From the NCBI GenBank assembly GCA_964610395.1, contig CAZSXP010000002.1, forward strand, positions 10,192 to 74,191: a DNA stretch of 64,000 nt. Reading direction: 5' to 3'. The notes under the pieces are model-generated. The model had not been told where the DNA came from and ran no database searches. It saw only the letters and a program-made list of their open reading frames with translations. The DNA is from an uncultured Gammaproteobacteria bacterium. GTDB lineage: Bacteria; Patescibacteriota; Microgenomatia; UBA8517. Made by a program: the position numbers and the translations under genes. This document shows positions 1 through 64,000 of the stretch, piece after piece. How positions within the stretch are numbered: position 1 is the stretch's first letter; the number at the start of each line of letters is the position of its first letter.

Positions 1-55
1 TGGCAGTTTCCATATGATTAGTATACCTCACTATCTGGTATAATTGCACTAATTT

Positions 56-142
56 GGTGGGGTCGCATAGTTGGCCCATTGCGGGGGATTGCTAATCCCC
101 TGAGTAGCAATACTCGCGCGAGTTCGAATCTCGCCCCCACCG
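56..142 (+). tRNA. tRNA-Ser (anticodon GCT), class II with long variable arm
   Basis: Cloverleaf read by eye: acceptor GGTGGGG/CCCCACC, anticodon stem GGGGA/TCCCC with loop TTGCTAA, long variable arm, T-loop TTCGAAT, discriminator G. CCA is not encoded. Confidence 0.8.
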
Positions 143-165
143 CAACTAAACATTAGGTACTATAG

Positions 166-253
166 GGTGAGGTCGCATAGAGGTCTAGTGCGGAAGTCTT
201 GAAAACTTCTGTAGTCAATTTGGCTACCGTGGGTTCGAATCCCACCCTCACCG
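166..253 (+). tRNA. tRNA-Ser (anticodon TGA), class II
   Basis: Acceptor GGTGAGG/CCTCACC, anticodon stem GAAGT/ACTTC with loop CTTGAAA, long variable arm, T-arm GTGGGTTCGAATCCCAC. Minus-strand track ORF 153..365 is its antisense translation. Confidence 0.8.
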
Positions 254-255
254 CA

Positions 256-291
256 AGAAGATAACAGGTTCGACCCCTGTATCTTCCGCCA
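256..291 (+). other. tRNA-like minihelix (acceptor stem plus T-arm plus encoded CCA); possible tRNA 3'-half remnant or att scar
   Basis: GAAGAT-AA-ACAGG-TTCGACC-CCTGT-ATCTTC-C-G-CCA: 6-bp acceptor-like stem joined directly to a 5-bp T-stem with a consensus 7-nt T-loop, ending in GCCA. Confidence 0.35.
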
Positions 292-341
292 GTTAGGAAA
301 TGCCTTTGTTGACTCCTATAAATATAATGGTATATTAAATT

Positions 342-899
342 GTGGACATAAAAAAAGATGATCAAAATCTAAATGAGAGTGAAGCTTTTGGCAACAAAAG
401 TTATCAGATGAATATTGCCTTTATGAGAGCCTACGACATTCAAGAAATTATTGAAAAACTAGAGCCCACTGAAGATGAGGTGTTTGGATATTTAACAGAA
501 CTCAATGCTTCCCTGTATAGTGAAACTACTGAATTGGGGAAAAAATTAGCTGGGGACAGTGTATTGGCTCTAGAAGGATTTGTTGAAATAACCGGTAACG
601 ATCCAAGACTAATCCAATTAGTTGGATTGTTTTTAGCGAGTGACGCATTAAAAGGAGCAGATGCCTCATTACTTGGAGAAAGTCGTCTTACTTTAGATCA
701 ACTTCATGGTGGTGGTTATTTGTTAGAAGATATTTGCCATGAAATCATAGTAGAAAATCCCTTCGGTCTTATTGGTAACCGGGAGCTTGGAAAACGGGAG
801 AGTAAATTTGATAAAGAACTTAAGGACAGAGTAGAATCGTATAGAGAACAAGGTATTTTACACGCAAGTAAAGACGCGGTTAAGGCGGCTATTAAATAA
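342..899 (+). CDS. hypothetical protein
   Basis: 185-aa ORF with no recognisable motifs. Confidence 0.4.
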   Translation: MDIKKDDQNLNESEAFGNKSYQMNIAFMRAYDIQEIIEKLEPTEDEVFGYLTELNASLYSETTELGKKLAGDSVLALEGFVEITGNDPRLIQLVGLFLASDALKGADASLLGESRLTLDQLHGGGYLLEDICHEIIVENPFGLIGNRELGKRESKFDKELKDRVESYREQGILHASKDAVKAAIK

Positions 900-926
900 T
901 AATTAATCTTACTCAGGAAAACTTGT

Positions 927-1526
927 TTATCTTGCAATAGTTAGGCTTTTGATATTTTTAAACCCTGCTTCTGTTAAAACATTTTTTGCTTCGTTTATGG
1001 TTGAACCTGTGGTATAAACATCATCGAAGAGCAGTACAGAGAAATTAGTACTTAGTACAAAGTTGGGATTAACGGCAAAAACTCCAGAAAGATTTGAACG
1101 ACGAACAGAACCTTTTAATCCAACTTGAGGGATTGTATTTTTATTTCGAACCAACAAGTTCGAAGCATATTTCCAATTCATTGCTTTTGCTAATTTCTCC
1201 CCTATTATCTCTGTTTGATTAAATCCTCTCCAATTTTCTCTGTGTTTATGTAATGGTATTGGAACTAAAACAGCATTTAGAAATTGGTGATTAGCCTTTA
1301 ATCTTTGAATACAGGCGTCAACTAATTCATCTGCTAAATCATATGCAAATTTATATTTTAATGAAATTATTGCTTTTCTAATTACCTCCTCATATTTAAA
1401 AATTGCATAGTTTGAATTATCACACCTCGCGGGTGATACTTTTTTAAAACACTCGTCACATATATATCTTCCCTCTTTCCCACACTCCAAACATTTTTTA
1501 GGAAAGAGCAAATCCAAGAGATTCAT
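927..1526 (-). CDS. comFC: ComFC-like competence protein (N-terminal zinc ribbon plus phosphoribosyltransferase domain)
   Basis: N-terminal CxxC...CxxC (KKCLECGK...CDEC) and C-terminal PRT motif VLLFDDVYTTGSTI, the typical ComF architecture. Confidence 0.7.
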   Translation of the reverse strand: MNLLDLLFPKKCLECGKEGRYICDECFKKVSPARCDNSNYAIFKYEEVIRKAIISLKYKFAYDLADELVDACIQRLKANHQFLNAVLVPIPLHKHRENWRGFNQTEIIGEKLAKAMNWKYASNLLVRNKNTIPQVGLKGSVRRSNLSGVFAVNPNFVLSTNFSVLLFDDVYTTGSTINEAKNVLTEAGFKNIKSLTIAR

Positions 1527-1527
1527 A

Positions 1528-1977
1528 TTGTATAATCATAACTATATGAAAGTTTTTAATAAGAAAGCAAGTTTTGAATATGAATTAACCAGTGAAAGGA
1601 TAGAGGCTGGCTTGGTTTTAAAAGGAATTGAAGCTAAAGCCTTTAGAGATGGCAGGATAAATCTCTCTTCCGCCCATGTCAGAGTATTAGACGGCGAGAT
1701 ATATTTAATTAATGCAAACATCGCTGTTAATGACGTAAGGGGATATGAACCAACAAGAATGAGGAAATTACTTTTACATAAAAATGAAATACTTTCCATT
1801 ATTACCAAAATGAAACAGAAAAAGTTGCAAATTGTGCCCACCGTGATGTATAATTCTAGGTCTCGAATCAAACTAGAACTAGTTTTAGGAAAACCAAAAA
1901 GAAAGTTTGACAAGAAAGAAAGTATTAAAGCAAAAGATATCCAAAGAGATTTGGGTAGAGAATTAAAATGGGGATGA
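1528..1977 (+). CDS. smpB: SsrA-binding protein SmpB
   Basis: SmpB-like conserved blocks (KGIEAKAFRDGRINL, RKLLLHKNEI, C-terminal K/R-rich tail). Located immediately upstream of the tmRNA. Confidence 0.85.
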   Translation: MYNHNYMKVFNKKASFEYELTSERIEAGLVLKGIEAKAFRDGRINLSSAHVRVLDGEIYLINANIAVNDVRGYEPTRMRKLLLHKNEILSIITKMKQKKLQIVPTVMYNSRSRIKLELVLGKPKRKFDKKESIKAKDIQRDLGRELKWG

Positions 1978-2338
1978 CCGGTTTCGACGGATAGCTCTTT
2001 AACAAAACAGCAAGCCAAGTTTGATAAACACTTGTCAAAAGATATCAAAAACTAAAAGCAAACTCAAAAAGTTTTGCTCCTAGTTACCAATATGCTTTAG
2101 CATATTCATAACAGGCGTCCTGAGGTTTGATTCTCGATCGAACTGACTGGGTGTAAACCAATTCGAGATGCTACTTATTTTCTTTTGATTTAGAGGAAAT
2201 TTGTAAAAGATAATTAAATCTTACCTATAAATTCCTGTCGATTGGATAAACTTATGGGGAAATATTATTAATCGAATAAGCTTGTAGAAGTTTTGTTTTT
2301 AAGTTTTTCGGATGTGGGTTCGATTCCCACCATCTCCA
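1970..2338 (+). ncRNA. ssrA: tmRNA (ssrA)
   Basis: 5' end GGGGATGACCGGTTTCGACGG matches the conserved tmRNA 5' block. 3' end GGATGTGGGTTCGATTCCCACCATCTCCA is a tRNA-like T-arm/acceptor pairing with the 5' GGGGATG. Putative tag ORF starts at GCA about 89 nt in (ANSKSFAPSYQYALAYS then TAA). It directly follows smpB and overlaps its stop. Confidence 0.8.
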
Positions 2339-3845
2339 CATAATTAGTTTTTGAAGCTGTCGGGCTAGTAATTAGCCCGATAACAGGGTCTAAATCAGCG
2401 GTTCCAAATCCTGAGAGTTTGTCATAAATCAGTTTTCTTCCAAAATACATATTAAAGATTGTTCTTTTATCCTCTCCGTTATCACTTTTCCACAATACCA
2501 TGGGGTTTTTCAATGTTTCTAATACCAAATCTTTTGCGGTTCCAAACTCTGAATCGGAGTATTCCGACACCTTAATTTTCTCTAAACCTTCCTTTTCTAT
2601 AATCAGCTTTTTTATCTCCCCCTCATATACTGACACCAAATCATCAGACGTTTTGACTAGTCTCATTTTTAGCTTTTCCAATGACTTGTCTATTTCAACC
2701 AGCTTACTAGTGTTTGATTCACTAATCTCATTGCTAGAGGCTCTACGTTGCGTCCAGACGTCATCTAAGATAGCCTTAGCTAAATCCACAGCACCAACCA
2801 TAGGTTTACTTGCCGATAGTAAGTTTTTAAAATTTGTTTCGACATCGTTTGCATGGATTGATTTATATCGATAAGGACACCCTTTAGTTTTACACGTATA
2901 GTTAGCATAGTATTTACTTCTACCTTTGTTTCTGCTCCCAGTAAGAGGTTTTTCACATTTCGAGCATAAAATTAATTGGCGTAGTGGGAAATCTGGGTCA
3001 TAGTCTTTTCTGATACCGTATTTTTTATTTCCTGAAAGTCGTTCTTGAACCTTATCATACGTTTCAATTGAGACAAAACCCTCGTGATGACCTTTTCTTC
3101 GAGATACTCCCCAAGATTTAAATTCTATATAACCAGCATAAAGTATCTGAGTCAAGGTCAATCTTGCACCATTAAAAGATATTATTCTTTTAATTCCCAT
3201 TGATTCAAATTCATGATTAATGAATTGTTTAACATCATTAATTGTTGATAACGACCCATCCGCAAATGATTCAATTGCTTGTTTATATACTCCAGCATAG
3301 GGCTCATTGGAAACTAATAACTTACCATGAATAGGATTCCTTTCTGTTACAAGTGCTAATGGATGACCAAAAGACCAATAACCTTGTTCAAGCCTAGCTT
3401 TTTGCTTTTGAATTACTTGTTTCCTATTTTGATTCCTTTCCAGTTCAGCTTGTGCCGCAAGAACTGTTTCTACAAACTTACCCTCTGGAGTATCTTCAAA
3501 TTTAAAATTAGGGCTTTCTACGCTTCCATTTCTGCCATAGATTTCCTTTTTTAATTGAAAGTGTACTTGTGTATCTCTAGCGAAGCGTTTTAAATCATCA
3601 AAAACAACAATCGTATTTGTCGGTTCGTGAATATATTTCTCAAGTTCAGACAAAAGCTCTTTCATGGCTGGTCTCTCAAACAAACCGCCACTTTTGCCTT
3701 CGTCCCTAAATATACCTACGACTTTATATCCTTGTCCAATAGCATAGTCTCGACACCTCTTTTCTTGACTGTCCAATCCATGTCCTTCATTAACTTGTCT
3801 CTCAGAACTTACACGAGAATATATTAAGCATTTACGATTTTCCAT
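2268..3845 (-). CDS. large serine recombinase (integrase)
   Basis: N-terminal resolvase-type catalytic motif (LIYSRVSSERQ...GHGLDSQ), recombinase domain, zinc ribbon (CSKCEK...CKTKGC) and coiled-coil. The track ORF begins with a TTG at 3869; the first ATG (MENRKC) is at 3845. Its 3' end reads antisense through the tmRNA 3' end (GIEPT translation). Confidence 0.8.
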   Translation of the reverse strand: MENRKCLIYSRVSSERQVNEGHGLDSQEKRCRDYAIGQGYKVVGIFRDEGKSGGLFERPAMKELLSELEKYIHEPTNTIVVFDDLKRFARDTQVHFQLKKEIYGRNGSVESPNFKFEDTPEGKFVETVLAAQAELERNQNRKQVIQKQKARLEQGYWSFGHPLALVTERNPIHGKLLVSNEPYAGVYKQAIESFADGSLSTINDVKQFINHEFESMGIKRIISFNGARLTLTQILYAGYIEFKSWGVSRRKGHHEGFVSIETYDKVQERLSGNKKYGIRKDYDPDFPLRQLILCSKCEKPLTGSRNKGRSKYYANYTCKTKGCPYRYKSIHANDVETNFKNLLSASKPMVGAVDLAKAILDDVWTQRRASSNEISESNTSKLVEIDKSLEKLKMRLVKTSDDLVSVYEGEIKKLIIEKEGLEKIKVSEYSDSEFGTAKDLVLETLKNPMVLWKSDNGEDKRTIFNMYFGRKLIYDKLSGFGTADLDPVIGLITSPTASKTNYVEMVGIEPTSEKLKNKTSTSLFD

Positions 3846-3987
3846 ATTTTTCTTCAATTGTTTTACCAACTACTCTCTCACACAACCCATAAAGCTTAAT
3901 CAATATACTTTCGACCTCTTGGTCGTTTAGGTTGTCGTTTTTAAGCACTTTTCTCGCCTCTGCAACAGTGATTTTTCTTTGTACCAT
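3832..3987 (-). CDS. small ORF (51 aa) upstream of and overlapping the integrase start; possible HTH/RDF-like protein
   Basis: ATG...MVQRKITVAEARKVLK... read manually. Below the track length cutoff; overlaps the integrase start in another frame. Confidence 0.25.
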   Translation of the reverse strand: MVQRKITVAEARKVLKNDNLNDQEVESILIKLYGLCERVVGKTIEEKYGKS

Positions 3988-4093
3988 AGCCACAATATGT
4001 GGCGCTTGGAAATTATGACTCTCACTGTTAAGCCTTGTTCACCTTACCTGTACAAGAAGCTAAACAACTTATACAGATGCGAAACAAGAAGCG

Positions 4094-4399
4094 CTACTTT
4101 TCTACTAAATTAAAATCTTCAAGATAAGTTATTAATGTCTTTCTATTAACAGTATCCTCATCTAGTTTCCACATATATTGTCCTTTTCCATCTCTACCAA
4201 CTTTTTTAATTAGATTTGCTCTCACAAGGGATGTAATCTTTCCACCCAAAGCTTGACTACCTTGTCTCATCCCACTAACACCAGAAAGCCTGGCTTGAGA
4301 AACAATGCTCTCTACAGCGAACTCTTGAAGAAGCTTTAACTGGTCTCTTTTCCAACCTCTTAATAAGTTGAGATTATACTTATCGTTATCATCTACCAT
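4094..4399 (-). CDS. hypothetical protein (possible winged-helix DNA-binding)
   Basis: 101-aa ORF adjacent to the integrase; weak wHTH-like pattern. Confidence 0.35.
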   Translation of the reverse strand: MVDDNDKYNLNLLRGWKRDQLKLLQEFAVESIVSQARLSGVSGMRQGSQALGGKITSLVRANLIKKVGRDGKGQYMWKLDEDTVNRKTLITYLEDFNLVEK

Positions 4400-4651
4400 A
4401 GATGACTATAATAGAGCATAAGTATTTAGTTTGTCAAGTGTTAATAAATTAAAATAATGACCCATAAAACGACCTCTTCTTGAATCAATTGTGCCTGAAA
4501 GAAACAAAAAAGTAAGGTTGTGTAAGGTAAAGATAGCATCTTATAGCTTCGCTAATCGATTAGCAGAAATAGAGAAAGTATGAAATAATTATTTTAATCT
4601 AAACAATAAATCCTGTGTATCTGCTATCAATGGAATACTAAAAGAAAGAAA

Positions 4652-4792
4652 ATGACAAAAAAACTTATCGGTTTATATAATGTTAAAAATTTGTTAAATA
4701 AAGACTACACAACAGAGCAGATAGGCAAAGCTATATACGAGGACATGATGAAGAAAATAAAAGAGATGAAGAAGGGAAAGAGTAAGAAGTAA
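4652..4792 (+). CDS. small basic hypothetical protein (46 aa)
   Basis: Manual ORF in the 440-bp intergenic region: MTKKLIGLYNVKNLLNKDYTTEQIGKAIYEDMMKKIKEMKKGKSKK. Confidence 0.2.
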   Translation: MTKKLIGLYNVKNLLNKDYTTEQIGKAIYEDMMKKIKEMKKGKSKK

Positions 4793-4841
4793 CTTAGATA
4801 TAAGACATAAAAACAGTTAAAGAAGAAAAAGACTAATATTA

Positions 4842-5408
4842 TTAATTATTTTCTTTTATTTTTTTCAGCCAAGTGTAATATTCTTCAGGAAGTTCATATT
4901 CATTGGTGGTAGTATTTTTTAATACATAATTTCCATTTTCATATCTCCACTCTTCAGATATACCAGATGTTGCATATAAACCTGTTTCATCCCAACTGTT
5001 GGTGTATGAAATAAATATACCACCACCTTTATCGTCCTCCATATTTCCATAACCTGGAACTTGAAATCCAACATTTGCTCCACCATTGTTTTTGAAAACA
5101 ACCTTCCCCTTATCAATTATCCATATCTCTCCAGCACCTCTATTCATAGTAGTAGGTACTTCGACTATGCTTTCGTACACTCCATCATTATCAGTATCGT
5201 ATGTACTATAAACAGGACATCTTCCTGTACATTCAGGAGCCAAGTTTAATGCTAATAATCTATTTTCCTCGGATAAAGCACTATTTTCTGAAATCAGAAG
5301 TTTATTCTTATTCCATACCTTAATATATAAAAGTAATACTAACAGGCAAATTAATGACAATATTGATACTATTGAAAGATGTTTTTTCATAAATTTTAAA
5401 TTAATCAT
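4842..5408 (-). CDS. secreted/membrane-anchored hypothetical protein
   Basis: N-terminal hydrophobic signal-anchor (LSIVSILSLICLLVLLLYI), then a soluble domain. Confidence 0.45.
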   Translation of the reverse strand: MINLKFMKKHLSIVSILSLICLLVLLLYIKVWNKNKLLISENSALSEENRLLALNLAPECTGRCPVYSTYDTDNDGVYESIVEVPTTMNRGAGEIWIIDKGKVVFKNNGGANVGFQVPGYGNMEDDKGGGIFISYTNSWDETGLYATSGISEEWRYENGNYVLKNTTTNEYELPEEYYTWLKKIKENN

Positions 5409-5440
5409 AATTTATTATACAACCATCCTGTAAAAACACT

Positions 5441-5674
5441 TTAGATATTGATGTTTATAAAATTCTTGGTATATTTGTATTTTTCAAACTTATCTATTTC
5501 TTCTTCTATATTTTTATAGACATCTTCGGTTATATCAACTAAAACTGGTTTATTATTCCAGTTTAGTTTTATATCCACATTTATATCATTGGTGGAAACA
5601 TTAATAATTTTATTTTTATTTATATTATCATGGTAAGAGCGGGAAACCCTCTTTTTAGTATACTTAGAAACCAA
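5441..5674 (-). CDS. hypothetical protein
   Basis: 77-aa ORF in the same minus-strand gene run. Confidence 0.3.
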   Translation of the reverse strand: MVSKYTKKRVSRSYHDNINKNKIINVSTNDINVDIKLNWNNKPVLVDITEDVYKNIEEEIDKFEKYKYTKNFININI

Positions 5675-5731
5675 CCCCTATAAGCCTCTTTTCCACAGTG
5701 GTAGGGTCGATATTTTCTATCAGGCAATATT

Positions 5732-6268
5732 TTATTTATTAACCTTATCTTTGATTACATTTTTTGTTTCTTTGTATGACTTGTAATAGAAATAGATAGG
5801 GAATGACCAAATCAATCCAGTAAAACCATTAAGTAGATTAAATATTGTAAACACTGTTGAAAAAATCAACATTCCCTTTGATATTTTTAGTGCATGGTTC
5901 AAATTTTCAATCCCCTGATGTTTAAGTTTCCACCCAAAATAATAATAGGGTGCGTTAAGTATGGCTGCAACGATTGCATCTGTTAAAACGTTTTCAATTT
6001 TAAAACCCACGACCATGGCAACAACAAACGCACCCACCGCTTTGAACATAGATAAATTTCCAGTCGTTAAATATGTTTTTTCCAACATAGATAATTGTTC
6101 TTTGTTCATGTTAGTTTTCGGCTCCTCAGTTAAAGGTGAGTGGCTCTTGTTGGATAAATTTTCTCTTTTTCTATCTAGAATTTCTTTGTTGACAGCAATT
6201 ACTTTGTCACAATTTTGACAAAATTTAGAGATTTCTATAACTTTTTTTCCACAATTTATACAATACAT
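5732..6268 (-). CDS. zinc-ribbon domain membrane protein
   Basis: N-terminal CINCGK...CQNCDK zinc ribbon followed by TM helices. Confidence 0.45.
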   Translation of the reverse strand: MYCINCGKKVIEISKFCQNCDKVIAVNKEILDRKRENLSNKSHSPLTEEPKTNMNKEQLSMLEKTYLTTGNLSMFKAVGAFVVAMVVGFKIENVLTDAIVAAILNAPYYYFGWKLKHQGIENLNHALKISKGMLIFSTVFTIFNLLNGFTGLIWSFPIYFYYKSYKETKNVIKDKVNK

Positions 6269-6274
6269 GTTGAA

Positions 6275-6610
6275 TTATTTTATATATTGGACATTACAAC
6301 TTTTAGAAATTTCTTGCATGGTTGTATTGTCGATGTTTTTATTATTATTTCCCATTTTTTCCAAATCATCTAATGTATAAACTTTTCTTATTTCGTTATA
6401 TATGCAATCACAAGAGTCTTGCGTGAATTTTTTTATACATTCTTCTGTGACCTGCTTTTTGAGTTGTTCGTCTATTCGGTCATTTCCTGCCATTTGTTCA
6501 ATGTAAGGACGAGAAAGACTAACGCTTAACTTAGCTAATAACCATCCTAAAATACCTAATAGGAATAATTTTCCCCAACTTATACCCTTTTTTTCTTTCT
6601 TTTCGTCCAT
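6275..6610 (-). CDS. hypothetical membrane protein
   Basis: TM segment plus Cys-containing soluble tail. The track start at 6685 overlaps the upstream gene; MDEKKEKK at 6610 is the more plausible start. Confidence 0.35.
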   Translation of the reverse strand: MDEKKEKKGISWGKLFLLGILGWLLAKLSVSLSRPYIEQMAGNDRIDEQLKKQVTEECIKKFTQDSCDCIYNEIRKVYTLDDLEKMGNNNKNIDNTTMQEISKSCNVQYIK

Positions 6611-6612
6611 AG

Positions 6613-6858
6613 CTATTTTTCTGAATACCGTTTGTCTTTCAAAACTGAACAAAGAAGGGTGCCAATTAAAAAAGCGAAAAACCAAGCCATACCAAATCCT
6701 CCCATAAAAAATCGTATTTCGTCGGTTAACTTATCTAAAAGTACCAACAAAACCGCAAGTACAAAAATAATGAGCAGAGGTCCGTAAAAAAAGATAAGTG
6801 ACCATCTTACAATTTCTTTCACATCCTTTGACTCGCCTGTCTTATATCTTTCCATCAT
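6613..6858 (-). CDS. small two-TM membrane protein
   Basis: 81-aa ORF with two hydrophobic helices. Confidence 0.35.
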   Translation of the reverse strand: MMERYKTGESKDVKEIVRWSLIFFYGPLLIIFVLAVLLVLLDKLTDEIRFFMGGFGMAWFFAFLIGTLLCSVLKDKRYSEK

Positions 6859-6943
6859 TGTCTTTGTAACTAGTAATAGTTTACCAAAATACTTATCTCT
6901 GCGCTAATGGTAGTTATGGGTCATTATCATCACTATATAGAAT

Positions 6944-7171
6944 ATGGGAAAACAAAGATTACTCACCAGGGAGGATAAGGGGCTCGCCAAGCGTATAAAA
7001 GAATTAAGAAAGGAAAAAGAAATATCCCAAGAAGAACTGTCAAATAGAATAGACGCAAATCTCTCCTATGTAGTTTATCTAGAAACAGGAAGAAGAGGAA
7101 CAAGTCTTCCAATGCTGTATAGAATTGCCAAAGCTCTTAATGTGAGGGTAAAAGACCTGTTTATTTTTTAG
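6944..7171 (+). CDS. XRE-family helix-turn-helix transcriptional regulator
   Basis: HTH pattern ISQEELSNRIDANLSYVVYLETGRR...LYRIAKALNV. Divergent from the minus-strand gene run, 86-bp spacer. Confidence 0.65.
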   Translation: MGKQRLLTREDKGLAKRIKELRKEKEISQEELSNRIDANLSYVVYLETGRRGTSLPMLYRIAKALNVRVKDLFIF

Positions 7172-7338
7172 GAAAATAATTCTATATGGTTCATATAACA
7201 GGATGTGTCTGATTATTGGGTAGAATTATTGTTAACTGTGGCTAAATTTAATGCCACTGAAGAACCTTTCAGTACAAAATACCATTTAAAAATATAGTCT
7301 TGTATTTGGTTCCAACTTTGAGTTACGATGTCCACAAA

Positions 7339-8691
7339 TTATTTGAGTTCTATGTACATGAGTTTTGGTCCGGTTAAAAGAATTATTTTGCCCTCTTCTT
7401 CTGAAACTACTATGTCTGTTGCATTTTTTATTTCATCGTTTAGATACTGAAGTTTAAATTCTCCACTTTTGTCTATAGCGACTACTCTTCCTTTTTCTTT
7501 TTCTAAAATATATACATTTTTTAATTTCTCATTTGTATAAATTGCGGTTGGATTTATAAATTGTTCACTTATTCCAGATAATGAAACAGTTTGTGGGTTT
7601 CCTAATGTAAACTTTGATACTTTTCCAGACGAAGAGAGAAGCCAAATTGATCCGTCAATTGAAACATCTTTAATTTTTGAAAAATCCACTTCAACTCCAG
7701 GAGCTAGCCATTCAGTTTTTTGGCCAAAAGTTTTGCCACTTCCTGACTGTCTAAATATTTGATTATTACTTTTATCAATTATGTAAATATTCCCAGCATA
7801 TACGTAAAACAGAGAATTTTCATCTATTTCATATACTCCATCAAGTTTATCTAAGAACAAAGTTCCTTCATATGAGGCTATTTTTTTTGTATCACCTATT
7901 TCTTCTTTGTTTGCTGCAATTTTTGCTCTTTTGGTTTTGATTCCTACATTTATAATATTTTTATTATCACTATCAAATATAAAAATATCTTCACCAGAAG
8001 AAACCATTTGACTTCCGTTAAAACCTGAAGTTTGTAATGTTAAATCCAAAAACTCTTTTACTTCCACTTTTACTTCTCCTACAATTTCTGCTTCTTTGTC
8101 TGATATATTTTTAGCAAGTTCATCTAGTTTTTCATTTTTAAATCCAGCTTTTTTTAATTCATCTGTTATATTTTTTGAACTTATAAATAATTCTCTTGCA
8201 CTGTTTTTGTCCACCACTCCTGTAATAGCTGATTCATAATTTGAAATGGCTTCATCTAGTTTAATTAAACTTTGTTTCTCAAAATCTCTATTATTTTTTT
8301 GTCTTACACCGAAGGTGACACTTACAATTAATAAAACTAAAAGAATTATTCCTACAGTAAGTGTTGTTTTTCTACTTTGTATGTTTGATTCATTTATTGG
8401 ATTATCTCTTACAAAAATTTCTTTTTGTTTATTTTCTCTTTCTTCTTCAATTGTCACTACTAATTTTTCTAAACCTTTTTCAATTGTATAAACATCTCCT
8501 ACTTGGGGAATTCCTGAAATTGAAGTTTTTTTATCTTGTGTTTCACAAAGTGTTACTGTTTTGTTATTTCGAAAAACAGTAGCTTTACAAAAAGGTTCTG
8601 TAGAAACAACTATTTTTTTAAAAAAGAAACGAATTGATCCCACACCTTCCAATTTTGGTTGACCTACATTTGATATTAATTTTAAGGACAT
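7339..8691 (-). CDS. hypothetical membrane-anchored protein with large extracytoplasmic domain
   Basis: Single TM (TVGIILLVLLIVSVTF) about 130 aa in, followed by about 320 aa of beta-rich sequence. The track start at 8712 overlaps the upstream gene; MSLKL at 8691 is likelier. Confidence 0.4.
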   Translation of the reverse strand: MSLKLISNVGQPKLEGVGSIRFFFKKIVVSTEPFCKATVFRNNKTVTLCETQDKKTSISGIPQVGDVYTIEKGLEKLVVTIEEERENKQKEIFVRDNPINESNIQSRKTTLTVGIILLVLLIVSVTFGVRQKNNRDFEKQSLIKLDEAISNYESAITGVVDKNSARELFISSKNITDELKKAGFKNEKLDELAKNISDKEAEIVGEVKVEVKEFLDLTLQTSGFNGSQMVSSGEDIFIFDSDNKNIINVGIKTKRAKIAANKEEIGDTKKIASYEGTLFLDKLDGVYEIDENSLFYVYAGNIYIIDKSNNQIFRQSGSGKTFGQKTEWLAPGVEVDFSKIKDVSIDGSIWLLSSSGKVSKFTLGNPQTVSLSGISEQFINPTAIYTNEKLKNVYILEKEKGRVVAIDKSGEFKLQYLNDEIKNATDIVVSEEEGKIILLTGPKLMYIELK

Positions 8692-8692
8692 T

Positions 8693-8905
8693 TTACAAAA
8701 TAATAATAGCAAAAACTAAGACTGCAATGGCAAACAGAAGATGTATGATTGATAATAATTTAAGTTGATTTTCAAAACCAACTTCTAATGTAGTTGTCAT
8801 TAATTGAACTTGACGAACAATAACAAAAGCAAAAATTATATATAAGACAAGTAGTATTAATATAAAAATTTTAATAACTGGCCAAATAGATAATGATAAA
8901 ATCAC
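8693..8905 (-). CDS. small membrane protein
   Basis: 70 aa, two hydrophobic helices. Confidence 0.3.
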   Translation of the reverse strand: MILSLSIWPVIKIFILILLVLYIIFAFVIVRQVQLMTTTLEVGFENQLKLLSIIHLLFAIAVLVFAIIIL

Positions 8906-9528
8906 CTTACTCTCCCCTCTATTGCTTCTTGTTGTTCTTCTGTTCGAAGGTCTTGTAAAACTTTTGCAACTTTGTCAGGATATGGAACTGCTAAAAAATC
9001 AAAATTGGGAACTTCGGAGGCTGTTTGGATCATTACATCACCATAATTGAAAAGTGTTCTTATTACCCCTCCCATTTTATAGGTAACATCTTGAATTTTA
9101 TCAATATTGGCGTCACTTACTTCTTTATAAATTAAATTATAAAAATCAATGTCAATTATTCTTTCGTCAGTAACTATATAAACATTAAAAAACCAAGTTA
9201 AAAAACTCTCTAATATGTAAGCTGTAGTTATTAAATACCAAATCATTATAAAGATAAATCTAAAATTAGAAGGTACTGATTCTAGAATTGACAAAGACAT
9301 CACAACAGTTGGAGTTAAAAGCATAATAAATCCTGTAAAAATCCAAGGGATGTTTGTAATAAAATGTTTTCTTAAAAAAAGAATTACTTTTTCTTCCTTT
9401 TCTCTTGTTTCAAAATTAATACCATGAGGAACCATTAAAAAAGAGGCAAGTGGATATCTTTCTTGCATCGGAAGATCTTTGTATAAAGCTTTCTTTCCTT
9501 TTTTAGAAGATACAAAAACATCTGGCAT
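8902..9528 (-). CDS. bacterial PH-domain (bPH_2/DUF304, YdbT-like) membrane protein
   Basis: Two TM helices followed by a YdbS/YdbT-like motif (IDKIQDVTYKMGGVIRTLFNYGDVMIQTA). Confidence 0.5.
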   Translation of the reverse strand: MPDVFVSSKKGKKALYKDLPMQERYPLASFLMVPHGINFETREKEEKVILFLRKHFITNIPWIFTGFIMLLTPTVVMSLSILESVPSNFRFIFIMIWYLITTAYILESFLTWFFNVYIVTDERIIDIDFYNLIYKEVSDANIDKIQDVTYKMGGVIRTLFNYGDVMIQTASEVPNFDFLAVPYPDKVAKVLQDLRTEEQQEAIEGRVR

Positions 9529-9545
9529 AGATCTATTATATCAGA

Positions 9546-11234
9546 TCAAATCTTTTCGATGTTAAATAATGACGATTTAATACCAATATATCCAGGTGCT
9601 CTTAAATTAAATGCTTTTTTAAATTCATCTCCTGTCATGTTGACACTTCCTTTATTTGTTCCAAAACTTACGGATTGTGTTGTGCCGTTATTATTATAAA
9701 TAACTGACACAGACGAGACTGAGGTAAAACCACCAATCTCTGAGAGATCATTCATTGAATACGGATTTCCACCCCAACAAGATGTATCAACAGGAGAAAT
9801 TCTACTTACATCCCCTCCTCCTGAGGTTAAAACTTTCCAAGCATTTAAAATGTCAGCCAGTTCTTCTGATTTTAACCATGGATTTGATTTGCCACAGGTT
9901 GATCCTCCTCTTGATTTATACCATGCTTTATAAAACCATGGTGATCCACCAACTTTTTCGTATGCAGTTGAGGGCCAATCTCCTGATGTATCTCTAATTC
10001 CATTCCATCCCCACTGAGAGATTGTAAAACCACCAGAAGAAGCTGCATAATAGGTTTTTGCAAGTGCACCATCTTTTTTAAGAACCCATCCACGTGTTAC
10101 ACGTACAGCTTCTGCCCATTTACCAGATTTGAGTTGAGATTTATAAACCTGACAAGATTCAGTCGTGCAGATATTTCCTGCGCCATTATTTGTATAATTT
10201 AAAGCGTAAGTACGAGCCGCGACAGCCTGGGCCTTGAGGGCCTCAAAACCCCCATTATCGCCCCAGCTTTCAGGGACTTCATAAATACCTAATAGGTAAT
10301 TTTCCTCGAACGCTACACGTCCAATCCCCGTAACTCCAATTGTCGCTGGTACTGGGTATGATTTTTCTAAAGTTGAACCTTGATAGTATGCAGATAAAAT
10401 AGCTTCAGCGTTTTGTCCTGATTTACTTCTTCCGTATGCCCCATATTGACTCATTCCAGTTCTGTGTGGTGCCCCAAAAGAAAAAGCTGCAAAAGCTGGA
10501 GAAAACCCAGGATTACAAAAATTTGATGAGTTTGGAGGACCAGAACACGGCTCTAAAGTTCCAGGAGTATCTCCAACAGAAGTTGAAAAACCACCGGCTT
10601 TCAAGGCCTGTAAATTTTGTTGTTTTGAACTAAGTGTACTTAAATACCCCTCGACTTTGCTTACTTCTCCTGCCAAAAATTTTTCATTCTCAGCTACTTT
10701 TGATTTTAAAACTGCTAACGTTGATTTTGATTTTTCCAAATTTTCTTTGTCAGTTTTTAACTTTCCTAAATCATCTGCATATTTTTCCATTTGTTTACGG
10801 TCGCTGTCTGCAGCTTTTTGCCTAAAATTAACTTCTCGAAACGCAGAAGTTGCGTCATTTGATGCTATAAACGGCATAATTGGGTCGTATAATCTTAAAA
10901 AGATATAGCTACTTTTTGTTTTTTCTTCAAAAAGTATTTTTGCATATCCTAAGTCATCTTCTCTATCTTTAATATTTATTTCGTTTTTCTTTAATTGAAT
11001 AGACAAACTATCAATTTTTTTGTTTAAAGATGTAATTTGGTTTCGTAAATTATTAAGCTCAGTTTTGTTTTTTTCTTGAGCAGGAGATAACGCATCAATT
11101 TCTCTTTGAATTCCATCTATTTGACACTGAAGGTCAGATCCGCAGTCTTGTGCCTCTGCAACTGAATTAATAATTAAAAAATAAGAAATAAGAATTATAA
11201 ACAAAACAACAAATAATTTAATAACCTTAGACAT
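9546..11234 (-). CDS. SpoIID/LytB-domain protein with N-terminal coiled-coil
   Basis: Signal-anchor, long coiled-coil, then a SpoIID-type domain (ALKAQAVAARTYAL...NICTTESCQVYKS). Confidence 0.6.
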   Translation of the reverse strand: MSKVIKLFVVLFIILISYFLIINSVAEAQDCGSDLQCQIDGIQREIDALSPAQEKNKTELNNLRNQITSLNKKIDSLSIQLKKNEINIKDREDDLGYAKILFEEKTKSSYIFLRLYDPIMPFIASNDATSAFREVNFRQKAADSDRKQMEKYADDLGKLKTDKENLEKSKSTLAVLKSKVAENEKFLAGEVSKVEGYLSTLSSKQQNLQALKAGGFSTSVGDTPGTLEPCSGPPNSSNFCNPGFSPAFAAFSFGAPHRTGMSQYGAYGRSKSGQNAEAILSAYYQGSTLEKSYPVPATIGVTGIGRVAFEENYLLGIYEVPESWGDNGGFEALKAQAVAARTYALNYTNNGAGNICTTESCQVYKSQLKSGKWAEAVRVTRGWVLKKDGALAKTYYAASSGGFTISQWGWNGIRDTSGDWPSTAYEKVGGSPWFYKAWYKSRGGSTCGKSNPWLKSEELADILNAWKVLTSGGGDVSRISPVDTSCWGGNPYSMNDLSEIGGFTSVSSVSVIYNNNGTTQSVSFGTNKGSVNMTGDEFKKAFNLRAPGYIGIKSSLFNIEKI

Positions 11235-11274
11235 CTATTTATTATAGCAGTTGATATGTGTTAAAATTTGGAAG

Positions 11275-11634
11275 ATGAAAAAAATAATTCTAAGTCTATT
11301 TCTATTTTTAGCTATATTCTCCACAAATGTGGTTAAAACTTCAGCACAACTTAGTGATTGTGGAATTGATACTGCCATTGGATGTATACCAGTTTCTGAT
11401 ACAAATGAATTTATGGGGTGGATATTGGGTTGGGCAGTTGGAGTTGGTGGTGGAATTGCATTTTTACTAATTGTTTATGCTAGTTTTATGGTAATGACAA
11501 GTCAAGGAGTTCCAGATAGATTAAAGGCGGGACAAGAATTACTAACATCAGCAATTTCAGGTTTGATTATGTTAATTTTCTCAGTCTTTATACTAAATTT
11601 TATAGGAATTGATATACTAGGTATATTTACATAA
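11275..11634 (+). CDS. pilin-like small two-TM protein, paralog 1 (VirB2/TrbC-like T4SS pilin candidate)
   Basis: Signal peptide, TM1, short loop, then TM2. Shares the family motif TM-(S/T)xG(D/A)-loop-A/K...IxxxIxG-TM...IVKLI with paralogs 2-8. Confidence 0.5.
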   Translation: MKKIILSLFLFLAIFSTNVVKTSAQLSDCGIDTAIGCIPVSDTNEFMGWILGWAVGVGGGIAFLLIVYASFMVMTSQGVPDRLKAGQELLTSAISGLIMLIFSVFILNFIGIDILGIFT

Positions 11635-11958
11635 ATGCAAGATTCACCATTTAAAGACATTGACATAGATACTGTTGGTAGTCCTGTCGTTGATATAAAC
11701 AGCGACAATTTAGATTTTGGATCAATAATTACTGGAGTTTTGCCCTACATTTTTGCTATAGCAGGTGTAGTTTTACTTTTTAATATTATCTCATCTGGAC
11801 TTAAAATGATGACGTCAGTTGGAGATCCAAAAGTAATGCAGGCAGCACAAGCAAAACTTACAACGTCAGTGATTGGAATTTTAATTTTATTTACATCATT
11901 TTGGATAGTAAAGCTTATAATGCAATTTATTGGTTTTAATGTGGTCTTATTTAATTAA
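11635..11958 (+). CDS. pilin-like small two-TM protein, paralog 2
   Basis: Conserved ...MMTSVGDPKVMQAAQAKLTTSVIGILILFTSFWIVKLIMQFIG; abuts paralog 1 (taaATG). Confidence 0.5.
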   Translation: MQDSPFKDIDIDTVGSPVVDINSDNLDFGSIITGVLPYIFAIAGVVLLFNIISSGLKMMTSVGDPKVMQAAQAKLTTSVIGILILFTSFWIVKLIMQFIGFNVVLFN

Positions 11959-11960
11959 TA

Positions 11961-12281
11961 ATGAAAAACTTAGCAATTAATATTGGTACAACTTTTTTAA
12001 ATGACACTCGTGGTGATTTATATAGAGTTGATAGTATAAGTAGATATGTTTCTGCAATCATTACAGGTGCAATTTCAATTGCAGGAATAATTTTATTATT
12101 TATTTTAATTGGTGGTGGTATTGGAATGATTTCAGGGGCTGGGAAATCAGATCCTCAAACTGTTGAAAAGGGTAAAAAAGCAGCAACTTCTGCCCTAATC
12201 GGCTTCATAGTTGTATTTTGCTCATATTGGATAGTAAAATTGATAGAGCAAATTACAGGACTATCTTTAATATCACTTTAA
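11961..12281 (+). CDS. pilin-like small two-TM protein, paralog 3
   Basis: Motif ISGAGKSDPQTVEKGKKAATSALIGFIVVFCSYWIVKLIEQITG. Confidence 0.5.
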   Translation: MKNLAINIGTTFLNDTRGDLYRVDSISRYVSAIITGAISIAGIILLFILIGGGIGMISGAGKSDPQTVEKGKKAATSALIGFIVVFCSYWIVKLIEQITGLSLISL

Positions 12282-12283
12282 CT

Positions 12284-12634
12284 ATGCAAAATTTAATAGC
12301 AGAAAATCCGTTTGGTGAAGTAACAATTCCAGCTGGTCTTTCTAGTTATGGTACGGAGCCAGGCCCTGCTTTTGGAAAATTAATCCAATTTGGGCTTAGG
12401 GCTTTAATAGTTGGTGCAGGTATCTATGCCCTATTTAATTTAGTTCTTGCAGGTTATGCTTTTATGTCTGCAGGAGATGATAGCAAAAAAGTTGCAGGTG
12501 CTTGGAGCCAAATTAGTCAGACATTAATCGGCCTTGCCTTTGCAGCTGGTGCATTTGTCTTAGCAGCCATAATAGGACAATTGATATTTAAAAACCCACT
12601 ATTTTTACTCAACCCAGTAATACCTGAACCATGA
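12284..12634 (+). CDS. pilin-like small two-TM protein, paralog 4
   Basis: Motif MSAGDDSKKVAGAW...LIGLAF..., more divergent. The ATG at 12284 (MQNLIAENPFG) is preferred over the overlapping track start. Confidence 0.45.
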   Translation: MQNLIAENPFGEVTIPAGLSSYGTEPGPAFGKLIQFGLRALIVGAGIYALFNLVLAGYAFMSAGDDSKKVAGAWSQISQTLIGLAFAAGAFVLAAIIGQLIFKNPLFLLNPVIPEP

Positions 12635-12993
12635 TGAATAAAATTGCACAAATAAAACTTTCACCCGACGGAGGATATAAAGGCTTTGGGCCCTTGGGGC
12701 TTGAACAAGGTCAAAATGGTATATCTGTTTTTGCAACATTTATTTCTTCTGCAGTTGGACTTATAACAATAATCGGTATTATCTGGGTAGTTTTTATAAT
12801 AGTAACTGGATCGGTTAGTATTATAACCTCAGGTGGAGATAAGCAAGCCCTTGAGGCTGCAAGAAAAAGGATTGCAAATGGCATAATTGGACTTGTAGTA
12901 TTAATTTCATCACTATTTATACTGTCGTTAATTGGAAAGTTAATTGGATTACCAAGCATATTAGACATTGCAACTATGATTGGATTACTATGA
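12631..12993 (+). CDS. pilin-like small two-TM protein, paralog 5
   Basis: Motif ITSGGDKQALEAARKRIANGIIGLVVLISSLFILSLIGKLIG. Confidence 0.5.
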   Translation: MMNKIAQIKLSPDGGYKGFGPLGLEQGQNGISVFATFISSAVGLITIIGIIWVVFIIVTGSVSIITSGGDKQALEAARKRIANGIIGLVVLISSLFILSLIGKLIGLPSILDIATMIGLL

Positions 12994-13367
12994 ACACTAA
13001 TTCACTATTAGCTGGGGCTGGCGTTACTGGAGATGGAAAAATCTCTAATCCCGCCATCGGAAACACACTTAATCAGATGTTGCTTAATTTACCTGAGTTT
13101 TATTTTGCTGATTTAATCAGTAGAACTATTGGTCTTTTATTTGTTTTTGGAGCACTTGCTTTTTTCTTTATGTTTCTTTGGGGGGCAATTACTTGGATAT
13201 TATCTGGTGGGGATAAAGCTCATGTTGAAAACGCTAGAGGTAGAATTACAAACGCTTTAATTGGTTTTGTATTAATGATTGCAACATTTGCAATAGTAAA
13301 ACTTATAGAAGCCTTTTTTGGAATTGATATTTTGTCTATTGACATAGGGCCTTTAGTCATTCAATAA
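12990..13367 (+). CDS. pilin-like small two-TM protein, paralog 6
   Basis: Motif LSGGDKAHVENARGRITNALIGFVLMIATFAIVKLIEAFFGIDIL. Confidence 0.5.
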   Translation: MNTNSLLAGAGVTGDGKISNPAIGNTLNQMLLNLPEFYFADLISRTIGLLFVFGALAFFFMFLWGAITWILSGGDKAHVENARGRITNALIGFVLMIATFAIVKLIEAFFGIDILSIDIGPLVIQ

Positions 13368-13380
13368 TACATATATAAAC

Positions 13381-13737
13381 ATGAATTTACTTGCAAGCGC
13401 AAATTATATAGCTCAAACAACAATTGATATTGGCAATAAAACAAAGTTGGGTGGTTTTGGTAATGCAACAGATTTAAGAATTGAGAATATGGTTTCAGGT
13501 TTTATTGGATTGATTTTAGTAATTGCAGGTTTAGCTTTCTTCTTTATTTTAGTTATTGGTGGAATTAAGTGGATTGTCTCAGGAGGAGACAAAGCTCACA
13601 CAGAAGGTGCTAGAAATCAAATTACAGCGGCTCTTGTCGGTTTAGTTATAGTTTTCTCTGCTTGGGCAATAGTTGCATTAATCAAATCATTCTTTGGAAT
13701 AGATCTTTTAAAGCTAACTATTCCATCTGGACAATAA
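13381..13737 (+). CDS. pilin-like small two-TM protein, paralog 7
   Basis: Motif VSGGDKAHTEGARNQITAALVGLVIVFSAWAIVALIKSFFGIDLL; closest to paralog 6. Confidence 0.5.
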   Translation: MNLLASANYIAQTTIDIGNKTKLGGFGNATDLRIENMVSGFIGLILVIAGLAFFFILVIGGIKWIVSGGDKAHTEGARNQITAALVGLVIVFSAWAIVALIKSFFGIDLLKLTIPSGQ

Positions 13738-13786
13738 ATAATCTTCTCTTGCTCAATTTTATTCTTTAGTCTAAACTTACTTTTAT

Positions 13787-14065
13787 ATGGCAAGTCCTGC
13801 ACCGTTATCAGCATTAGAAGACGTTTTTGGAAGTGTAGTTACTTCCCTTCTTGCGTTAGGTGGAATAGTTTTATTTTTAATGCTTCTGTCGGGTGGGTTT
13901 AAATATTTAACGTCTGGAGGTGACCCAAAGGCAGTAGAAGGGGCAAAAAACACATTAACTTATGCAATAGGTGGTTTAGTTCTTTTGGCCTTCTCATATT
14001 TGATTTTAGTCATTATCGGAACATTTACAGGAGCCGATGTCACTAATTTTGTGATTACTAAATGA
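13787..14065 (+). CDS. pilin-like small two-TM protein, paralog 8
   Basis: Motif LTSGGDPKAVEGAKNTLTYAIGGLVLLAFSYLILVIIGTFTG. Confidence 0.5.
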   Translation: MASPAPLSALEDVFGSVVTSLLALGGIVLFLMLLSGGFKYLTSGGDPKAVEGAKNTLTYAIGGLVLLAFSYLILVIIGTFTGADVTNFVITK

Positions 14066-16602
14066 AAACACTGCCTAAATTCTTTCTACCACGTAGTGGC
14101 AAGCTTTGCTTATTTTTATTCGTCGCAGTTTCACTCTTCACTATTCACTATTCACTATTCACTCAATCAGCAATAGCCGACATCGAGGCTTTTCCACAAA
14201 TTGGGTATCCATGCGACGGTCCTGGTCTTGATCCAGAATTTCATTCACTTCGTCCATATCAAGCTGCTGTCTGTGGTGATGCAAACAAGGCATTGTATTG
14301 TAGCAATGAATTAAAATTTATTGAATCATTTGATTTAACTCGTGAATGCGATATAAATGGTCATACTAGTGATTTTGATTGTAATCCTAATTTTAATGTT
14401 GATGAACATAATTTATATGTTGAACTAACAGATTCAATGTTTCCTATCATGGGAAATACAGAAGATACTTTTGATGATGCACAAAAAGTAAATGAATATG
14501 CAAGTTGGTATTTATCAGGTGTTAATAATCGAGCAGAATATGGAGAAAATACAGATGAACGAGTTGTTAATTTCTCAGGCCCAATCCAAAAACTTTTACC
14601 ATCAATGATTCAAGATGCTCAAAGAATTTCCACAATTGCCTCTGCTTCAGCATTAACAACCTATATAGATGAAGACACTCAACAAGAGGTTGAAAATGAA
14701 CCATTAAATCATAATCAAATAGTTGTTTGTGCAAAAGAAGAAGGTCTTGGATGGCTTGGAGATTTATTAGGTATTGGAGTGACAAATCCAAAACCTTGTT
14801 ATAGTAATGACAAATATAGACTTAAAGAATGGAATGATGATTTATCTATTTTTAATGGAATATTAAACAGAATTGGAACTGATATATGGAATAAAAGGAC
14901 TCCTCCACTTCCATGGGCAGATAAAAATGGAGACCCATTTGAAAGCCAACAGGCATATCAAAAAGCATATAACGAATGGCGAGGTGAATCTTGTGCAAAA
15001 ATTCCTTTTATTGACCTTCTGTTATGTATAGATAATCCATTTGTCCCAAACAAGTGGGCGGACTTATATCAATATATTCCCCTATCAAATACAACAGATA
15101 AAAAAGGTGCGGAGAGAATTTTAGATGTTATGTTTAAACCATCAAATGGAACAGAAATTGCAAATGAAAAATATGATGAGGCAAATAAAAAAAGTGCTCC
15201 ACTTTATTTTGCACATACGGAGGAAGTCAAAGAATCATCAAAATTATTAAATACAACATACCTTCCAAAAGATTACGAGAGTGAACCTTTACCTGAAACA
15301 ACAGAAAAAAATGTATGTAGTGCAGTTAATGTCAGAACAAACAAGGGCGATAATTTATTTCCGGGTGATAGGGCAGGGACAAAAGATGAAATTGTAATCC
15401 CTGGTGTTACGTATGACATAACCCAGGTTTTGTGTAAAGTTACTAAAACAACAGTTCCAATAATAGATCACGTAACTAAAAAGATAATAGGATACAAAGA
15501 TGTTTATACACACCATTGTAATGCAGAAGTTATACTGGTTGTCCCAACAGATATTAAAGTTCCAAATGCTGATGAAATTTATTCAACGACAGTTGCAGAT
15601 TCTGGTAGTACTTTTAGAAAAATATTTCCGAAAGTAGAGGACGGCGCACCAGTAACTTGTATTGCTGATATTCCAGCAGTTACTGGAGTTACTTATAATG
15701 CTGAGAGGAGCGAAACTCCAAACAAAGGGACTTTGGAATTTAAAGTTAAAAGTTATCCTGAAGATGGAGCAGGTAATAACCCAGAATTAACTTTCCCACA
15801 TATTGGTTCAGTTTATGAATATTTCTTAAAAGGAATTCAAACTGCCCTTAGGCCTAAAGGCTACGGCGAACCAATTGCTGATGGAACACTTTGTAAGCCA
15901 TCCTTGGCCTGTGGTGAATTGCCCGAACTTCCAAAAGCATCAGGGTCATGCAATTTGGGTGGAATAAGCTCAAGGGTTGGAGATATCCCCCAATCATTAA
16001 AAGACATCGTTTCAGCAGCAGCAGAAACATACAAAGTCCCACCAAATTTAATTTTGGGTATTATGTATGGAGAGGGACTTTTTAATCCGGGTAGGTTCGA
16101 TTGGACAGATGAAAATGTAAAAAATTGGGCAACTTGCACTCCAGTTCCAGGTTGTCAAACAAGTGGAGATGATCATTTTATGGGTTTCAATGGAAATACT
16201 TGGCAAAATGTTGCCAAAAAAATTAAACCTGATCTACAAAAACTCGATCCTGATCGCGGAGAACCAAATGTTTGTAATTTACTCGATGCTGTTTATGGTT
16301 TGGCGTGGAATCTTTATGACAGTGCCGACGGGGGAATGGCTTTTCAATGTTTCGGGAAAGATTTACAAGCTTCTATTCCATCTTCTTGTACATGGAATGA
16401 TAATCAATATATATCCGCAATAAAAATTGCTGAAAATGGTTATGAAAATGGGTGTTTTACTCTCAAAAATAGTTGTGCTACTGGTGGCGGTTATGCTGCA
16501 CTTTGTCCAGGTGGTGGAGATACTTGTGAGACAATAACTAATAGAGATCCATCTGCCCCATCACACATGGGTTGTGTTTTTGACGTTGCTAAAGGTAAGT
16601 AA
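14062..16602 (+). CDS. large Cys-rich secreted protein with C-terminal lytic-transglycosylase-like (SLT-like) region; VirB1-like candidate
   Basis: N-terminal signal peptide, more than 30 Cys, and C-terminal PPNLILGIMYGEGLFNP resembling the SLT motif (..ES.FNP). Co-operonic with the pilin array. Confidence 0.35.
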   Translation: MKTLPKFFLPRSGKLCLFLFVAVSLFTIHYSLFTQSAIADIEAFPQIGYPCDGPGLDPEFHSLRPYQAAVCGDANKALYCSNELKFIESFDLTRECDINGHTSDFDCNPNFNVDEHNLYVELTDSMFPIMGNTEDTFDDAQKVNEYASWYLSGVNNRAEYGENTDERVVNFSGPIQKLLPSMIQDAQRISTIASASALTTYIDEDTQQEVENEPLNHNQIVVCAKEEGLGWLGDLLGIGVTNPKPCYSNDKYRLKEWNDDLSIFNGILNRIGTDIWNKRTPPLPWADKNGDPFESQQAYQKAYNEWRGESCAKIPFIDLLLCIDNPFVPNKWADLYQYIPLSNTTDKKGAERILDVMFKPSNGTEIANEKYDEANKKSAPLYFAHTEEVKESSKLLNTTYLPKDYESEPLPETTEKNVCSAVNVRTNKGDNLFPGDRAGTKDEIVIPGVTYDITQVLCKVTKTTVPIIDHVTKKIIGYKDVYTHHCNAEVILVVPTDIKVPNADEIYSTTVADSGSTFRKIFPKVEDGAPVTCIADIPAVTGVTYNAERSETPNKGTLEFKVKSYPEDGAGNNPELTFPHIGSVYEYFLKGIQTALRPKGYGEPIADGTLCKPSLACGELPELPKASGSCNLGGISSRVGDIPQSLKDIVSAAAETYKVPPNLILGIMYGEGLFNPGRFDWTDENVKNWATCTPVPGCQTSGDDHFMGFNGNTWQNVAKKIKPDLQKLDPDRGEPNVCNLLDAVYGLAWNLYDSADGGMAFQCFGKDLQASIPSSCTWNDNQYISAIKIAENGYENGCFTLKNSCATGGGYAALCPGGGDTCETITNRDPSAPSHMGCVFDVAKGK

Positions 16603-17388
16603 TCAACTTAAAAAATATTTTCCTCCACTTTCAATAATCATCCCTTTAATCCCCATAATTGATAAGGTAGATCCAATTTCTACAACACTTGCTCCTAATT
16701 TCTGTGCAATCTCATCAATTTCCATTGGTTCTAGTTGTAAAATCTTATATATTTGTTCTTCTTGTTTGTTTTCAAAAATCATATCTAATATTTCTACTTT
16801 CTTCTTTTTTATTCTTAGTATATCTGCCGCACTTGTGGCCATTTGGGCGTCGCCTGATTTTATTAATTCATTACATCCAACAGAAACGGAAGAATTAATT
16901 GACCCAGGAACTGCCCAAACTTTTTTGCTCATTTTCTTAGCTATTTTTGCAGTGACTAAACTACCACTATTTTCTCCTGCCTCAATTACCAAAACACCCA
17001 AGCTTGCAAGCCCTGCAACTATTTTATTTCTTTGTGGAAATTTCCAGAGATGAGGTTTGGCATTGTCTTCATATTCGGAAACTACAGATCCACCTGTTTT
17101 TATAATTTCTTTATATAATTTTTCATTTTCAGCTGGGTAAATTACATCCAAACCACAACCAAAAACTGCAATTGTTTTTCCTCCATAATCAACAGTTTTT
17201 TGATGAACTTCAGTGTCCACCCCATACATAAAACCAGAAATTGTAGTTATTCCATTCATCACAAAATCACTAATAAATTTATCAACGACTTCTCTACCAT
17301 ATCTAGTCATTCTTCTAGAACCAACAATAGCTATTGAGTTTTTATTAATTGTAATAGGGTCTACTCCCCTAAAATGTAAGGTTTTCAT
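16603..17388 (-). CDS. dprA: DNA-processing protein DprA (Smf)
   Basis: Rossmann-like DprA core (IAIVGSRRMTRYG...VFGCGLDVIYPAEN...GENSGSLVTAKIA...AVPG). Confidence 0.8.
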   Translation of the reverse strand: MKTLHFRGVDPITINKNSIAIVGSRRMTRYGREVVDKFISDFVMNGITTISGFMYGVDTEVHQKTVDYGGKTIAVFGCGLDVIYPAENEKLYKEIIKTGGSVVSEYEDNAKPHLWKFPQRNKIVAGLASLGVLVIEAGENSGSLVTAKIAKKMSKKVWAVPGSINSSVSVGCNELIKSGDAQMATSAADILRIKKKKVEILDMIFENKQEEQIYKILQLEPMEIDEIAQKLGASVVEIGSTLSIMGIKGMIIESGGKYFLS

Positions 17389-17734
17389 AGTGTGTGATTC
17401 TGTCTGTTTCTTCTACAATACATACTGCATCTATTTGGTATCTGTCGAAACTTTTAGCAATGTCAGGATTTGTTAATAAATACATTTCTGCAGTTCTTCG
17501 AACTTGCATGAGTTTATTTTTTCCTATCATTTCTTCAGGAGTTCCATAATCTTCTGTACTTTTTAGTTTCACTTCTACAAAAACGAGTATCTCGTTTTTG
17601 GAAACAATTATGTCTAGTTCACCCCATTTAGTTGAATTATTTTTATCTAAAATCTTATATCCTCTATCTTCTAGCCATTTAGCCGCCATATCTTCCCCCT
17701 CTTTTCCTTTAAGTTTGTTAAATTGCTTAATCAT
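17369..17734 (-). CDS. yraN: YraN-family (UPF0102) endonuclease-like protein
   Basis: GEDMAAKWLEDRGYKILDKN...ELDIIV...VFVEVK pattern. Confidence 0.65.
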   Translation of the reverse strand: MIKQFNKLKGKEGEDMAAKWLEDRGYKILDKNNSTKWGELDIIVSKNEILVFVEVKLKSTEDYGTPEEMIGKNKLMQVRRTAEMYLLTNPDIAKSFDRYQIDAVCIVEETDRITHYENLTF

Positions 17735-19265
17735 TTGTTCTCACTCTATATTGAAGTGCTTCTGCTACATGATTTGGATGTATTTTTTTCGAATCGGCAA
17801 GATCCGCAATTGTTTGACTGACTTTTATAAGTCTAAAATAAGTTCTGGCTGATAAATTGTAAGTATTAACTGCCTGCTTAAGCAGCAGTAAAGCATCTGG
17901 CGTTATATCTACAAATTTTTTAATATGTTTATTTTTCATATTTGAATTTGTATAAATATTTAAACCCTTAAATCTTTTATTTTGAATTTCTCTTGCCTTT
18001 ATTACCTGTTCTCGTATCTGTTTTGAGTTGTTAACTCTTCTTTCTTCTTTATTATTTATTAATTTGTTAATGTCGACGGCTGGTACATTTATGTGTAAAT
18101 CAATTCTATCCATCAGTGGACCCGACAGTTTACTTTGGTATTTCATAATCATACGAGGTGTACATTTGCATTCCTTTTTTGGGTCACCCAAGTATCCACA
18201 AGGGCAAGGATTAGCGGCAGCAATTAACATAAAACTAGCAGGAAAATTAACAGATCCTGCTATTCTTGTAATAGAAACTTCCCCATCTTCCATGGGTTGC
18301 CTTAATGCTTCAAGTGTTGACCTTGGAAATTCTGGAAATTCATCTAAAAACAAAACACCATTATGGGCAAGTGAAATTTCCCCTGGGTGTGGGTTTGTTC
18401 CTCCCCCAATTAACCCAATTCTACTAGTTGTATGGTGTGCAGTTCTAAATGGTCTTACTCTCACAAGTCCTTCACCTGCAGGGATTAAACCAGCTAGTGA
18501 AAATATTTTAGTAACTTCCAGTGCTTCTTCCTCATTAAGTGGCGGTAAAATGCCAGCTGAGGCCCTTGCAAGCATTGTTTTGCCGGCACCAGGAGATCCC
18601 ATCATAAAAATGTTATGTCCACCGGCTGCGGCAATAGTCATTGCTCTTTTTGCTGATTCTTGACCTATTATTTCATTAAAATCAAATTCGATTTGAGGTT
18701 CCTCAAATCGTCCCTCCGAAGCCTTGGCGGAGGAGGACATTTTCTTAATCTCTTTAACTCCATTTAAATGAGCAATTAATTCTAATAAAGATTTAACAGG
18801 ATAAACATTTATTCCAGATAAAACAGCAGCTTCGTTGGCCGAATCAAATGGCACAAATAAATTTTTAATTTTTAGAGCTTTTGCGGCCAGACCTAATAAA
18901 AACACACCCTTGGTGTGGCGGAGTCCTCCATCAAGTGATAGTTCACCATAAAAAAATGACTTTTCGGAAGGTAACTTCACATTTCCAAGTGAAGCTAAGA
19001 TTCCAATTGCAATTGGTAAATCATAAAGCGATCCTTCTTTTGGAATATCAGCAGGAGCAAGATTAACTACAATTTTTGAATTTGGAATATCGATATCAGA
19101 ATTAATTAAAGCAGTTTTTACTCTTTCTTTTGCCTCTTCTATTGATTTATTAGGAAGTCCTATTATAGAAAATCCAGGAAAACCTTTTTTAAAGACATTA
19201 ACCTCAACCTCTATTAAATTTGCTTCTAATCCAAAATGACTAGCAGATAGAATTTTAGTTAACAC
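17727..19265 (-). CDS. comM: YifB/ComM family Mg-chelatase-like AAA+ ATPase
   Basis: N-terminal ChlI-like domain, Walker A MMGSPGAGKTMLA, Walker B VLFLDEFPEF, C-terminal Mg-chelatase domain. Confidence 0.8.
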   Translation of the reverse strand: MLTKILSASHFGLEANLIEVEVNVFKKGFPGFSIIGLPNKSIEEAKERVKTALINSDIDIPNSKIVVNLAPADIPKEGSLYDLPIAIGILASLGNVKLPSEKSFFYGELSLDGGLRHTKGVFLLGLAAKALKIKNLFVPFDSANEAAVLSGINVYPVKSLLELIAHLNGVKEIKKMSSSAKASEGRFEEPQIEFDFNEIIGQESAKRAMTIAAAGGHNIFMMGSPGAGKTMLARASAGILPPLNEEEALEVTKIFSLAGLIPAGEGLVRVRPFRTAHHTTSRIGLIGGGTNPHPGEISLAHNGVLFLDEFPEFPRSTLEALRQPMEDGEVSITRIAGSVNFPASFMLIAAANPCPCGYLGDPKKECKCTPRMIMKYQSKLSGPLMDRIDLHINVPAVDINKLINNKEERRVNNSKQIREQVIKAREIQNKRFKGLNIYTNSNMKNKHIKKFVDITPDALLLLKQAVNTYNLSARTYFRLIKVSQTIADLADSKKIHPNHVAEALQYRVRTND

Positions 19266-19326
19266 TTTGATTTTAGTATGCTACTAAAAAAGTTCCTAAT
19301 CAATATGCACTAGGAACTTGACATAG

Positions 19327-19357
19327 TATACAGTACACAGTAAACTGTATACTGTAT
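19327..19357 (+). promoter_or_regulatory. nested palindromic operator-like site abutting the start codon of the PRT-domain regulator gene
   Basis: TATACAGTACACAGTAAACTGTATACTGTATA with ACAGT-AA-ACTGT core and flanking TACAGTA/TACTGTA inverted repeats. Confidence 0.3.
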
Positions 19358-20338
19358 ATGGATACACGCACAAAAATATTCGAATTTATAAGAGCAAACG
19401 GCAAAGCTAGATCTGAAGACATTAGGCGTGAGTTTCACCTAAACAGATCAATTATTCACAGACATTTACTAAGATTGACTTTGGAAAATAAAGTTATCAA
19501 ATCAGGTAAACCACCACTTGTGTTTTACATACCTAACGAAAATGTTGAGGCCAAAGACAAAATGGTTAATAATAAAATTTCTGAGTTCCTTCAAAAAAAC
19601 TATTTGTACATCTCCCCGTCTGGTCAAATGTTATATGGCCAAGAAGGTTTTTTGAGTTGGGTAACCAATACAAATCAACAAGAACATTTAGAGAAGTTGA
19701 TTGTCGAATATTTTAAAATTAAAAAGGCTGTAAACAAGCATTTTAATAAAATTGGGCTAATTGAAGCAAAAAAAAAGATTAAAAAAACTTTTTCTAGGAA
19801 TTACCTTGATAATATATACTTTGCTGATTTTTATTCTTTACCTAAATTTGGAAAAACTATATTAGGACAAAAGGTCTTACACTCAAAACAAGCCCAACTT
19901 GAAGACATAATTAACGAGATCGCAAGTGAGATAAAAAACAGAGTGTTAGATCTGATCACAAAAGAAAAAATTGAAGCAATTGCTTTTATTCCACCAACAA
20001 TACCAAGAAAAATACAATTTTTGAAAGAAATTGAAAAAAACTTAAATTTAAAGTTACCAACGATCAAATTAGTAAAATCATATTCTGGCCAAATTCCAAT
20101 TGCACAAAAAACTCTTTCAAAACTTGAAGAGCGTATAAAAAACGCAAAACAATCAATATTTATTAAAGACATTAGTATAAATTACGAAAGAATATTAATT
20201 ATTGATGATGCAATAGGTTCTGGAGCGACATTAAATGAAGTTGCATCAAAAATTAAACAACTCAACCCAAAAGCAAAAGTTTTTGGGTTTGCAATTGTCG
20301 GCAGCTTCAAAGGTTTTGATGTAATCAGTGAAGTATAA
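19358..20338 (+). CDS. winged-helix plus phosphoribosyltransferase-domain protein (PurR-like or ComF-like regulator)
   Basis: N-terminal wHTH-like segment (RSEDIRREFHLNRSIIHRHLLRL) and C-terminal PRT motif ILIIDDAIGSGATL. Confidence 0.4.
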   Translation: MDTRTKIFEFIRANGKARSEDIRREFHLNRSIIHRHLLRLTLENKVIKSGKPPLVFYIPNENVEAKDKMVNNKISEFLQKNYLYISPSGQMLYGQEGFLSWVTNTNQQEHLEKLIVEYFKIKKAVNKHFNKIGLIEAKKKIKKTFSRNYLDNIYFADFYSLPKFGKTILGQKVLHSKQAQLEDIINEIASEIKNRVLDLITKEKIEAIAFIPPTIPRKIQFLKEIEKNLNLKLPTIKLVKSYSGQIPIAQKTLSKLEERIKNAKQSIFIKDISINYERILIIDDAIGSGATLNEVASKIKQLNPKAKVFGFAIVGSFKGFDVISEV

Positions 20339-20504
20339 TATGCGTTTTGTTAAGGTCAGACCTTAATAGAATTGCATTCGAAGGTCTGACCTTGCAAGAA
20401 GTTTAATAACTTTACTTAATTTTCTCCTCCCATTCGAACTTGGAAGGCCGTGGCTAACGCCAATTGTAGAATAATTATACCATTATTTCTGATATACTAA
20501 TTTC

Positions 20505-20951
20505 ATGCCTGCCAAAGTAAACAAAGTCCATGTTAAAGATTTCGATAAGTGGATTGAGAAGAAAAAGGAAATAAACAATAAAATTACGGCTCCACCCCAA
20601 TTTAACGAAAGAGATATTTGGTGGACATCAATTGGCGTAAATGTTGGTTTTGAGGAGGATGGCAAGAATGATATATTTATACGTCCTGTTTTGGTAATTA
20701 AAAAATTTAACAGAGAAATGTTTTTAGGCGTTCCGTTAAGCACCAAGTTAAAAGATAACAAATATTACGTTCAAATCTCAGTCAAAGACGAAATTGTATC
20801 TGCAATGACATCGCAAATCAGAGTTTTTAGTAGTAAACGCATTTGGTACAAATTAGCTGTAATTGATGACGGAGATTTTTTAAAAGTTAATGAGGAGATA
20901 TCAAAATTCTTTATTTTACCCTTCCTGCCTAAGCAAGAAGGTCGTGGCTAA
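20505..20951 (+). CDS. MazF/PemK-like toxin-family protein, copy 1
   Basis: DIWWTSIGVNVGFEEDGKND..RPVLVI...GVPLSTK...SQIRVFSSKRI resembles the MazF/PemK fold. Paralog of 24678..25130. Flanked by 23-bp direct repeats. Confidence 0.5.
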   Translation: MPAKVNKVHVKDFDKWIEKKKEINNKITAPPQFNERDIWWTSIGVNVGFEEDGKNDIFIRPVLVIKKFNREMFLGVPLSTKLKDNKYYVQISVKDEIVSAMTSQIRVFSSKRIWYKLAVIDDGDFLKVNEEISKFFILPFLPKQEGRG

Positions 20952-20981
20952 CGCCAATTTGTCTTATGTTACAATAATTAT

Positions 20982-22649
20982 ATGAAGTTGTCAAACTTAA
21001 CTAAAAAAATCAGTTTAATTCTTCTCTCTTCTTTATTAATTTTTAATTCAGTAATGGCTACGCCATTAGCTGCCCTCGCCGCCGATGAAGCCCCAAGCAC
21101 TTGGTACAACCAAGGTTTTACTGATTGGTATGCAAAAGTCTACGGTGACGAATCCCCCCCATCTGAAATTTTTGGAGAAAGATACACTGCGGCACAAGTC
21201 CAATGGATAATATATAGTCTTTTTGCTTTTCCTATAAATTTCCTTGGAAGCAAAGTTCAGGGCGCAGTTTCATGTCTATACGCATTTGGTCCAGGAAGTG
21301 TTTTTGATAAAGCTGAATGTATTACTCAAACAATGGAAGCTGTCAAAGATGCGTTTGAAGTATTAAAAATAAGTACCAGTATAGCTTATATTGATAATGG
21401 TCCACAGAATCTTGGTCAAGCAATCTTTTTTAACTATCAAAACAGACCGGTCTCAGGTGTAAGATATTTAAGTGATACATTATCAAGTCTAAACATAATA
21501 AAAACCGCAAATGCTCAAGGTTTTGGATACACGACTGCAATTGATGGCTTAAAAAATTACTGGCAAGGATTTAGAGATATTGCTTATGCCCTATCGGTAC
21601 TCGTAGTAATAGTTTTTGCTTTCATGATAATGTTCAGGGTCAAACTATCGCCACAATTAGTTATCTCAGTTCAATCTGCACTGCCTAAAATTGTTGTAGC
21701 ATTAATACTTGCAACTTTCTCATATGCGATAGCTGGTTTTGTAATAGATTTATCATATGTAGTTGGAGGTTTACTTGCTTCATTAATGAGCCTTGCTGGA
21801 TTTTCAACAGCAAACGCTAATGGAAGTGCCTTTCAGGAAGCATTTAAAGTAATTATGCCAATTGAAAATACTCAAGCGTTGGGTGGTTTTTATATATTAT
21901 TATGGATGTTTGCATACACAACTGTATTCTTTTTTGCATCAGTATGGGCTTTGATCAGCACAATTTCTGGTTTATCTGTCTATGGTTTTTTAGCAGGTAT
22001 TTTAATGGTCTTGATGTCAATTTGGGTATTAATATTAATGCTTTGGTACACAATTAAAGTGCCATGGATATTAATAAAAAACTTAATTAGTTTGTTCGTG
22101 TCAATTGTTGTAGGACCATTACAAATAGTTATTGGTGCATTGATTCCTACTATTGGATTTGGAGTCTGGTTTAAAAAGATCATAGCAGAAGCACTTGTTT
22201 TTCCATTAACTGGTTTGTTTATGTTTTTAGCTATCAAGACACTTATGGCTTCTTTCTCTGCTAGCACTGGGCAACTTTTCCATACAATGGATGGCACGTT
22301 ATGGTCACCTCCTATTTTAGGATCATCAGAAGATATGGCAGGTATACTTTGGTTGGCGGTTAGTTTTATGTTTATAACAATGATTCCAAAAGCAGTAGAT
22401 ATTATGAAAATGCTTGTTATGGGTGCTAAATTCGACTTCGGCAGTGCAATCGGTGAAGCAATGGCGCCACTTAAGATGGCTGGTGGAGCATATTCCTCTA
22501 CAAAACAGCAACAATATGAGTTAACTGCTAAACAAACAGGAACCACTCCATGGGAAGCAGCTAAATTAATGGAAGCAACTGGCGATAAAAAGGAAAAGGC
22601 TAAATATTGGTTTACTCAGGCACTACAACGATTTTCAAATTCACACTAA
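20982..22649 (+). CDS. polytopic membrane protein, VirB6/TrbL-like T4SS channel candidate
   Basis: Signal peptide plus periplasmic N-domain, then at least 7 TM helices and a hydrophilic C-tail. Confidence 0.35.
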   Translation: MKLSNLTKKISLILLSSLLIFNSVMATPLAALAADEAPSTWYNQGFTDWYAKVYGDESPPSEIFGERYTAAQVQWIIYSLFAFPINFLGSKVQGAVSCLYAFGPGSVFDKAECITQTMEAVKDAFEVLKISTSIAYIDNGPQNLGQAIFFNYQNRPVSGVRYLSDTLSSLNIIKTANAQGFGYTTAIDGLKNYWQGFRDIAYALSVLVVIVFAFMIMFRVKLSPQLVISVQSALPKIVVALILATFSYAIAGFVIDLSYVVGGLLASLMSLAGFSTANANGSAFQEAFKVIMPIENTQALGGFYILLWMFAYTTVFFFASVWALISTISGLSVYGFLAGILMVLMSIWVLILMLWYTIKVPWILIKNLISLFVSIVVGPLQIVIGALIPTIGFGVWFKKIIAEALVFPLTGLFMFLAIKTLMASFSASTGQLFHTMDGTLWSPPILGSSEDMAGILWLAVSFMFITMIPKAVDIMKMLVMGAKFDFGSAIGEAMAPLKMAGGAYSSTKQQQYELTAKQTGTTPWEAAKLMEATGDKKEKAKYWFTQALQRFSNSH

Positions 22650-22670
22650 ATTTATGTTCTGGTTTGAATT

Positions 22671-24080
22671 TTAATCGTACCATTTTCTTCTGTCCCAAGG
22701 AAATAATAATTTGTCATAATCAAGATAATTGTTTCTTTTGGGTCCTAAGGCAACTAGAACAGTTGCTCTCATGCTTGGATTGTTAAATTTAGGTTCTCTA
22801 CTTTTTGAATCTATCCCTATCGAGGCATACAACATCCATCTTTTTACTGAATCGGCCTCCCTTAATTCAAATTTTGCTAATGCACCCAATGTGTTTTGAA
22901 CCCAATCCCTAATTGCGTCTACATCTCCCCATTTTATAGGAAGCTTGCCTTGTAATGTGTCAGATAATACTCCTGCCTTACCAATCTTTAATGCGTAATC
23001 AATCCACATTGAATCTGAAACATTATTCCATGGAATTTCATTCCCTGCCCTAAGATAGTCTATTAATTTTATCTTTTCACCTCCTTCGTTGGCAGTTACT
23101 TCTTCCCAAACAGATTTAACCAAATCTCTTGGATAACATTCAGGAACTATTATATCTTTGCCACCATTACTAACTCTCCAGTAATCTTTTGGGTTTTTGT
23201 TTTCATCAGCCATAAAATGAACATTTTCCACTGAAAGTTTTTTCCCATTGTTAGACTCGACCGCCATGTTATATGCCCATTCTCCAAATTTTCCATATAA
23301 TAATACCTCTGACCCCTCTTTACTAAAAGTTCCAAGTAAAACATCCATAGGGTTCATTGCAAATTTAATAGGAATATTTACAAGATCATTCATACATTCA
23401 GAAGGTCGAATTCTACCCATGTCGTTGTATTTGCTATCTAAACTCTCAAAAGTATTACCAAGATATAATAAAGTAAAGGCTATTTGCTCTGCTTCACGAG
23501 CTTTTAAGTTAAGGGTTTCTTTGTTTTCTGTTAATTTACCTCGTTGTTTATATCCTTTTAAAACATCTTCCTTTATATCATTACGAATATTTTCTCTACA
23601 CTTTAGAACTTGTTCTCTACTTTTTGCTGTTCTTAAAGAAAAACTTTCTTCTTCGTTGGTTTTAGAATTTTTCCTAGTTCCCATAATTTCATCTGTGTCG
23701 TATATTTTTATATATCGTTCAAGTGCACTTCTAACTCCTGGAACCTCATAAAGTTTTTTAACCTCTGGTGTTTGTAATCCTCCCCAGCCTTCATATTTTG
23801 AAAGAACTTCAAGTGTTGGTGGGATTGCTCTGGTTTTTTTGAAATTAGCCGCATTTGTAAATTCGATTACAATATTGTGAATTTCTCTTTCATCCCTCGT
23901 CATTTCTACATAATATACTGGAGCGGTTTCTACATTAATTGGTTGTATTGGTTTATTAAACCATTCTTGATCCTTTAAAAAAGATTGGTACTTTTCATCT
24001 GTTGATAATCTGGGACCTTGAATAGCGTCCCTTAGTGTACTTACATCAATTATGCCTCTCTGCCCATTTGCTTCTGCCAT
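22671..24080 (-). CDS. hypothetical protein (469 aa), no recognisable family
   Basis: Soluble, no TM. Carries the shared leader GGTAAAATACAACC-ATG-GCA-GAA. Confidence 0.4.
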   Translation of the reverse strand: MAEANGQRGIIDVSTLRDAIQGPRLSTDEKYQSFLKDQEWFNKPIQPINVETAPVYYVEMTRDEREIHNIVIEFTNAANFKKTRAIPPTLEVLSKYEGWGGLQTPEVKKLYEVPGVRSALERYIKIYDTDEIMGTRKNSKTNEEESFSLRTAKSREQVLKCRENIRNDIKEDVLKGYKQRGKLTENKETLNLKAREAEQIAFTLLYLGNTFESLDSKYNDMGRIRPSECMNDLVNIPIKFAMNPMDVLLGTFSKEGSEVLLYGKFGEWAYNMAVESNNGKKLSVENVHFMADENKNPKDYWRVSNGGKDIIVPECYPRDLVKSVWEEVTANEGGEKIKLIDYLRAGNEIPWNNVSDSMWIDYALKIGKAGVLSDTLQGKLPIKWGDVDAIRDWVQNTLGALAKFELREADSVKRWMLYASIGIDSKSREPKFNNPSMRATVLVALGPKRNNYLDYDKLLFPWDRRKWYD

Positions 24081-24125
24081 GGTTGTATTTTACCATTTTT
24101 TAAATAAAATGTTTTAAAAAATAAA

Positions 24126-24160
24126 AAGACCACTCATTTTTAACTACTTTGAGTGGTCTT
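24126..24160 (-). terminator. rho-independent terminator downstream of the Zn-ribbon gene
   Basis: 10-bp stem AGACCACTCA/TGAGTGGTCT followed on the minus strand by a T-run. Confidence 0.5.
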
Positions 24161-24178
24161 TAGACTAACAGCAACTTA

Positions 24179-24517
24179 TTACATTTTCTCAGCACATCTT
24201 TGGCAAATTCCTTTATAGATATGTTCCGCACATGTCCAATTCCGACAATTGACACATTGGTAAAGATCTTTCGGTTTAGACCAATTGTCACCATCTTCAT
24301 GGTAAGTGTCTAAACCCATTCGAAGCTCAATAGACTCCCTCATAGGTTCTCGGGCGGGTTTGTCGCAGATGTGACACTTGAACTTTCTACCAAGTTCTTG
24401 GACTTTTACCACTCTTTCTCTACGAGCGGACTCAAGAAATTCTTTTTTGCTTTTTTCCACTTCAGCCTCTCGGGCTTTTTCTTCCTCATCAATCTTTTTC
24501 TTCCAATCTTTTGTCAT
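24179..24517 (-). CDS. small K/E-rich protein with C-terminal Cys-rich zinc-ribbon
   Basis: CHIC...CVNC...CAEH...CQRC. Own SD-type RBS (AAGGAGG). Confidence 0.45.
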   Translation of the reverse strand: MTKDWKKKIDEEEKAREAEVEKSKKEFLESARRERVVKVQELGRKFKCHICDKPAREPMRESIELRMGLDTYHEDGDNWSKPKDLYQCVNCRNWTCAEHIYKGICQRCAEKM

Positions 24518-24677
24518 GGCACACCTCCTTAGTGTGTATTACATAAATTTTTACCGAGAAATGTCAAGTTGCAAGTGAATACTAACACAAAAAGGCAATT
24601 ACTTCAAGACTATAGGTATTTGGGGTTGGGGATTGACTTTTAGGGCAAAATAGATATACTAATAAGTACAAATTGCC

Positions 24678-25130
24678 TTAATTGGCACCCGAGAGCCCCG
24701 CAAGGGGCTCGTTTTTTGTCTCTTCTGTTGATATTAATTTTAATATCATTTTTTCTACTTCTCCAAACTGCTCTTTATTAAGATTCCCCATTTTTCTAAT
24801 CAATCGTTTTGAACTTAATATTCTAAGTTGTGACAGTATAACTGTTGACTTTCTATCTTTAAAATCAAAGGTAAAATAAAATTTTCCTTCTTTTACTTTT
24901 GAAGTTAGTGGAACACCCCAGAACATTCCTTTGTTAAACTTTCTAAAAATTAAAATTGGTCTTTCAAAATTTGTATTTTTTCCATCTATTTCATATCCGA
25001 CATTCACACCAACTGAACACCACCAAATTTCCTGTTCATGAAAAAACTTTTCTACACCCACACTATCAATCTGTGATTTTAATTTGTGCCAATTTTTGTA
25101 ATCTTTGACATACTTTGAAGCTTCTGTCAT
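24678..25130 (-). CDS. MazF/PemK-like toxin-family protein, copy 2
   Basis: Paralog of 20505..20951 (EIWWCSVGVNVGYEIDGKN..RPILIF...GVPLTSK...SQLRILSSKRL). C-terminal 12 codons are encoded by a hairpin. Confidence 0.5.
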   Translation of the reverse strand: MTEASKYVKDYKNWHKLKSQIDSVGVEKFFHEQEIWWCSVGVNVGYEIDGKNTNFERPILIFRKFNKGMFWGVPLTSKVKEGKFYFTFDFKDRKSTVILSQLRILSSKRLIRKMGNLNKEQFGEVEKMILKLISTEETKNEPLAGLSGAN

Positions 25131-25218
25131 GGTTGTATTTTACCTTAAATTAGTACAGAGAGAATGCATCACTTCGTGGGCAAAGTACCTAGTACTTAGT
25201 ATTGGTGGGATCAAAAAA

Positions 25219-25602
25219 CTATTCAAAATCTTTGATTTTAGCAAGAAGACTTTTGACAAGTGGGGGGAAATCTTTAATATCTTTATAAATTGACCTTACT
25301 TCGTCCTCTTTGTATGTATGTGTTGAAATATTTCTATGTTCTAAAAATTTAAACCAAACAACTGGATCATCTATTATCCCTATCCTTGCGGCTTCTCTAA
25401 TTACAGTTCTAATACCATAGGCGTCAACAACTTTATCTCTCAAAATAGCTTGCATAGTTTTCCATGACAGCTCAAAAGTAAATTCAAAGCGTTGGATTGT
25501 TGCGTCTTGGTTTATAATTTCTGGTGGTAACAACAATGCTTCGCCCAACCTTTCTACTGCCCTAGCTAAGTCTTTTATCAATTCTTGTGTTTTTTCCATC
25601 AA
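25219..25602 (-). CDS. hepT: HepT-like HEPN toxin (HI0074 nucleotidyltransferase substrate-binding family)
   Basis: HI0074-family pattern (...ATIQRFEFTFELSWKTMQ...) immediately downstream of the MntA-type NTase, overlapping by 4 nt. Confidence 0.55.
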   Translation of the reverse strand: MMEKTQELIKDLARAVERLGEALLLPPEIINQDATIQRFEFTFELSWKTMQAILRDKVVDAYGIRTVIREAARIGIIDDPVVWFKFLEHRNISTHTYKEDEVRSIYKDIKDFPPLVKSLLAKIKDFE

Positions 25603-25889
25603 TTTAAATAATAAACCTTTTTCATTGCAATTTCTTGAAATCTTTTAGATACTTTTGAGAAATCAACGACGTCAACCTTAAATGGTAAGTCAGAATTCTC
25701 AAATTCATCCTCCAGGTCAATTTTTGACATAATTGGAAGTTCTGATTTTGGTTCTACCCCTAAATCAATATCACTAAATTTCAAGTTATTCCCAATCGCT
25801 CGTGAGCCAAAAATAAATACCCTTGCACTTTTTGGATCAATATGTTTAAAAACAATCTTTTTAAATTCATCCAAATTAAAATCTGCCAT
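25599..25889 (-). CDS. mntA: MntA-like minimal nucleotidyltransferase antitoxin
   Basis: GSxxxG...SDIDL minimal NTase motif (IFGSRAIGNNLKFSDIDLGV). Confidence 0.6.
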   Translation of the reverse strand: MADFNLDEFKKIVFKHIDPKSARVFIFGSRAIGNNLKFSDIDLGVEPKSELPIMSKIDLEDEFENSDLPFKVDVVDFSKVSKRFQEIAMKKVYYLN

Positions 25890-25942
25890 AGTTGTATATT
25901 ACCTTAAATTAGTGCAGAGTACAAAGTACCTAGTACTTAGTA

Positions 25943-26269
25943 TTAGGAATAAGACAAAAATCTGATATCCAATCTACTATCCAAAGCCTCTGCAAGTTTT
26001 TGAAGGAAATTTACAGTTGGACTGATATTCCCCTTTTCTAATCTCGAAATTGCAGATTGAGTTGTACCTAGTTTTTTGGCAAGTTCTTTTTGAGAAAGAT
26101 CCTTCTTTCTTCTAACATCAATCATTGCCTGAAGCATTGCAAACTCAGGCTGTTGTCGTTCAAACTCTCTTCGTAAAGAAGAATTGTTTTTTAACACCCT
26201 TTTCTCCCAAACCAAGAAATCTTCATGTTGTCTTTTCTCAGGGGGAATATTTAAAACTTTTTTATTCAT
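25943..26269 (-). CDS. higA: HigA-like XRE-family HTH antitoxin
   Basis: HTH LSQKELAKKLGTTQSAISRLEKG, downstream of a HigB-like ORF. Confidence 0.6.
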   Translation of the reverse strand: MNKKVLNIPPEKRQHEDFLVWEKRVLKNNSSLRREFERQQPEFAMLQAMIDVRRKKDLSQKELAKKLGTTQSAISRLEKGNISPTVNFLQKLAEALDSRLDIRFLSYS

Positions 26270-26284
26270 ATATCGTATATGCTA

Positions 26285-26551
26285 TATTATTTCTTTTGCT
26301 CTGTCAATTGCTATTTTTAATTCTTTTGATGGAGTTTTTTGAGTTTTCTTTTTAAATACATGAAGCAAATAATAGGAATCTTTTACTTTTGTATAAAATA
26401 TTCGCAATGGATCTCTTCCTGTTACTCGCAATTCATATAAATTTTTGAATAGTTTTTTTGATTGTGGAGGTTTAAGAAATGGACCATTATCGATTAGTAA
26501 ATGTACTAATTTGTCAAAAATTATTTTTGTGAAAAGGATCCAATAGTTGCA
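26285..26551 (-). pseudogene. higB: HigB/RelE-family (Gp49-like) toxin ORF lacking any ATG/GTG/TTG start
   Basis: Manual translation ...FDKLVHLLIDNGPFLKPPQSKKLFKNLYELRVTGRDPLRIFYTKVKDSYYLLHVFKKKTQKTPSKELKIAIDRAKEII*. The open frame begins immediately after the stop of the upstream AbiEii gene. Confidence 0.45.
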
Positions 26552-27163
26552 CTAACCTAGTTTTACATTCTTCATAAAATATGTTTTTAAATCACCCCAA
26601 TTAAAATCTACTAACATATTTGGGTCTACATCATTTTCAGCATCATCGAAATAAATTAAGGACTTCTTTATCATTATTTCTCTTTCTTCAAAATTACCAA
26701 ACTTTTGATCATAGAATTTATATAAATTATCTAAACCAAATTTTTGAGCCAAGAAATAAATATCAACCAAATCACGTTTAGTACCTCGAGAGATTACGGT
26801 GTCTAGTTTTATGGCAGCCAAATCTCCAAGCGAGGCTAATTTTATATTTTCAAACGGTATTAAATCTTTTATGAGTGGATATTTATAGTAAAAAAGAGAA
26901 AACTTTATATTATTTATATCACCAATTATTGTTTGCCAATCCTTACTGAAAAGTTCTAAATTATAACTTTTCTCTAATTTTTGAATCCATTGATTTTCAT
27001 TAAACTCATGTTTTGTAAAAAAATCTAAATCTATAGATTTTCTGTGTCCAATTTGTAAAGATATTGCTGTGCCACCAGCTAAATATGTATCCAATGGCAG
27101 ACTATCATTATTAAATGAATTTAATAATTTGTGAGTTTCCTCAAGAATTGTATTAGTATACAT
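26552..27163 (-). CDS. AbiEii/AbiGii-family nucleotidyltransferase toxin
   Basis: LAGGTAISLQIGHRKSIDLDFF motif typical of AbiEii/DUF1814. Confidence 0.6.
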   Translation of the reverse strand: MYTNTILEETHKLLNSFNNDSLPLDTYLAGGTAISLQIGHRKSIDLDFFTKHEFNENQWIQKLEKSYNLELFSKDWQTIIGDINNIKFSLFYYKYPLIKDLIPFENIKLASLGDLAAIKLDTVISRGTKRDLVDIYFLAQKFGLDNLYKFYDQKFGNFEEREIMIKKSLIYFDDAENDVDPNMLVDFNWGDLKTYFMKNVKLG

Positions 27164-27377
27164 TTTGCCAAAAATTTTTAGACTTTAGTGATAATTTAGT
27201 TGTTTTTATTGTGTCTAGTATTATTTTTCTATCAAAATTTTTATTGATCCAATTTATTGCTTTCATATTTCCCATTTCTAATATCCTATTAATAAAATAT
27301 TTACTTTTTTTATTTATATCAGCTTCTTTTGTGTCTATGTCCCAAAAATATTTATGGAGTGATTTTGGTAATATCAT
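27153..27377 (-). CDS. small protein upstream of AbiEii (putative cognate antitoxin/partner)
   Basis: 74 aa with KSLHKYFWDIDTKE...SLKSKNFW, a pattern recurrent in small ORFs preceding AbiEii-like NTases. Overlaps the AbiEii start. Confidence 0.35.
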   Translation of the reverse strand: MILPKSLHKYFWDIDTKEADINKKSKYFINRILEMGNMKAINWINKNFDRKIILDTIKTTKLSLKSKNFWQNVY

Positions 27378-27459
27378 ATTGTCTATATTATACCATTTTT
27401 AGGTTGTGAAAAGAACATTATAGTTGCACCAAAACGTTCACATAGTACTCTTAAAGTAG

Positions 27460-28494
27460 ATGGAACAACATCCAATACCACAACAAATAAGCTCATATCA
27501 ATTTAAATTGGTTGGGGATATGACATTAAAGCAATTTTTTCAAGTTGCAGGTGGTGTAATTGTTTCTTTAATTTTTTATTCCACCTCTTTGCATCCTTTG
27601 ATTAAATGGCCAATTATATTGTTTTCTGCAGGACTGGGCGCAGCTATGGCATTTTTACCTTTTGAAGAAAGACCTCTTGAAAAATGGATCATTGCCTTTT
27701 TTAGAAGTATTTATTCACCAACTTTATTTTCTTGGAAAAAAACAGACAAGCCACCTGTTTTTTACACAGAAAATGCACCAGCACCAGAAGTAAAGCTTGT
27801 TCAAACTGGTCCAACAGTTGAAAAAAATACAGAAAAATTAGAAGCGGCAGAAAAATCATTTTTACAAAAAATTGGGGGATTATTTAACAATAACCAACCA
27901 TCAACAATCAATAATCAAAGCGTAAACAAAACATCAACACCGATTGAACAACAAGTTATACCTACTACTTTTACGACGCATGTATCTTCTGTCCCAGTTA
28001 AAGATCAACAGCCAGCAATTAATAACAATTCTGCCCCTCTTTCTGTGCCTCAACAAATACCAACTGTAATTACTAAATCAGCACCACGTATAGTTGTTGA
28101 AGAATCTACCCCAATATCCCAACAACAGCCTCTAACTACCAAAATTGAGACCCAGAAAATTGAAGAGGAACCAATAACCACAAATTCTGTTGAATTTTCA
28201 GTTGATGCAGCACCACCATCTCCCCCTCTTGGACCAAACACTATTGTTGGTCAAGTAATGGATCAAGACAGAAAAATTATAGAAGGAGCTATACTTGAAA
28301 TTAAAGACTCGTCAAGTAGACCTGTTAGGGCTTTAAAAAGTAATAAAGCAGGACATTTTATAATAGTTACACCACTTTCTAATGGTAAATATGAAGTTAC
28401 TATTGAAAAAGATGGATTTGTGTTTGAACCTGTATCTTTTGAGGCAAAGGGAGAAATGATTCCACCAATAGCAATTAAAGGAACAAAAATATGA
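27460..28494 (+). CDS. PrgI/VirB3-like two-TM N-domain, Pro/Gln/Thr-rich linker, C-terminal carboxypeptidase-regulatory-like beta domain
   Basis: Two N-terminal TM helices (MTLKQFFQVAGGVIVSLIFY...IILFSAGLGAAMAFLPF), low-complexity linker, C-terminal GQVMDQDRKIIEGAILEIKD...GKYEVTIEKDGF. Directly upstream of the VirB4-like genes. Confidence 0.4.
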   Translation: MEQHPIPQQISSYQFKLVGDMTLKQFFQVAGGVIVSLIFYSTSLHPLIKWPIILFSAGLGAAMAFLPFEERPLEKWIIAFFRSIYSPTLFSWKKTDKPPVFYTENAPAPEVKLVQTGPTVEKNTEKLEAAEKSFLQKIGGLFNNNQPSTINNQSVNKTSTPIEQQVIPTTFTTHVSSVPVKDQQPAINNNSAPLSVPQQIPTVITKSAPRIVVEESTPISQQQPLTTKIETQKIEEEPITTNSVEFSVDAAPPSPPLGPNTIVGQVMDQDRKIIEGAILEIKDSSSRPVRALKSNKAGHFIIVTPLSNGKYEVTIEKDGFVFEPVSFEAKGEMIPPIAIKGTKI

Positions 28495-29195
28495 ATGATT
28501 ATAAATTGAAATTCAGCTCCGCTATAAAAATTAAAAATTTTGTATCAAAAATTCCTTACTTTGGTACACCTGATGTTCCTTTAACCTCTACAACACAAAA
28601 CGCTCTTCCAATTGCAGATATTGTTGACGATGTTGTTTTATACAAGGATGGGGGAGCAGCAATTGTCCTTGAAACTTCATCATTAAACTTTGGTCTTCTC
28701 TCTGAAAAAGAACAGGGTGCTGTTGTTGCAGCATATGCTGCGCTTATTAATTCTTTGTCTTTTTCAATTCAAATTATGGTTAAAACACAAAGAAAAGATA
28801 TTACTGGTTATATTAAATTCTTTGACGAAGCAAGCAAAAAAATAACTAATCCAAAACTAGCTGCAATTACTGATGATTACAGACATTTTATAACTGAATC
28901 AATCAAGAAAAAGACTGTTTTAGGGAAAAGATTTTTCATAGTTATTCCTTTTAATCAACTTGAACTTGGCGTAGCAAAGTCAGCCCAATCTATAATTAAA
29001 AGGGGGCCTCTTCCTTTTCCTAAAGATTATGTTGTTAAAAAAGCAAAGGTTACTCTTTTCCCCAAAAGGGATCATCTAATAAGACAGGCGGGTCGACTTG
29101 GTTTAAAATTAAAACAATTAAGTACACAACAATTAATTAATCTCTATTACGAAGTAAATAATCCTGAGCCACCAGCAGTAAAGAAAGACATATGA
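28491..29195 (+). CDS. hypothetical T4SS-associated protein, possibly the split-off N-terminal domain of VirB4
   Basis: Soluble 234 aa overlapping the VirB4-like ATPase start by 4 nt (ATGA). The ATPase ORF is shorter than typical VirB4. Confidence 0.3.
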   Translation: MNDYKLKFSSAIKIKNFVSKIPYFGTPDVPLTSTTQNALPIADIVDDVVLYKDGGAAIVLETSSLNFGLLSEKEQGAVVAAYAALINSLSFSIQIMVKTQRKDITGYIKFFDEASKKITNPKLAAITDDYRHFITESIKKKTVLGKRFFIVIPFNQLELGVAKSAQSIIKRGPLPFPKDYVVKKAKVTLFPKRDHLIRQAGRLGLKLKQLSTQQLINLYYEVNNPEPPAVKKDI

Positions 29196-30976
29196 CAAAC
29201 AATAAACCAATAATTACCAATCCAAACTTGTCTATCTCAAGTGGAGAAATGCTATTACATGATGCTATTGCGTCAGATAACATTGAAATTGATTTTGATT
29301 TTATCAAAGTAAATAATGTTTATTTTAGAACTATCTTTGTAGCAGGATATCCAAGGTTTGTTGCACCTGGATGGTTAGAATCCGTTGTTAATTTCAATTC
29401 ATCTCTTGATATGAGTTTTTATATATATCCAGTTGCAGGAAAATCTGTTCTTGATGATCTCAGACGTAAAATCGCAGAAATGGAGGCAGAACTTTCAACT
29501 GATATTCAAAGGGGTAAGATTGTTGATCCTGTAACCACTGCCAAACTTGAAGACGCGAGATCTCTACAAGAACAACTTGTTAAAGGAATTGAAAGATATT
29601 ATGAATTTTCATTCTACATTACAATCCCAGCCAATTCTTTAGATGAATTAAATAACATCACAAGACAAATACAGTCAACACTTGGCTCACTTTTAATCGT
29701 TGCAAAAAATGCATCGCTTGATCAAAAGGAAGGATTTTTGTCAACTGCTCCATATGGTAGAGACAGCCTTTCAATTACAAGAAACATGGACACAACCTCA
29801 GTGGCTACAACTTTTCCATTTACATCAGCAGAACTTTCTTCAGATACTGGTGTCTTGTATGGAATAAATTCACAAAACGAATCTTTTATTATTTTTGACA
29901 GATTCTCTTTGGAAAATGCAAACTTCACTATATTCGCCACTTCTGGAGCTGGTAAAAGTTACTTTGTTAAAACTGAAGCGGTTAGATCTTTGATGATCGG
30001 CACAGAAGTTATCATCCTAGACCCTGAAGCAGAATATAAAGCCCTTTGTGACGCTGTTGGCGGTCAGTATATATCTTTCTCGTATAATAGCCCTGCAAAA
30101 ATCAATCCATTTGATTTAGCCCAAATTAGAGAAGAAGGGGAGAACCAATTAGGTCTTAAGATTTTATCGCTTCATGCATTAATGAAAGTCATCATGGGAC
30201 AAATTAGCCCAACACAAGAAGCCATGCTTGATAGGGCACTTATCTTAACTTACAAAGCAAAGGGAATTACAAACGACCCAACAACCCAAACAAAAGAACC
30301 ACCTTTAATGGAAGATCTTTATAAAACATTGATTGGAATGGAAGTTCCTGAAGCACTTGATCTTGCGGCTCGTATTGAAAAATTTATCAGAGGTTCTTTC
30401 CAAGGAATATTTGACAAACAAACAAATGTTGACCTTAATAATCCATTTACAGTTTTTTCTGTTAAAGATATTCAGGATGCAATCCGTCCTATTGTCATGT
30501 TTATGATTCTTGACTACATTTGGACAAGGGTTAAAAGAGATATTAAAAGAAGAATATTAATTGTTGAGGAAGCATGGCAAATGATGAAATATCCAGACAC
30601 TGCTCAGTTTTTATGGTCTGTCGTTAAGAGAGCAAGGAAATACTATCTAGGACTTACTACAATCACTCAGGACGTTGAAGACTTCCTAAGTCAAGACATC
30701 GGGAAGGCAATTGTTACAAACTCTGCTTTACGGTTGCTTTTGAAACAATCTCCAACCGCCATAGATAAATTAGGAGAGATATTTTATTTATCGCAAGGGG
30801 AGAAGCAACTTCTAATGGCTGCAAATGTAGGAGAGGGAATTTTCTTTGCAGGACCACACCATGCACCAATTAGGATTGTTGCCTCAGAAAAAGAACATGC
30901 TTTGATTAATACCAAACCACAAGACAATCCAGCACCAACAATGCCAAACACTAAGGCGTGGAATAGACAGGATTAA
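29192..30976 (+). CDS. virB4: VirB4/TrbE/CagE-family type IV secretion ATPase
   Basis: Walker A FATSGAGKSYFVKTEAV, Walker B RILIVEEAWQMM, downstream GLTTITQDVEDF; overall VirB4 C-terminal ATPase-domain layout. Confidence 0.7.
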   Translation: MTNNKPIITNPNLSISSGEMLLHDAIASDNIEIDFDFIKVNNVYFRTIFVAGYPRFVAPGWLESVVNFNSSLDMSFYIYPVAGKSVLDDLRRKIAEMEAELSTDIQRGKIVDPVTTAKLEDARSLQEQLVKGIERYYEFSFYITIPANSLDELNNITRQIQSTLGSLLIVAKNASLDQKEGFLSTAPYGRDSLSITRNMDTTSVATTFPFTSAELSSDTGVLYGINSQNESFIIFDRFSLENANFTIFATSGAGKSYFVKTEAVRSLMIGTEVIILDPEAEYKALCDAVGGQYISFSYNSPAKINPFDLAQIREEGENQLGLKILSLHALMKVIMGQISPTQEAMLDRALILTYKAKGITNDPTTQTKEPPLMEDLYKTLIGMEVPEALDLAARIEKFIRGSFQGIFDKQTNVDLNNPFTVFSVKDIQDAIRPIVMFMILDYIWTRVKRDIKRRILIVEEAWQMMKYPDTAQFLWSVVKRARKYYLGLTTITQDVEDFLSQDIGKAIVTNSALRLLLKQSPTAIDKLGEIFYLSQGEKQLLMAANVGEGIFFAGPHHAPIRIVASEKEHALINTKPQDNPAPTMPNTKAWNRQD

Positions 30977-30978
30977 TT

Positions 30979-33615
30979 ATGAATCTCGATATAATCGTCT
31001 CACTTCAAACGGATTTTGGAAAAATATATGATGAAAATTTCAAGTTAAAAGACAAAACAAGATTAGCTGATTTTAATAAAGAGCTAGAAGAAGTTGGAAT
31101 TTCTTCAAAATTAACACCAAAAGAAATTGAATTAAAACTTCAACAAATCCATGAGTTATTAGAAAAAAAACAAGAACCTCTCACAAAAACAACATTAAAC
31201 AAAGATGAATCTGAACAATTTATAAAAGAAGCAGAACAAAGAGAAGCAAATATAAAAGAAACAAGGGAGGGTCAAACAAAAGCAGTAGAGGATTTTATAA
31301 AAAGAAATCAGGAACAAGTTTCAAAAGCCCAAGCGGTTCAAGAAAAACTAAAAGATAAAGTTGTTTATGCAAAAGTAATTATTCCAGATATACCTCCTTT
31401 AAACGAAACAGAGCAAAAAGATTTAGAAATTTTAAAAGAATTTGCACAAGGAGACGAAGTTACTAGAACAAAATTAATTGATGATTTGGCTACAAAAATA
31501 GAATCCAAATTAGAAAATGTTCCTGAAGAACAAAAAACATTAATCTCAAGAACTGCAGCCGTTGAAATAGTAGAAAAATTGGCAAAACCAGAAGTTGTAA
31601 TTGAAACTCAAGTCCAAACTGCAATTTTAAGAGCTGTTTCAGAAGATAAAACAGGCGTACTTCCGAAAGTTTTAAATCAAGATGATAATTTATTACTTAC
31701 TGCAAAAAGAGGGTCAACCCTTCTTGAATTAGAAAATAGAAATTCTGAATATTTAAGTAAAAATATAGCAAAAAATATTTTTGGGTCTAAACTTACCGCT
31801 TCAATATATGGCACTGAACAAATTCAAATCATTTTAAGTGAAACAAAAATTGAAGGGCAGACTACTCATCAAATTAATTTAGGAGACTTAAACCAAAATC
31901 AAATTCAAGTTTTAAATCATCAAAATGAATTATTAAATTCTGCACAACAATTTGGGGTTAATAAAATTGAAGGATTTTTTACGAATCAATCAAGAGTGTA
32001 TCTTGCAGAAAAAATTGCAAAGTTGCCTGCAGGTAGTGTAGTCAAAAAAACATATTCATCACCAATTACTCAAACAATTTTAGCAAGATATGGATTAGCT
32101 CAGCCGGTGGTCTGGGAAACGGTGGGGCAAACAGGTTTTGTCAAATTAGCAATGCAAATTGCTCCAGATACTGCTGGGCCAATGTTAAGTCTAGCTGGAA
32201 AAGCATTAGGAAAAGAATTTGTAAAACCAGTTGTTGGAAAAGTCGCAACACAAATTGCAGTAAAAACAGGTTTTGGTGCGACAATAACAACAGCACTTTC
32301 AAGTTTAGGTGCGGCGGCTGGACCAGTAGGTCTTGCCATAACAACAGCTATTGTGGCCGCAATTACGGCAGTGGGGAAGATGATTAACTGGCCAAAGATT
32401 AAGCAGTGGTTTATTGATAATAAAGAAGTATTTGTTGGACTAGGAGCTGGTGCAGGTTTATTAATCGGTGGACCAGTTGCAGGTTTAGTTACAGGGGGTT
32501 TACTTATGGCAGCAACAGGAACGCTTGGAGCTTTTGCGATGGGAGCTTTTGGAGTTTTTGGTTTTATAGGTAGATCAATAGGGATTGCAATTGCAACACC
32601 TGTAATTATTACCCTTTTAGTTCTCCCCCCACTTGTTGCTTTTATAATGCTTGTAATAAATAACAGTGCATATGTTGTTCCACCTTTTTCATCATCTTCA
32701 TTGACAGGGGCAGACAATCCTTATTTGTTAGTTACCAAAACGGCAGAGCCTAATAAAATTAGTAACCCAACTTCAAAAACAACAGTGACATACACTGTTT
32801 CAATTAAAGCTCTTAAGGCAGCACTAACAAATATTAAGCTTGTTTCCACAGAATGCACTGTTACTTCAAAAACTAAAACTGCTGTCTGTCCTCCTGAAAA
32901 CATTCCTGAATTACCTGCTGATTTATCAATTTCACCAACTAATCCATACGCTTTTACTTTTACGGTTAATTATAGTTCGTTTTATGCGGATTCATTGGTT
33001 TATGATTCAATTGAGATTAGTGCGGATTCAACAGAAAAAACCGGAATTACAACATCAGGATCAGCAACTCTTTGTATAGGTGATTGTCCTACAGATTGTG
33101 CAAAAGTATCAGATAACGCACAAAAATGGCCAAGTAATTTAAAATCAAATTCTGAAAACGCACTCGGTAAACTTTCTTCAAAATATCAAGGTTTTATGGC
33201 AAAAGTTTGTGCAAAAAATGAAGAGATAAATCTTTGTTATAACCCTCCACAAATTTCTCCTGGCTACTTTGCTTGGCATATCCATAATGCACAGGGTAAT
33301 AAATGTGATATTTATTTTAATGAGAAGGGTTTAAAGAGTGACAAGGATGCATTATTTTTAATAACACATGAATTAACACACCATATACAAAATATTAATA
33401 GTGGAAGCGTTGAACAATATGATAACACAGGTGCTTGGTCTGAAATATCATCAAGAGGTTTTTGTACATATTCCGATACAAAAGGAAGCATAACCGAATC
33501 TATGGCTGAAGCAAACGGTTTATATGCATCAGTTCCTTCTTGGGGTTCGTGTGCGTCAAATTATAAAAATTTATATCCTAAAAACTATATGTTTGCTAAG
33601 AAATTTATGGAATAA
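30979..33615 (+). CDS. large tripartite membrane protein: coiled-coil N-domain, Gly-zipper polytopic core, C-terminal Cys-rich extracellular HExxH (zincin-like) domain
   Basis: Residues 1-420 charged/coiled-coil; about 420-640 GxxxG-rich TM helices; C-terminal FLITHELTHHIQN with downstream E/D. Translationally coupled to virB4. Confidence 0.45.
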   Translation: MNLDIIVSLQTDFGKIYDENFKLKDKTRLADFNKELEEVGISSKLTPKEIELKLQQIHELLEKKQEPLTKTTLNKDESEQFIKEAEQREANIKETREGQTKAVEDFIKRNQEQVSKAQAVQEKLKDKVVYAKVIIPDIPPLNETEQKDLEILKEFAQGDEVTRTKLIDDLATKIESKLENVPEEQKTLISRTAAVEIVEKLAKPEVVIETQVQTAILRAVSEDKTGVLPKVLNQDDNLLLTAKRGSTLLELENRNSEYLSKNIAKNIFGSKLTASIYGTEQIQIILSETKIEGQTTHQINLGDLNQNQIQVLNHQNELLNSAQQFGVNKIEGFFTNQSRVYLAEKIAKLPAGSVVKKTYSSPITQTILARYGLAQPVVWETVGQTGFVKLAMQIAPDTAGPMLSLAGKALGKEFVKPVVGKVATQIAVKTGFGATITTALSSLGAAAGPVGLAITTAIVAAITAVGKMINWPKIKQWFIDNKEVFVGLGAGAGLLIGGPVAGLVTGGLLMAATGTLGAFAMGAFGVFGFIGRSIGIAIATPVIITLLVLPPLVAFIMLVINNSAYVVPPFSSSSLTGADNPYLLVTKTAEPNKISNPTSKTTVTYTVSIKALKAALTNIKLVSTECTVTSKTKTAVCPPENIPELPADLSISPTNPYAFTFTVNYSSFYADSLVYDSIEISADSTEKTGITTSGSATLCIGDCPTDCAKVSDNAQKWPSNLKSNSENALGKLSSKYQGFMAKVCAKNEEINLCYNPPQISPGYFAWHIHNAQGNKCDIYFNEKGLKSDKDALFLITHELTHHIQNINSGSVEQYDNTGAWSEISSRGFCTYSDTKGSITESMAEANGLYASVPSWGSCASNYKNLYPKNYMFAKKFME

Positions 33616-33622
33616 TATAAAA

Positions 33623-34216
33623 ATGAATAAAATAATTGAAATAATTAAAAGTAAAAAAATTACAATTTTAACTATTATTTCTTTATCTTTCTTAATATTT
33701 ATTGTGATAAAAATTAATAACAATAAACAAAATCCGATTGTTCAAGAAATTCCAACATCTACTCCAGTAAATAAAATTGCAGATTTTAATGAAATAATTC
33801 CTGGAAAAACAAGTTTGGAAAGAATTAATGAATTACTAGGTAAACCTTTAAACTCAACTGTTAGTGGTGAATTAAATGTTTCGAGCTATAAATCTACAAA
33901 TCAATATAGAAACCATAAAGTATATTCAAAAGACGGATTAGCTGAGCTTGTGGTAGAAGAAATAATTAATGGAAGTAAAACAGCTAATGATATTACAAAA
34001 ATTTATGGGATTGCTCCTGAAATGTTATACGAAAAAACGTTAAGTAGTGTGTTTAATTTATATATTTACCCCTCTAATGGAATTGCCTACTTAGGACACG
34101 AAGACGGGGGAATACTTGAAATTTGGTATTTTGTGCCAACAAACATTAATGACTTTATTATAAAATGGGGAAGAGATTACTCCAAAGTACCTTCAAAAGA
34201 AATTCCAAAATACTAA
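33623..34216 (+). CDS. hypothetical single-TM protein
   Basis: MNKIIEIIKSKKITILTIISLSFLIFIVI signal-anchor. The track start at 33524 overlaps the upstream gene. Confidence 0.4.
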   Translation: MNKIIEIIKSKKITILTIISLSFLIFIVIKINNNKQNPIVQEIPTSTPVNKIADFNEIIPGKTSLERINELLGKPLNSTVSGELNVSSYKSTNQYRNHKVYSKDGLAELVVEEIINGSKTANDITKIYGIAPEMLYEKTLSSVFNLYIYPSNGIAYLGHEDGGILEIWYFVPTNINDFIIKWGRDYSKVPSKEIPKY

Positions 34217-35334
34217 TTCTGTGTTTTGATTGGCATGATGATGTGAAGGAAATTAGGGGTTTTTGGATCTAGAAATTTTGAAGCTTTATTATTATCTGAA
34301 ATTTGTATTTGGATTTCATCATCTTCCACTGTTTTTAAAAATTCTTCTATAAATCTATAATTAAACATTATGTTTACCGGCGAAGCCGGCCAAGCTTCTC
34401 TTATTTCATTTCTTATTTCTAAACTAGTTTCTTGATTTCCAGAGTTTACACTCTCCGCCTTAACTGTTAATCTGTCACCTATAACCTGTAACTTAATTAT
34501 GTTCCCTGAATCTCTAGCAAAAACTGAGGCAAGTTTAATAGTTTTTTCAAATTCGTTTTTATCTATGTTTATAGTACAAATAGATGATGAAGGTATAATT
34601 TTTTCATAATCTGGGAATTCCCCTTCAATTACTCTAGAAGAAAAAATAGTATCTCCTATACCAAAAATAATTTGATTGTTTTCTTTTTCGTAAAAAAAAG
34701 AAATGTCCTCAGAACTTTCCCCTAATCTAACAATTTCATTTAGAACTGCTCTTGGTATAATAATTTTTAAATCAGGAAGTTTTGTTTCATTTTTTATTTT
34801 TATTTCTGAAAGCCTAAATCCGTCAGTTGCAACAAGATTTAGTGTTGAACCCTTAGAAACAAACAAAACACCAGTTAGAATAGGTCTGGTTTCGTCTGTT
34901 GACACTGAAAACAAGACTTTTGAAAGAGAACTAATAAATTCATTAGTTTTTAAAGTAAAAGACTTTTTATCTATGCTGTTGGGTAATTTTGGAAAGTCTG
35001 ATGAGTTTGCTCCTAATATTTTAGATTTAAAACTACCCGAAGATATTTTTATTTGTTCCTTTACAACTTCTATTTCAAGATTTCCGGAAGAAAGGTTTGA
35101 AATAACATCATTTAGTATTTTCCCATTAACTGTTATTTCTCCATCTATTTCAACTTTAGCCCCAATTGAAGTAGAGACAGATGTTTCAAGATTAGTAGAA
35201 GAAAGTATTAGTTTTGATTTTTTCGCTTGTATTAATATGTTACTTAATATTGGAAGTTGTGCTTTTTGTGAAACAAAGTGAGAAGAAAGGGCTACGGCTT
35301 TTTGTAGATTTTCTTGTAGAACGGTCAATTTCAT
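34213..35334 (-). CDS. dnaN: DNA polymerase III beta sliding clamp DnaN
   Basis: MKLTVLQENLQKAV...PILSNILI... typical DnaN N-terminus and length; adjacent to dnaA. Confidence 0.85.
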   Translation of the reverse strand: MKLTVLQENLQKAVALSSHFVSQKAQLPILSNILIQAKKSKLILSSTNLETSVSTSIGAKVEIDGEITVNGKILNDVISNLSSGNLEIEVVKEQIKISSGSFKSKILGANSSDFPKLPNSIDKKSFTLKTNEFISSLSKVLFSVSTDETRPILTGVLFVSKGSTLNLVATDGFRLSEIKIKNETKLPDLKIIIPRAVLNEIVRLGESSEDISFFYEKENNQIIFGIGDTIFSSRVIEGEFPDYEKIIPSSSICTINIDKNEFEKTIKLASVFARDSGNIIKLQVIGDRLTVKAESVNSGNQETSLEIRNEIREAWPASPVNIMFNYRFIEEFLKTVEDDEIQIQISDNNKASKFLDPKTPNFLHIIMPIKTQN

Positions 35335-35490
35335 AATGTATTAATATCATATTTTAAATAGTAGTACTAGTAGTAGGTGATGAGGATAAGAGGGTAACAG
35401 ATATGGATCAGGCAGGGGATAAACTGTGTATAAATATGTGGATAAACAATAACAAATTGGGGATAAGTTGACAACTTTAAATAATTATCA
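35335..35490. promoter_or_regulatory. oriC candidate: DnaA-box cluster in the dnaA-dnaN intergenic region
   Basis: TGTGGATAA (35436-35444, perfect). Variants GGGGATAAA (35414), GGGGATAAG (35458), GAGGATAAG (35382). AT-rich unwinding-like stretch 35341-35375. Confidence 0.6.
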
Positions 35491-36861
35491 TCAAAGAGAT
35501 TTTTTTATCCCCATAATATCCTCTTGAATGTCCACATTAGTTGAGAGTAAGTTTGTTATTTTTTCCACAGCACTCATTACAGTAGAATGATCTCTCCCTA
35601 CTACTCTACCAACTTCTTGGAGAGGTAAACCAACTTGTTTTCTAAGAAGATACATTAAAATTTGTCTTGGTCTTACTACAGGCAAGGCTCTTGAATCTCC
35701 CAAAAGTTGTCTTTTCCCTAATGAATAGTATTTAGCAATCTTGTTTATTAAATCTTCTGGGTTTATTTTAATTTTTTCATAATCTGCTTCGTTTGTTTTA
35801 CCTAAAAGAAATTCTACCAGCTCGTTTGTTACCTCTTTTTTATTAAAATTTACTTCAGTAAACAATTTTACTAAATATCCTTGTATTCCTCTGGCTGAGT
35901 CAATATTCCCTGCAATCATCGAAACCATTTCGTTGGTAAGAGTTATTCCCCTTTCCTCTGACTTAATTTGTACTATGGCAGATCTAAGTTCAAAGTCGGG
36001 TGGAGAAACATCAACAATTAATCCTGCTTGAAATCTAGTTTTTAATCTATCTTCTAATTTTGAAATTTCAGTTGGTTTTTTATCAGAAGTTAATATGACT
36101 TGCCCTCCTGCAGAAGTAACAGCATTAAAGGTGTGAAAAAATTCTTCTTGGGCAGTGTCTTTACCTGCAATAAACTGAATATCATCAACAAACAGCGCAT
36201 CAAGTTTTCTATATTTTTTTCTAACCTCTGCTGTTGACTTGTTTCTTATTCCATCAACAATGTCATTTGTAAAATCTTCTGCAGTACAAGCCAAAATTTT
36301 TGAACCAGTTTTTTTAACAATCATGTCGTGCCCCACTGCATGCATTAAGTGTGTTTTTCCAACTCCAACCCCACCCCAAATAAACAATGGGTTATATGAA
36401 GATCCTGGGTTTTCTGCGACTGCTTGAGCGGCGGCGTAGGCCATTTGGTTAGATCCAGAAACTGCAAATTTATCAAAAGTAAAAGGAAGTCTAAGATGAG
36501 CTTTTTTAATTGCTTCATTTATTTCGTCTTGATTTACTTTTGGTTTATCAAACAAAGGTGTGGGTTTGTCTGTTGCAGAGGATAAAACACGAGTCGTTGC
36601 TTTAACTATAAAAACAACATCAACAATTTTTTCAAACTGTTTTGTTAAGGTATCTTGGAGTATTCCTGAATATCTTTGTTCAACTTGTTGTTTAATAAAA
36701 ACAGATTCACAACCAATTTGTGCTATAACTCTTTCTCCTATTTCTTTGATATCTACTAAATGTGTATGAGACAAATATGTTTTAAAAGCAGCATCAGAAA
36801 CAGATATTTTTAATGTTTCTAAAACATCTCTCCAAGTTTTGTCGTAATTTTGTTTTTCCAT
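35491..36861 (-). CDS. dnaA: chromosomal replication initiator DnaA
   Basis: AAA+ Walker A GGVGVGKTHLMHAVG, Walker B LFVDDIQF, C-terminal DnaA-box binding HTH (VGRDHSTV). The MEKQNYDK start at 36861 is preferred over the track's extended N-terminus. Confidence 0.9.
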   Translation of the reverse strand: MEKQNYDKTWRDVLETLKISVSDAAFKTYLSHTHLVDIKEIGERVIAQIGCESVFIKQQVEQRYSGILQDTLTKQFEKIVDVVFIVKATTRVLSSATDKPTPLFDKPKVNQDEINEAIKKAHLRLPFTFDKFAVSGSNQMAYAAAQAVAENPGSSYNPLFIWGGVGVGKTHLMHAVGHDMIVKKTGSKILACTAEDFTNDIVDGIRNKSTAEVRKKYRKLDALFVDDIQFIAGKDTAQEEFFHTFNAVTSAGGQVILTSDKKPTEISKLEDRLKTRFQAGLIVDVSPPDFELRSAIVQIKSEERGITLTNEMVSMIAGNIDSARGIQGYLVKLFTEVNFNKKEVTNELVEFLLGKTNEADYEKIKINPEDLINKIAKYYSLGKRQLLGDSRALPVVRPRQILMYLLRKQVGLPLQEVGRVVGRDHSTVMSAVEKITNLLSTNVDIQEDIMGIKKSL

Positions 36862-36902
36862 GAGTAGTATTCTAGGGCAGAAGAGTTTCCATGTTATGAA
36901 AG

Positions 36903-36911
36903 TTATCCACA
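36903..36911 (+). promoter_or_regulatory. perfect DnaA box TTATCCACA in the dnaA-rpmH intergenic region
   Basis: Exact 9-mer consensus upstream of dnaA (divergent from rpmH). Confidence 0.5.
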
Positions 36912-36947
36912 ATATGCAATAGTCAAAAAGTATGTTAAAATAATTGC

Positions 36948-37091
36948 ATGGCGACAAAAAGAACATATCAACCACATAAACTAAAAAGAATTAAAAAATT
37001 TGGATTCATGTCTAGAAATTCCTCTATTGATGGAAGGAAAGTTTTAAATAGAAGAAGACTAAAAGGAAGAAAAAATATAGTAAATGCTTAA
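36948..37091 (+). CDS. rpmH: 50S ribosomal protein L34
   Basis: Manual translation [47 protein letters not shown]. Canonical rpmH-rnpA-yidC-jag order. Confidence 0.85.
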
Positions 37092-37099
37092 GACCTGTC

Positions 37100-37459
37100 A
37101 TGCTTAACTCCAAATATAGATTAAAGAAAAAAATAAATTTTGCCAGAATTGAAATAGATGGTGTTATGCATCAATCAAAATCTTTTGGAATGGGAATATA
37201 TGACAGAAAAGATGGTGAAGAAACGCGTTTTGGTTTTATAATCTCAACCAAAATTTCAAAAAAGGCAGTTGTTAGAAACAGAATCAAGCGAATAATGTCA
37301 GAAGTTATTAGAATTAATTTAAATAAACTTAAAAATGGTTACGATGTATTATTTTTAATTAAACACCAAGCTGTTAAAATGAATAAAATCGAGTTAGAGA
37401 AAGAAACATATGAGACTATTATTAAAAATATACAAATTGACACTGTCACCCATTCTTAA
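37100..37459 (+). CDS. rnpA: ribonuclease P protein component
   Basis: RnpA-like RNR motif region (KAVVRNRIKRIMSE); follows rpmH. Confidence 0.75.
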   Translation: MLNSKYRLKKKINFARIEIDGVMHQSKSFGMGIYDRKDGEETRFGFIISTKISKKAVVRNRIKRIMSEVIRINLNKLKNGYDVLFLIKHQAVKMNKIELEKETYETIIKNIQIDTVTHS

Positions 37460-37585
37460 ATACATGTTTGGTGGTGGAGGCTGTAAATACTCGCCTACTT
37501 GTTCTGAATACACAGTAGATGTAATTGAAAAATATGGTATTATAAAAGGCGTGCCAATGGCCGTTAGAAGAATAATGAGCTGCAA

Positions 37586-38401
37586 GTGAATATTTTTACA
37601 ACATTACTAATTCAACCTTTAACCAACGGGCTTATATTTTTTTATAATATGTTGTGGCAAAATATGGGTCTTGCCATAATTGGCTTCAGTTTATTTTTAA
37701 GATTTGCTACAAACCCCTTAACAAAACCATATATGGCTTCAATGAAGAAAATAAAAGAAGTAGAACCACAAATTAAAAAACTTAAATTAAAATATAAAGG
37801 CGATCAAAAAGGAATGATGGCTGCTCAAACAGAATTGTATAAACAAAGAGGTATTAATCCTTCTGCAGGATGCCTTCCTTATATTTTAAACATCGTTATA
37901 ATGATTGCTTTGTTTAATGTCTTTACTCACGTTCTTTCTCAAAATGGAGACGCGATGCTTAAGCTTAATGAAATTTTATACACCCCATTAAAGTTTTCTG
38001 AAAACGCAAGTCTTAATACTGGGTTTTTATATTTGGACATAAGAAAACCTGATATTTTTAATTTTAACGGAATTCCTTTTCCAATTCCCGGACCATTTAT
38101 CTTACTAGCTGGAATATTGCAATTTTTGTCAGCTAAAATGATGGCACCTTTTGTTAAAGAAGAAGAAAAAATGGCCAAGAAAACAAAAGGAGAAGCAGAT
38201 GATATGGCCGTTGCCATGCAATCATCAATGATTTATACATTTCCTTTAATGACTATCTTTTTTGGAATTAAATTTCCATCAGGACTTGCTCTATATTGGT
38301 TGCTTTTCTCAATCTTCCAGATGTATCAGCAATACAAATCCACAGGTTGGGGAGGTCTTACCCCTTTAATTAACAAGCTTGGTCTGGTAAAATCGGTTTA
38401 A
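37586..38401 (+). CDS. yidC: membrane protein insertase YidC (short form)
   Basis: YidC/Oxa1 core (MAAQTELYKQRGINPSAGCLPYILNIVIMIALF ... FPSGLALYWLLFSIFQ). Confidence 0.8.
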   Translation: MNIFTTLLIQPLTNGLIFFYNMLWQNMGLAIIGFSLFLRFATNPLTKPYMASMKKIKEVEPQIKKLKLKYKGDQKGMMAAQTELYKQRGINPSAGCLPYILNIVIMIALFNVFTHVLSQNGDAMLKLNEILYTPLKFSENASLNTGFLYLDIRKPDIFNFNGIPFPIPGPFILLAGILQFLSAKMMAPFVKEEEKMAKKTKGEADDMAVAMQSSMIYTFPLMTIFFGIKFPSGLALYWLLFSIFQMYQQYKSTGWGGLTPLINKLGLVKSV

Positions 38402-38847
38402 TGAATAAAACTATCCAAGAGCTCACAGAAAAGCTTTTATCTCTTACGGGTGTATCGGCTGAAATTGAAGTAGTTGATTTAGGTGAGTCTACCTACGAAG
38501 TCAATCTTTCCACGGAAGACGAAACAGGACTTTTAATTGGATTTAGGGGAGAAAACATAAATGCCATCCAAACAGTATTAGGAATAATGCTTAAAGGTCA
38601 AACAGGAGAGTGGTATCGGTTAGTTGTTAATGTTGGTGATTACAGAGAAAAACAGGAAGAAAAATTAAAAGAATTAGCAACACAATCTGCAGATAGAGCT
38701 ATTGAAACAAAAGAACCCCAACCAATTTACAACTTATCAGCAGGCCAAAGGCGTGCTGTTCATATGCATCTCGCAAACCGAAACGACGTAACGACAGAGT
38801 CTAGTGGTATTGAACCTGAAAGATATTTAGTAATCAAACCTAAGTAA
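38401..38847 (+). CDS. jag: Jag/KhpB RNA-binding protein (KH plus R3H)
   Basis: R3H motif GQRRAVHMHLAN; follows yidC. Confidence 0.7.
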   Translation: MNKTIQELTEKLLSLTGVSAEIEVVDLGESTYEVNLSTEDETGLLIGFRGENINAIQTVLGIMLKGQTGEWYRLVVNVGDYREKQEEKLKELATQSADRAIETKEPQPIYNLSAGQRRAVHMHLANRNDVTTESSGIEPERYLVIKPK

Positions 38848-38848
38848 T

Positions 38849-39937
38849 GTGCTGACATTATCAATGAAATTGTCTCTTATATCATTATTATCCTTTTTAC
38901 TCCCCACACAACTAGCCTTTCATTTTAATAATTTTCAAAACTCAGTTTATGGATTTAACATTGATTATTTAATACCCACCTTATATTTAACCGACATAAT
39001 TGCTTTGTTAATAATATTACTTGGTATTAGTAAGATTAAATTTAATTACAAATATATTTTATATATAATTTTCGTTGTAATTAACATCCTAATATCTAGC
39101 TATCTAGTGTCTAGTGTCTACAAGTGTTTAAAAGTTACAGAGATGATTCTTTTAGGAACAATAATTTTTAATACTAAAAAATTTGATGTATTTAAGCATT
39201 TTGTAAAACCATTATCATATTCTACTGTAATTGTATGTGTGTTAGGAATACTTCAACATATAAATAGAGGTTCGATAGGAGGTTTTTTTTACGCGCTTGG
39301 AGAGCGCACATACTTGTATGATTATCCAAACATAGCACCTTATCCATATTCGACTTTTTCCCATCCAAATTCTTTTGCAGGATTTTTATTAGTTTTTGGA
39401 ATCTTCGCAATTCAATTGCGAAGTAAATTTAATCCAAAATATTTCTGGAGTTTAATTATTCTGACTGTTATTAATTTAGTTTTAACAAATTCACTGAATG
39501 TATATTTTACAATTGTTTTTTTAATAATATTGAAATTTAAGAATAATATTAGCAATTTATTGTTTATAGATTTAAGTCAACGGTTTGTAACCCACAGAAT
39601 AGAGTTAATCAAAGCGTCTCTTCAAATGATCAAAGAAAACTTTTGGTTTGGAGTAGGGCTTAATAATTTTATTCCCAATTTAGTTAAAGTTAGTAATACT
39701 TATCTTAATTCTTGGGAACTTCAACCAGTTCATAATATTTTTTTATTAGTTTTCTCAGAGACTGGAATTTTTGGTCTAGTTGCACTGATCAGTATTTTTG
39801 TAAATATTAATTTTAGCTTGTTAGCAATTTTACTAACTGGCTTAAGTGATCACTACTGGATAACTCTCCAACAAAACATTTTATTGTTTGTTTTCACTCT
39901 GGTGATAGCAAGAAAAAACCAAAAAAATCATATATAA
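38849..39937 (+). CDS. O-antigen ligase-like (Wzy_C family) polytopic membrane protein
   Basis: About 10 TM helices and a periplasmic loop (PVHNIFLLVFSETGIFGL) resembling the Wzy_C signature. Confidence 0.4.
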   Translation: MLTLSMKLSLISLLSFLLPTQLAFHFNNFQNSVYGFNIDYLIPTLYLTDIIALLIILLGISKIKFNYKYILYIIFVVINILISSYLVSSVYKCLKVTEMILLGTIIFNTKKFDVFKHFVKPLSYSTVIVCVLGILQHINRGSIGGFFYALGERTYLYDYPNIAPYPYSTFSHPNSFAGFLLVFGIFAIQLRSKFNPKYFWSLIILTVINLVLTNSLNVYFTIVFLIILKFKNNISNLLFIDLSQRFVTHRIELIKASLQMIKENFWFGVGLNNFIPNLVKVSNTYLNSWELQPVHNIFLLVFSETGIFGLVALISIFVNINFSLLAILLTGLSDHYWITLQQNILLFVFTLVIARKNQKNHI

Positions 39938-39944
39938 TCAAGCG

Positions 39945-40337
39945 ATGATTATATATTGTGATGGTGGTTCAAGAGGCAATCCAGGACCTGCGGCATCAGC
40001 TTTTGTTGTAACAGAAGATGGAAAAACAATCTTCAAGGACAGTAAATTTTTAGGAGTTGAAACAAACAATGTTGCAGAATATACAGCTGTTTTGTTAGCG
40101 ATAGAATGGTTGAGTGATAAAAAAGCAAAAGGAGAAATTATTATAAATCTCGATTCGCAACTAGTAGAAAGACAACTAAACGGGTTTTGGAAAATTAAAA
40201 GTCCAAAATTAAAATTACTTGCCGATGAAATTAAATCGAAAGCTGTGAAGGTTAAATTTGTATGGAACTATCGAATAAAAAATATTCTAGCGGATGATTT
40301 GGTAAATGAAGAGCTTGACCTCAACGGGAAAACATAA
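39945..40337 (+). CDS. rnhA: ribonuclease HI
   Basis: MIIYCDGGSRGNPGPAASAFVV...NNVAEYTAVLLAIEW. Confidence 0.8.
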   Translation: MIIYCDGGSRGNPGPAASAFVVTEDGKTIFKDSKFLGVETNNVAEYTAVLLAIEWLSDKKAKGEIIINLDSQLVERQLNGFWKIKSPKLKLLADEIKSKAVKVKFVWNYRIKNILADDLVNEELDLNGKT

Positions 40338-40417
40338 AACAATTTTTGATAACAGTTTTTAGTTGTTGCGGTAAAAAAATTGCATGACTTTCTCATCTGA
40401 ACTACAATGAATACAAT

Positions 40418-42952
40418 ATGAAAGATTACGATGGGATAGTTGGAATATATTCTCAAAAAAATTATCTTTCCACAAGACTGGAAGAAAAATTTAGAGAGAA
40501 ATATTTAGATGTTAAAATTTTTAATGATTTTAAAAATGTTAATACTTCGAGTTTTAGTTATTTGATTGTTAATCTAATTGATTTTGATGATAAATTATCA
40601 AGTATTTCCCAAAACATAGAAAATCTAGAATGTAAGATATTAGTTTTACATTCTCTTTATGTTATAAAAGATAAAAAATTTGTTTCTGATTCTGAAATTT
40701 TAAAACTAATTGAAACAAACCAAAACCTCGGAGTTCTTCTTGCCCCAGACATTTTAGGTAGTAATGTAAAAAATAATCCAGACTGTCTATCTCATGATTT
40801 AATCATGCAATCTGTTTTAAGTGAAAGAGTTAAAGTAAAAAAGGATAGTAACTTAGTAAATACCATTTCGATCAACAAACTTGCAGATAGAATTGTAAGA
40901 GATACTTTTTCATTTGGAGTGTCAGGTCAGATAATTGCACTTAATGGACCAAAGAAATCAAAAAGAATTTTTGTCACCAAATATTTAAGGATAGAAAATT
41001 CAAACATAATTGAAACACCAGAAGAATCAAACTTAGTGGAATTATATTACTCTGCTTCAATTGATATTGATTATTCACTAAGACTGGCTGTTAAAAATAC
41101 AAAAATATCTTTTGCTACTATTACCGACACTACTGTTAAAAAGAGCCTGGTGATTCCTGAAATTGAATCGACTAATAAACCAGTTAAAAAAGTTTTATTA
41201 ATAAAATATAAAAAAATGTTAAAAATAGTAACTCTTTTGTTATCTCTTTGCTTAATACCAATTATCTTAATTGCTATTTCATCACTTCTGTTTTTTGTTT
41301 CGGCTAAAACAGTGTTTAATAACAATGAATTATCAAAATCATTATTCAAAAAAAGCTCAGAAATAGCAGACGTGGCTCGAAACTTAAGTTTTGGAAATAA
41401 TTTTATATATGACAGTTCAAACCTTGTTTACAAATTATCCTTATTGGGAAGTGAGGCAGAAACATTGATTAGTACGAGTGATGATTTTGTAAATAAAATA
41501 ATGGGAGATGAAATCTATGATTTGTCATATTACTCAAATAACATCTCAGCAAGTTTAGATAAAATTCATACAGAAATAAGTTTTCTTCAAAGTGATGTAA
41601 TAGAACTCAATGGATTTTTTGGGAATCTTTTAAGAAATAAACTATCAAATAAAAATATAGACATAGGAGAATATAAAAGTAAAATATATTCTCTTAAAAA
41701 CTTCTTTTCAAGAATTTCAATTTTGTTAGGTAACGAAAAACCACAAAAATATTTAGTGCTTTTCCAAAACAATATGGAACTGCGTCCCACCGGAGGCTTT
41801 ATTGGTTCATATGCAATAATGACCTTTGATAAAGGAAGATTAGCAGAAATTGTAGTAAACGACGTCTACACTGCAGATGGTCAGTTAAAAGGCCATGTAG
41901 ACCCACCTGAGCCAATTAGAAAGTACTTAGGAGAAGGAGGGTGGTTCCTGCGTGATTCCAATTGGGATCCAGATTTTTCCGTTTCAGCTGTTAAAGCAGA
42001 ATGGTTTTTAGATAAAGAATTAAATGAAAAAGTTGATGGGGTAATAGCCATAGATTTAAATTTTGTAAAAAATTTACTTGAAGTAACAGGACCAATAAAT
42101 TTGCCTGATTTTAGTTTGACAATTGATTCAAACAACTTGTATCAAACAGTTCAATCAGAAGTAGAAGACGAATTTTTTCCTGGTTCAATCAAAAAAGCAA
42201 GTATTTTAACTTCGCTTTCAAGAAATCTTATTTCTGAAATAGAAAACTTAAAAAGTGATAAACACCTAAATCTTTTTAGAAAAATATATCAAAGCTTAGA
42301 CAGAAAACATTTGCAAATTTATTTACATGATGCTAACGCTCAAGAGGCAGTTTCAAATTTAGGCTATTCAGGTGAAGTAAATTTAGATGCTAATTGTGGC
42401 CAACGATGTTTAAAAGATGGTTATTCTTTGATAGATGCAAATTTAGGGGTAAACAAGTCAAACTTTTTCATAAAGAGATCTCAGGAATTAAATCTTTCTG
42501 TTTCAAAGGACATTATAAGTCATGAATTATTTGTTACTTATGAAAACAGCGCCAGTCCTGCTGTTGGGAAATCTGGTGTTTACAAAAACTACGCTAGAAT
42601 ATTATTACCCTTAAATGCTAAATTAGCTGGAATTAGGATATATGAAACTAATGGGACTTATAAAGAACTTGAATATGATATTAATAATACAGAATCAAGA
42701 GTTGAAGCAGGATTTTTATTTGAGATCTTACCTGGTACTCAAAAAAGAATCCAAATTGTTTGGAGTATCATCGATAATAAATTTTCCCAAGGGGGAGAAT
42801 ATAATTTAAATATAATAAAACAAGCAGGTACAGAGAATGACAATTTAACAATAAATATAAAGACAGCAGATCTTGTATTGACGGGAAGGAACCTTTCGGT
42901 CTATAATACAACACTAGCCAGAGATTTTAGGGCTAGATTATTTTTTAGATGA
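40418..42952 (+). CDS. DUF4012-domain large membrane-anchored protein
   Basis: Single TM then a conserved block LVLFQNNMELRPTGGFIGSYAIM typical of DUF4012. Confidence 0.5.
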   Translation: MKDYDGIVGIYSQKNYLSTRLEEKFREKYLDVKIFNDFKNVNTSSFSYLIVNLIDFDDKLSSISQNIENLECKILVLHSLYVIKDKKFVSDSEILKLIETNQNLGVLLAPDILGSNVKNNPDCLSHDLIMQSVLSERVKVKKDSNLVNTISINKLADRIVRDTFSFGVSGQIIALNGPKKSKRIFVTKYLRIENSNIIETPEESNLVELYYSASIDIDYSLRLAVKNTKISFATITDTTVKKSLVIPEIESTNKPVKKVLLIKYKKMLKIVTLLLSLCLIPIILIAISSLLFFVSAKTVFNNNELSKSLFKKSSEIADVARNLSFGNNFIYDSSNLVYKLSLLGSEAETLISTSDDFVNKIMGDEIYDLSYYSNNISASLDKIHTEISFLQSDVIELNGFFGNLLRNKLSNKNIDIGEYKSKIYSLKNFFSRISILLGNEKPQKYLVLFQNNMELRPTGGFIGSYAIMTFDKGRLAEIVVNDVYTADGQLKGHVDPPEPIRKYLGEGGWFLRDSNWDPDFSVSAVKAEWFLDKELNEKVDGVIAIDLNFVKNLLEVTGPINLPDFSLTIDSNNLYQTVQSEVEDEFFPGSIKKASILTSLSRNLISEIENLKSDKHLNLFRKIYQSLDRKHLQIYLHDANAQEAVSNLGYSGEVNLDANCGQRCLKDGYSLIDANLGVNKSNFFIKRSQELNLSVSKDIISHELFVTYENSASPAVGKSGVYKNYARILLPLNAKLAGIRIYETNGTYKELEYDINNTESRVEAGFLFEILPGTQKRIQIVWSIIDNKFSQGGEYNLNIIKQAGTENDNLTINIKTADLVLTGRNLSVYNTTLARDFRARLFFR

Positions 42953-43611
42953 AAATTACACTTAAATCAGAAAAAAGAGAATTATTTGGAAGAAAAGTCA
43001 AAAGACTTAGAAAAGCAGGTAAGATACCTGCAAACATTTTTGGAAAAAAAATTAAGTCTGAAGCCGTTAGCATTGATAATAAAGAATTTATTGAAGTTTT
43101 TGAAAAAGCAGGTGAAACCCAAATTATAGATTTAACAGGTAAACCAGTTTTAGTTAGTAATACTCAAGTTGATCCAATATCTGGTGAATATCTTCATATT
43201 GATTTTAGACAAGTTGATTTAACAGAAAAAATAGAAGCGATGGTTCCTGTTGAAATAGAAGGTGAATCACCTGCAGAGAAACAAAGTTTAGGTACTGTTG
43301 TACAACAGATACATGAGATAGAAGTTGAAGCCCTACCAACAGATTTACCTGAAAAAATTATAGTAGATGCAAGTATCTTAGTAGAAGTTGATCAAGCTAT
43401 TTATGTTAAAGATTTAAAGGTAGATAAAAAGGTAGAGATTAAAACTGATCTAGAATCAATTGTTGTTAAAGTGGAACCACCAACCAAAGAAGAAGTTGTA
43501 GAAGTGGTTGCAGAAGTACCGGCTGAAGGTGAAGTCCCTGTCGAGGGTGGAAAACCTGCTGAAGGTGAAGTAGCTAAGGAAGCTGAGAGTAATTCGGATC
43601 AATCTGCTTAA
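42949..43611 (+). CDS. rplY: 50S ribosomal protein L25/general stress protein Ctc
   Basis: L25 N-domain (RKVKRLRKAGKIPANIFGK...) plus acidic C-terminal extension. Confidence 0.75.
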   Translation: MKITLKSEKRELFGRKVKRLRKAGKIPANIFGKKIKSEAVSIDNKEFIEVFEKAGETQIIDLTGKPVLVSNTQVDPISGEYLHIDFRQVDLTEKIEAMVPVEIEGESPAEKQSLGTVVQQIHEIEVEALPTDLPEKIIVDASILVEVDQAIYVKDLKVDKKVEIKTDLESIVVKVEPPTKEEVVEVVAEVPAEGEVPVEGGKPAEGEVAKEAESNSDQSA

Positions 43612-43834
43612 CTATATCCATTCTTCCAAGTTCAACCCAAGCATCTCTATAAGTTGGATGTTTTATGACCATTTCCTCCCAATAGGAATTATCTATTGTT
43701 GCTCCTAGAACTTTAATTTCATTTTTTTTGAGTGATTGTAGATTAAAAATAGAAAGTAATAAAACAATGATTATTATATTTATAAAAAACAAATATTCTA
43801 AATCTTTAGAAAAGTCTTTTTTCTTTGCCATCAC
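43574..43834 (-). CDS. small membrane protein (hypothetical)
   Basis: 86 aa with one hydrophobic helix; overlaps both neighbours' 3' ends, so uncertain. Confidence 0.2.
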   Translation of the reverse strand: MMAKKKDFSKDLEYLFFINIIIIVLLLSIFNLQSLKKNEIKVLGATIDNSYWEEMVIKHPTYRDAWVELGRMDIVKQIDPNYSQLP

Positions 43835-45878
43835 TATTAATAGTAGGCCAAGATGATGACACTAGTAAACCCTCATTTCCAAGTTCTTTCCAAACAGCTT
43901 CAGTGACAAAAGGCATAAAAGGATGAAGAAGCTTAAGTATTATCAATAATGCAGACTTTAGTTGTTTTGAACTTACTTCTCCCTTTTTTGCTCTTTCTAT
44001 TTCAATATCGCAAAATTTGTGCCAAAAAGTATTATAAAGTTCTTCAGCAGCTAAACCAATTTTATATTTTTCTAAAAGTAAAGTTATTTTCTTTGGAAAT
44101 TCCTTTTGGTAATAATCATTAAATTCCTTGTTGTCATCTACTTTGTTATTAAAATCTTTTATAAATCGGCAAGCATTCCATATTTTATTAGAAAAGTTTC
44201 TCATTCCTTTAAAACTGTTTTCTCCTACGTTTTTATCTTGTGCGGGAGTAGAGCTCATAACTAAAGCAAAACGGAGAGCATCGGTTCCATATTTTTCTAC
44301 AATTTCTAGTGGATTTATTACATTTCCAACAGATTTAGCCATTTTTTTACCTTTTTCATCTCGTACTAAACCATGTAAATATACAGTTTTAAATGGTGAC
44401 TTACCTGTGACATAGATTCCCAAAAGCATCATTCTCATCACCCAAAAAGGTAATATATCATAGCCAGTTTCCATGACTGATGTTGGATAATACTTATTAA
44501 ACATTTCTTCACCATTTGTTTTAAGTGTTACAACTGGCCATTGGCCCGACGAAAACCATGTGTCAAAAGTATCTGTTTCTTGTTTCCAGTTACCTTTTGG
44601 TTTTTCTATACTAATTACATACTTACCATCGGCAGAGTACCAAGCGGGAATTTGGATACCCCAAACAATATTTCTGGAGATATTCCAATCTTTTAAATTA
44701 TTTAACCAGTGTCGAAGTATTTTTTCTTGACCAGCACCAAGTACAATAGTTTCTTTGTTGTCGAGAGCCTTTAAGGCTTTATCAGCTAAAGGTTTAACTT
44801 TAATAAAAAACTGTTCAAGTGGAATTGGCTCTAAAGTGCTGTGACATCTGTAACATGTTCCAACGTTGTTTGTGTATTCGTTATCAATTTTTTCTATGTG
44901 TCCTGATTCTGCCAAAATTTTAACAACTTCTTCTCTGGCAGTAAAAACTCTTTTATCAGCCGATGGTCCAGCAATCATTTTCCCTTGTATGTTTATGGCT
45001 TTTATAATTGGTAACCCCAATTTTTGGGCAACATCAAAATCTGCTTGGTCGTGGGCAGGAGTAAGTTTTACTATTCCAGTGCCAAATTTTGGATCAACAA
45101 ACAAGTCTTCAACTATTTCCATAACAGCTCCTGTTAATGGGTTTAATAATCTTTGGTTTTTTAGGTGTTTAGTCTTTTTATTTTTTGGATTAATAGCAAG
45201 GTGAGTATCGACATATATTGGTTCAGGCCTTGTCGTTGCTACTGTTACAAACTTAGTTGGATCATCTGCAAAATAATATTTTACATAATAAAGAGGGCTT
45301 GTTTTTTGTTCATGAATAACTTCAAGGTCTGAATAACCAGTTCCACATTTAGTACAGTAGTTAATTAATTTTTCACCTCGATATATTAATCCATCTTCAT
45401 TTAATTTTATAAAAGTTTCTTTAACTAACTTTACAATATCAGGGTCAAGTGTAAATTTATATTTACTCCAATCGGCGGAAGCACCCAATTTTTTCATTTG
45501 GTTAACAACAACTTTTGAATTTTCTTGAACATAATCCCAAATCATTTGATAAAGAGTATCTCTATCAAAATCAAAGCGACTTTTACCTTTTCCTCTTAAT
45601 TTTTTTTCGAAAACAAATTGAGTTTCAATTCCAGCATGGTCAGTTCCCGGAAGCCATAAAGTAGATTCACCTGTCATTCTGTGGAATCTAATTAATATAT
45701 CTTCAATGGTGATAAACATAGCGTGCCCTATGTGAAGGGGATCATTGGCATTTGGAGGAGGCATAATTATGGTGAATGGTTTTTTCTTTTTGTCTATTAC
45801 AGGGCTAAAAGCACCAGATTCTTCCCATTCTTCATAAATCTTATCCTCATATAATTTGTGATCATACTTTGTATCCAT
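43806..45878 (-). CDS. valS: class I aminoacyl-tRNA synthetase, ValRS-like but only 690 aa
   Basis: HIGH region PPPNANDPLHIGHA (PPPN typical of ValRS), CP1 editing motif ATTRPEPI, KMSKS variant KMAKSVGN. The C-terminal coiled-coil extension seems absent. Confidence 0.6.
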   Translation of the reverse strand: MDTKYDHKLYEDKIYEEWEESGAFSPVIDKKKKPFTIIMPPPNANDPLHIGHAMFITIEDILIRFHRMTGESTLWLPGTDHAGIETQFVFEKKLRGKGKSRFDFDRDTLYQMIWDYVQENSKVVVNQMKKLGASADWSKYKFTLDPDIVKLVKETFIKLNEDGLIYRGEKLINYCTKCGTGYSDLEVIHEQKTSPLYYVKYYFADDPTKFVTVATTRPEPIYVDTHLAINPKNKKTKHLKNQRLLNPLTGAVMEIVEDLFVDPKFGTGIVKLTPAHDQADFDVAQKLGLPIIKAINIQGKMIAGPSADKRVFTAREEVVKILAESGHIEKIDNEYTNNVGTCYRCHSTLEPIPLEQFFIKVKPLADKALKALDNKETIVLGAGQEKILRHWLNNLKDWNISRNIVWGIQIPAWYSADGKYVISIEKPKGNWKQETDTFDTWFSSGQWPVVTLKTNGEEMFNKYYPTSVMETGYDILPFWVMRMMLLGIYVTGKSPFKTVYLHGLVRDEKGKKMAKSVGNVINPLEIVEKYGTDALRFALVMSSTPAQDKNVGENSFKGMRNFSNKIWNACRFIKDFNNKVDDNKEFNDYYQKEFPKKITLLLEKYKIGLAAEELYNTFWHKFCDIEIERAKKGEVSSKQLKSALLIILKLLHPFMPFVTEAVWKELGNEGLLVSSSWPTINSDGKEKRLF

Positions 45879-45899
45879 GCCTATTATTGTATCACGAAG

Positions 45900-46931
45900 T
45901 TAAATTTTTAGTTTTGGATTTCTGTCCACTAAATCATAGTTATAATAATTCTTCATTCTTAATTTTTCACTCTTAATTTTGAGATAGGCGGTGACGCCTA
46001 TCATTACAGCATTATCTCCATTTAATTTTTTAGTGTAGGGAACATGAAGTTTAATATTATATTTTTTACATAGTTTTCGAAGTCTTTTTTTAAGTTCAAC
46101 ATTGTTTGCAACACCTCCTCCGAAAAGTAACGAAGTTACTTTTAGCGAGCAGTGATACTCCAAAACTTTAAGAATATGGTCAAAAGCTCTTGATTGAAAA
46201 CTAGCTGCAAGGTCTGCAATATCTTGTTTATTTGGTTTATCAATATCGTCAAAAAGCCTTACAAAAGCAGTTTTTAAACCTGAATAACTAAATCTGTTTT
46301 TAATTACATCATTTTGCAAGAGTAGGGGAAGCCTATATTTTTTTGGATCACCAATTTTTGCGAATTTTTCTAAAATTGCTCCCCCAGGGTAGCCTAGGCC
46401 TAAGAGTCTGGCTGCTTTATCAAGAGCTTCACCTAAAGCATCATCCGCTGTTTCAGCTAGTATTTCATAATCTCCAATGCCTTTTACTAAACACAAAACA
46501 GTCGTCCCACCCGAAAGAACTAAACCTAAGCTAGGGAATTTAATTTTTGTTTTTAAATTAACTAAAGGTGATAATAAATGTCCTTCAACATGATTAACAG
46601 GAATTAGTGGTTTTTTGTATTTAATTGCTAATTCTTTAGCTTTGTTTATGCCTACTTCTAAAGCAATTGCCAAGCCTGGACCGACAGTAACAGCAATGGC
46701 ATCAATATTTTTAAAATCTTTATATTTTGTGCCTAGAGCTTTTTGTATAACAAAATCAATTCGAGCCTGATGTTGTCTTTGCGCGAGGCTGGGTAAGACC
46801 CCTCCGAAGCTAGCATGGAGAGCGGACTGAGACCAAATACTGGACGAAACTACTTGGATATTCTCTACTACTGCTACAGCGGTCTCGTCACATGATGTAT
46901 CTATGGCTAAAATTATCATATGACCCCCCAA
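45900..46931 (-). CDS. tsaD: tRNA N6-adenosine threonylcarbamoyltransferase TsaD (Kae1/Gcp family)
   Basis: MIILAIDTSCDETAVAVV...NHVEGHL... metal-binding HxxxH. Confidence 0.8.
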   Translation of the reverse strand: MGGHMIILAIDTSCDETAVAVVENIQVVSSSIWSQSALHASFGGVLPSLAQRQHQARIDFVIQKALGTKYKDFKNIDAIAVTVGPGLAIALEVGINKAKELAIKYKKPLIPVNHVEGHLLSPLVNLKTKIKFPSLGLVLSGGTTVLCLVKGIGDYEILAETADDALGEALDKAARLLGLGYPGGAILEKFAKIGDPKKYRLPLLLQNDVIKNRFSYSGLKTAFVRLFDDIDKPNKQDIADLAASFQSRAFDHILKVLEYHCSLKVTSLLFGGGVANNVELKKRLRKLCKKYNIKLHVPYTKKLNGDNAVMIGVTAYLKIKSEKLRMKNYYNYDLVDRNPKLKI

Positions 46932-47965
46932 CTAATTAAACGATCATTGAAATTTTTACCATATTCTATTTTTATCCAAATAATTATTGCTTCCTCTGAA
47001 TATTTTTTAATTTCATCAAGTGTACGATCAGCCCATTCAATTGCAAGAACAGATTTGTCATGAATTAACTTTTTTGTTCCTAAATCTTTAAGTTCCTTGT
47101 TTGGGTTTAACATTCTCCATGTATCAATATGTGTTAATAAATCATATGAATTTAGTAAGTCATATGAGGGAGATGATATTTCTTCTTTAATCCCCATCGC
47201 TTTTGCTAAACCTTTTACAAATTGAGTTTTTCCAGTACCCATTTTCCCTTCTAACGCAAAGATTATCGCCCGTTTACCTACAAAACTATCATATTTTTGC
47301 CAGAGTTCTTTAGCTATATTTTGTGTATTTTCTTCATTTCTTGAAAGTACCTCATTTTTCTTTCTAAGTTTTATTTCACCTTGTCTTAAAATTATTAGTT
47401 GGTCATCATAAGTAGTATCAATTACAGTTGATGGTTCGTTGTGTGGAAGTTCTCCTGCATCAATCATTAAATCAATTAATTTTTTTTGTTTTTCTGAGAT
47501 GTTGTCCAAGATGTCTGACAGCTTATATGGTCTTTTTTGATAACTGGTATTTGCAGAAGTTGCAGTTATAGGTTTATTTAATTTTTTACATACTTCTTGA
47601 AAAAAAGGATAATCAGGAATTCTAATACCTAAAGTTCCATTTTCAGCCTCAACTCCTTTTGCTAAATTATGTTTTCCGGTTGAAATAACAGTTACTGGAC
47701 CAGGAAGAAATCTTTTATACAAATTTCTTGCAGTTTCATTCAAAACTACATATTTTTCTGCCATTTTAATGTCGGTTACTCCAACAGAAAAAGGTTTTCC
47801 AAAAGGGCGATTTTTAAATGTTACAAGTTTCTTAACTGCTTTTTCGTTTGTTGCGTCAACAGCAGCGATATACACAGTTTCAGTGGACATAAAAACAAGC
47901 TGGCCAGTTTCTAAGGCCTGTACAGCAACTTTTACGGCTTCATGATTTTCTGGAATTATTTGCAT
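46916..47965 (-). CDS. fusion protein: TsaC/Sua5 (YrdC domain) N-terminal plus TsaE (YjeE P-loop) C-terminal
   Basis: N-terminal YrdC fold pattern (VFMSTETVYIAAVDATNEKAVKKLVTFKNRPFGKPF); C-terminal P-loop ALEGKMGTGKTQFVKGLAKAMG typical of TsaE. Confidence 0.6.
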   Translation of the reverse strand: MQIIPENHEAVKVAVQALETGQLVFMSTETVYIAAVDATNEKAVKKLVTFKNRPFGKPFSVGVTDIKMAEKYVVLNETARNLYKRFLPGPVTVISTGKHNLAKGVEAENGTLGIRIPDYPFFQEVCKKLNKPITATSANTSYQKRPYKLSDILDNISEKQKKLIDLMIDAGELPHNEPSTVIDTTYDDQLIILRQGEIKLRKKNEVLSRNEENTQNIAKELWQKYDSFVGKRAIIFALEGKMGTGKTQFVKGLAKAMGIKEEISSPSYDLLNSYDLLTHIDTWRMLNPNKELKDLGTKKLIHDKSVLAIEWADRTLDEIKKYSEEAIIIWIKIEYGKNFNDRLISWGVI

Positions 47966-47967
47966 AA

Positions 47968-48603
47968 CTAAACTTTTTCTATATGTGGTTCGTCTTCTTT
48001 AAAATGTTTATATTCATGTTTAATTGATTTATATATAACAATACCTGCAATTATTAAAAATATCCAGGCAAGTATTCCTAGGCTACTCATGATATTTCTT
48101 AAATTTTCTTTTTCAAAACCTGCAAAATAACCCAGCATAACCATTAATGAAACCCAGCTTAATGATGCAATAAAGGCATAAAGATTGAATTTTAGTAAGT
48201 TGTATTTTTCAACACCTGCAATATAACTTATCCAGAACCGCGTCAGGTTCGCCATCATTGAGGTTGTTAAAATTGCTGCACCATTATTTTTAAGAATTCT
48301 TTTTGCAAAACTTGCATTTTTTTGTTGGTGCAATTTATTAACGAGCCACATGCCAGTCTTGTTTCCTAATAAATATGCTAAAAGAAAAGCTATCCATGTA
48401 CCAACAGTTCCCCATAAAATAATTGGTATAAGTGGTAAGTTTGAATTTCCATTTGATAGATATCCAGCAATAACTAAAATAGCTCCTCCTGGAACAGCCC
48501 ACCCAAGCGGGGTAATTTCAATTAGACTTCCTAAAAAAATTATTGGGTAACCAAACTTTTCAAAAAGTGTTCCTAAAATATCTAGTATTTGAACTATATT
48601 CAT
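47968..48603 (-). CDS. DedA/VTT-family membrane protein
   Basis: LGSLIEITPLGWAVPGGAILVIAGYL DedA signature, 4-5 TM. Confidence 0.6.
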   Translation of the reverse strand: MNIVQILDILGTLFEKFGYPIIFLGSLIEITPLGWAVPGGAILVIAGYLSNGNSNLPLIPIILWGTVGTWIAFLLAYLLGNKTGMWLVNKLHQQKNASFAKRILKNNGAAILTTSMMANLTRFWISYIAGVEKYNLLKFNLYAFIASLSWVSLMVMLGYFAGFEKENLRNIMSSLGILAWIFLIIAGIVIYKSIKHEYKHFKEDEPHIEKV

Positions 48604-48770
48604 TGGTATAGTATATAGTATGGAAGTTTTATCTGCACGCGTACTAGAGCTTTATCGAATGCTCAGTATTGAGCCATCAGTTATGACAAAAGATATGGGC
48701 AATGTATGTCTTGATGTAGAAGATTATCATACAGACGAGCAATTGATTGATTTTTTAAACGGGAAAGAAA

Positions 48771-50480
48771 TTACAAACCCGTCCCCCGGAGATAAACCGC
48801 CTGCCATGGACGGTAGTTAGAAACAAATTTTTGATCAATTAATGTTTCTTCACCTCTTGTTACTTTATAATCAAATACAACCTTTGCCCCGTAAGCTCTG
48901 TGCTCAATTTGCTTTACCTGCCCGGCAGGAAGGGTTGGATCATCTTGGTATAAATCTTCAGCTGGTGCAGACGATGATGTGATAGTTGGTTTTGATGTTG
49001 TTGCAATACGTCCATCATTTGTTCCATATATTTCAAAGATAAGTGAATAATTATTCTTATTGATTGTGGGTTGGATGAGTATATAGTTTGCTGTGTCATT
49101 TTTGAATTTAAAATCAGTAGTTGGGTAGTAAACTGTTGCATCTAAACCTACAGATGAACCTTGTTCATAATAACCGACTCTATACGCATGAGCTCTTCTC
49201 TCTACAATTGGTAACCCTGCAGAAAGAACTGCCCTAAAAAGAGTTGTTGATACTTGGCAAACCCCTCCACCATCTCCAAGGACTGTTTTACCATCCATTA
49301 TGACATAAGCTGCTTTATAACCAGTGTAGGAAGATACATCTCCCAAAATTTCATTAAAAGAAAAAACCTCATTTGGTGGGACTAAAACACCTTTAAATTT
49401 TGATTGAGCTAAATTAATATTGTAGATTCTGTTTACTATTGATCCTTTAAAATAGGAAACTCCTTTTCCAAGAAGTGTGTTAATACCTAAATCATTTACA
49501 TCTTCATTTCTGATTTTTGCAGATGATTTGATAACTGGAATATTAAAAGCAAATGTGTTTTGATCTTCATTTGAAAGTTTAATAACATAATTTTTTATTT
49601 CTTCTACTAATTTATCTTCATCAACAGTTATACCATCTTGAGACGGAGTAAATTCAGTAACATTACCATTTTCTATAATAAAAACTGAATTTTGGGGATT
49701 TCTATTAATTTTTCTTGAAACGTCTGCAATCTTTGATTTTATTTGAGTTTCATTAAAATCGTTTCTTGGGTCAAGGAAAAGTGCTAATTCTTTATCGTTT
49801 ATTTCTATTGTGTCAAAATCTAGTTTAAGTTCTAGTTTTTTATTAACAATTTTTTCAACTTTGTCTTTATAAATTTTAGCCTCATCTATGTTTAATTCAT
49901 CTTTTGTCTCAATTAAATTAACATCAATTTTATTGTTGTTAAGGAAGATGATTGAGGATTTGATTTTACTGGAAAGATCATCAATATCTATTTCAACACC
50001 GTTTTTCCCTGAATCAACTATCACTTCTCCATTTATAATTTTTACAGACGGACTTATTGGGGTTGAACCCTCCTTTGAAGATAAAATAAGTAATAATTCT
50101 TTAAGTTTTGCTTGATCAAATTCTACTTCTAGACCCATTCTTTCAGGCTTAAAAATAAGTTTTATCTTTGTGTAAAAATCTAAAATAAAATTTCCTGTGT
50201 GGGTGTATATATAGGCTCTGTTTACGCTTTTTTCATAATCTATTTTTTTAACTATTTCTGACGATAATATTTCTTTTTCAGCACCATTTATATTCAAAGT
50301 TATTTTTGAGGGGATTGGGGTACTTGAAATTAAATTAACGGCAGAAGTTTTATCCTTGTCTCCAACATAAAGATTGGCAATATATATATTTGGATAAATT
50401 TTTCCTATAAATGGAATATTTATTATTCCAATAAAAAACAAGATTACGACAATTAATAACAAAATTCGTTTCTTGACCAT
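48771..50480 (-). CDS. VanW-family protein
   Basis: N-terminal TM plus C-terminal VanW domain (GVLVPPNEVFSFNEILG...GGGVCQVSTTLFRA). Confidence 0.65.
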   Translation of the reverse strand: MVKKRILLLIVVILFFIGIINIPFIGKIYPNIYIANLYVGDKDKTSAVNLISSTPIPSKITLNINGAEKEILSSEIVKKIDYEKSVNRAYIYTHTGNFILDFYTKIKLIFKPERMGLEVEFDQAKLKELLLILSSKEGSTPISPSVKIINGEVIVDSGKNGVEIDIDDLSSKIKSSIIFLNNNKIDVNLIETKDELNIDEAKIYKDKVEKIVNKKLELKLDFDTIEINDKELALFLDPRNDFNETQIKSKIADVSRKINRNPQNSVFIIENGNVTEFTPSQDGITVDEDKLVEEIKNYVIKLSNEDQNTFAFNIPVIKSSAKIRNEDVNDLGINTLLGKGVSYFKGSIVNRIYNINLAQSKFKGVLVPPNEVFSFNEILGDVSSYTGYKAAYVIMDGKTVLGDGGGVCQVSTTLFRAVLSAGLPIVERRAHAYRVGYYEQGSSVGLDATVYYPTTDFKFKNDTANYILIQPTINKNNYSLIFEIYGTNDGRIATTSKPTITSSSAPAEDLYQDDPTLPAGQVKQIEHRAYGAKVVFDYKVTRGEETLIDQKFVSNYRPWQAVYLRGTGL

Positions 50481-51819
50481 TTGTTATATGATATCATTAT
50501 ATTATATGGGATCCAAAAAAATAATTTTGATTGCAGCAGGTGTGATTATTTTGCTTGTAACTATTTTTTTTGTTGTTAGAGCCGTAATATCAAATAAAAA
50601 TAAATTTACATCTAATGTTGATGAAATTGTTTGGTGGGGTCTGTGGGAAGATGAAAATATTGTTTTATCTGTAATCTCAGATTATGAAGCAAGTAATCCT
50701 AAAGTAAAAATAAAATATGTTAGACAGTCAAAAGAGGATTATAGGGAAAGATTAACAAGTGCTTTAGCCAAAGGGACAGGACCTGATATTTTTAGATTTC
50801 ATAATACATGGGTTCCAATGTTTAAGTCTGAACTGGATAAAGTTCCTGCAAATATATTTACTGTTTCAGATTTTTCAACCATATTTTATCCTGTAGCGGT
50901 ATCTGATTTAACAGTTGGTGCAAATTTGGTGGGGATACCTCTTGAATATGATGGTTTATCTTTATACATAAATGAAGAAATTTTTGAGAAGGCCGGTAAG
51001 GACTTCCCAGCAACTTGGAACGAGTTAAGGCAAATTGCTAGAGAACTAACAATAACTGATGAAACGGGGGCAATTACTCAGGCTGGTGTAGCTCTTGGTG
51101 TTACTTCCAATGTTGATCATTGGCCAGAGATATTAGGGCTTATGATGCTTCAAAATGGAGTTGATTTAACAAAACCCACAGGAAAATTAGCAGAGGATGC
51201 ACTAGATTTTTATACAATATTTTCAAATAGTGATGGAGTTTGGGATGCAACACTTCCTTCCTCAACAGTTGCCTTTGCTGGGGGAAAATTGGCAATGTAT
51301 TTTGGACCCAGCTGGCGTGCTTTTGAGATAAGATTACAAAATCCAAATTTAAGATTTAAAACAATACCAGTACCGCAACTTCCAAAGACAGAAGCAAACG
51401 AGAGAGATATGACCTATGCTTCTTATTGGGCTGAGGGTGTTTGGACAAGATCTAAAAATAAAGAAGATGCTTGGAATTTTTTGAAGTATGTGTCAAGTAA
51501 AGAAGTTTTAGAAAAATTATATAATCAATCATCAAAATCAAGAATGTTTGGCGAGCCATATCCAAGGCAAGAAATGGAAATTTTATTAAAAGACCATCCA
51601 ATTATAGGTACAACTATAGAGGCTGCAAAAACTGCACAAACTTGGTTTTTGCAAAGCAGAACTTGGGATGGACCAACAGGAATTAATTCCCAAATAAACA
51701 AATATTTTGAAGATGCCATTAATTTAGTTAATACTGGAAAAGAGGCTAAAGTTGCTTTAGAGCCTGTTGCAGCGGGAGTAATTCAGGTATTATCTCAGTA
51801 TGGAATTAAAATCCAATAA
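50473..51819 (+). CDS. extracellular solute-binding protein (ABC transporter SBP family 1), orphan
   Basis: Signal-anchor plus MalE-like SBP pattern. The start is more likely at MGSKKIIL (50506). No permease or ATPase genes adjacent. Confidence 0.5.
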   Translation: MTICYMISLYYMGSKKIILIAAGVIILLVTIFFVVRAVISNKNKFTSNVDEIVWWGLWEDENIVLSVISDYEASNPKVKIKYVRQSKEDYRERLTSALAKGTGPDIFRFHNTWVPMFKSELDKVPANIFTVSDFSTIFYPVAVSDLTVGANLVGIPLEYDGLSLYINEEIFEKAGKDFPATWNELRQIARELTITDETGAITQAGVALGVTSNVDHWPEILGLMMLQNGVDLTKPTGKLAEDALDFYTIFSNSDGVWDATLPSSTVAFAGGKLAMYFGPSWRAFEIRLQNPNLRFKTIPVPQLPKTEANERDMTYASYWAEGVWTRSKNKEDAWNFLKYVSSKEVLEKLYNQSSKSRMFGEPYPRQEMEILLKDHPIIGTTIEAAKTAQTWFLQSRTWDGPTGINSQINKYFEDAINLVNTGKEAKVALEPVAAGVIQVLSQYGIKIQ

Positions 51820-52573
51820 CGGAATATCAATACGCTACCATGATATTTTTGATTACAAGCTAACAAAACCAGAGGCCATTAAATGGCAGTATATAAATCA
51901 AAAAGTTACTGTTAGTGGGATTAAGAATAAGGGTAGACTTCAAAGAGAAAAATATTCTCAAGCAAAGCTTCTTTTGGCAACAAAAGCAGCAGAAATTATT
52001 TCAAAAATTCCTACAGTAAAATTTGTTGGTATTACAGGAGCGCTTGCTATGAATAACGCAAGTAGAGATTCCGATATAGATTTAATGATTATTACAAAAA
52101 GTGGTTTTTTATGGACAACGCGTTTATTTGTCTATTTGCTTATTTGTTTATTTGGAATTCAGACACGGAAACCAAAGTATAATTTACAAAAAGATATGTT
52201 GTGTCTAAACATGTGGATGGATGAACACTTGCTAGAGTGGAATAAAAAAGATAGAAATATTTATACGGCCCATGAAATCGCCCAAATCGTGCCATTGGTT
52301 AACAAAAACAATGTATATGAAAAATTTCTTTGGCAAAACAAGTGGATTTTAACCTACTGGCCAAATGCTGTCGCAGTACAAAGTACAAAGAGACTGCATC
52401 ACTTCGTGGGCACAGTACAGAGTAAAAAAACAAATTTTTTTGAAATTATTGCTTTTAAACTTCAATATTTATATATGAAGCCAAAAATTACAAGAGAAAT
52501 TGTTACTCCCACTCGTGCAATTTTCCACCCAAATGATTGGGGAAAGGTTGTAATTAAAAAACTTTCCTCTTGA
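51800..52573 (+). CDS. nucleotidyltransferase-domain protein (hypothetical)
   Basis: GxxxxxSRDSDIDLMIIT minimal NTase motif. Contains a copy of the dispersed 18-nt repeat at 52395-52412. Confidence 0.4.
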   Translation: MELKSNNGISIRYHDIFDYKLTKPEAIKWQYINQKVTVSGIKNKGRLQREKYSQAKLLLATKAAEIISKIPTVKFVGITGALAMNNASRDSDIDLMIITKSGFLWTTRLFVYLLICLFGIQTRKPKYNLQKDMLCLNMWMDEHLLEWNKKDRNIYTAHEIAQIVPLVNKNNVYEKFLWQNKWILTYWPNAVAVQSTKRLHHFVGTVQSKKTNFFEIIAFKLQYLYMKPKITREIVTPTRAIFHPNDWGKVVIKKLSS

Positions 52574-52616
52574 CAGGTGATTGTCTCATGCGTAAAATAG
52601 CACTCATACTAATTAA

Positions 52617-55683
<3,067 letters not shown>

Positions 55684-55750
55684 TAATTAATTATTATCCG
55701 AAGTAAGTACGAAGTCAAGAGTATTCTAGATAATATGATATTATCAATAT

Positions 55751-56437
55751 ATGTACCCAAAACTTAAAGTAGGTATCAATAAAGAGTTTGATAAGATTAT
55801 GTGTCTGAAATTCTTGAACAAACAAAAGGCTGGTATAGATTTTGGTGCAGGAATTATAAAAGTTCACACTGGTCTACAAGGTATTGAGAATAAACCATTG
55901 GATGATCAAGAAAAACAAATAAGTAATTATTTTGAAGAGTTTTATCAATCAAATATAATAGAACTTGAAAAAACCAGGGATAAGTTTACTGACGATTGGA
56001 ACAAAATAGAAAGTGATTTTTTTAAGCTATGTAATAAATATTTTGGCAATCTATCTTGGCCTGAAGGTAGATATATTGGATTTTTATCAATAATCAGTTG
56101 CAATCCTCGCTTTTTAGATGAGAAAACATTTCAAGTATACTGGAAAAACAAAAAAGGATTTGTTCCTGTGGCTGTGCATGAAATGTTACATTTTCTTTTT
56201 TACCACATCTTATTAGTAAATTTTCCCTCAGTTGATGTTAATAATGAAGAAGTATGGAAACTTTCAGAAATATTTAACATTTTAATTCTAAAACAACCTG
56301 ATTTTGTTGAAGTAACAAATGATCCAAACCCTAGTCAATATCCCGACCTTTTAGGTTTACAGAATAAGCTAGATCCTGTTTGGCAAGAGACGAAGAATGC
56401 CAACTCTTTTTTACAAAAATCACTAAATTTTAGGTAG
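55751..56437 (+). CDS. hypothetical HExxH-motif protein (putative zinc metallopeptidase)
   Basis: AVHEMLHFLFYH motif. Confidence 0.3.
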   Translation: MYPKLKVGINKEFDKIMCLKFLNKQKAGIDFGAGIIKVHTGLQGIENKPLDDQEKQISNYFEEFYQSNIIELEKTRDKFTDDWNKIESDFFKLCNKYFGNLSWPEGRYIGFLSIISCNPRFLDEKTFQVYWKNKKGFVPVAVHEMLHFLFYHILLVNFPSVDVNNEEVWKLSEIFNILILKQPDFVEVTNDPNPSQYPDLLGLQNKLDPVWQETKNANSFLQKSLNFR

Positions 56438-56449
56438 TATATTATTTGA

Positions 56450-57037
56450 ATGTGGCAAGAAGCTGAGAAAGAACTTCAAAAAGATAAATATATTGGACCA
56501 CTAATCAAAAAGTGGGGACATTGCACAATAGGAGACGCATTCGCGATAAAACCACTTAAAAAGAACCAGTATTTTGAAGATTTAGTTAATGCAATATGTT
56601 CTCAACAATTATCAGGAAAAGCTGCAGAAACTATATTTGGTAGAGTTAAAAGTTTACTTTCTAAAATTACTCCCAAAAATATACTTTCTAAAACCGATCA
56701 AGAATTAAGAGGTTGTGGTTTATCTTGGCAAAAAGTATCTTATATTAAAGATTTGGCTGAACATGTAATAAGTAATAAGTTGAAAGTAGAAAGCTTAAAT
56801 ACACTTTCTGATGAGGAAGTAATTAAAGAACTAGTTGCAGTAAAAGGAATTGGCAGATGGACTGCAGAAATGTTTTTAATGTTTAGTTTAGCCCGTCCTG
56901 ATATTTTACCTAAAGATGATTTAGGAATAAACAAAGCTTTAAAAAATTTAAAAATTAAATCAATATATACTAAAAAATGGAAGCCTTATAGAACAGTTGC
57001 TTCATGGTATCTCTGGCGCTCACTTGAAAATAGATAG
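56450..57037 (+). CDS. HhH-GPD superfamily DNA glycosylase (AlkA/3-methyladenine glycosylase II-like)
   Basis: HhH-GPD motif VAVKGIGRWTAEMFLMFSLARPDILPKDDLGI with catalytic Asp. Confidence 0.65.
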   Translation: MWQEAEKELQKDKYIGPLIKKWGHCTIGDAFAIKPLKKNQYFEDLVNAICSQQLSGKAAETIFGRVKSLLSKITPKNILSKTDQELRGCGLSWQKVSYIKDLAEHVISNKLKVESLNTLSDEEVIKELVAVKGIGRWTAEMFLMFSLARPDILPKDDLGINKALKNLKIKSIYTKKWKPYRTVASWYLWRSLENR

Positions 57038-57058
57038 ATATTATGAGAATATTGCGAC

Positions 57059-57481
57059 ATGGTTGAACGTGGAGAACAAATTGAAAAACATGGAGTTATT
57101 TTTGCTTTATGGGATGGAGAGAAAATCCAACTTGAAGAACGGAAAAAAATTGGAGGAAAATTCTTTGGATATATATTAGTTCCGGGAGGAGCAGTTGAGG
57201 AAGGTGAAACCTTAAAAGAAGCATTATTTAGAGAGGTAGGAGAGGAATATGGAGTTAAAGCCCTTTCATATAGAAAGATTGGAATATATCCAAACATTGA
57301 AGATAATGGAATTTTAAATGTAAGACATTTATATTTAGTAACAAAATGGAAAGGTAATTTATCAAACCCTGAAAATACGAACGGTCATATTGAAACTACA
57401 ATTAAAGAAGCGTTTGAAGTTTGTAAACATCCACTATCTCAAATATTTTTAAAACGAATTCAAAAAGAATTATCTAGGTAA
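57059..57481 (+). CDS. NUDIX hydrolase
   Basis: Nudix box GGAVEEGETLKEALFREVGEEYGV. Confidence 0.7.
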   Translation: MVERGEQIEKHGVIFALWDGEKIQLEERKKIGGKFFGYILVPGGAVEEGETLKEALFREVGEEYGVKALSYRKIGIYPNIEDNGILNVRHLYLVTKWKGNLSNPENTNGHIETTIKEAFEVCKHPLSQIFLKRIQKELSR

Positions 57482-58213
57482 GATTGATAGAGGGTTGATT
57501 GGAATACCATGATCCCTGACTTCTAAATGTAAATGATCACCAGTTGAACGTCCAGTATCTCCCATTTCACCTAAAACAGTATCAGTTGTGACTTCATCAC
57601 CTTCTTTTACTTTAATTTTTGATAAATGGGCGTAGAGAGATTTTAAATTATTACCATGATTTACAATCACGTTTTTTCCATAGCCTATTTTAGATATTTC
57701 CACAGACTCAATTTTACCCTTTTTAATAGGTTTAATTGGATCTCCAGTTATACCATCTATGTCTAATCCAGGATGGAAAAGTTTATACCCCTGAGTAATT
57801 ATCAAGTCATGAACTGGGTTTTGGATAGCTATATTAGTATGAATTGGGGTTTCTGCACCACCAATACTAATTATTTCACTAACATTAGTACTGCCGAGTG
57901 TATTATTTGGAACAAAAGATGAAGCAATTAACATTAGTGCAATGTTTGTACCTAATAGTTTTTTTGCAGCCTTGTGTTCAAAAATATATCTAAAAAATTT
58001 ACGAGTTAAACCACCTACACGATATTTGAGATTTAATCTCTTTTTGGTAGGGATAATAGGTTCTTCCAAAGGTGATTTTCGCCTCTTGATCAATCTATAT
58101 TGAAATGAGAGACGATACTTTGGTAAATGTAGAGTTAGTTTTTGCATATTCTCCCCTCGATCAGGGCGAAACAAAAATCCCGCAATTACTTGCGAGATGT
58201 GTGATTCTACCAT
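57470..58213 (-). CDS. M23-family peptidase (LytM-like)
   Basis: HPGLDI...YAHL...GDTGRSTGDHLHLEV M23 motifs; N-terminal signal-anchor. The start may be MQKLTL at 58147. Confidence 0.7.
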   Translation of the reverse strand: MVESHISQVIAGFLFRPDRGENMQKLTLHLPKYRLSFQYRLIKRRKSPLEEPIIPTKKRLNLKYRVGGLTRKFFRYIFEHKAAKKLLGTNIALMLIASSFVPNNTLGSTNVSEIISIGGAETPIHTNIAIQNPVHDLIITQGYKLFHPGLDIDGITGDPIKPIKKGKIESVEISKIGYGKNVIVNHGNNLKSLYAHLSKIKVKEGDEVTTDTVLGEMGDTGRSTGDHLHLEVRDHGIPINPLSILPR

Positions 58214-58267
58214 ATGAAATACCTAAAAGTCAAATTATGGGGTGTTTTTTCAAGTTAAGATTTATTG

Positions 58268-58339
58268 AGGCCGGAGCGGGAATCGAACCCGCGCATAGAA
58301 GTTTTGCAGACTCCAGTGTTTCCACTTCACCATCCGGCC
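58268..58339 (-). tRNA. tRNA-Cys (anticodon GCA)
   Basis: Sense GGCCGGATGGTGAAGTGGAAACACTGGAGTCTGCAAAACTTCTATGCGCGGGTTCGATTCCCGCTCCGGCCT: 7-bp acceptor, anticodon loop CTGCAAA, T-loop TTCGATT, discriminator U. Confidence 0.8.
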
Positions 58340-58406
58340 AATAGCCATATTGTAACATCTGATAAGCAAGCTTGTCACTTACTTTGTTCGTGATAAACTT
58401 ACACAT

Positions 58407-59252
58407 ATGAAAAAGAAAGTTATCAAAATGATTCTTGTCATAACTGGAATTATTGCCATAGGTTTATTGATTTTATTTTTACTTGGTTTTTTTGATCTAC
58501 AAGAAGCAGGAGTTTTAATAGAAGCAGACCCAGTTTCAACTGTTTATATAGATGGGCAAGAAGTTGGTAAAACTCCATATGAGGTAAATAGAAAACCTGG
58601 TGAAATATCTTTAAGAATTAAACCAGACAATGTTAATGATGTTGTCTTAGACGATTATGAGACTAAGATAAATTTAGTTTCAGGAATTAGAACAATTGTT
58701 AAAAGAGTTTTTAGAGAAACAGAAGAAGCTTCAAGTGGAGTAGTCGTATCTTTTGAAAAACTAGGTGGCAAAGAATCGTATGTAACCGCAGTATCGGTTC
58801 CTGATAATGCACAAGTCTTAATTGATAATAAAATATATGGTTATACACCCCTTCGCGTAAAAGTTCCGGCCGGAGATCATAATTTAGTTGTTTCTGCTGA
58901 TAAATATCTAGAAAAGTCACTTCCAATTAGAGTTTATGCAGGTTATAAACTAACAGTTTCAGTTAAATTAGCAAAAATAGATGCACCAGCAGTTGAGCAA
59001 GAAAAGCCAGTTGAAGAAATTAAGATGAAAGTGAAAATTGACAAAACAGATATAGGTTTTTTAAGAGTTAGACAAGGAGCAGGTATAGATTTTCCTGAAG
59101 TAGCACAAGTTAAACCAGATGAAGAATATGAAATAATTGAGGAAAATGAAGATGCTAGCTGGTTTAAAATTAAATCTGGTGAGGTGGAAGGTTGGGTTTC
59201 TGGGGAGTTTGTAACAAAGATCTATATTCCACTAACAGATACTCCAGAATAA
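58407..59252 (+). CDS. PEGA-domain protein with C-terminal SH3b-like domain
   Basis: Signal-anchor, two PEGA-like repeats (VYIDGQEVGKTPY, VLIDNKIYGYTPL), C-terminal SWFKIKSGEVEGWVSGEFV. Confidence 0.5.
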   Translation: MKKKVIKMILVITGIIAIGLLILFLLGFFDLQEAGVLIEADPVSTVYIDGQEVGKTPYEVNRKPGEISLRIKPDNVNDVVLDDYETKINLVSGIRTIVKRVFRETEEASSGVVVSFEKLGGKESYVTAVSVPDNAQVLIDNKIYGYTPLRVKVPAGDHNLVVSADKYLEKSLPIRVYAGYKLTVSVKLAKIDAPAVEQEKPVEEIKMKVKIDKTDIGFLRVRQGAGIDFPEVAQVKPDEEYEIIEENEDASWFKIKSGEVEGWVSGEFVTKIYIPLTDTPE

Positions 59253-60160
59253 ATAATCCAGTAAACAATTGATACCCAGAGAATAACGGCTGTTAAGAGT
59301 GCTTTATCTGTTAACAAAAGTTTTTCAGGAGCTTCTGATTTACCTTCAAAAATTAAAGCTTCATATCGCATAATTCCAAAAATGACGACAGGGATGGTTA
59401 ACATCATTAGTTTATTAATGGTTGTAGCTCTTGAAACTTCGGCCAAGACTAACCAGAAGTTTAGTGATGCCTTTGGAGATTCAAAAAAAGTATAAAGGCT
59501 CCAACTCATCCAAGTGGCATTACCAAACATTGTGACATAGCTATTTAGAAGCTCTTTTGAATATTTAGTAAGACTTTTTCTTGTTCCTCCATCAACAGCT
59601 TCTAATAAGTTTATTTCAGCCCTTCTTTTTCCAGCAGCAAGAAATAGAGAGGCAGAAACTACACAAAGTAAAAACCAGACTGAAAGATGAGCATTAATTA
59701 CAAATGCTCCAGCGTAGACTCTTAAAATAAAGCCTGTAGCAATAATTAAAATATCAACAACATGTATGTTTTTAAGACCTAAACTATATAAAATTTGTAA
59801 TCCTAAATATATTAAAATTAAAGTAGTAAATATTTGATTTAATGGTGTTGCCAAAACTAGCGACATAAATATAAAACCTAATAATTCAAATACGGCAATA
59901 GAAAGAGGCAACTTGCCTGAAGCAATTGGCCTGTTTTTTTTGACAGGATGAAGTTTATCCGATTTTGCATCTAATATATCATTAAAGATATAAGTTGCAG
60001 AGGTGGCAAAAGAAAAAGAGAAAAAAGCCAAAAGAACATCTTTAAAAAGTCCTGTTTCGTAAAGAGTGCCTGTTAAAAGTAATGCCCCAAAAAGAGCAAA
60101 ATTTTTGACCCAATGAATAGGTCTTGCTATACGAATTATTTGGATCGGTAAGTCAACCAT
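59222..60160 (-). CDS. UbiA-family prenyltransferase (decaprenyl-phosphate phosphoribosyltransferase-like)
   Basis: NDILDAKSDKLHPVKKNRP Asp-rich motif and about 8 TM helices. Confidence 0.55.
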   Translation of the reverse strand: MVDLPIQIIRIARPIHWVKNFALFGALLLTGTLYETGLFKDVLLAFFSFSFATSATYIFNDILDAKSDKLHPVKKNRPIASGKLPLSIAVFELLGFIFMSLVLATPLNQIFTTLILIYLGLQILYSLGLKNIHVVDILIIATGFILRVYAGAFVINAHLSVWFLLCVVSASLFLAAGKRRAEINLLEAVDGGTRKSLTKYSKELLNSYVTMFGNATWMSWSLYTFFESPKASLNFWLVLAEVSRATTINKLMMLTIPVVIFGIMRYEALIFEGKSEAPEKLLLTDKALLTAVILWVSIVYWIIYSGVSVSGI

Positions 60161-61161
60161 AGTATTAAACCTCCTAAAACTAATGATACTCCTATGATTG
60201 TATATAACTTATAAGTACTATTCAAATTGAGAGCTAAAATCCCGAGTATTGCAGTCAGCGACCAATAAACTTGGGATACTTGTTTTTTTGAAAGACCAGA
60301 GTCAAGTAACTTATGATGTAGATGTCCTCTGTCACCCCAGACAGGGGATTTGCCTGACAGAACTCTTCTAATGATGGTATACCCTGTATCTATTAAAGGG
60401 ATACCTAAAACCACAATCAAAGTCCCAACCTTAGTAGTTGAAAGTATTGAAGCAATGGCAAGCATATAACCTGCTAGTGTTGCACCCCCATACCCCGGCA
60501 TAATTTTTTGAGGATATTTATGCCATGGAAGAAAACCTAAAAATGCACCAGCAGTTATTCCTGTTATTAATATAACTGGCCATTGTGTAATATCTGTAGA
60601 ATAATAAAAAGAAAGAGCCGTAATTGTGATGGCTGAAATTATTGTAACCCCCGAAAGCTGGCCATCAATTCCTTTTGCCCCCATGTTTAGCATGTTCATC
60701 ATAAAGACAATCCAAACTAGAGCAAAAATATCAGAAACAATTGGATTTGAAAGGTCAAATATGCCACCAAAAGGGTTAGTTAAAAAAGCTATCCCAATGC
60801 CTGAAGCAATAGGAATGATAGCTGCTAAAAAACCAAGACCTATTCTTAAATAAGGATTTAGATTATATCTATCATCTAAAAATCCCATTATAAAGATTAC
60901 AAATGCACCTAATAAAATTGATATCAAATGTTTATCAATTGGTATAAAAATTAGTGAAGCTACTAGAATTGCAAGAAAAATAGGTATTCCACCGCCTCTT
61001 GGTATTGGTGTTGTGTGTATTACTTTTGGATGCTTATTCTTTTTTGGATCATCCATGATTTTTAACAATTTTGCATATTTAATAACAATGGGAGTAATAA
61101 AATATGAGACTAAAAATGCTACAGATAGAGGAATAAATAAAAGTGTTGTTATTTTTAGCAT
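60136..61161 (-). CDS. polyprenyl-phosphate sugar-1-phosphate transferase (MraY/WecA family, GT4)
   Basis: FLDDRYNL and MLNMGAKGIDGQLSG motifs, 10-11 TM helices. Confidence 0.6.
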   Translation of the reverse strand: MLKITTLLFIPLSVAFLVSYFITPIVIKYAKLLKIMDDPKKNKHPKVIHTTPIPRGGGIPIFLAILVASLIFIPIDKHLISILLGAFVIFIMGFLDDRYNLNPYLRIGLGFLAAIIPIASGIGIAFLTNPFGGIFDLSNPIVSDIFALVWIVFMMNMLNMGAKGIDGQLSGVTIISAITITALSFYYSTDITQWPVILITGITAGAFLGFLPWHKYPQKIMPGYGGATLAGYMLAIASILSTTKVGTLIVVLGIPLIDTGYTIIRRVLSGKSPVWGDRGHLHHKLLDSGLSKKQVSQVYWSLTAILGILALNLNSTYKLYTIIGVSLVLGGLILWLTYRSK

Positions 61162-61165
61162 TTTA

Positions 61166-61552
61166 TTAAAATGAACCGACTAAAAATATTATTTTATAAG
61201 TTGCAACAATACTTAAAATTGCTACTGAAATAGAAGCAAAAGCGAGAGTTTTTTTAAGGTAAACACTGTTTGAAACAACTGATAAAACTGCATTAATAAT
61301 TGTAACTAAAATAGATATTAATGCTGGTAAAATAATATAAATTGATTTAGCAAGTTGATCTTCATTTTTAGGAAGCCCGTAATATAAAGGTATCTCTGGG
61401 GGTAGGACAAACTTGGCGAAAAGTCCTGACAAAACTAAAACACAATTTACTATTAGAGAAATTATAAAAAGATGTCTTAATGGTAATTTTTCAAAACGTG
61501 GGTCAATTTTGATTAAAGGAACTTTTTGTAATTTAATATGAAATTTATTCAC
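61166..61552 (-). CDS. small polytopic membrane protein (hypothetical)
   Basis: 128 aa, 3-4 TM; overlaps neighbours in an operon-like arrangement. Confidence 0.35.
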   Translation of the reverse strand: MNKFHIKLQKVPLIKIDPRFEKLPLRHLFIISLIVNCVLVLSGLFAKFVLPPEIPLYYGLPKNEDQLAKSIYIILPALISILVTIINAVLSVVSNSVYLKKTLAFASISVAILSIVATYKIIFLVGSF

Positions 61553-63032
61553 CTTGATTTATATAAAGCCATATTTGACCTGTGCCAATTTCAGAGATTA
61601 TATAATAATTTTCGTTTACAAAAGTATTAAGCTCAGGGAAGGGAAAAGAATTTGAGGTGATAACTATAAATTTTGGCATTGTTTTAGTTAGCGCATCAAT
61701 TGTATCTTTCTTATTTGAGAAGTCTACAAAGTGGTAGTCAGCAACATACTTTATAGGTGGAAGCCTTCTTGATAAAGAGTAAATTGCAGATGAATCATTG
61801 CTCCAAACAAACACTCTGTCATTTTTTGTAGAGGATTTAGCAAGAAAATCAGCAATTTCATAATTTGATGTAATATAGGGGGAAAAACTATTAAAATATT
61901 CTTGTTTTGTTATTTGTTTAGTGGCAAATTTAATAAATCTTGTATAATAGGAGGCTGTTGGGTAATACCAAAATTTGTAATAGAAAGGAACAAAAAACGC
62001 GATTGTTAATGGAATTACAGTCAAACTTTGTTCTACTGTTTTTAAACTAAACAACATCCCCAAAAGTATTGATAAAGGAGCTAGAGACTGAACAAAATAA
62101 TGAGGGTAAGGACGTTCGGATAAGGTGACAGCGAAAAGCGTAGCTAGTAGCCAAGCTGAAACAAAAACAAATTCTTTTGAAAGTTTTTTTCTTGATAGAA
62201 ATAATCCAATAAACCCTAGAAACATAACAGCAGCCCTAATTAGTAAAGGACTATTTTTTTGCACAAATGATAATTCTACAGTACTTGGTCTCCAACTACT
62301 AACATAGCCAAAGTTTTGTAAGAAAGCTGCAACTAAATATTCTTTAAAACTGCCTGCAAAATAATACCAAACAAAGGTTATTCCAATTGGGATAATAAAC
62401 CCTAATGATAATAGAAATGATTTTTTAATAAATTTAACAATAGTTATACGCTTTAAATAAATCATCCAGAAGGCAATTATTCCTAAAATATCAAACGCTG
62501 CTGGAATTTTGAAAAGGGCTGCAATTGAAATCAAACAACCAGAAATTAACAGATTTTTAAAATTCCTCTTTTTTGATAATAAAATTAGAAAAGCTAAAAT
62601 CACAGGGCCAATCATAAACAACTCAGCATTTACTGTATTGCCTTCAAAAAGTGGAATTGTGGTTAATATTCCAAAAATAATAGTAGATATGTTTTGAAGC
62701 TTTATTTGTTTTGGAAAGAGATGCTTAACTAATTTCCAAAAAATATAAACTGTAGCTAAACTCCAAAAAGCCAAAATTACCTTAAATACAAACAAATTAT
62801 CAGAAATAGCAGCGGTTAAATAAAGTAGGGGTGGTTTATTATCATGTAATCCTAAATAAAGAGGAATTCCTTGTCTTACACCTTGGCCAAGAGCTAAGTA
62901 AATCATTTCATCACCATAATAATATGGCTCAAAAAATGAAGGAATTCTTAATATTAGAAGTATTGCAAAGAAAATCTCAAGCCAAAGGGGAGTATCAATG
63001 ATAGTTATTAATTTGTTATATAATTTTTTCAT
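61545..63032 (-). CDS. GT-C family glycosyltransferase (ArnT/PMT-like, GT39/GT83)
   Basis: N-terminal loop YYGDEMIY (DE motif typical of PMT_2/ArnT) and at least 10 TM. Confidence 0.5.
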   Translation of the reverse strand: MKKLYNKLITIIDTPLWLEIFFAILLILRIPSFFEPYYYGDEMIYLALGQGVRQGIPLYLGLHDNKPPLLYLTAAISDNLFVFKVILAFWSLATVYIFWKLVKHLFPKQIKLQNISTIIFGILTTIPLFEGNTVNAELFMIGPVILAFLILLSKKRNFKNLLISGCLISIAALFKIPAAFDILGIIAFWMIYLKRITIVKFIKKSFLLSLGFIIPIGITFVWYYFAGSFKEYLVAAFLQNFGYVSSWRPSTVELSFVQKNSPLLIRAAVMFLGFIGLFLSRKKLSKEFVFVSAWLLATLFAVTLSERPYPHYFVQSLAPLSILLGMLFSLKTVEQSLTVIPLTIAFFVPFYYKFWYYPTASYYTRFIKFATKQITKQEYFNSFSPYITSNYEIADFLAKSSTKNDRVFVWSNDSSAIYSLSRRLPPIKYVADYHFVDFSNKKDTIDALTKTMPKFIVITSNSFPFPELNTFVNENYYIISEIGTGQIWLYINQGE

Positions 63033-63055
63033 TCCATATTAATAATAACACAAAG

Positions 63056-64000
63056 TTATATCTTTTCAGTTACTTTATACTCAATATATTTCCCAAGCAT
63101 AAGTCTTGTGTGGGCATCAAGACCGGGGAGAGCTGAAAAGAAAAATCCTGCAACAGGCATTAAAATAAATTCAAAAGGCATTAATATTGATCTCCACACT
63201 GAAAGTCCAACAGGCCTTTTTGGTTTGTACACATTATCTATAAAAAACAAAACGAAAAAGAAACCAAGAGAAATAGTTAAAATAATAGATGATAATTTTG
63301 GAACCATAAAACCAAGTGCTGTTCTGCCAAAAGCAGGATTAATAAGTGTTGGTAAGGTCAATCCAATTGTAATAATAAACCAATTAACCGGCCACATAAA
63401 ATGTGCCCAAATAACATGCATTAGCCTTGTTGTTTTATCCCAAAAAGGAATATCTCTATCAATTAAATAATTTCTAATTATCCATGAATCATCAGATGTT
63501 CCCCATGCCCATCTTTTATATTGTTCATATTGGTTTTTCATTGTTTTCCAATGTGTTGTCGATTGCGCAGCATCAGCATGAAGAGGTAAGTATATTGGTT
63601 CAACCTCAAGCCCTCCTTTGACTTTATAATAGGCTTTAAAAAATATACCCCAATCCTCTGGAATTTTGTCTGCATCCCAGTAACCAACTTCGTCTAATAA
63701 TTTGAAAGAAAGAGAATAATTCTGAGCATTAATAAGTCTATCCTTACGCGGTAATTGAGATAAATTCCAGATAGATCCAAAAGTGTTTGGAACTCTTGTT
63801 ATTGCGGGCAGTTTCCAAATATTGTTGTAAAACATTACTGCAGGTTGCCAAAAATGTCTATATCTTGTTGGGCAGTCTAAAAATTTAAAAGAAAGACAAG
63901 CAAAATGGTTTGGGTGATATTTATGATCTGCATCACAACTTGTAACTGTCAGATAATTTATGTCTAACTTCCCTTTGCCTACATAATTTTTTTTAAACCA
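63056..64000 (-). CDS. processive GT2 synthase (QxxRW motif), N-terminus beyond window
   Basis: YEQYKRWAWG (QxxRW), upstream CDADH (DxD-type). The ORF stays open to the window edge on manual translation. Confidence 0.55.
   Translation of the reverse strand, partial: WFKKNYVGKGKLDINYLTVTSCDADHKYHPNHFACLSFKFLDCPTRYRHFWQPAVMFYNNIWKLPAITRVPNTFGSIWNLSQLPRKDRLINAQNYSLSFKLLDEVGYWDADKIPEDWGIFFKAYYKVKGGLEVEPIYLPLHADAAQSTTHWKTMKNQYEQYKRWAWGTSDDSWIIRNYLIDRDIPFWDKTTRLMHVIWAHFMWPVNWFIITIGLTLPTLINPAFGRTALGFMVPKLSSIILTISLGFFFVLFFIDNVYKPKRPVGLSVWRSILMPFEFILMPVAGFFFSALPGLDAHTRLMLGKYIEYKVTEKI

What the first reader, a model, noticed from the sequence alone, without database searches (positions are those of the whole stretch)
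20340..27400. Cassette-like accessory region: inverted MazF-like paralogs, MntA/HepT, HigA with start-less HigB, AbiEii and partner, with duplicated leaders
Seven kilobases hold four toxin-antitoxin-type modules, an orphan 469-aa protein, a Zn-ribbon protein and a VirB6-like gene. The two MazF-like paralogs face each other and neither has an obvious antitoxin ORF of 60 aa or more nearby. Repeat structures (shared leaders, 23-bp direct repeats) suggest cassettes shuffled by site-specific or homologous recombination. This is a likely defence and addiction island.
Basis: partly seen in the sequence, partly recalled or inferred. Interest (0 to 1): 0.6.

Follow-up and report, generated by a model that had tools for sequence, protein, structure and literature searches.

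The report
Toxin island hiding a small RNA
A variable patch of toxin-antitoxin genes sits inside the type IV secretion gene cluster of a Woesebacteria (candidate phyla radiation, CPR) genome, and its "antitoxin-less" MazF-like toxin turns out to be paired with an undescribed ~50-nt antisense RNA gene that accompanies this toxin family across the CPR.

Summary
Two PemK/MazF-like genes (42% identical, convergent), MntA/HepT-like, HigA with a 5'-truncated HigB, AbiEii+DUF6922, and the repeated leaders and repeats are all at the stated coordinates.

Comparison with 80 related loci shows a conserved, oriC-proximal T4SS-like cluster: VirB6 candidate, large variable protein, PrgI-like, TraC-like, VirB4. 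It has two slots that hold different small modules in different genomes, or none.

Junction scars explain the oddities:
- AbiE replaced HigB codons 1 to ~27.
- The "orphan" 469-aa protein is the C-terminal ~60% of the large cluster protein, fused to a copied mazF-2 leader.
- The repeats flanking mazF-1 are remnants of a lost tandem copy.

No integrase or attC was found. Homologous or illegitimate recombination fits better than site-specific cassettes.

The main new result concerns the missing antitoxin. A canonical promoter, a two-hairpin RNA and an intrinsic terminator lie antisense to the mazF-2 3' end (24633-24719, +). A covariance model finds this RNA antisense to 63 of 80 diverse family members, and almost nowhere in 1.3 Mb of control loci. 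Rfam has no match. It is probably an RNA antitoxin or regulator, which remains untested. The mazF-1 copy is only a divergent, non-significant variant.

The parts
20415..20479 (-). Orphan remnant: the last ~14 codons of a lost mazF-1 paralogue (LIFSSHSNLEGRG*), a variant copy of the antisense RNA element (P1 GGCGUUAGCC intact), and a copy of the promoter of the 555-aa gene.
   Evidence: Direct repeat D3. Sequence read. Tandem mazF-1 units in L024 and L017 show the origin.
20505..20951 (+). mazF-1, a 148-aa PemK/MazF-like protein.
   Evidence: PF02452, E 2.6e-9. 42% identical to MazF-2. Orthologues sit in the same slot in L017 (94%) and L024 (two copies). L010 has an internally deleted remnant.
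20900..20995 (-). Divergent variant of the antisense RNA element at the mazF-1 3' end. It has a promoter-like TTGACA-17-TAACAT (20994-20966), then ACAAAUUGGC-GUUA-GCCAC and a 9-bp hairpin, with no U-run.
   Evidence: same two-hairpin fold, z -4.4. Promoter and hairpin are conserved in L017 and L024a/b, with compensatory changes. It is NOT significant with the covariance models (10 bits, E 8).
20982..22649 (+). 555-aa polytopic membrane protein, the VirB6 candidate of the T4SS-like cluster.
   Evidence: About 8 hydrophobic segments. Conserved upstream of the cluster in 35 or more loci. No Pfam or PDB-profile hit.
22671..24080 (-). 469-aa protein. It is the C-terminal ~60% of the large variable T4SS-cluster protein (526-1122 aa in relatives). 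Its promoter and first 4 codons copy the mazF-2 leader.
   Evidence: blastp to the L052 782-aa protein, residues 360-671, E 4e-21. hhalign gives 95%, E 2.7e-8, to columns 265-441 of 709. Leader copy.
24179..24517 (-). 112-aa Cys-rich (zinc-ribbon-like) protein with a Shine-Dalgarno site. It is not a conserved MazF partner.
   Evidence: No family hit. Homologues in L017, L045 and L052 occur without MazF. None in 90 MazF-centred loci.
24633..24660 (+). Promoter of the antisense small RNA (TTGACT-16 nt-TATACT).
   Evidence: The equivalent promoter is present in 60 of 71 family loci on the antisense strand, against 13 of 71 on the sense strand.
24667..24719 (+). About 50-nt small-RNA gene antisense to the last 13 codons, the stop codon and 11 nt of 3' UTR of mazF-2. 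Sequence: 5' UACAAAU, P1 (UGCC/GGCA), CCGAG, P2 (GAGCCCC-GCAA-GGGGCUC), U6.
   Evidence: Covariance models R1 and R2 give 53.7 and 55.9 bits, E about 1e-15. It is the only significant hit in the window. Intrinsic terminator 24693-24720. Fold -21.6 kcal/mol, z -3.4. No Rfam match.
24678..25130 (-). mazF-2, a 150-aa PemK/MazF-like protein with an N-terminal helix extension.
   Evidence: PF02452, E 1.6e-10. AlphaFold pLDDT 81.6 and Foldseek top hits to MazF structures. The catalytic Arg and Thr/Ser align with B. subtilis MazF.
25123..25203 (-). mazF-2 promoter/leader. It holds the 23-bp repeat with the palindrome AAGTAC-TAG-GTACTT, an 18-nt insert, and a -10 TAAAAT 6 nt before the ATG.
   Evidence: The L006 variant breaks exactly at 25184.
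25219..25889 (-). MntA-like nucleotidyltransferase (25599-25889; GSX10DXD present) and HepT-like HI0074 protein (25219-25602; RX4HXY present).
   Evidence: Motifs read from the translations. Orthologous pairs in L024 and L052.
25882..25944 (-). mntA promoter/leader, the second copy of the 23-bp repeat plus leader (89% identical to the mazF-2 leader).
25943..26269 (-). HigA-like XRE/HTH_3 antitoxin or regulator.
   Evidence: 92% identical to the HigA of L018, where HigB is intact.
26282..26548 (-). HigB (Gp49/RelE-like) pseudogene lacking about 27 N-terminal codons and a start.
   Evidence: Profile positions 16-90 of 90. Alignment with the intact L018 and L027 genes.
26552..27377 (-). DUF6922 (27153-27377) plus AbiEii-family nucleotidyltransferase (26552-27163). 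The module is inserted behind the former higB promoter and flanked by 29-nt repeats (26527-26555, 27404-27432).
   Evidence: A second DUF6922+AbiEii pair lies elsewhere in L024.

Best explanation
**Setting.** The window comes from a Woesebacteria/Microgenomatia (Patescibacteria) chromosome. Positions 20.3-27.4 kb are two variable slots inside a conserved, dnaA-proximal T4SS-like gene cluster.
- Slot A lies between a comF-like gene and the polytopic VirB6 candidate. It holds mazF-1 units.
- Slot B is the divergent promoter region between the large variable cluster protein and the prgI-like gene. It holds the Zn-ribbon gene, mazF-2, mntA-hepT, higA with truncated higB, and DUF6922-abiEii.

**How the modules move.** Each module is a self-contained unit. 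It has a -10 box 6-9 nt before the start codon, so the mRNA is probably leaderless.
- Modules are gained, duplicated, truncated and lost by homologous or illegitimate recombination. This happens at shared promoter/leader sequences and at duplicated gene 5' ends.
- A site-specific recombinase does not appear to be involved.

**The MazF-like genes.**
- They belong to a large CPR family with no protein antitoxin.
- mazF-2, like most of the family, is paired with a convergent gene for a ~50-nt RNA that overlaps its 3' end. The RNA has a 5' ACAAAU tail, a short hairpin, a CCGAG linker and a GNRA-capped terminator hairpin.
- I infer that this RNA is the antitoxin or negative regulator. It could pair with the mazF mRNA 3' end (type I-like). 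Because its single-stranded sequence is conserved, it more likely binds the MazF-like RNase (type III-like).

**Shown versus inferred.**
- Shown: gene identities, locus variability, scars, and the sequence, structure, promoter, terminator and association of the RNA.
- Inferred: that the RNA is transcribed, that MazF is toxic, and that the RNA neutralises it.
For: **Core cluster and variability**
- 80 related loci were recovered.
- tblastn and ORF maps show the VirB6 candidate, then a large minus-strand protein, then PrgI-like, TraC-like and VirB4. In 8 loci nothing lies between the large protein and PrgI.
- In others the slot holds HicAB, DUF433/DUF5615, 23S_rRNA_IVP, CTP_transf, MntA/HepT or HigBA modules.
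- dnaN and dnaA lie at 34-37 kb, as PMC12102498 reports for Microgenomatia.

**Scars**
- HigB is truncated by the AbiE module.
- The 469-aa protein is a truncated large protein.
- mazF-1 units are interleaved with truncated copies of the 5' end of the VirB6-candidate gene in L017, L024 and L010.
- Variant contigs break at the repeats.

**MazF identity:**

**No protein partner**
- Homologues sit alone among housekeeping genes.
- There is no recurrent upstream ORF and no Zn112 homologue in 90 loci.

**The RNA**
- The window copy has a promoter and a terminator.
- The same architecture is seen in 11 of the 12 family members examined by eye.
- A promoter is found on the antisense strand in 60 of 71 loci, against 13 of 71 on the sense strand.
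- Model R1 gives 65 hits in 0.36 Mb of MazF-centred loci. It gives 3 hits in 1.32 Mb of control loci. Of those 3, one lies at the L022 mazF-2 orthologue, one at the deleted mazF-2 remnant in L024, and one is weak.
- Model R2 hits 63 of 80 metagenome loci, always antisense and within about 120 nt of the stop codon.
- P1 is 96% paired, with GC/UA covariation.
- G-U pairs outnumber A-C pairs 51 to 15, which favours the antisense strand.
- The hairpin covaries between the window and L010 while the encoded amino acids change.
- Where the toxin was deleted, the RNA and its promoter were kept (L024; L010).
Against: **Function is untested**
- No expression data exist. Transcription of the RNA, toxicity of the MazF-like proteins and neutralisation are all untested.
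- Keeping the RNA after toxin deletion rests on two or three cases.

**Weaknesses in the RNA evidence**
- The mazF-1 element is not a significant match to the covariance models (10 bits). It also lacks a U-run, so mazF-1 may be controlled differently or be decaying.
- The large alignments used for pair counts (A8, A9) were fitted to the model. The seed structure was drawn from the same sequences, which inflates the pairing statistics.
- P2 is a terminator hairpin, and covariation there is expected for any terminator.

**Weaknesses in the recombination evidence**
- The near-identical variant contigs (L002, L004, L006) have about 2x coverage, and their breakpoints lie at repeats. Some could be assembly chimeras.
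- A large serine recombinase does exist in the window, but about 16.5 kb from the island (2268-3869).
Confidence: 0.6

Rival explanations
1. The conserved element at the mazF 3' end is not an independent antisense RNA gene. It might act on the sense strand as an mRNA 3'-end stabiliser or processing site. Or it might act as DNA, for example as a recombination or attachment site that moves mazF cassettes. That would also explain the direct repeats flanking mazF-1.
For: - The element is physically part of the mazF transcription unit and often lies inside the ORF.
- Copies flank mazF-1 as direct repeats.
- The sense strand of the window copy also folds well (-20.6 kcal/mol, z -2.5).
Against: - A canonical -35/-10 promoter sits at a fixed distance on the antisense strand in 60 of 71 loci, against 13 of 71 on the sense strand.
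- The U-run follows the hairpin only on the antisense strand.
- G-U pairs outnumber A-C pairs 51 to 15 on the antisense strand.
- No recombinase is associated.
- The mazF-1 repeats are explained by tandem duplication of whole mazF-1 units carrying the 5' end of the VirB6-candidate gene.
Confidence: 0.12
2. The CPR MazF-like proteins are domesticated, non-toxic RNases with a housekeeping or RNA-processing role. They need no antitoxin. The small RNA would then be a substrate, guide or ordinary regulator, and the two genes are not addiction or defence modules.
For: - Family members sit singly inside housekeeping operons: after a T2SSF gene, and between rpe and tkt.
- The family is large: 652 clusters at E<=1e-30.
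- The conserved N-terminal helix is absent from canonical MazF.
- PADLOC does not recognise them.
Against: - The catalytic Arg and Thr/Ser and the MazF fold are kept.
- The genes are patchy, duplicated in tandem and repeatedly inactivated by internal deletion while the RNA is kept. This is behaviour typical of toxin genes.
- They co-locate with other toxin-antitoxin modules in a variable slot.
Confidence: 0.18
3. The region is an integron-like or other site-specific cassette array. The repeats would serve as recombination sites.
For: - Modules are flanked by short direct repeats.
- Content differs between relatives.
- A serine recombinase is present in the window.
Against: - There is no integrase within or beside the island. 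The recombinase is about 16.5 kb from the island and abuts the tmRNA gene, typical of a separate integrated element.
- The repeats are promoter/leader copies, gene-end remnants and promoter duplicates of differing sequence. They are not a common att or attC motif.
- Junctions truncate genes at non-homologous points.
Confidence: 0.04
4. A protein does neutralise MazF-2. It could be the downstream 112-aa zinc-ribbon protein (toxin-first order, as in MqsRA). Or it could be the family-specific N-terminal helix acting in cis (as in EzeT).
For: - Zn112 follows mazF-2 in all near-identical contigs.
- MqsA-type antitoxins bind zinc (my own knowledge).
- A conserved N-terminal helix exists at residues 11-23, with W14 invariant.
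- EzeT is a precedent (PMC4803016).
Against: - Zn112 homologues occur without MazF (L045, L052, L017). They are absent from L010 and from all 90 MazF-centred loci.
- The helix is only about 13 residues long, and nothing shows that it occludes the active site.
Confidence: 0.06

Closest known systems
Type II MazEF/PemIK toxin-antitoxin systems
   Same: The toxin has the MazF/PemK fold. It scores above the Pfam threshold, and the catalytic Arg and Thr/Ser align with B. subtilis MazF.
   Different: There is no MazE/PemI-type protein antitoxin gene next to either copy or next to family members. The family has an extra conserved N-terminal helix. A convergent small-RNA gene takes the antitoxin's place.
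Type I toxin-antitoxin systems with 3'-overlapping antisense RNAs (B. subtilis TxpA/RatA, BsrG/SR4; enzymatic type I toxins SymE, RalR)
   Same: A small RNA with its own promoter and terminator is transcribed convergently and overlaps the toxin mRNA 3' end. Details of the comparison systems come from my own knowledge.
   Different: The toxin is a 130-150-aa MazF-fold RNase, not a small hydrophobic peptide. The RNA's primary sequence and fold are conserved across distant homologues, which cis-antisense pairing alone does not require.
Type III toxin-antitoxin systems (ToxIN, CptIN, TenpIN, AbiQ/antiQ)
   Same: An endoribonuclease toxin with a Kid/MazF-related fold is paired with a structured RNA. 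Conserved single-stranded motifs would fit protein binding.
   Different: Type III antitoxins are tandem repeats upstream of the toxin on the same strand, processed by the toxin. Here the RNA is single-copy, downstream and on the opposite strand. The toxin is a Pfam PemK member, not ToxN/AbiQ.
Solitary MazF-mx of Myxococcus xanthus and EzeT (cis antitoxin)
   Same: The toxin-family gene has no adjacent cognate protein antitoxin (PMC4803016).
   Different: MazF-mx is reported to be neutralised by the distant transcription factor MrpC. EzeT is neutralised by its own N-terminal domain. Neither has an associated small RNA.
Patescibacteria chromosomal T4SS cluster (MPF-FATA-like; PMC12102498)
   Same: VirB4 and PrgI/VirB3-like genes lie near dnaA, with no relaxase nearby.
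   Different: That study found VirB6 homologues scarce in Microgenomatia. It does not describe toxin-antitoxin-filled variable slots inside the cluster. The 555-aa protein here is a syntenic VirB6 candidate with no HMM support.
Rfam pemK RNA motif (RF02913)
   Same: It is an RNA motif named for its association with pemK genes.
   Different: It did not match the window element at E<=10, nor six canonical instances at E<=1. From memory, it is a 5'-UTR cis-regulatory motif of Firmicutes.

Membership tests
MazF/PemK toxin (type II) | PemK/MazF sequence profile and SH3-like barrel fold | tested here: met
   PF02452 scores 37.7 and 41.6 bits against a cut-off of 23.1. AlphaFold pLDDT is 81.6. Foldseek top hits are S. 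aureus, B. subtilis, M. tuberculosis and E. coli MazF, probability 1.00.
MazF/PemK toxin (type II) | Catalytic Arg and Thr/Ser in the substrate loops | tested here: met
   Invariant R57 aligns with B. subtilis MazF R25. PLTSK aligns with the T48 region. The residue roles come from my own knowledge.
MazF/PemK toxin (type II) | Adjacent co-transcribed protein antitoxin (MazE/PemI) | tested here: not met
   No same-strand ORF of 20 aa or more upstream. No recurrent partner in the contexts of homologues.
MazF/PemK toxin (type II) | Sequence-specific endoribonuclease activity and growth arrest | not testable with these tools
   Needs expression and cleavage assays.
Type I TA (antisense RNA antitoxin) | Separate RNA gene antisense to the toxin mRNA | tested here: met
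   The promoter, the conserved RNA and the terminator lie on the opposite strand and overlap or abut the 3' end. This is an in silico result only.
Type I TA (antisense RNA antitoxin) | Small hydrophobic peptide toxin | tested here: not met
   The toxin is a 150-aa soluble MazF-fold protein.
Type III TA (ToxIN-like) | Tandem-repeat RNA upstream of the toxin, on the same strand | tested here: not met
   The RNA is single-copy, downstream and convergent. No tandem array was seen in the repeat scan.
Type III TA (ToxIN-like) | RNA binds and inhibits the toxin protein | not testable with these tools
   The conserved single-stranded ACAAAU and CCGAG motifs are only suggestive.
HepT/MntA (type VII) | MntA nucleotidyltransferase with GSX10DXD, and HepT with RX4HXY | tested here: met
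   GSRAIGNNLKFSDID and RNISTHTY are read in the translations. The motif definitions come from my own knowledge.
HepT/MntA (type VII) | Curated family HMMs above threshold | tested here: inconclusive
   PF08780 and TIGR01987 (HI0074) are above their cut-offs. PF01934 HepT and NCBIfam HepT/MntA are below theirs. The pair belongs to the HI0073/HI0074-like branch.
HigBA | Intact HigB (Gp49/RelE-like) upstream of HigA | tested here: not met
   HigB lacks profile positions 1-15 and a start codon. Intact in L018. HigA is intact.
AbiE (type IV TA / abortive infection) | AbiEii nucleotidyltransferase | tested here: met
   PF08843 scores 52 bits against a cut-off of 22.5. PADLOC AbiEii models also hit.
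AbiE (type IV TA / abortive infection) | AbiEi winged-helix antitoxin partner | tested here: not met
   The upstream gene is a 74-aa DUF6922 protein with no AbiEi hit at E<=0.1. The same pairing recurs in L024.
Integron / site-specific cassette array | Integrase next to the array, and a common attC-type site after each cassette | tested here: not met
   No recombinase in 9.5-39 kb. The boundary repeats are heterogeneous promoter or gene fragments.
VirB6 (T4SS channel subunit) | VirB6/TrbL or PrgH profile match | tested here: not met
   No Pfam or NCBIfam hit. A profile of 35 orthologues has no PDB-sequence hit at E<=1.
VirB6 (T4SS channel subunit) | Polytopic membrane protein encoded with VirB3/VirB4 | tested here: met
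   About 8 hydrophobic segments. Conserved synteny.
Rfam families (all 4227, including pemK RF02913) | Covariance-model match | tested here: not met

The most novel reading that the evidence does not exclude
The CPR MazF-like family has about 650 to 2000 clusters at 50% identity. Together with its convergent ~50-nt two-hairpin RNA, it may form a previously unrecognised toxin-antitoxin architecture: a type II-family RNase toxin controlled by a dedicated small RNA. That RNA would be conserved in sequence because it binds the toxin (type III-like logic), while being encoded antisense at the toxin's 3' end (type I-like layout). Its sense strand is even co-opted as the toxin's C-terminal tail in many members.
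Probability: 0.4. Interest if true: 0.85.

Novelty: new variant of a known kind. Interest (0 to 1): 0.72.

Why it matters
**Orphan toxins.** 'Orphan' MazF-like toxins are common in annotations of candidate-phyla-radiation genomes, and how they are controlled is unknown.
- A specific RNA partner with its own promoter and terminator would explain their apparent solitude.
- It would add an RNA-antitoxin branch to the best-studied toxin family.
- It would give annotators a covariance model to find these modules.
- The hypothesis can be tested directly with public metatranscriptomes or a two-plasmid assay in E. coli.

**Genome flux in reduced genomes.** The locus also shows how very small CPR genomes turn over accessory genes.
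- Modules pile up at promoter regions inside an essential-looking T4SS-like cluster next to oriC.
- They leave truncated genes that annotation reports as orphans.

**A VirB6 candidate.** The 555-aa protein is a candidate for the VirB6 that profile searches fail to find in Microgenomatia.

Tried and rejected
- **PADLOC** on the ten island proteins found only AbiEii, plus weak hits for the nucleotidyltransferase (MntA-like) and HTH (HigA-like) proteins. Neither MazF-like protein hit.
- **Rfam** found no family at the island or at the RNA element. I used gathering thresholds on the whole window, permissive E-values on the island, on 181 nt around the RNA, and on six canonical loci.
- **tRNA or tmRNA as an attachment site** inside the island: none.
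- **The 51-nt repeat as a structured or att site:** it is explained instead as a remnant of a mazF-1 3' end plus promoter.
- **The MazF-1 element as a member of the RNA family:** models R1 and R2 with filters off give 10 bits at most. I keep it only as a 'divergent variant by eye'.
- **The generic promoter scan** is not enriched over shuffles in the island (35 against 31.5). Only the promoter conserved across homologues is used as evidence.
- **Zn112 as antitoxin:** rejected because it does not co-occur with MazF.
The PDB profile search found nothing.
- **Literature:**
  - Searches for DUF6922, for a Patescibacteria MazF antitoxin and for a pemK RNA found nothing pertinent.
  - The supplements of the Weinberg 2017 paper are not held.
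- **The exact-match lookup** of the 469-aa protein returned only a 3-kb contig.

Full report
**1. What is there**

| Coordinates | Identity | Evidence |
|---|---|---|
| 20505-20951 (+) | MazF-1, PF02452 PemK | |
| 24678-25130 (-) | MazF-2, PF02452 PemK | |
| 25599-25889 (-) | small nucleotidyltransferase, MntA-like | |
| 25219-25602 (-) | HI0074/NTase_sub_bind protein, HepT-like | |
| 25943-26269 (-) | HTH_3 protein, HigA-like | |
| 26282-26548 (-) | Gp49/HigB fragment, profile positions 16-90 of 90, no start codon | |
| 26552-27163 (-) | AbiEii | |
| 27153-27377 (-) | 74-aa DUF6922 protein | |

- MazF-1 and MazF-2 are 42% identical and convergent.
- The MntA-like protein carries GSX10DXD and the HepT-like protein carries RX4HXY in the translations.
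- The 555-aa, 469-aa and 112-aa proteins have no family hit.
- PADLOC recognises only AbiEii.
- The repeats are real:
  - three copies of the leader against 0.03 expected;
  - an exact 23-bp repeat containing the palindrome AAGTAC-TAG-GTACTT;
  - a 51-nt repeat flanking mazF-1;
  - a 29-nt repeat flanking the AbiE module.

**2. Genomic setting**

- Homologues of MazF-2 are all from Patescibacteria. The closest named one is from Candidatus Woesebacteria.
- The left flank holds dprA, a UPF0102 (YraN-type) gene, comM and a comF-like gene.
- The right flank holds PrgI-like, TraC-like and VirB4-like genes and an 878-aa protein.
- dnaN, dnaA and yidC follow at 34-38 kb.
- This is the chromosomal, oriC-proximal T4SS-like cluster described for Patescibacteria (PMC12102498).

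**3. Comparative anatomy**

A scan with the PrgI-like protein returned 80 loci from Woesebacteria, Microgenomates and Shapirobacteria.

- tblastn and ORF maps define a conserved core:
  - the polytopic membrane protein homologous to the 555-aa protein (+);
  - a large, fast-evolving protein of 526-1122 aa (-), convergent with it;
  - then PrgI-like, TraC-like and VirB4 (+), divergent from the large protein.
- In eight loci nothing lies between the large protein and prgI.
- In the window and about ten other loci, that promoter region holds small modules of different kinds.
- A Pfam census of 75 such ORFs gave 23S_rRNA_IVP (7), CTP_transf_like (5), HicA/HicB (3 each), MntA-type (3), HepT-type (2), DUF433+DUF5615 (2), Gp49+HTH (2) and others.
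- In the closest well-assembled relative (L010), the slot holds two HicAB pairs, two cytidylyltransferase-like genes and the mazF-2 orthologue.

**4. Scars that explain the oddities**

(a) *HigB.*
- L018 carries an intact higB-higA pair directly next to prgI, and its HigA is 92% identical to the window's.
- The alignment shows that in the window the DUF6922-abiEii module sits behind the former higB promoter.
- It replaces higB codons 1 to ~27.
- The 29-nt repeat is a partial duplicate of that promoter region.

(b) *The 469-aa 'orphan'.*
- It aligns to residues 360-671 of the 782-aa large protein of L052 (E 4e-21).
- It aligns to columns 265-441 of 709 in a 26-member profile (hhalign 95%, E 2.7e-8).
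- It therefore lacks about 300 N-terminal residues.
- Its promoter and first four codons (GGTAAAATACAACCATGGCAGAAGC) match the mazF-2 leader at 24 of 25 positions.
- I read this as a deletion that fused a mazF-2-type leader to the interior of the large gene. This is an inference.

(c) *mazF-1.*
- In L017, L024 (two copies) and L010 (an internally deleted remnant), mazF-1 units alternate with truncated copies of the promoter and signal-peptide region of the VirB6-candidate gene.
- That pattern is the signature of tandem duplication or Campbell-type homologous recombination.
- Window positions 20415-20479 are the last 14 codons plus the downstream promoter of a lost copy. This accounts for the flanking 'direct repeat'.

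(d) *Variant contigs.*
- Contigs carrying a 100% identical MazF-2 diverge from the window at three points:
  - at 25184, inside the 23-bp repeat (L006, joined to a GATase gene);
  - at 24095, at the edge of the leader copy (L004, joined to a NYN gene);
  - at 26895 (L002).
- These contigs have low coverage, so I treat them as suggestive only.

(e) *Recombinases.*
- No recombinase lies in or beside the island.
- The only one in the window is a large serine recombinase abutting the tmRNA gene about 16.5 kb away.

**5. The leaders**

- Most island genes have a -10-like hexamer 6-9 nt before the start codon and no Shine-Dalgarno sequence.
- Window-wide, 34 of 67 ORFs show this pattern and only 3 have an SD-like motif. 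This count was not controlled for AT-richness.
- The 'shared leaders' are therefore promoters of probably leaderless mRNAs.
- The mazF-2 and mntA copies are nevertheless true paralogues. They share 23 exact bp plus 38 nt at 89% identity, separated by an 18-nt insertion.

**6. The MazF-like family**

- Its members are 125-165 aa long.
- They share a conserved N-terminal helix (residues 11-23, with W14 invariant) in front of the MazF barrel.
- Foldseek top hits are MazF structures.
- The catalytic Arg and Thr/Ser align with B. subtilis MazF.
- The family has 652 clusters at 50% identity with E<=1e-30, and 2049 with E<=1e-10.
- No protein partner was found:
  - Homologues sit alone after a T2SSF gene, between rpe and tkt, or near T4SS ATPases.
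  - In 80 further loci there is no recurrent upstream ORF and no Zn112 homologue.

**7. The antisense RNA**

*First sighting.*
- The generic promoter/terminator scan flagged two features on the strand opposite mazF-2:
  - a TTGACT-16-TATACT promoter at 24633-24660;
  - a hairpin with a U-run at 24693-24720.
- The L010 orthologue has TTGACT-16-TATAAT at the same place.
- Its hairpin is changed by compensatory substitutions (GAGCCCC/GGGGCUC becomes GACCUC/GAGGUC), while the encoded peptide changes from EPLAGL to DLLRGP.
- The same layout appeared in 11 of the 12 family members examined by eye, including distant ones.

*Wider sampling.* A metagenome scan with the family alignment gave 80 more loci at 42-56% identity.
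- Of 71 loci with enough flank, 60 have a -35/16-18/-10 promoter on the antisense strand. Only 13 have one on the sense strand.
- 51 also have the conserved AAAUGGC motif 3-14 nt downstream of the promoter.
- The consensus is 5' (U)ACAAAU, GGC(C)-UUCG/UUAG-(G)GCC, (U/C)CCGAG(A), a GC-rich stem with a GCAA or GAAA loop, then CGUUUUU. The length is about 50-65 nt.

*Covariance models.*
- A model built from a 23-sequence MAFFT seed (R1) finds one site in the window: 24667-24719 (+), 53.7 bits, E 3e-15.
- R1 gives 65 hits in 0.36 Mb of MazF-centred loci, all antisense to the MazF-like gene.
- R1 gives only three hits in 1.32 Mb of T4SS-centred loci:
  - one at the L022 mazF-2 orthologue;
  - one at L024 7408-7464;
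  - one weak hit.
- The refined model R2 hits 63 of 80 metagenome loci at E<=0.01. In 59 of them the RNA lies within -118 to +77 nt of the stop codon.
- Tandem mazF paralogues each have their own copy.

*Structure support.*
- P1 is 96% paired, with GC/UA exchange at its base. A8 is fitted to the model, so its counts lean towards the structure.
- G-U pairs outnumber A-C pairs 51 to 15. This places the structure on the antisense strand, in agreement with the promoter and the U-run.
- Rfam 15 has no match.

*Overprinting.* In many members the mazF ORF reads through the RNA gene. The 'conserved C-terminal tail' (RGPRVPNGN-like) is therefore at least partly a by-product of the nucleotide element.

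**8. Toxin loss with RNA retention**

- In L024 the mazF-2 orthologue is reduced to about 24 N-terminal codons fused to its last ~15 codons. The RNA (62 bits) and its promoter are intact.
- In L010 the mazF-1 orthologue is deleted in the same way, with its 3' element kept.
- Window 20415-20479 is a third such remnant.
- This is the decay pattern expected if the protein is harmful without the RNA. The number of cases is small.

**9. The mazF-1 element**

- The mazF-1 3' end (20900-20995, -) has a promoter-like TTGACA-17-TAACAT. This is conserved in L017 and in both L024 copies.
- It also has the ACAAAUUGGC-GUUA-GCC hairpin and a 9-bp second hairpin. That hairpin shows two compensatory changes between the window and L024b, and a G-U pair that exists only on the antisense strand.
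- However, it lacks the CCGAG linker and the U-run, and it scores only 10 bits.
- I report it as a divergent variant, not as a demonstrated member.

**10. Mechanism and confidence**

| Claim | Confidence |
|---|---|
| The island is a recombination-shaped, variable accumulation zone for toxin-antitoxin modules | ~0.9 |
| The mazF-2-associated element is a genuine, conserved small-RNA gene | ~0.85 |
| This RNA is the antitoxin or negative regulator of the MazF-like protein | ~0.5-0.6 |

- Whether the RNA acts by antisense pairing or by binding the protein is open.
- The conserved single-stranded sequence favours a trans partner such as the protein.
- Transcription of the RNA, toxicity of MazF and neutralisation are all untested.

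**11. Novelty**

- Toxin-antitoxin-rich variable islands are ordinary.
- A MazF-family toxin paired with a dedicated, conserved, convergent small RNA was not found in Rfam or in the paper library searched. I cannot exclude a description elsewhere.
- I rate it a new variant of a known kind.

Noticed in passing
window 1970-3869: A large serine recombinase gene (2268-3869, minus strand; Resolvase plus Zn_ribbon_recom) overlaps the 3' end of the tmRNA gene (1970-2341). The next ~8 kb has lower GC (0.28-0.33). This looks like an element integrated at the tmRNA gene, separate from the island.
   Followed up: partly
window 19325-19343, 25181-25203, 25911-25944, 52375-52425; L020, L021, L023, L027, L037 at about 9430-9570 and 9960-9987: Tandem heptads GTACTNN occur 20 times in the window against 1.8 expected. 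They lie in promoter regions, and in relatives they sit within 40 nt upstream of prgI and between slot modules. They may be a regulator binding site or a source of recombination microhomology.
   Followed up: partly
L018 11889-15392 (also L024, L028, L033): The VirB4 gene of several relatives is split in frame by an insert of about 550 codons at the P-loop. In L018 the insert matches Intein_splicing and LAGLIDADG_3, so it is an intein. The window's VirB4 (29192-30976) lacks it.
   Followed up: yes
window 20982-22649 and orthologues (alignment A6): A conserved polytopic membrane protein lies at the head of the T4SS-like cluster. It is a candidate for the VirB6 that profile searches report as scarce in Microgenomatia (PMC12102498). 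It has no HMM or PDB-profile support.
   Followed up: partly
window 52382-52418 versus 25144-25180: A 37-nt stretch (92% identical) of the mazF-2 leader, including the 18-nt insert CCCACGAAGTGATGCA, recurs inside the ORF 51800-52573 (weak Polbeta nucleotidyltransferase hit). Its origin is unexplained.
   Followed up: partly
whole window: Only 3 of 67 ORF-called genes have a Shine-Dalgarno-like motif, while 34 have a -10-like hexamer 4-9 nt before the start. This suggests mostly leaderless or SD-independent initiation. The count was not controlled for AT-richness.
   Followed up: partly
window 24179-24517; L017 8665-9045, L045 9442-9813, L052 7985-8359: The 112-aa Cys-rich protein recurs next to the large variable protein in relatives, independently of MazF. 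It may belong to the T4SS-like cluster rather than to a toxin-antitoxin module.
   Followed up: partly
window 16603-20338: The competence-type genes dprA, comM and a comF-like gene, together with a UPF0102 (YraN-type) gene, lie between the 846-aa cluster protein and the VirB6 candidate. In more distant relatives those two genes are adjacent.
   Followed up: no

Follow-up and report, generated by a model that had tools for sequence, protein, structure and literature searches.

A large share of bacterial diversity belongs to the Patescibacteria, and the type of organism from which the DNA studied here comes is ultrasmall and parasitic. Theirs is the one T4SS that is known to be essential to the survival of its producer, and its parts are mostly unannotated. 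According to published surveys, VirB1 and VirB6 functions are poorly represented near virB4 in Microgenomatia, and the T4SS loci of Patescibacteria have been described as lying near dnaA (PMC12102498). In Southlakia epibionticum, SEML1_0007 (1113 aa), encoded directly after virB4, ends in a DD-peptidase fold and was shown by Tn-seq to be essential for growth as an epibiont (Wang 2023; PMC12102498). The VirB1-class hydrolases (PrgK of pCF10, TraG of pIP501, CwlT of ICEBs1, and Orf14 of Tn916) are likewise encoded in T4SS operons near virB4 and are anchored in the membrane with their catalytic part outside. Two further groups bear on the present case, namely the M34/ATLF metallopeptidases (PF07737; anthrax lethal factor, PPEP-1/Zmp1, and PPEP-2) and the polymorphic toxins (CdiA-CT/CdiI, Rhs, X-T4SS X-Tfe/X-Tfi, and T6SS Tae/Tai). 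Here, we propose a concrete, testable role for the gene that follows virB4 in a Microgenomatia genome, whose product, called X below, shares traits with each of these systems.

The gene for X lies in a window of 64,000 nucleotides (the whole stretch of DNA that was analyzed), where it follows three T4SS genes and precedes a gene for a smaller protein, called Y.

27460..28494, + strand: first operon gene, for a PrgI/VirB3-like membrane protein that ends in a CarboxypepD_reg-like beta-sandwich
28491..29195, + strand: TrsD/TraC-like protein, the equivalent of a detached VirB4 N-terminal domain
29192..30976, + strand: VirB4-type T4SS ATPase
30979..33615, + strand: X, 878-aa protein encoded by a single uninterrupted open reading frame of 878 codons
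33623..34216, + strand: Y, 197 aa, with an N-terminal TM anchor and an exo-domain of ~150 aa

The first product has two TM segments, matches Pfam PrgI at 2.7e-6 (28.3 bits; gathering threshold 27) and CarboxypepD_reg at 3.2e-7, and is syntenic in all related loci. The second matches two NCBIfam models, VirB4_plasma (positions 103 to 233, 9.6e-7) and TrsD (4.8e-5), with scores well short of the curated cut-offs, and its orthologs carry PF26593 TraC-like. By its family matches, the gene upstream of X is a genuine virB4, given that its product matches NCBIfam conju_CD1110 at 8.2e-111 (371.5 bits versus a cut-off of 325) and Pfam P-loop_TraG at 9.4e-35; VirB4 identity across related genomes is 76 to 95%. 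The open frame of X itself has a chance probability of ~1.6e-30 at the base composition of the window.

The gene order prgI/virB3-like, trsD-like, virB4, X, (Y), dnaN, dnaA is kept in 17 of 17 loci (L001–L017) and, to contig limits, in later loci, including that of a distant member with a DnaJ N terminus. It agrees with the published position near dnaA. Conservation of X next to virB4, a point raised by a sequence-only reading of this DNA, held in every related locus examined, and X lies directly 3′ of virB4 at all loci checked but L027, where one gene intervenes. We regard this operon arrangement as typical of Microgenomatia (Patescibacteria). The same reading had the start of X overlap the virB4 stop and took this as a sign of translational coupling. 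There is no such overlap, as the virB4 TAA ends at 30976 and the X ATG begins at 30979, leaving a 2-nt spacer. Nevertheless, tight coupling is still plausible because an AGGA lies inside the 3′ end of virB4.

X divides into an N-terminal region, a membrane block, and an exported part, with the following features.

30979..32133, + strand: residues 1–385, putatively cytoplasmic, mainly helical N-terminal region with modules N1 (1–125) and N2 (126–385)
32134..32688, + strand: residues 386–570, Gly/Ala-rich membrane block with 3–5 hydrophobic segments by hydropathy
32644..32685, + strand: junction motif I556–P569, IMLVINNSAYVVPP, the most conserved stretch of X
32710..33078, + strand: residues 578–700, predicted exported Ig-like beta-sandwich spacer with the conserved Cys pair C626/C637
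33091..33612, + strand: residues 705–878, Cys-rich gluzincin domain of ~175 residues, a distant M34 (ATLF/PPEP) relative
33367..33381, + strand: HELTH (H797, E798, and H801), within FLITHELTHHIQN, presumably two zinc ligands and the catalytic base
33496..33510, + strand: E840-S-M-A-E844, the counterpart by alignment of EEFFAE in PPEP-1 and in lethal factor

The N-terminal region contains neither a signal peptide nor a TM segment and gave no fold match in the PDB (best E 0.9). Its description as charged, helical, and cytoplasmic stands, in that ~385 to 420 residues are charged and predicted to be helical, and AF2 models residues 1 to 320 as helical with pLDDT 70 to 87, including a long helix at 75 to 124. 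Because a DnaJ domain takes the N-terminal position in 4 of 62 wider-family members, the N terminus of X is likely to be cytoplasmic. The K-rich loop at 467 to 483 and R532 are also predicted to face the cytoplasm, which points to an N-in/C-out topology with the catalytic C terminus outside the cell. The junction (INNSAYVVPP) comes where the last TM helix ends on the outer side, just ahead of the variable exported part. Residues I556, I560, N561, A564, Y565, and P568 are invariant in alignment A1, the consensus in alignment A4 is ILFIINSGAYVVPP, and a junction of this type is present in 107 of 141 wider-family representatives. The exported side of X-type proteins bears Cys-rich or cell-wall-hydrolase domains.

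Export of the C-terminal part, as originally proposed, is supported, but the part is larger than the ~230 aa first estimated, comprising ~310 residues that form a beta-sandwich and a catalytic domain. An AF2 model of these two domains has a pLDDT of 86.5 and a pTM of 0.83. Strands at model residues 15 to 132 (pLDDT ~90) make up the sandwich, for which Foldseek returned Spo0M, RbmA, CARDB, and adhesin Ig-like domains; the sandwich also has a weak match to DUF7507. The predicted secondary structure of the catalytic domain follows the zincin order of backing helices, three strands, active-site helix, and Glu helix, with HELTH (797–801) on the helix at model residues 220 to 238 and E840-x-x-A-E844 on the helix at 270 to 282. 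A count of 12 or more Cys did not hold for X, which has 10 (626, 637, 699, 703, 707, 744, 753, 776, 829, and 858); some homologs have 12 to 14. Eight of those in X lie in the zincin domain, where they probably form four disulfides.

The sequence-only reading had also named a zincin-type HExxH motif with acidic residues downstream, and the comparisons bear this out. The motif is unchanged in every one of the 154 HExxH-type members checked, including alignments A2, A4, and A5 and all 141 newly listed representatives. Of the other residues in the family alignments, E840 never varies, and E844, Y831, and C829 vary rarely if at all. By analogy with PPEP-1, whose E185 we take to be the counterpart of E844, the latter would be the third zinc ligand. 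When a family profile was compared with PDB sequences, the top four matches were all M34 members, namely Zmp1/PPEP-1 (2.2e-3), lethal factor (5.9e-3), PPEP-2 (0.012), and an ATLF-like protein (0.028). Pfam ATLF was the best match of the family consensus (1.7e-3), at 18.5 bits versus a threshold of 27.4, and the sequence of X itself gave no match to Pfam ATLF. An hhalign comparison of the family (A5) with M34/ATLF-like sequences (A6) gave 92.4% probability and an E value of 5.1e-7 over 87 columns that take in the ExFAE motif, a C-terminal PxxYxF, and the helix of the active site but only the C-terminal half of the domain. Foldseek matches to the two-domain model fell mostly on the beta-sandwich, the zincin matches being weak (M1 aminopeptidases at probability 0.25–0.57 and a phage IrrE-like protein at TM 0.38).

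As judged from sequence, the C-terminal domain of X is a zinc gluzincin (HExxH, with the Glu ligand in ExxAE) that appears nearest to MEROPS M34 yet represents a new family, below the Pfam threshold. The shared features are HExxH, a Tyr-containing loop, the ExFAE third ligand, and the C-terminal PxxYxF, and by analogy the domain would also resemble M34 enzymes in its small size (~175–200 aa), its secretion, and its activity on the cell surface. Unlike them, it has an N-terminal half that does not align, carries eight Cys, is fused to a T4SS membrane protein, and occurs in Patescibacteria, whereas M34 occurs in Bacillota. The family comprises 833 cluster representatives at 50% identity and has no Pfam model, so that a large unannotated zincin family is hereby defined.

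Two further properties of the locus, an exchangeable catalytic cassette and a co-inherited cognate gene downstream, go beyond what was first read from the DNA. X has 26 close homologs (25 of them at E ≤ 1e-58), and its architecture is common to these and to the 141 newly listed wider-family representatives. Among 26 homologs with the common N-terminal and TM module, Pfam identified M23 in seven, CHAP in three, and Amidase_2 in two; overall, the tips seen after the INNSAYVVPP junction are HExxH, M23, M23-like, CHAP, and Amidase_2. The catalytic type varies even among genomes whose VirB4 proteins are >90% identical. X is mosaic, as identity falls steeply within it while flanking genes retain ~88 to 92% DNA identity. 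The N1 and N2 modules reassort independently, the cytoplasmic N2 is also hypervariable, and conservation is highest in the TM core. The catalytic tip of X is thus evidently an exchangeable cassette. One database relative, P0121, is an X–Y chimera, and therefore artefacts or deletions do occur in the X family.

The Y ATG lies 7 nt past the X stop. Y-type genes come next after X at 12 of the 13 HExxH loci and at 0 of 9 loci of other catalytic types. The CHAP, beta-sandwich plus M23, and M23-like (HLHxEF) types each have a partner family of their own (two to three loci each), and the partners of the short-M23 and Amidase_2 types, each seen at one locus, are unrelated, with no similarity between partners of different types at E ≤ 1e-3. 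By this comparison of genes, the HExxH module has Y as its cognate partner, and the tip of X is exchanged as a pair with the gene that follows. Y has sub-threshold similarity to DUF4309 and BamE and most likely binds the zincin and restrains or positions it.

We favor, at a probability of roughly 0.55, the view that X is a T4SS-tethered, envelope-cutting enzyme, an analog of VirB1/PrgK with Y as its cognate regulator. X would be an integral-membrane part of the chromosomal, conjugation-derived (MPF-FATA-like) T4SS of Microgenomatia (Patescibacteria/CPR), co-transcribed straight after virB4. Its helical N terminus of ~385 residues would reside in the cytoplasm, and the Gly/Ala-rich bundle of three to five membrane segments would serve as the anchor. 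Past INNSAYVVPP, X would display on the outside of the cell an Ig-like spacer and then a small zinc metallopeptidase rich in disulfides. Beside the secretion channel, the zincin would cleave peptide bonds of a wall layer, giving passage to the T4SS and its pilus. The target layer could be the organism's own peptidoglycan, the host envelope at the contact site, or both. Y, a membrane-anchored exo-protein, would bind the zincin, thereby restraining or positioning it.

This role is suggested because M23, CHAP, or Amidase_2 domains fill the same position in close relatives. Sister cassettes therefore carry domains of the VirB1 class (CHAP and LytM/M23) or another wall hydrolase (Amidase_2). Unlike VirB1-class proteins with their single N-terminal anchor, X has a cytoplasmic domain of ~385 residues and a multisegment membrane block, and it combines a type-specific partner gene with an HExxH zincin, which is not known from that class. 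Pfam recognized no peptidoglycan-hydrolase domain in X (SLT/lysozyme, CHAP/NlpC-P60, LytM/M23, or amidase). SEML1_0007, likened here to X by description, has a similar post-virB4 position near dnaA/dnaN, a large size, and a C-terminal peptidase. Its full-length structural neighbors are annotated M15B or M23, which suggests that the two may share a 'variable tip' design. However, SEML1_0007 has a C-terminal Hedgehog/DD-peptidase (LAS, M15-like) fold rather than a zincin, and strain ML1 belongs to another Patescibacteria class (Saccharimonadia).

Several points count against a wall-cutting role. Characterized M34 relatives all cut proteins (MAPKKs and surface adhesins) rather than peptidoglycan, and we know of no HExxH zincin that is an established T4SS wall hydrolase. 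Fast mosaic evolution that includes cytoplasmic N2 is unexpected for a housekeeping assembly factor. The sub-threshold ATLF score, the alignment of the C-terminal half alone, and the weak Foldseek zincin matches also weigh against this assignment.

A less probable but serious alternative is that X is an anti-host effector whose variable tip attacks the host envelope at the epibiont–host contact, either displayed on the membrane or cleaved free near INNSAYVVPP, with Y shielding the producer in the manner of an immunity protein. As in polymorphic toxins, a conserved junction immediately precedes an exchangeable enzymatic C terminus, the tips are of typical wall-degrading effector types, and local recombination affects an otherwise conserved locus. 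The change of catalytic type despite VirB4 identity of >90%, the strict co-variation of the next gene with that type, and the sharp fall in identity inside X between flanks of ~88 to 92% DNA identity all agree with such an effector, as do two facts about the T4SS of Patescibacteria, namely that epibiotic growth depends on it and that it has neither a relaxase nor a coupling protein. The zincin form of the tip might be adapted to hosts covered by proteinaceous sheaths or S-layers. The first cultured member of Microgenomatia is an ectoparasite of a sheathed member of the Chloroflexota and extends pilus-like tubes to its host (bioRxiv 10.64898/2026.06.21.733656).

In contrast to polymorphic toxins, which are soluble or exported substrates, X belongs to the machine itself as a polytopic membrane protein, and any release of its tip would be conjectural. 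Furthermore, Y-like partners could equally serve as regulators or scaffolds, the hypervariable cytoplasmic N2 is not explained by host targeting, and domain content likewise differs among the T4SS wall hydrolases encoded by Gram-positive conjugative elements, which are not toxins. More speculatively, and with rather little confidence, we can imagine a T4SS in which the X tip is an exchangeable 'warhead' and Y its 'safety catch', swapped together by recombination between the TM-core junction and dnaN to fit the envelope chemistry of different hosts. The M34-like version would then act on host protein layers (sheath, S-layer, or wall-anchored proteins), with Y as an inhibitor or immunity protein. 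Variation in X may track host range. Candidate catalytic residues are H797, E798, H801, and E844, and Y is a candidate inhibitor; because a Microgenomatia co-culture is now available in a preprint, predictions on X and Y can be tested directly.

It is improbable that X instead processes proteins of the T4SS, with the zincin cutting one particular surface protein, which could be an adhesin, Y, or the precursor of a VirB2-like pilin, and thereby maturing the pilus or undoing attachment. The protein-cleaving M34 enzymes are the closest known relatives, Y accompanies the zincin in 12 of 13 HExxH loci, and PPEP genes reportedly adjoin the genes of PPEP substrates. A pilin array that belongs to the secretion machinery of X is also present in the window.

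11251..14065, + strand: VirB2-like T4SS pilin array of 7–8 genes, with PF18895 T4SS_pilin in 7 of 8 open reading frames (E 7e-11 to 7e-4)

However, this array is 17 kb away from X, and Y has no conserved Pro-Pro site. Amidase_2, CHAP, and M23 occupy the same slot in close relatives, and an amidase cannot process protein; therefore, a protein substrate shared across X tips is unlikely.

Still harder to sustain is the proposal of the sequence-only reading that X is a VirB6-like, channel-forming inner-membrane subunit with an added peptidase. VirB6 genes of the conG, prgH, or orf15 type follow virB4 in several Gram-positive elements, as X does, and X is best conserved in its TM core. The claim of a middle region rich in GxxxG and AxxxA was borne out in part, since the hydrophobic block (~430–570) has 7 GxxxG motifs versus 3.2 ± 1.5 in shuffles, a modest enrichment, but the general small-xxx-small motif is not enriched. 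VirB6 homologs are reported to be scarce in Microgenomatia (PMC12102498). Against a channel, X gave no TrbL, VirB6, or PrgH match in Pfam or NCBIfam, its TM fragment matched no Pfam family even at E ≤ 10, tblastn found nothing in 72,556 plasmids, and the block consists of just three to five short Gly/Ala-rich segments with AF2 pLDDT <50 and no fold match. A separate polytopic protein is also the better VirB6-like candidate.

20982..22649, + strand: 555-aa protein with a signal peptide, polytopic, with 5–6 hydrophobic segments

This protein matches no Pfam family, is 37% identical to the product of the syntenic gene in L003, and is also present in L008, L012, and L016.

That X is an artefact, whether of open reading frames fused by a frameshift or misassembly (as the sequence-only reading had allowed) or of a chance HExxH, has a negligible likelihood and is refuted by the full-length architecture in 25 close homologs (E ≤ 1e-58) and >140 representatives, the invariant HExxH, and an open-frame chance of ~1e-30; nothing was found in its favor beyond the general precedent of the P0121 chimera.

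After the pilin array, the window encodes an 846-aa secreted protein with a C terminus that looks lysozyme-like. It could be the real VirB1 analog, which would count against X in that role.

The 878-aa membrane protein of the T4SS, called X here, is encoded by a single, uninterrupted ORF (30979..33615, plus strand), and an open frame of this length would arise by chance with a probability of ~1.6e-30 at the base composition of the window (G+C ~33%). The VirB4 that the sequence-only reading had placed upstream is genuine, as it scores 371.5 bits against the NCBIfam CD1110-type VirB4 model (cut-off 325) and 9.4e-35 against the Pfam TraG P-loop. The same reading had the start of X overlapping the virB4 stop. 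The two do not overlap, since the TAA ends at 30976 and the ATG lies at 30979, leaving a 2-nt spacer; nevertheless, translational coupling is plausible because an AGGA sits inside the end of virB4. The operon is made up as follows.

27460..28494, PrgI/VirB3-like protein with a CarboxypepD_reg domain
28491..29195 (+), TrsD/TraC-like protein, similar to a detached VirB4 N-domain
29192..30976, VirB4
30979..33615 (+), X, after virB4
33623..34216, Y, a small TM-anchored protein of 197 aa whose ATG lies 7 nt past the X stop

Beyond Y come dnaN and dnaA, both on the opposite strand. The VirB4 ATPase appears to be split over two genes (28491..29195 and virB4), because the VirB4 of the window has only 594 aa and the preceding 234-aa gene matches TrsD and the N-terminal portion (positions 103–233 in NCBIfam VirB4_plasma) of models for full-length VirB4, both matches being well below the curated cut-offs. 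The layout is that described for Patescibacteria T4SS loci, which are kin to monoderm MPF-FATA conjugation machinery, are situated close to dnaA, and have pilin arrays and no relaxase (PMC12102498). In Microgenomatia, a recognisable VirB6 is scarce and VirB1 is seldom found beside virB4 (PMC12102498).

The size of the X family came to light only with an exhaustive search of representatives. Word-indexed searches yielded 26 homologues of X (25 at E ≤ 1e-58) and one protein when the C-terminal domain was used alone, and the N-terminal profile made no additions to the first homologue set. In contrast, when a profile of the exported part was searched exhaustively, 833 cluster representatives (50% identity) were recovered at E ≤ 1e-3, 242 of them at E ≤ 1e-30. 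In each of the 141 newly listed representatives, HExxH sits ~80 residues before the C-terminal end; 107 of them carry the motif N-N/S-x-A-Y-x-x-P at the junction between membrane block and exported part, and nearly all full-length ones have a hydrophobic block just ahead of the beta-sandwich.

Conservation beside VirB4, which had been proposed as a check on X, was borne out. Seventeen loci, drawn from about a dozen genomes, all keep the order prgI-trsD-virB4-X-(Y)-dnaN-dnaA, and in seven more loci, four of them from distant representatives (one with an N-terminal DnaJ domain), X follows virB4 or stands beside dnaN where the contig ends early; in locus L027, one additional gene separates virB4 from X. 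A frameshift or fusion artefact of several ORFs is excluded, given that homologues and representatives share the same architecture and the synteny is kept. When species-representative genomes were scanned, 12 loci were recovered, which derive from Candidatus Woesebacteria, Candidatus Microgenomatus and unclassified Patescibacteria MAGs. By tblastn, X had zero matches among 72,556 plasmids and 50,697 phages, and it is therefore not a mobile-element gene.

Three MAG records (L007, CAYSAY010000008.1; L008, CAZGHY010000004.1; L017, CAZCXV010000007.1) are titled 'uncultured Gammaproteobacteria bacterium', yet hold the complete Patescibacteria-type prgI-trsD-virB4-X-dnaN-dnaA locus. Their VirB4 proteins are 77–92% identical to that of the window, and the labels are probably wrong. 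In another locus (L025, 1306–4989), a VirB4 of 1227 aa contains an intein (domains Intein_splicing and LAGLIDADG_3). A similar insertion is suggested in L013–L015 because the VirB4 match there is confined to the C-terminal ~355 residues, ~2.5 kb past trsD.

Searches of Pfam and NCBIfam with whole X and three fragments gave nothing significant (best eCIS_core at 0.15 and LIC13305_lipo at 0.069). AlphaFold predicts a helical domain for residues 1–320 (pLDDT 70–87) with a long helix at 75–124. The AF2 model of residues 1–571, which is confident in part only, showed no similarity to PDB entries by Foldseek (best E 0.9), leaving the N-terminal domain without a known relative. We place the N-terminus in the cytoplasm, because it has no signal peptide and a DnaJ domain occupies the same position in 4 of 62 diverse family members; DnaJ domains work in the cytoplasm. 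The Gly/Ala-rich hydrophobic block at residues ~430–570 is modelled with low confidence. Of the Gly-zipper core ascribed to it, the GxxxG component stands as a modest excess (7 observed versus 3.2 ± 1.5 in shuffles), whereas the general small-xxx-small pattern is accounted for by composition. The positive-inside rule, together with the kinds of C-terminal domain found, lets us infer a probable N-in/C-out topology, in which the K-rich loop 467–483 and the nearly invariant R532 would face inside. The last TM helix ends in the invariant I-x-x-x-I-N-N-S-A-Y-V-V-P-P, the best conserved stretch of the protein.

AF2 modelled the 310 exported residues with confidence (pLDDT 86.5, pTM 0.83) as an Ig-like beta-sandwich and then a helical/beta domain, and Foldseek searches of PDB and BFVD with this two-domain model were dominated by beta-sandwich matches. 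X has 10 Cys, all within residues 626–858, rather than the 12 or more previously ascribed to its C-terminal part. The HELTH motif occupies residues 797–801. From N- to C-terminus, the modelled zincin contains the following elements (AF2 model numbering).

Two N-terminal helices and three short strands
220–238, long helix with HExxH
241–248 and 251–255, two short helices
270–282, helix with E272 and E276 (E840 and E844 of the protein)
294–297 and 299–309, two C-terminal helices

The predicted order of elements is that expected of a gluzincin. The 33 diverse catalytic domains compared all share the H, E and H of HExxH, E840, four Cys, one Gly and one Pro, and Y831 and E844 are nearly invariant. 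When all PDB sequences were searched with the catalytic-domain profile, the top four matches were four different M34 proteins, namely C. difficile Zmp1/PPEP-1 (E 2.2e-3), anthrax lethal factor (E 5.9e-3), PPEP-2 (E 0.012) and an ATLF-like protein (E 0.028), all above an M3B peptidase and minigluzincins. Among Pfam families, the consensus likewise matched ATLF best (1.7e-3), but with 18.5 bits it remained below the gathering score of 27.4. As an independent comparison, we aligned five ATLF-like proteins from Bacillus plasmids, and hhalign matched the zincin family to this alignment across 87 columns with 92.4% probability (E 5.1e-7). The match begins at the HExxH helix, takes in E-x-F-A-E and closes at the C-terminal P-x-x-Y-x-F, leaving the N-terminal half of the zincin unaligned. 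The Glu of FAE in PPEP-1 (E185) is the third zinc ligand; in the alignment it corresponds to E844 of X, the putative ligand here. The HExxH region thus withstands scrutiny as a zincin, and the profile matches point to a gluzincin with M34 enzymes as its closest known relatives. It lies outside Pfam ATLF and in practice constitutes a new, large family.

This catalytic domain is one of several found at the exported end, or tip, of X proteins. The 26 close homologues with common N-terminal and membrane modules carry zincin (13), Peptidase_M23 (7), CHAP (3) or Amidase_2 (2) tips, the last three as assigned by Pfam, and the remaining one has a tip with an HLH(L/M)EF motif, reminiscent of M23, that is also present in L008 and L016. 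Tip type can differ even where VirB4 is >90% identical to that of the window, as with a zincin subtype in L001, M23 in L003 and CHAP in L004. By these comparisons, the tip is a cassette. The recognisable alternatives are all peptidoglycan hydrolases, and M23 and CHAP are also used by the wall hydrolases PrgK and TraG of Gram-positive T4SSs (review PMC12857230). A likely equivalent of X in position and architecture is SEML1_0007 of Southlakia epibionticum, which is described in the supplementary tables of Wang 2023 and in PMC12102498 as an 1113-aa gene directly after virB4 that encodes a C-terminal Hedgehog/DD-peptidase fold and is essential for epibiotic growth; its full-length structural neighbours are annotated M15B or M23. 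Both proteins end in a peptidase, that of X being a zincin.

The gene following X co-varies with tip type. Y, which has an N-terminal TM anchor and an exo-domain of ~150 residues, has a homologue after X in 12 of 13 zincin-tip loci, very distant ones included (HMM E 1e-18 to 3e-49), and in none of nine loci with other tips. Partners of different tip types share no cross-group similarity at E ≤ 1e-3.

Partner genes found after X with other tip types
CHAP tip: 219–222 aa (L004, L013)
Beta-sandwich and M23 tip: 332–338 aa (L009, L010, L014)
M23-like (HLHxEF) tip: 152–155 aa (L008, L016)
Short M23 tip: 399 aa (L003)
Amidase_2 tip: 384 aa (L023)

The Y profile found no relative in PDB, and in Pfam the Y protein had only sub-threshold matches to DUF4309 (6e-4) and BamE (0.09); the CHAP-type partner had a sub-threshold match to Big_5. 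We rejected Y as a Pro-Pro endopeptidase substrate, as it has no conserved PP site. One database relative (P0121, 468 aa) is an X-Y chimera, in which the zincin stops ~20 residues past HExxH, without the Glu helix, and runs in frame into a Y-type C-terminal half. It is probably a deletion, pseudogene or assembly artefact, and it shows X-Y adjacency in a further lineage.

Identities of the individual modules to those of X vary independently of one another. P0002 is 87–92% identical in the N-terminal modules and has a different tip, and P0003 is 84–86% identical in the exported part and only 23% in residues 126–385 (N2). A DNA identity profile of the window against L006, its closest genome, runs at ~88–92% over prgI, trsD, virB4 and the first 125 codons of X, falls to 50–60% from 31360 to ~32560 (N2 and the variable membrane part), returns to 86% at the end of the TM core and the beta-sandwich, drops to 60% in mid-zincin (33160–33460), and reaches 75–84% in Y and ~72–93% in dnaN and dnaA. 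X is thus a hot spot of recombination and diversification amid a very conserved neighbourhood. A second and smaller variable stretch of the operon is the low-complexity linker of the PrgI-like gene (27910..28209), which is 60–73% identical to L006 compared with 83–91% elsewhere in the gene.

The best-supported mechanism, to which we assign a probability of roughly 0.55, is that X is a T4SS-tethered envelope-cutting enzyme with Y as its cognate regulator or inhibitor. X would be held in the membrane next to the VirB3/VirB4 module and would display its zinc peptidase on the Ig-like stalk, where it could breach the wall layer to let the secretion channel or pilus through. The chief uncertainty is the substrate, as the alternative tips argue for peptidoglycan and the M34 kinship for protein. 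An effector/immunity-like role of tip and partner, which we hold to be unlikely though the nearest contender, would account for the junction motif, cassette exchange, co-varying partner and fast evolution, and it fits the parasitic biology of Microgenomatia, whose first cultured member attacks a sheathed Chloroflexota via pilus-like tubes (bioRxiv 10.64898/2026.06.21.733656). The M34 kinship could also speak for dedicated protein processing, a doubtful role that is weakened by the amidase and CHAP tips. That X is a channel subunit, as the sequence-only reading proposed from its membrane helices, is very improbable given the lack of any sequence or fold support and the presence of a better VirB6 candidate in the window.

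T4SS-associated lytic enzymes are a known kind of protein, and a peptidase gene after virB4 had already been noted in one Saccharibacterium (SEML1_0007; PMC12102498). The literature searched describes neither the M34-like zincin family nor its size, nor the exchangeable-tip design, the strict co-inheritance of tip and partner or the mosaicism.

The VirB6 candidate is one of several further features of the window.

11251..14065 (+), eight small ORFs (92–138 aa), a VirB2-like pilin array
14062..16602 (+), 846-aa Cys-rich secreted protein (signal peptide), immediately downstream of the array
20982..22649 (+), 555-aa protein with a signal peptide, ~160-aa exo-domain and 5–6 TM segments
24179..27377 (-), small-gene block that separates the VirB6 candidate from the T4SS operon
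26552..27163, AbiEii-type nucleotidyltransferase toxin within this block

The 555-aa protein matches no Pfam family but is conserved and syntenic, being 37% identical in L003 and found too in L008, L012 and L016, and it is likely the divergent VirB6 that surveys find scarce in Microgenomatia. The small-gene block is not the same in the window and in the related loci examined and may therefore be a variable insertion. The 846-aa protein also matches no Pfam family; its C-terminal 'GIMYGEGLFNPG' region is lysozyme/SLT-like by eye, and the protein could be a second wall hydrolase of the T4SS or its true VirB1-like one. Seven of the eight small ORFs match PF18895 (T4SS_pilin, E 7e-11 to 7e-4), the fourth (12218..12634) being the one without a match, and the array is of the type reported for Microgenomatia. 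It is flanked by two competence-associated genes, dprA and one for a comM-like Mg-chelatase ATPase, and by a SpoIID-domain protein (16603..19265 and 9546..11234, both on the minus strand).
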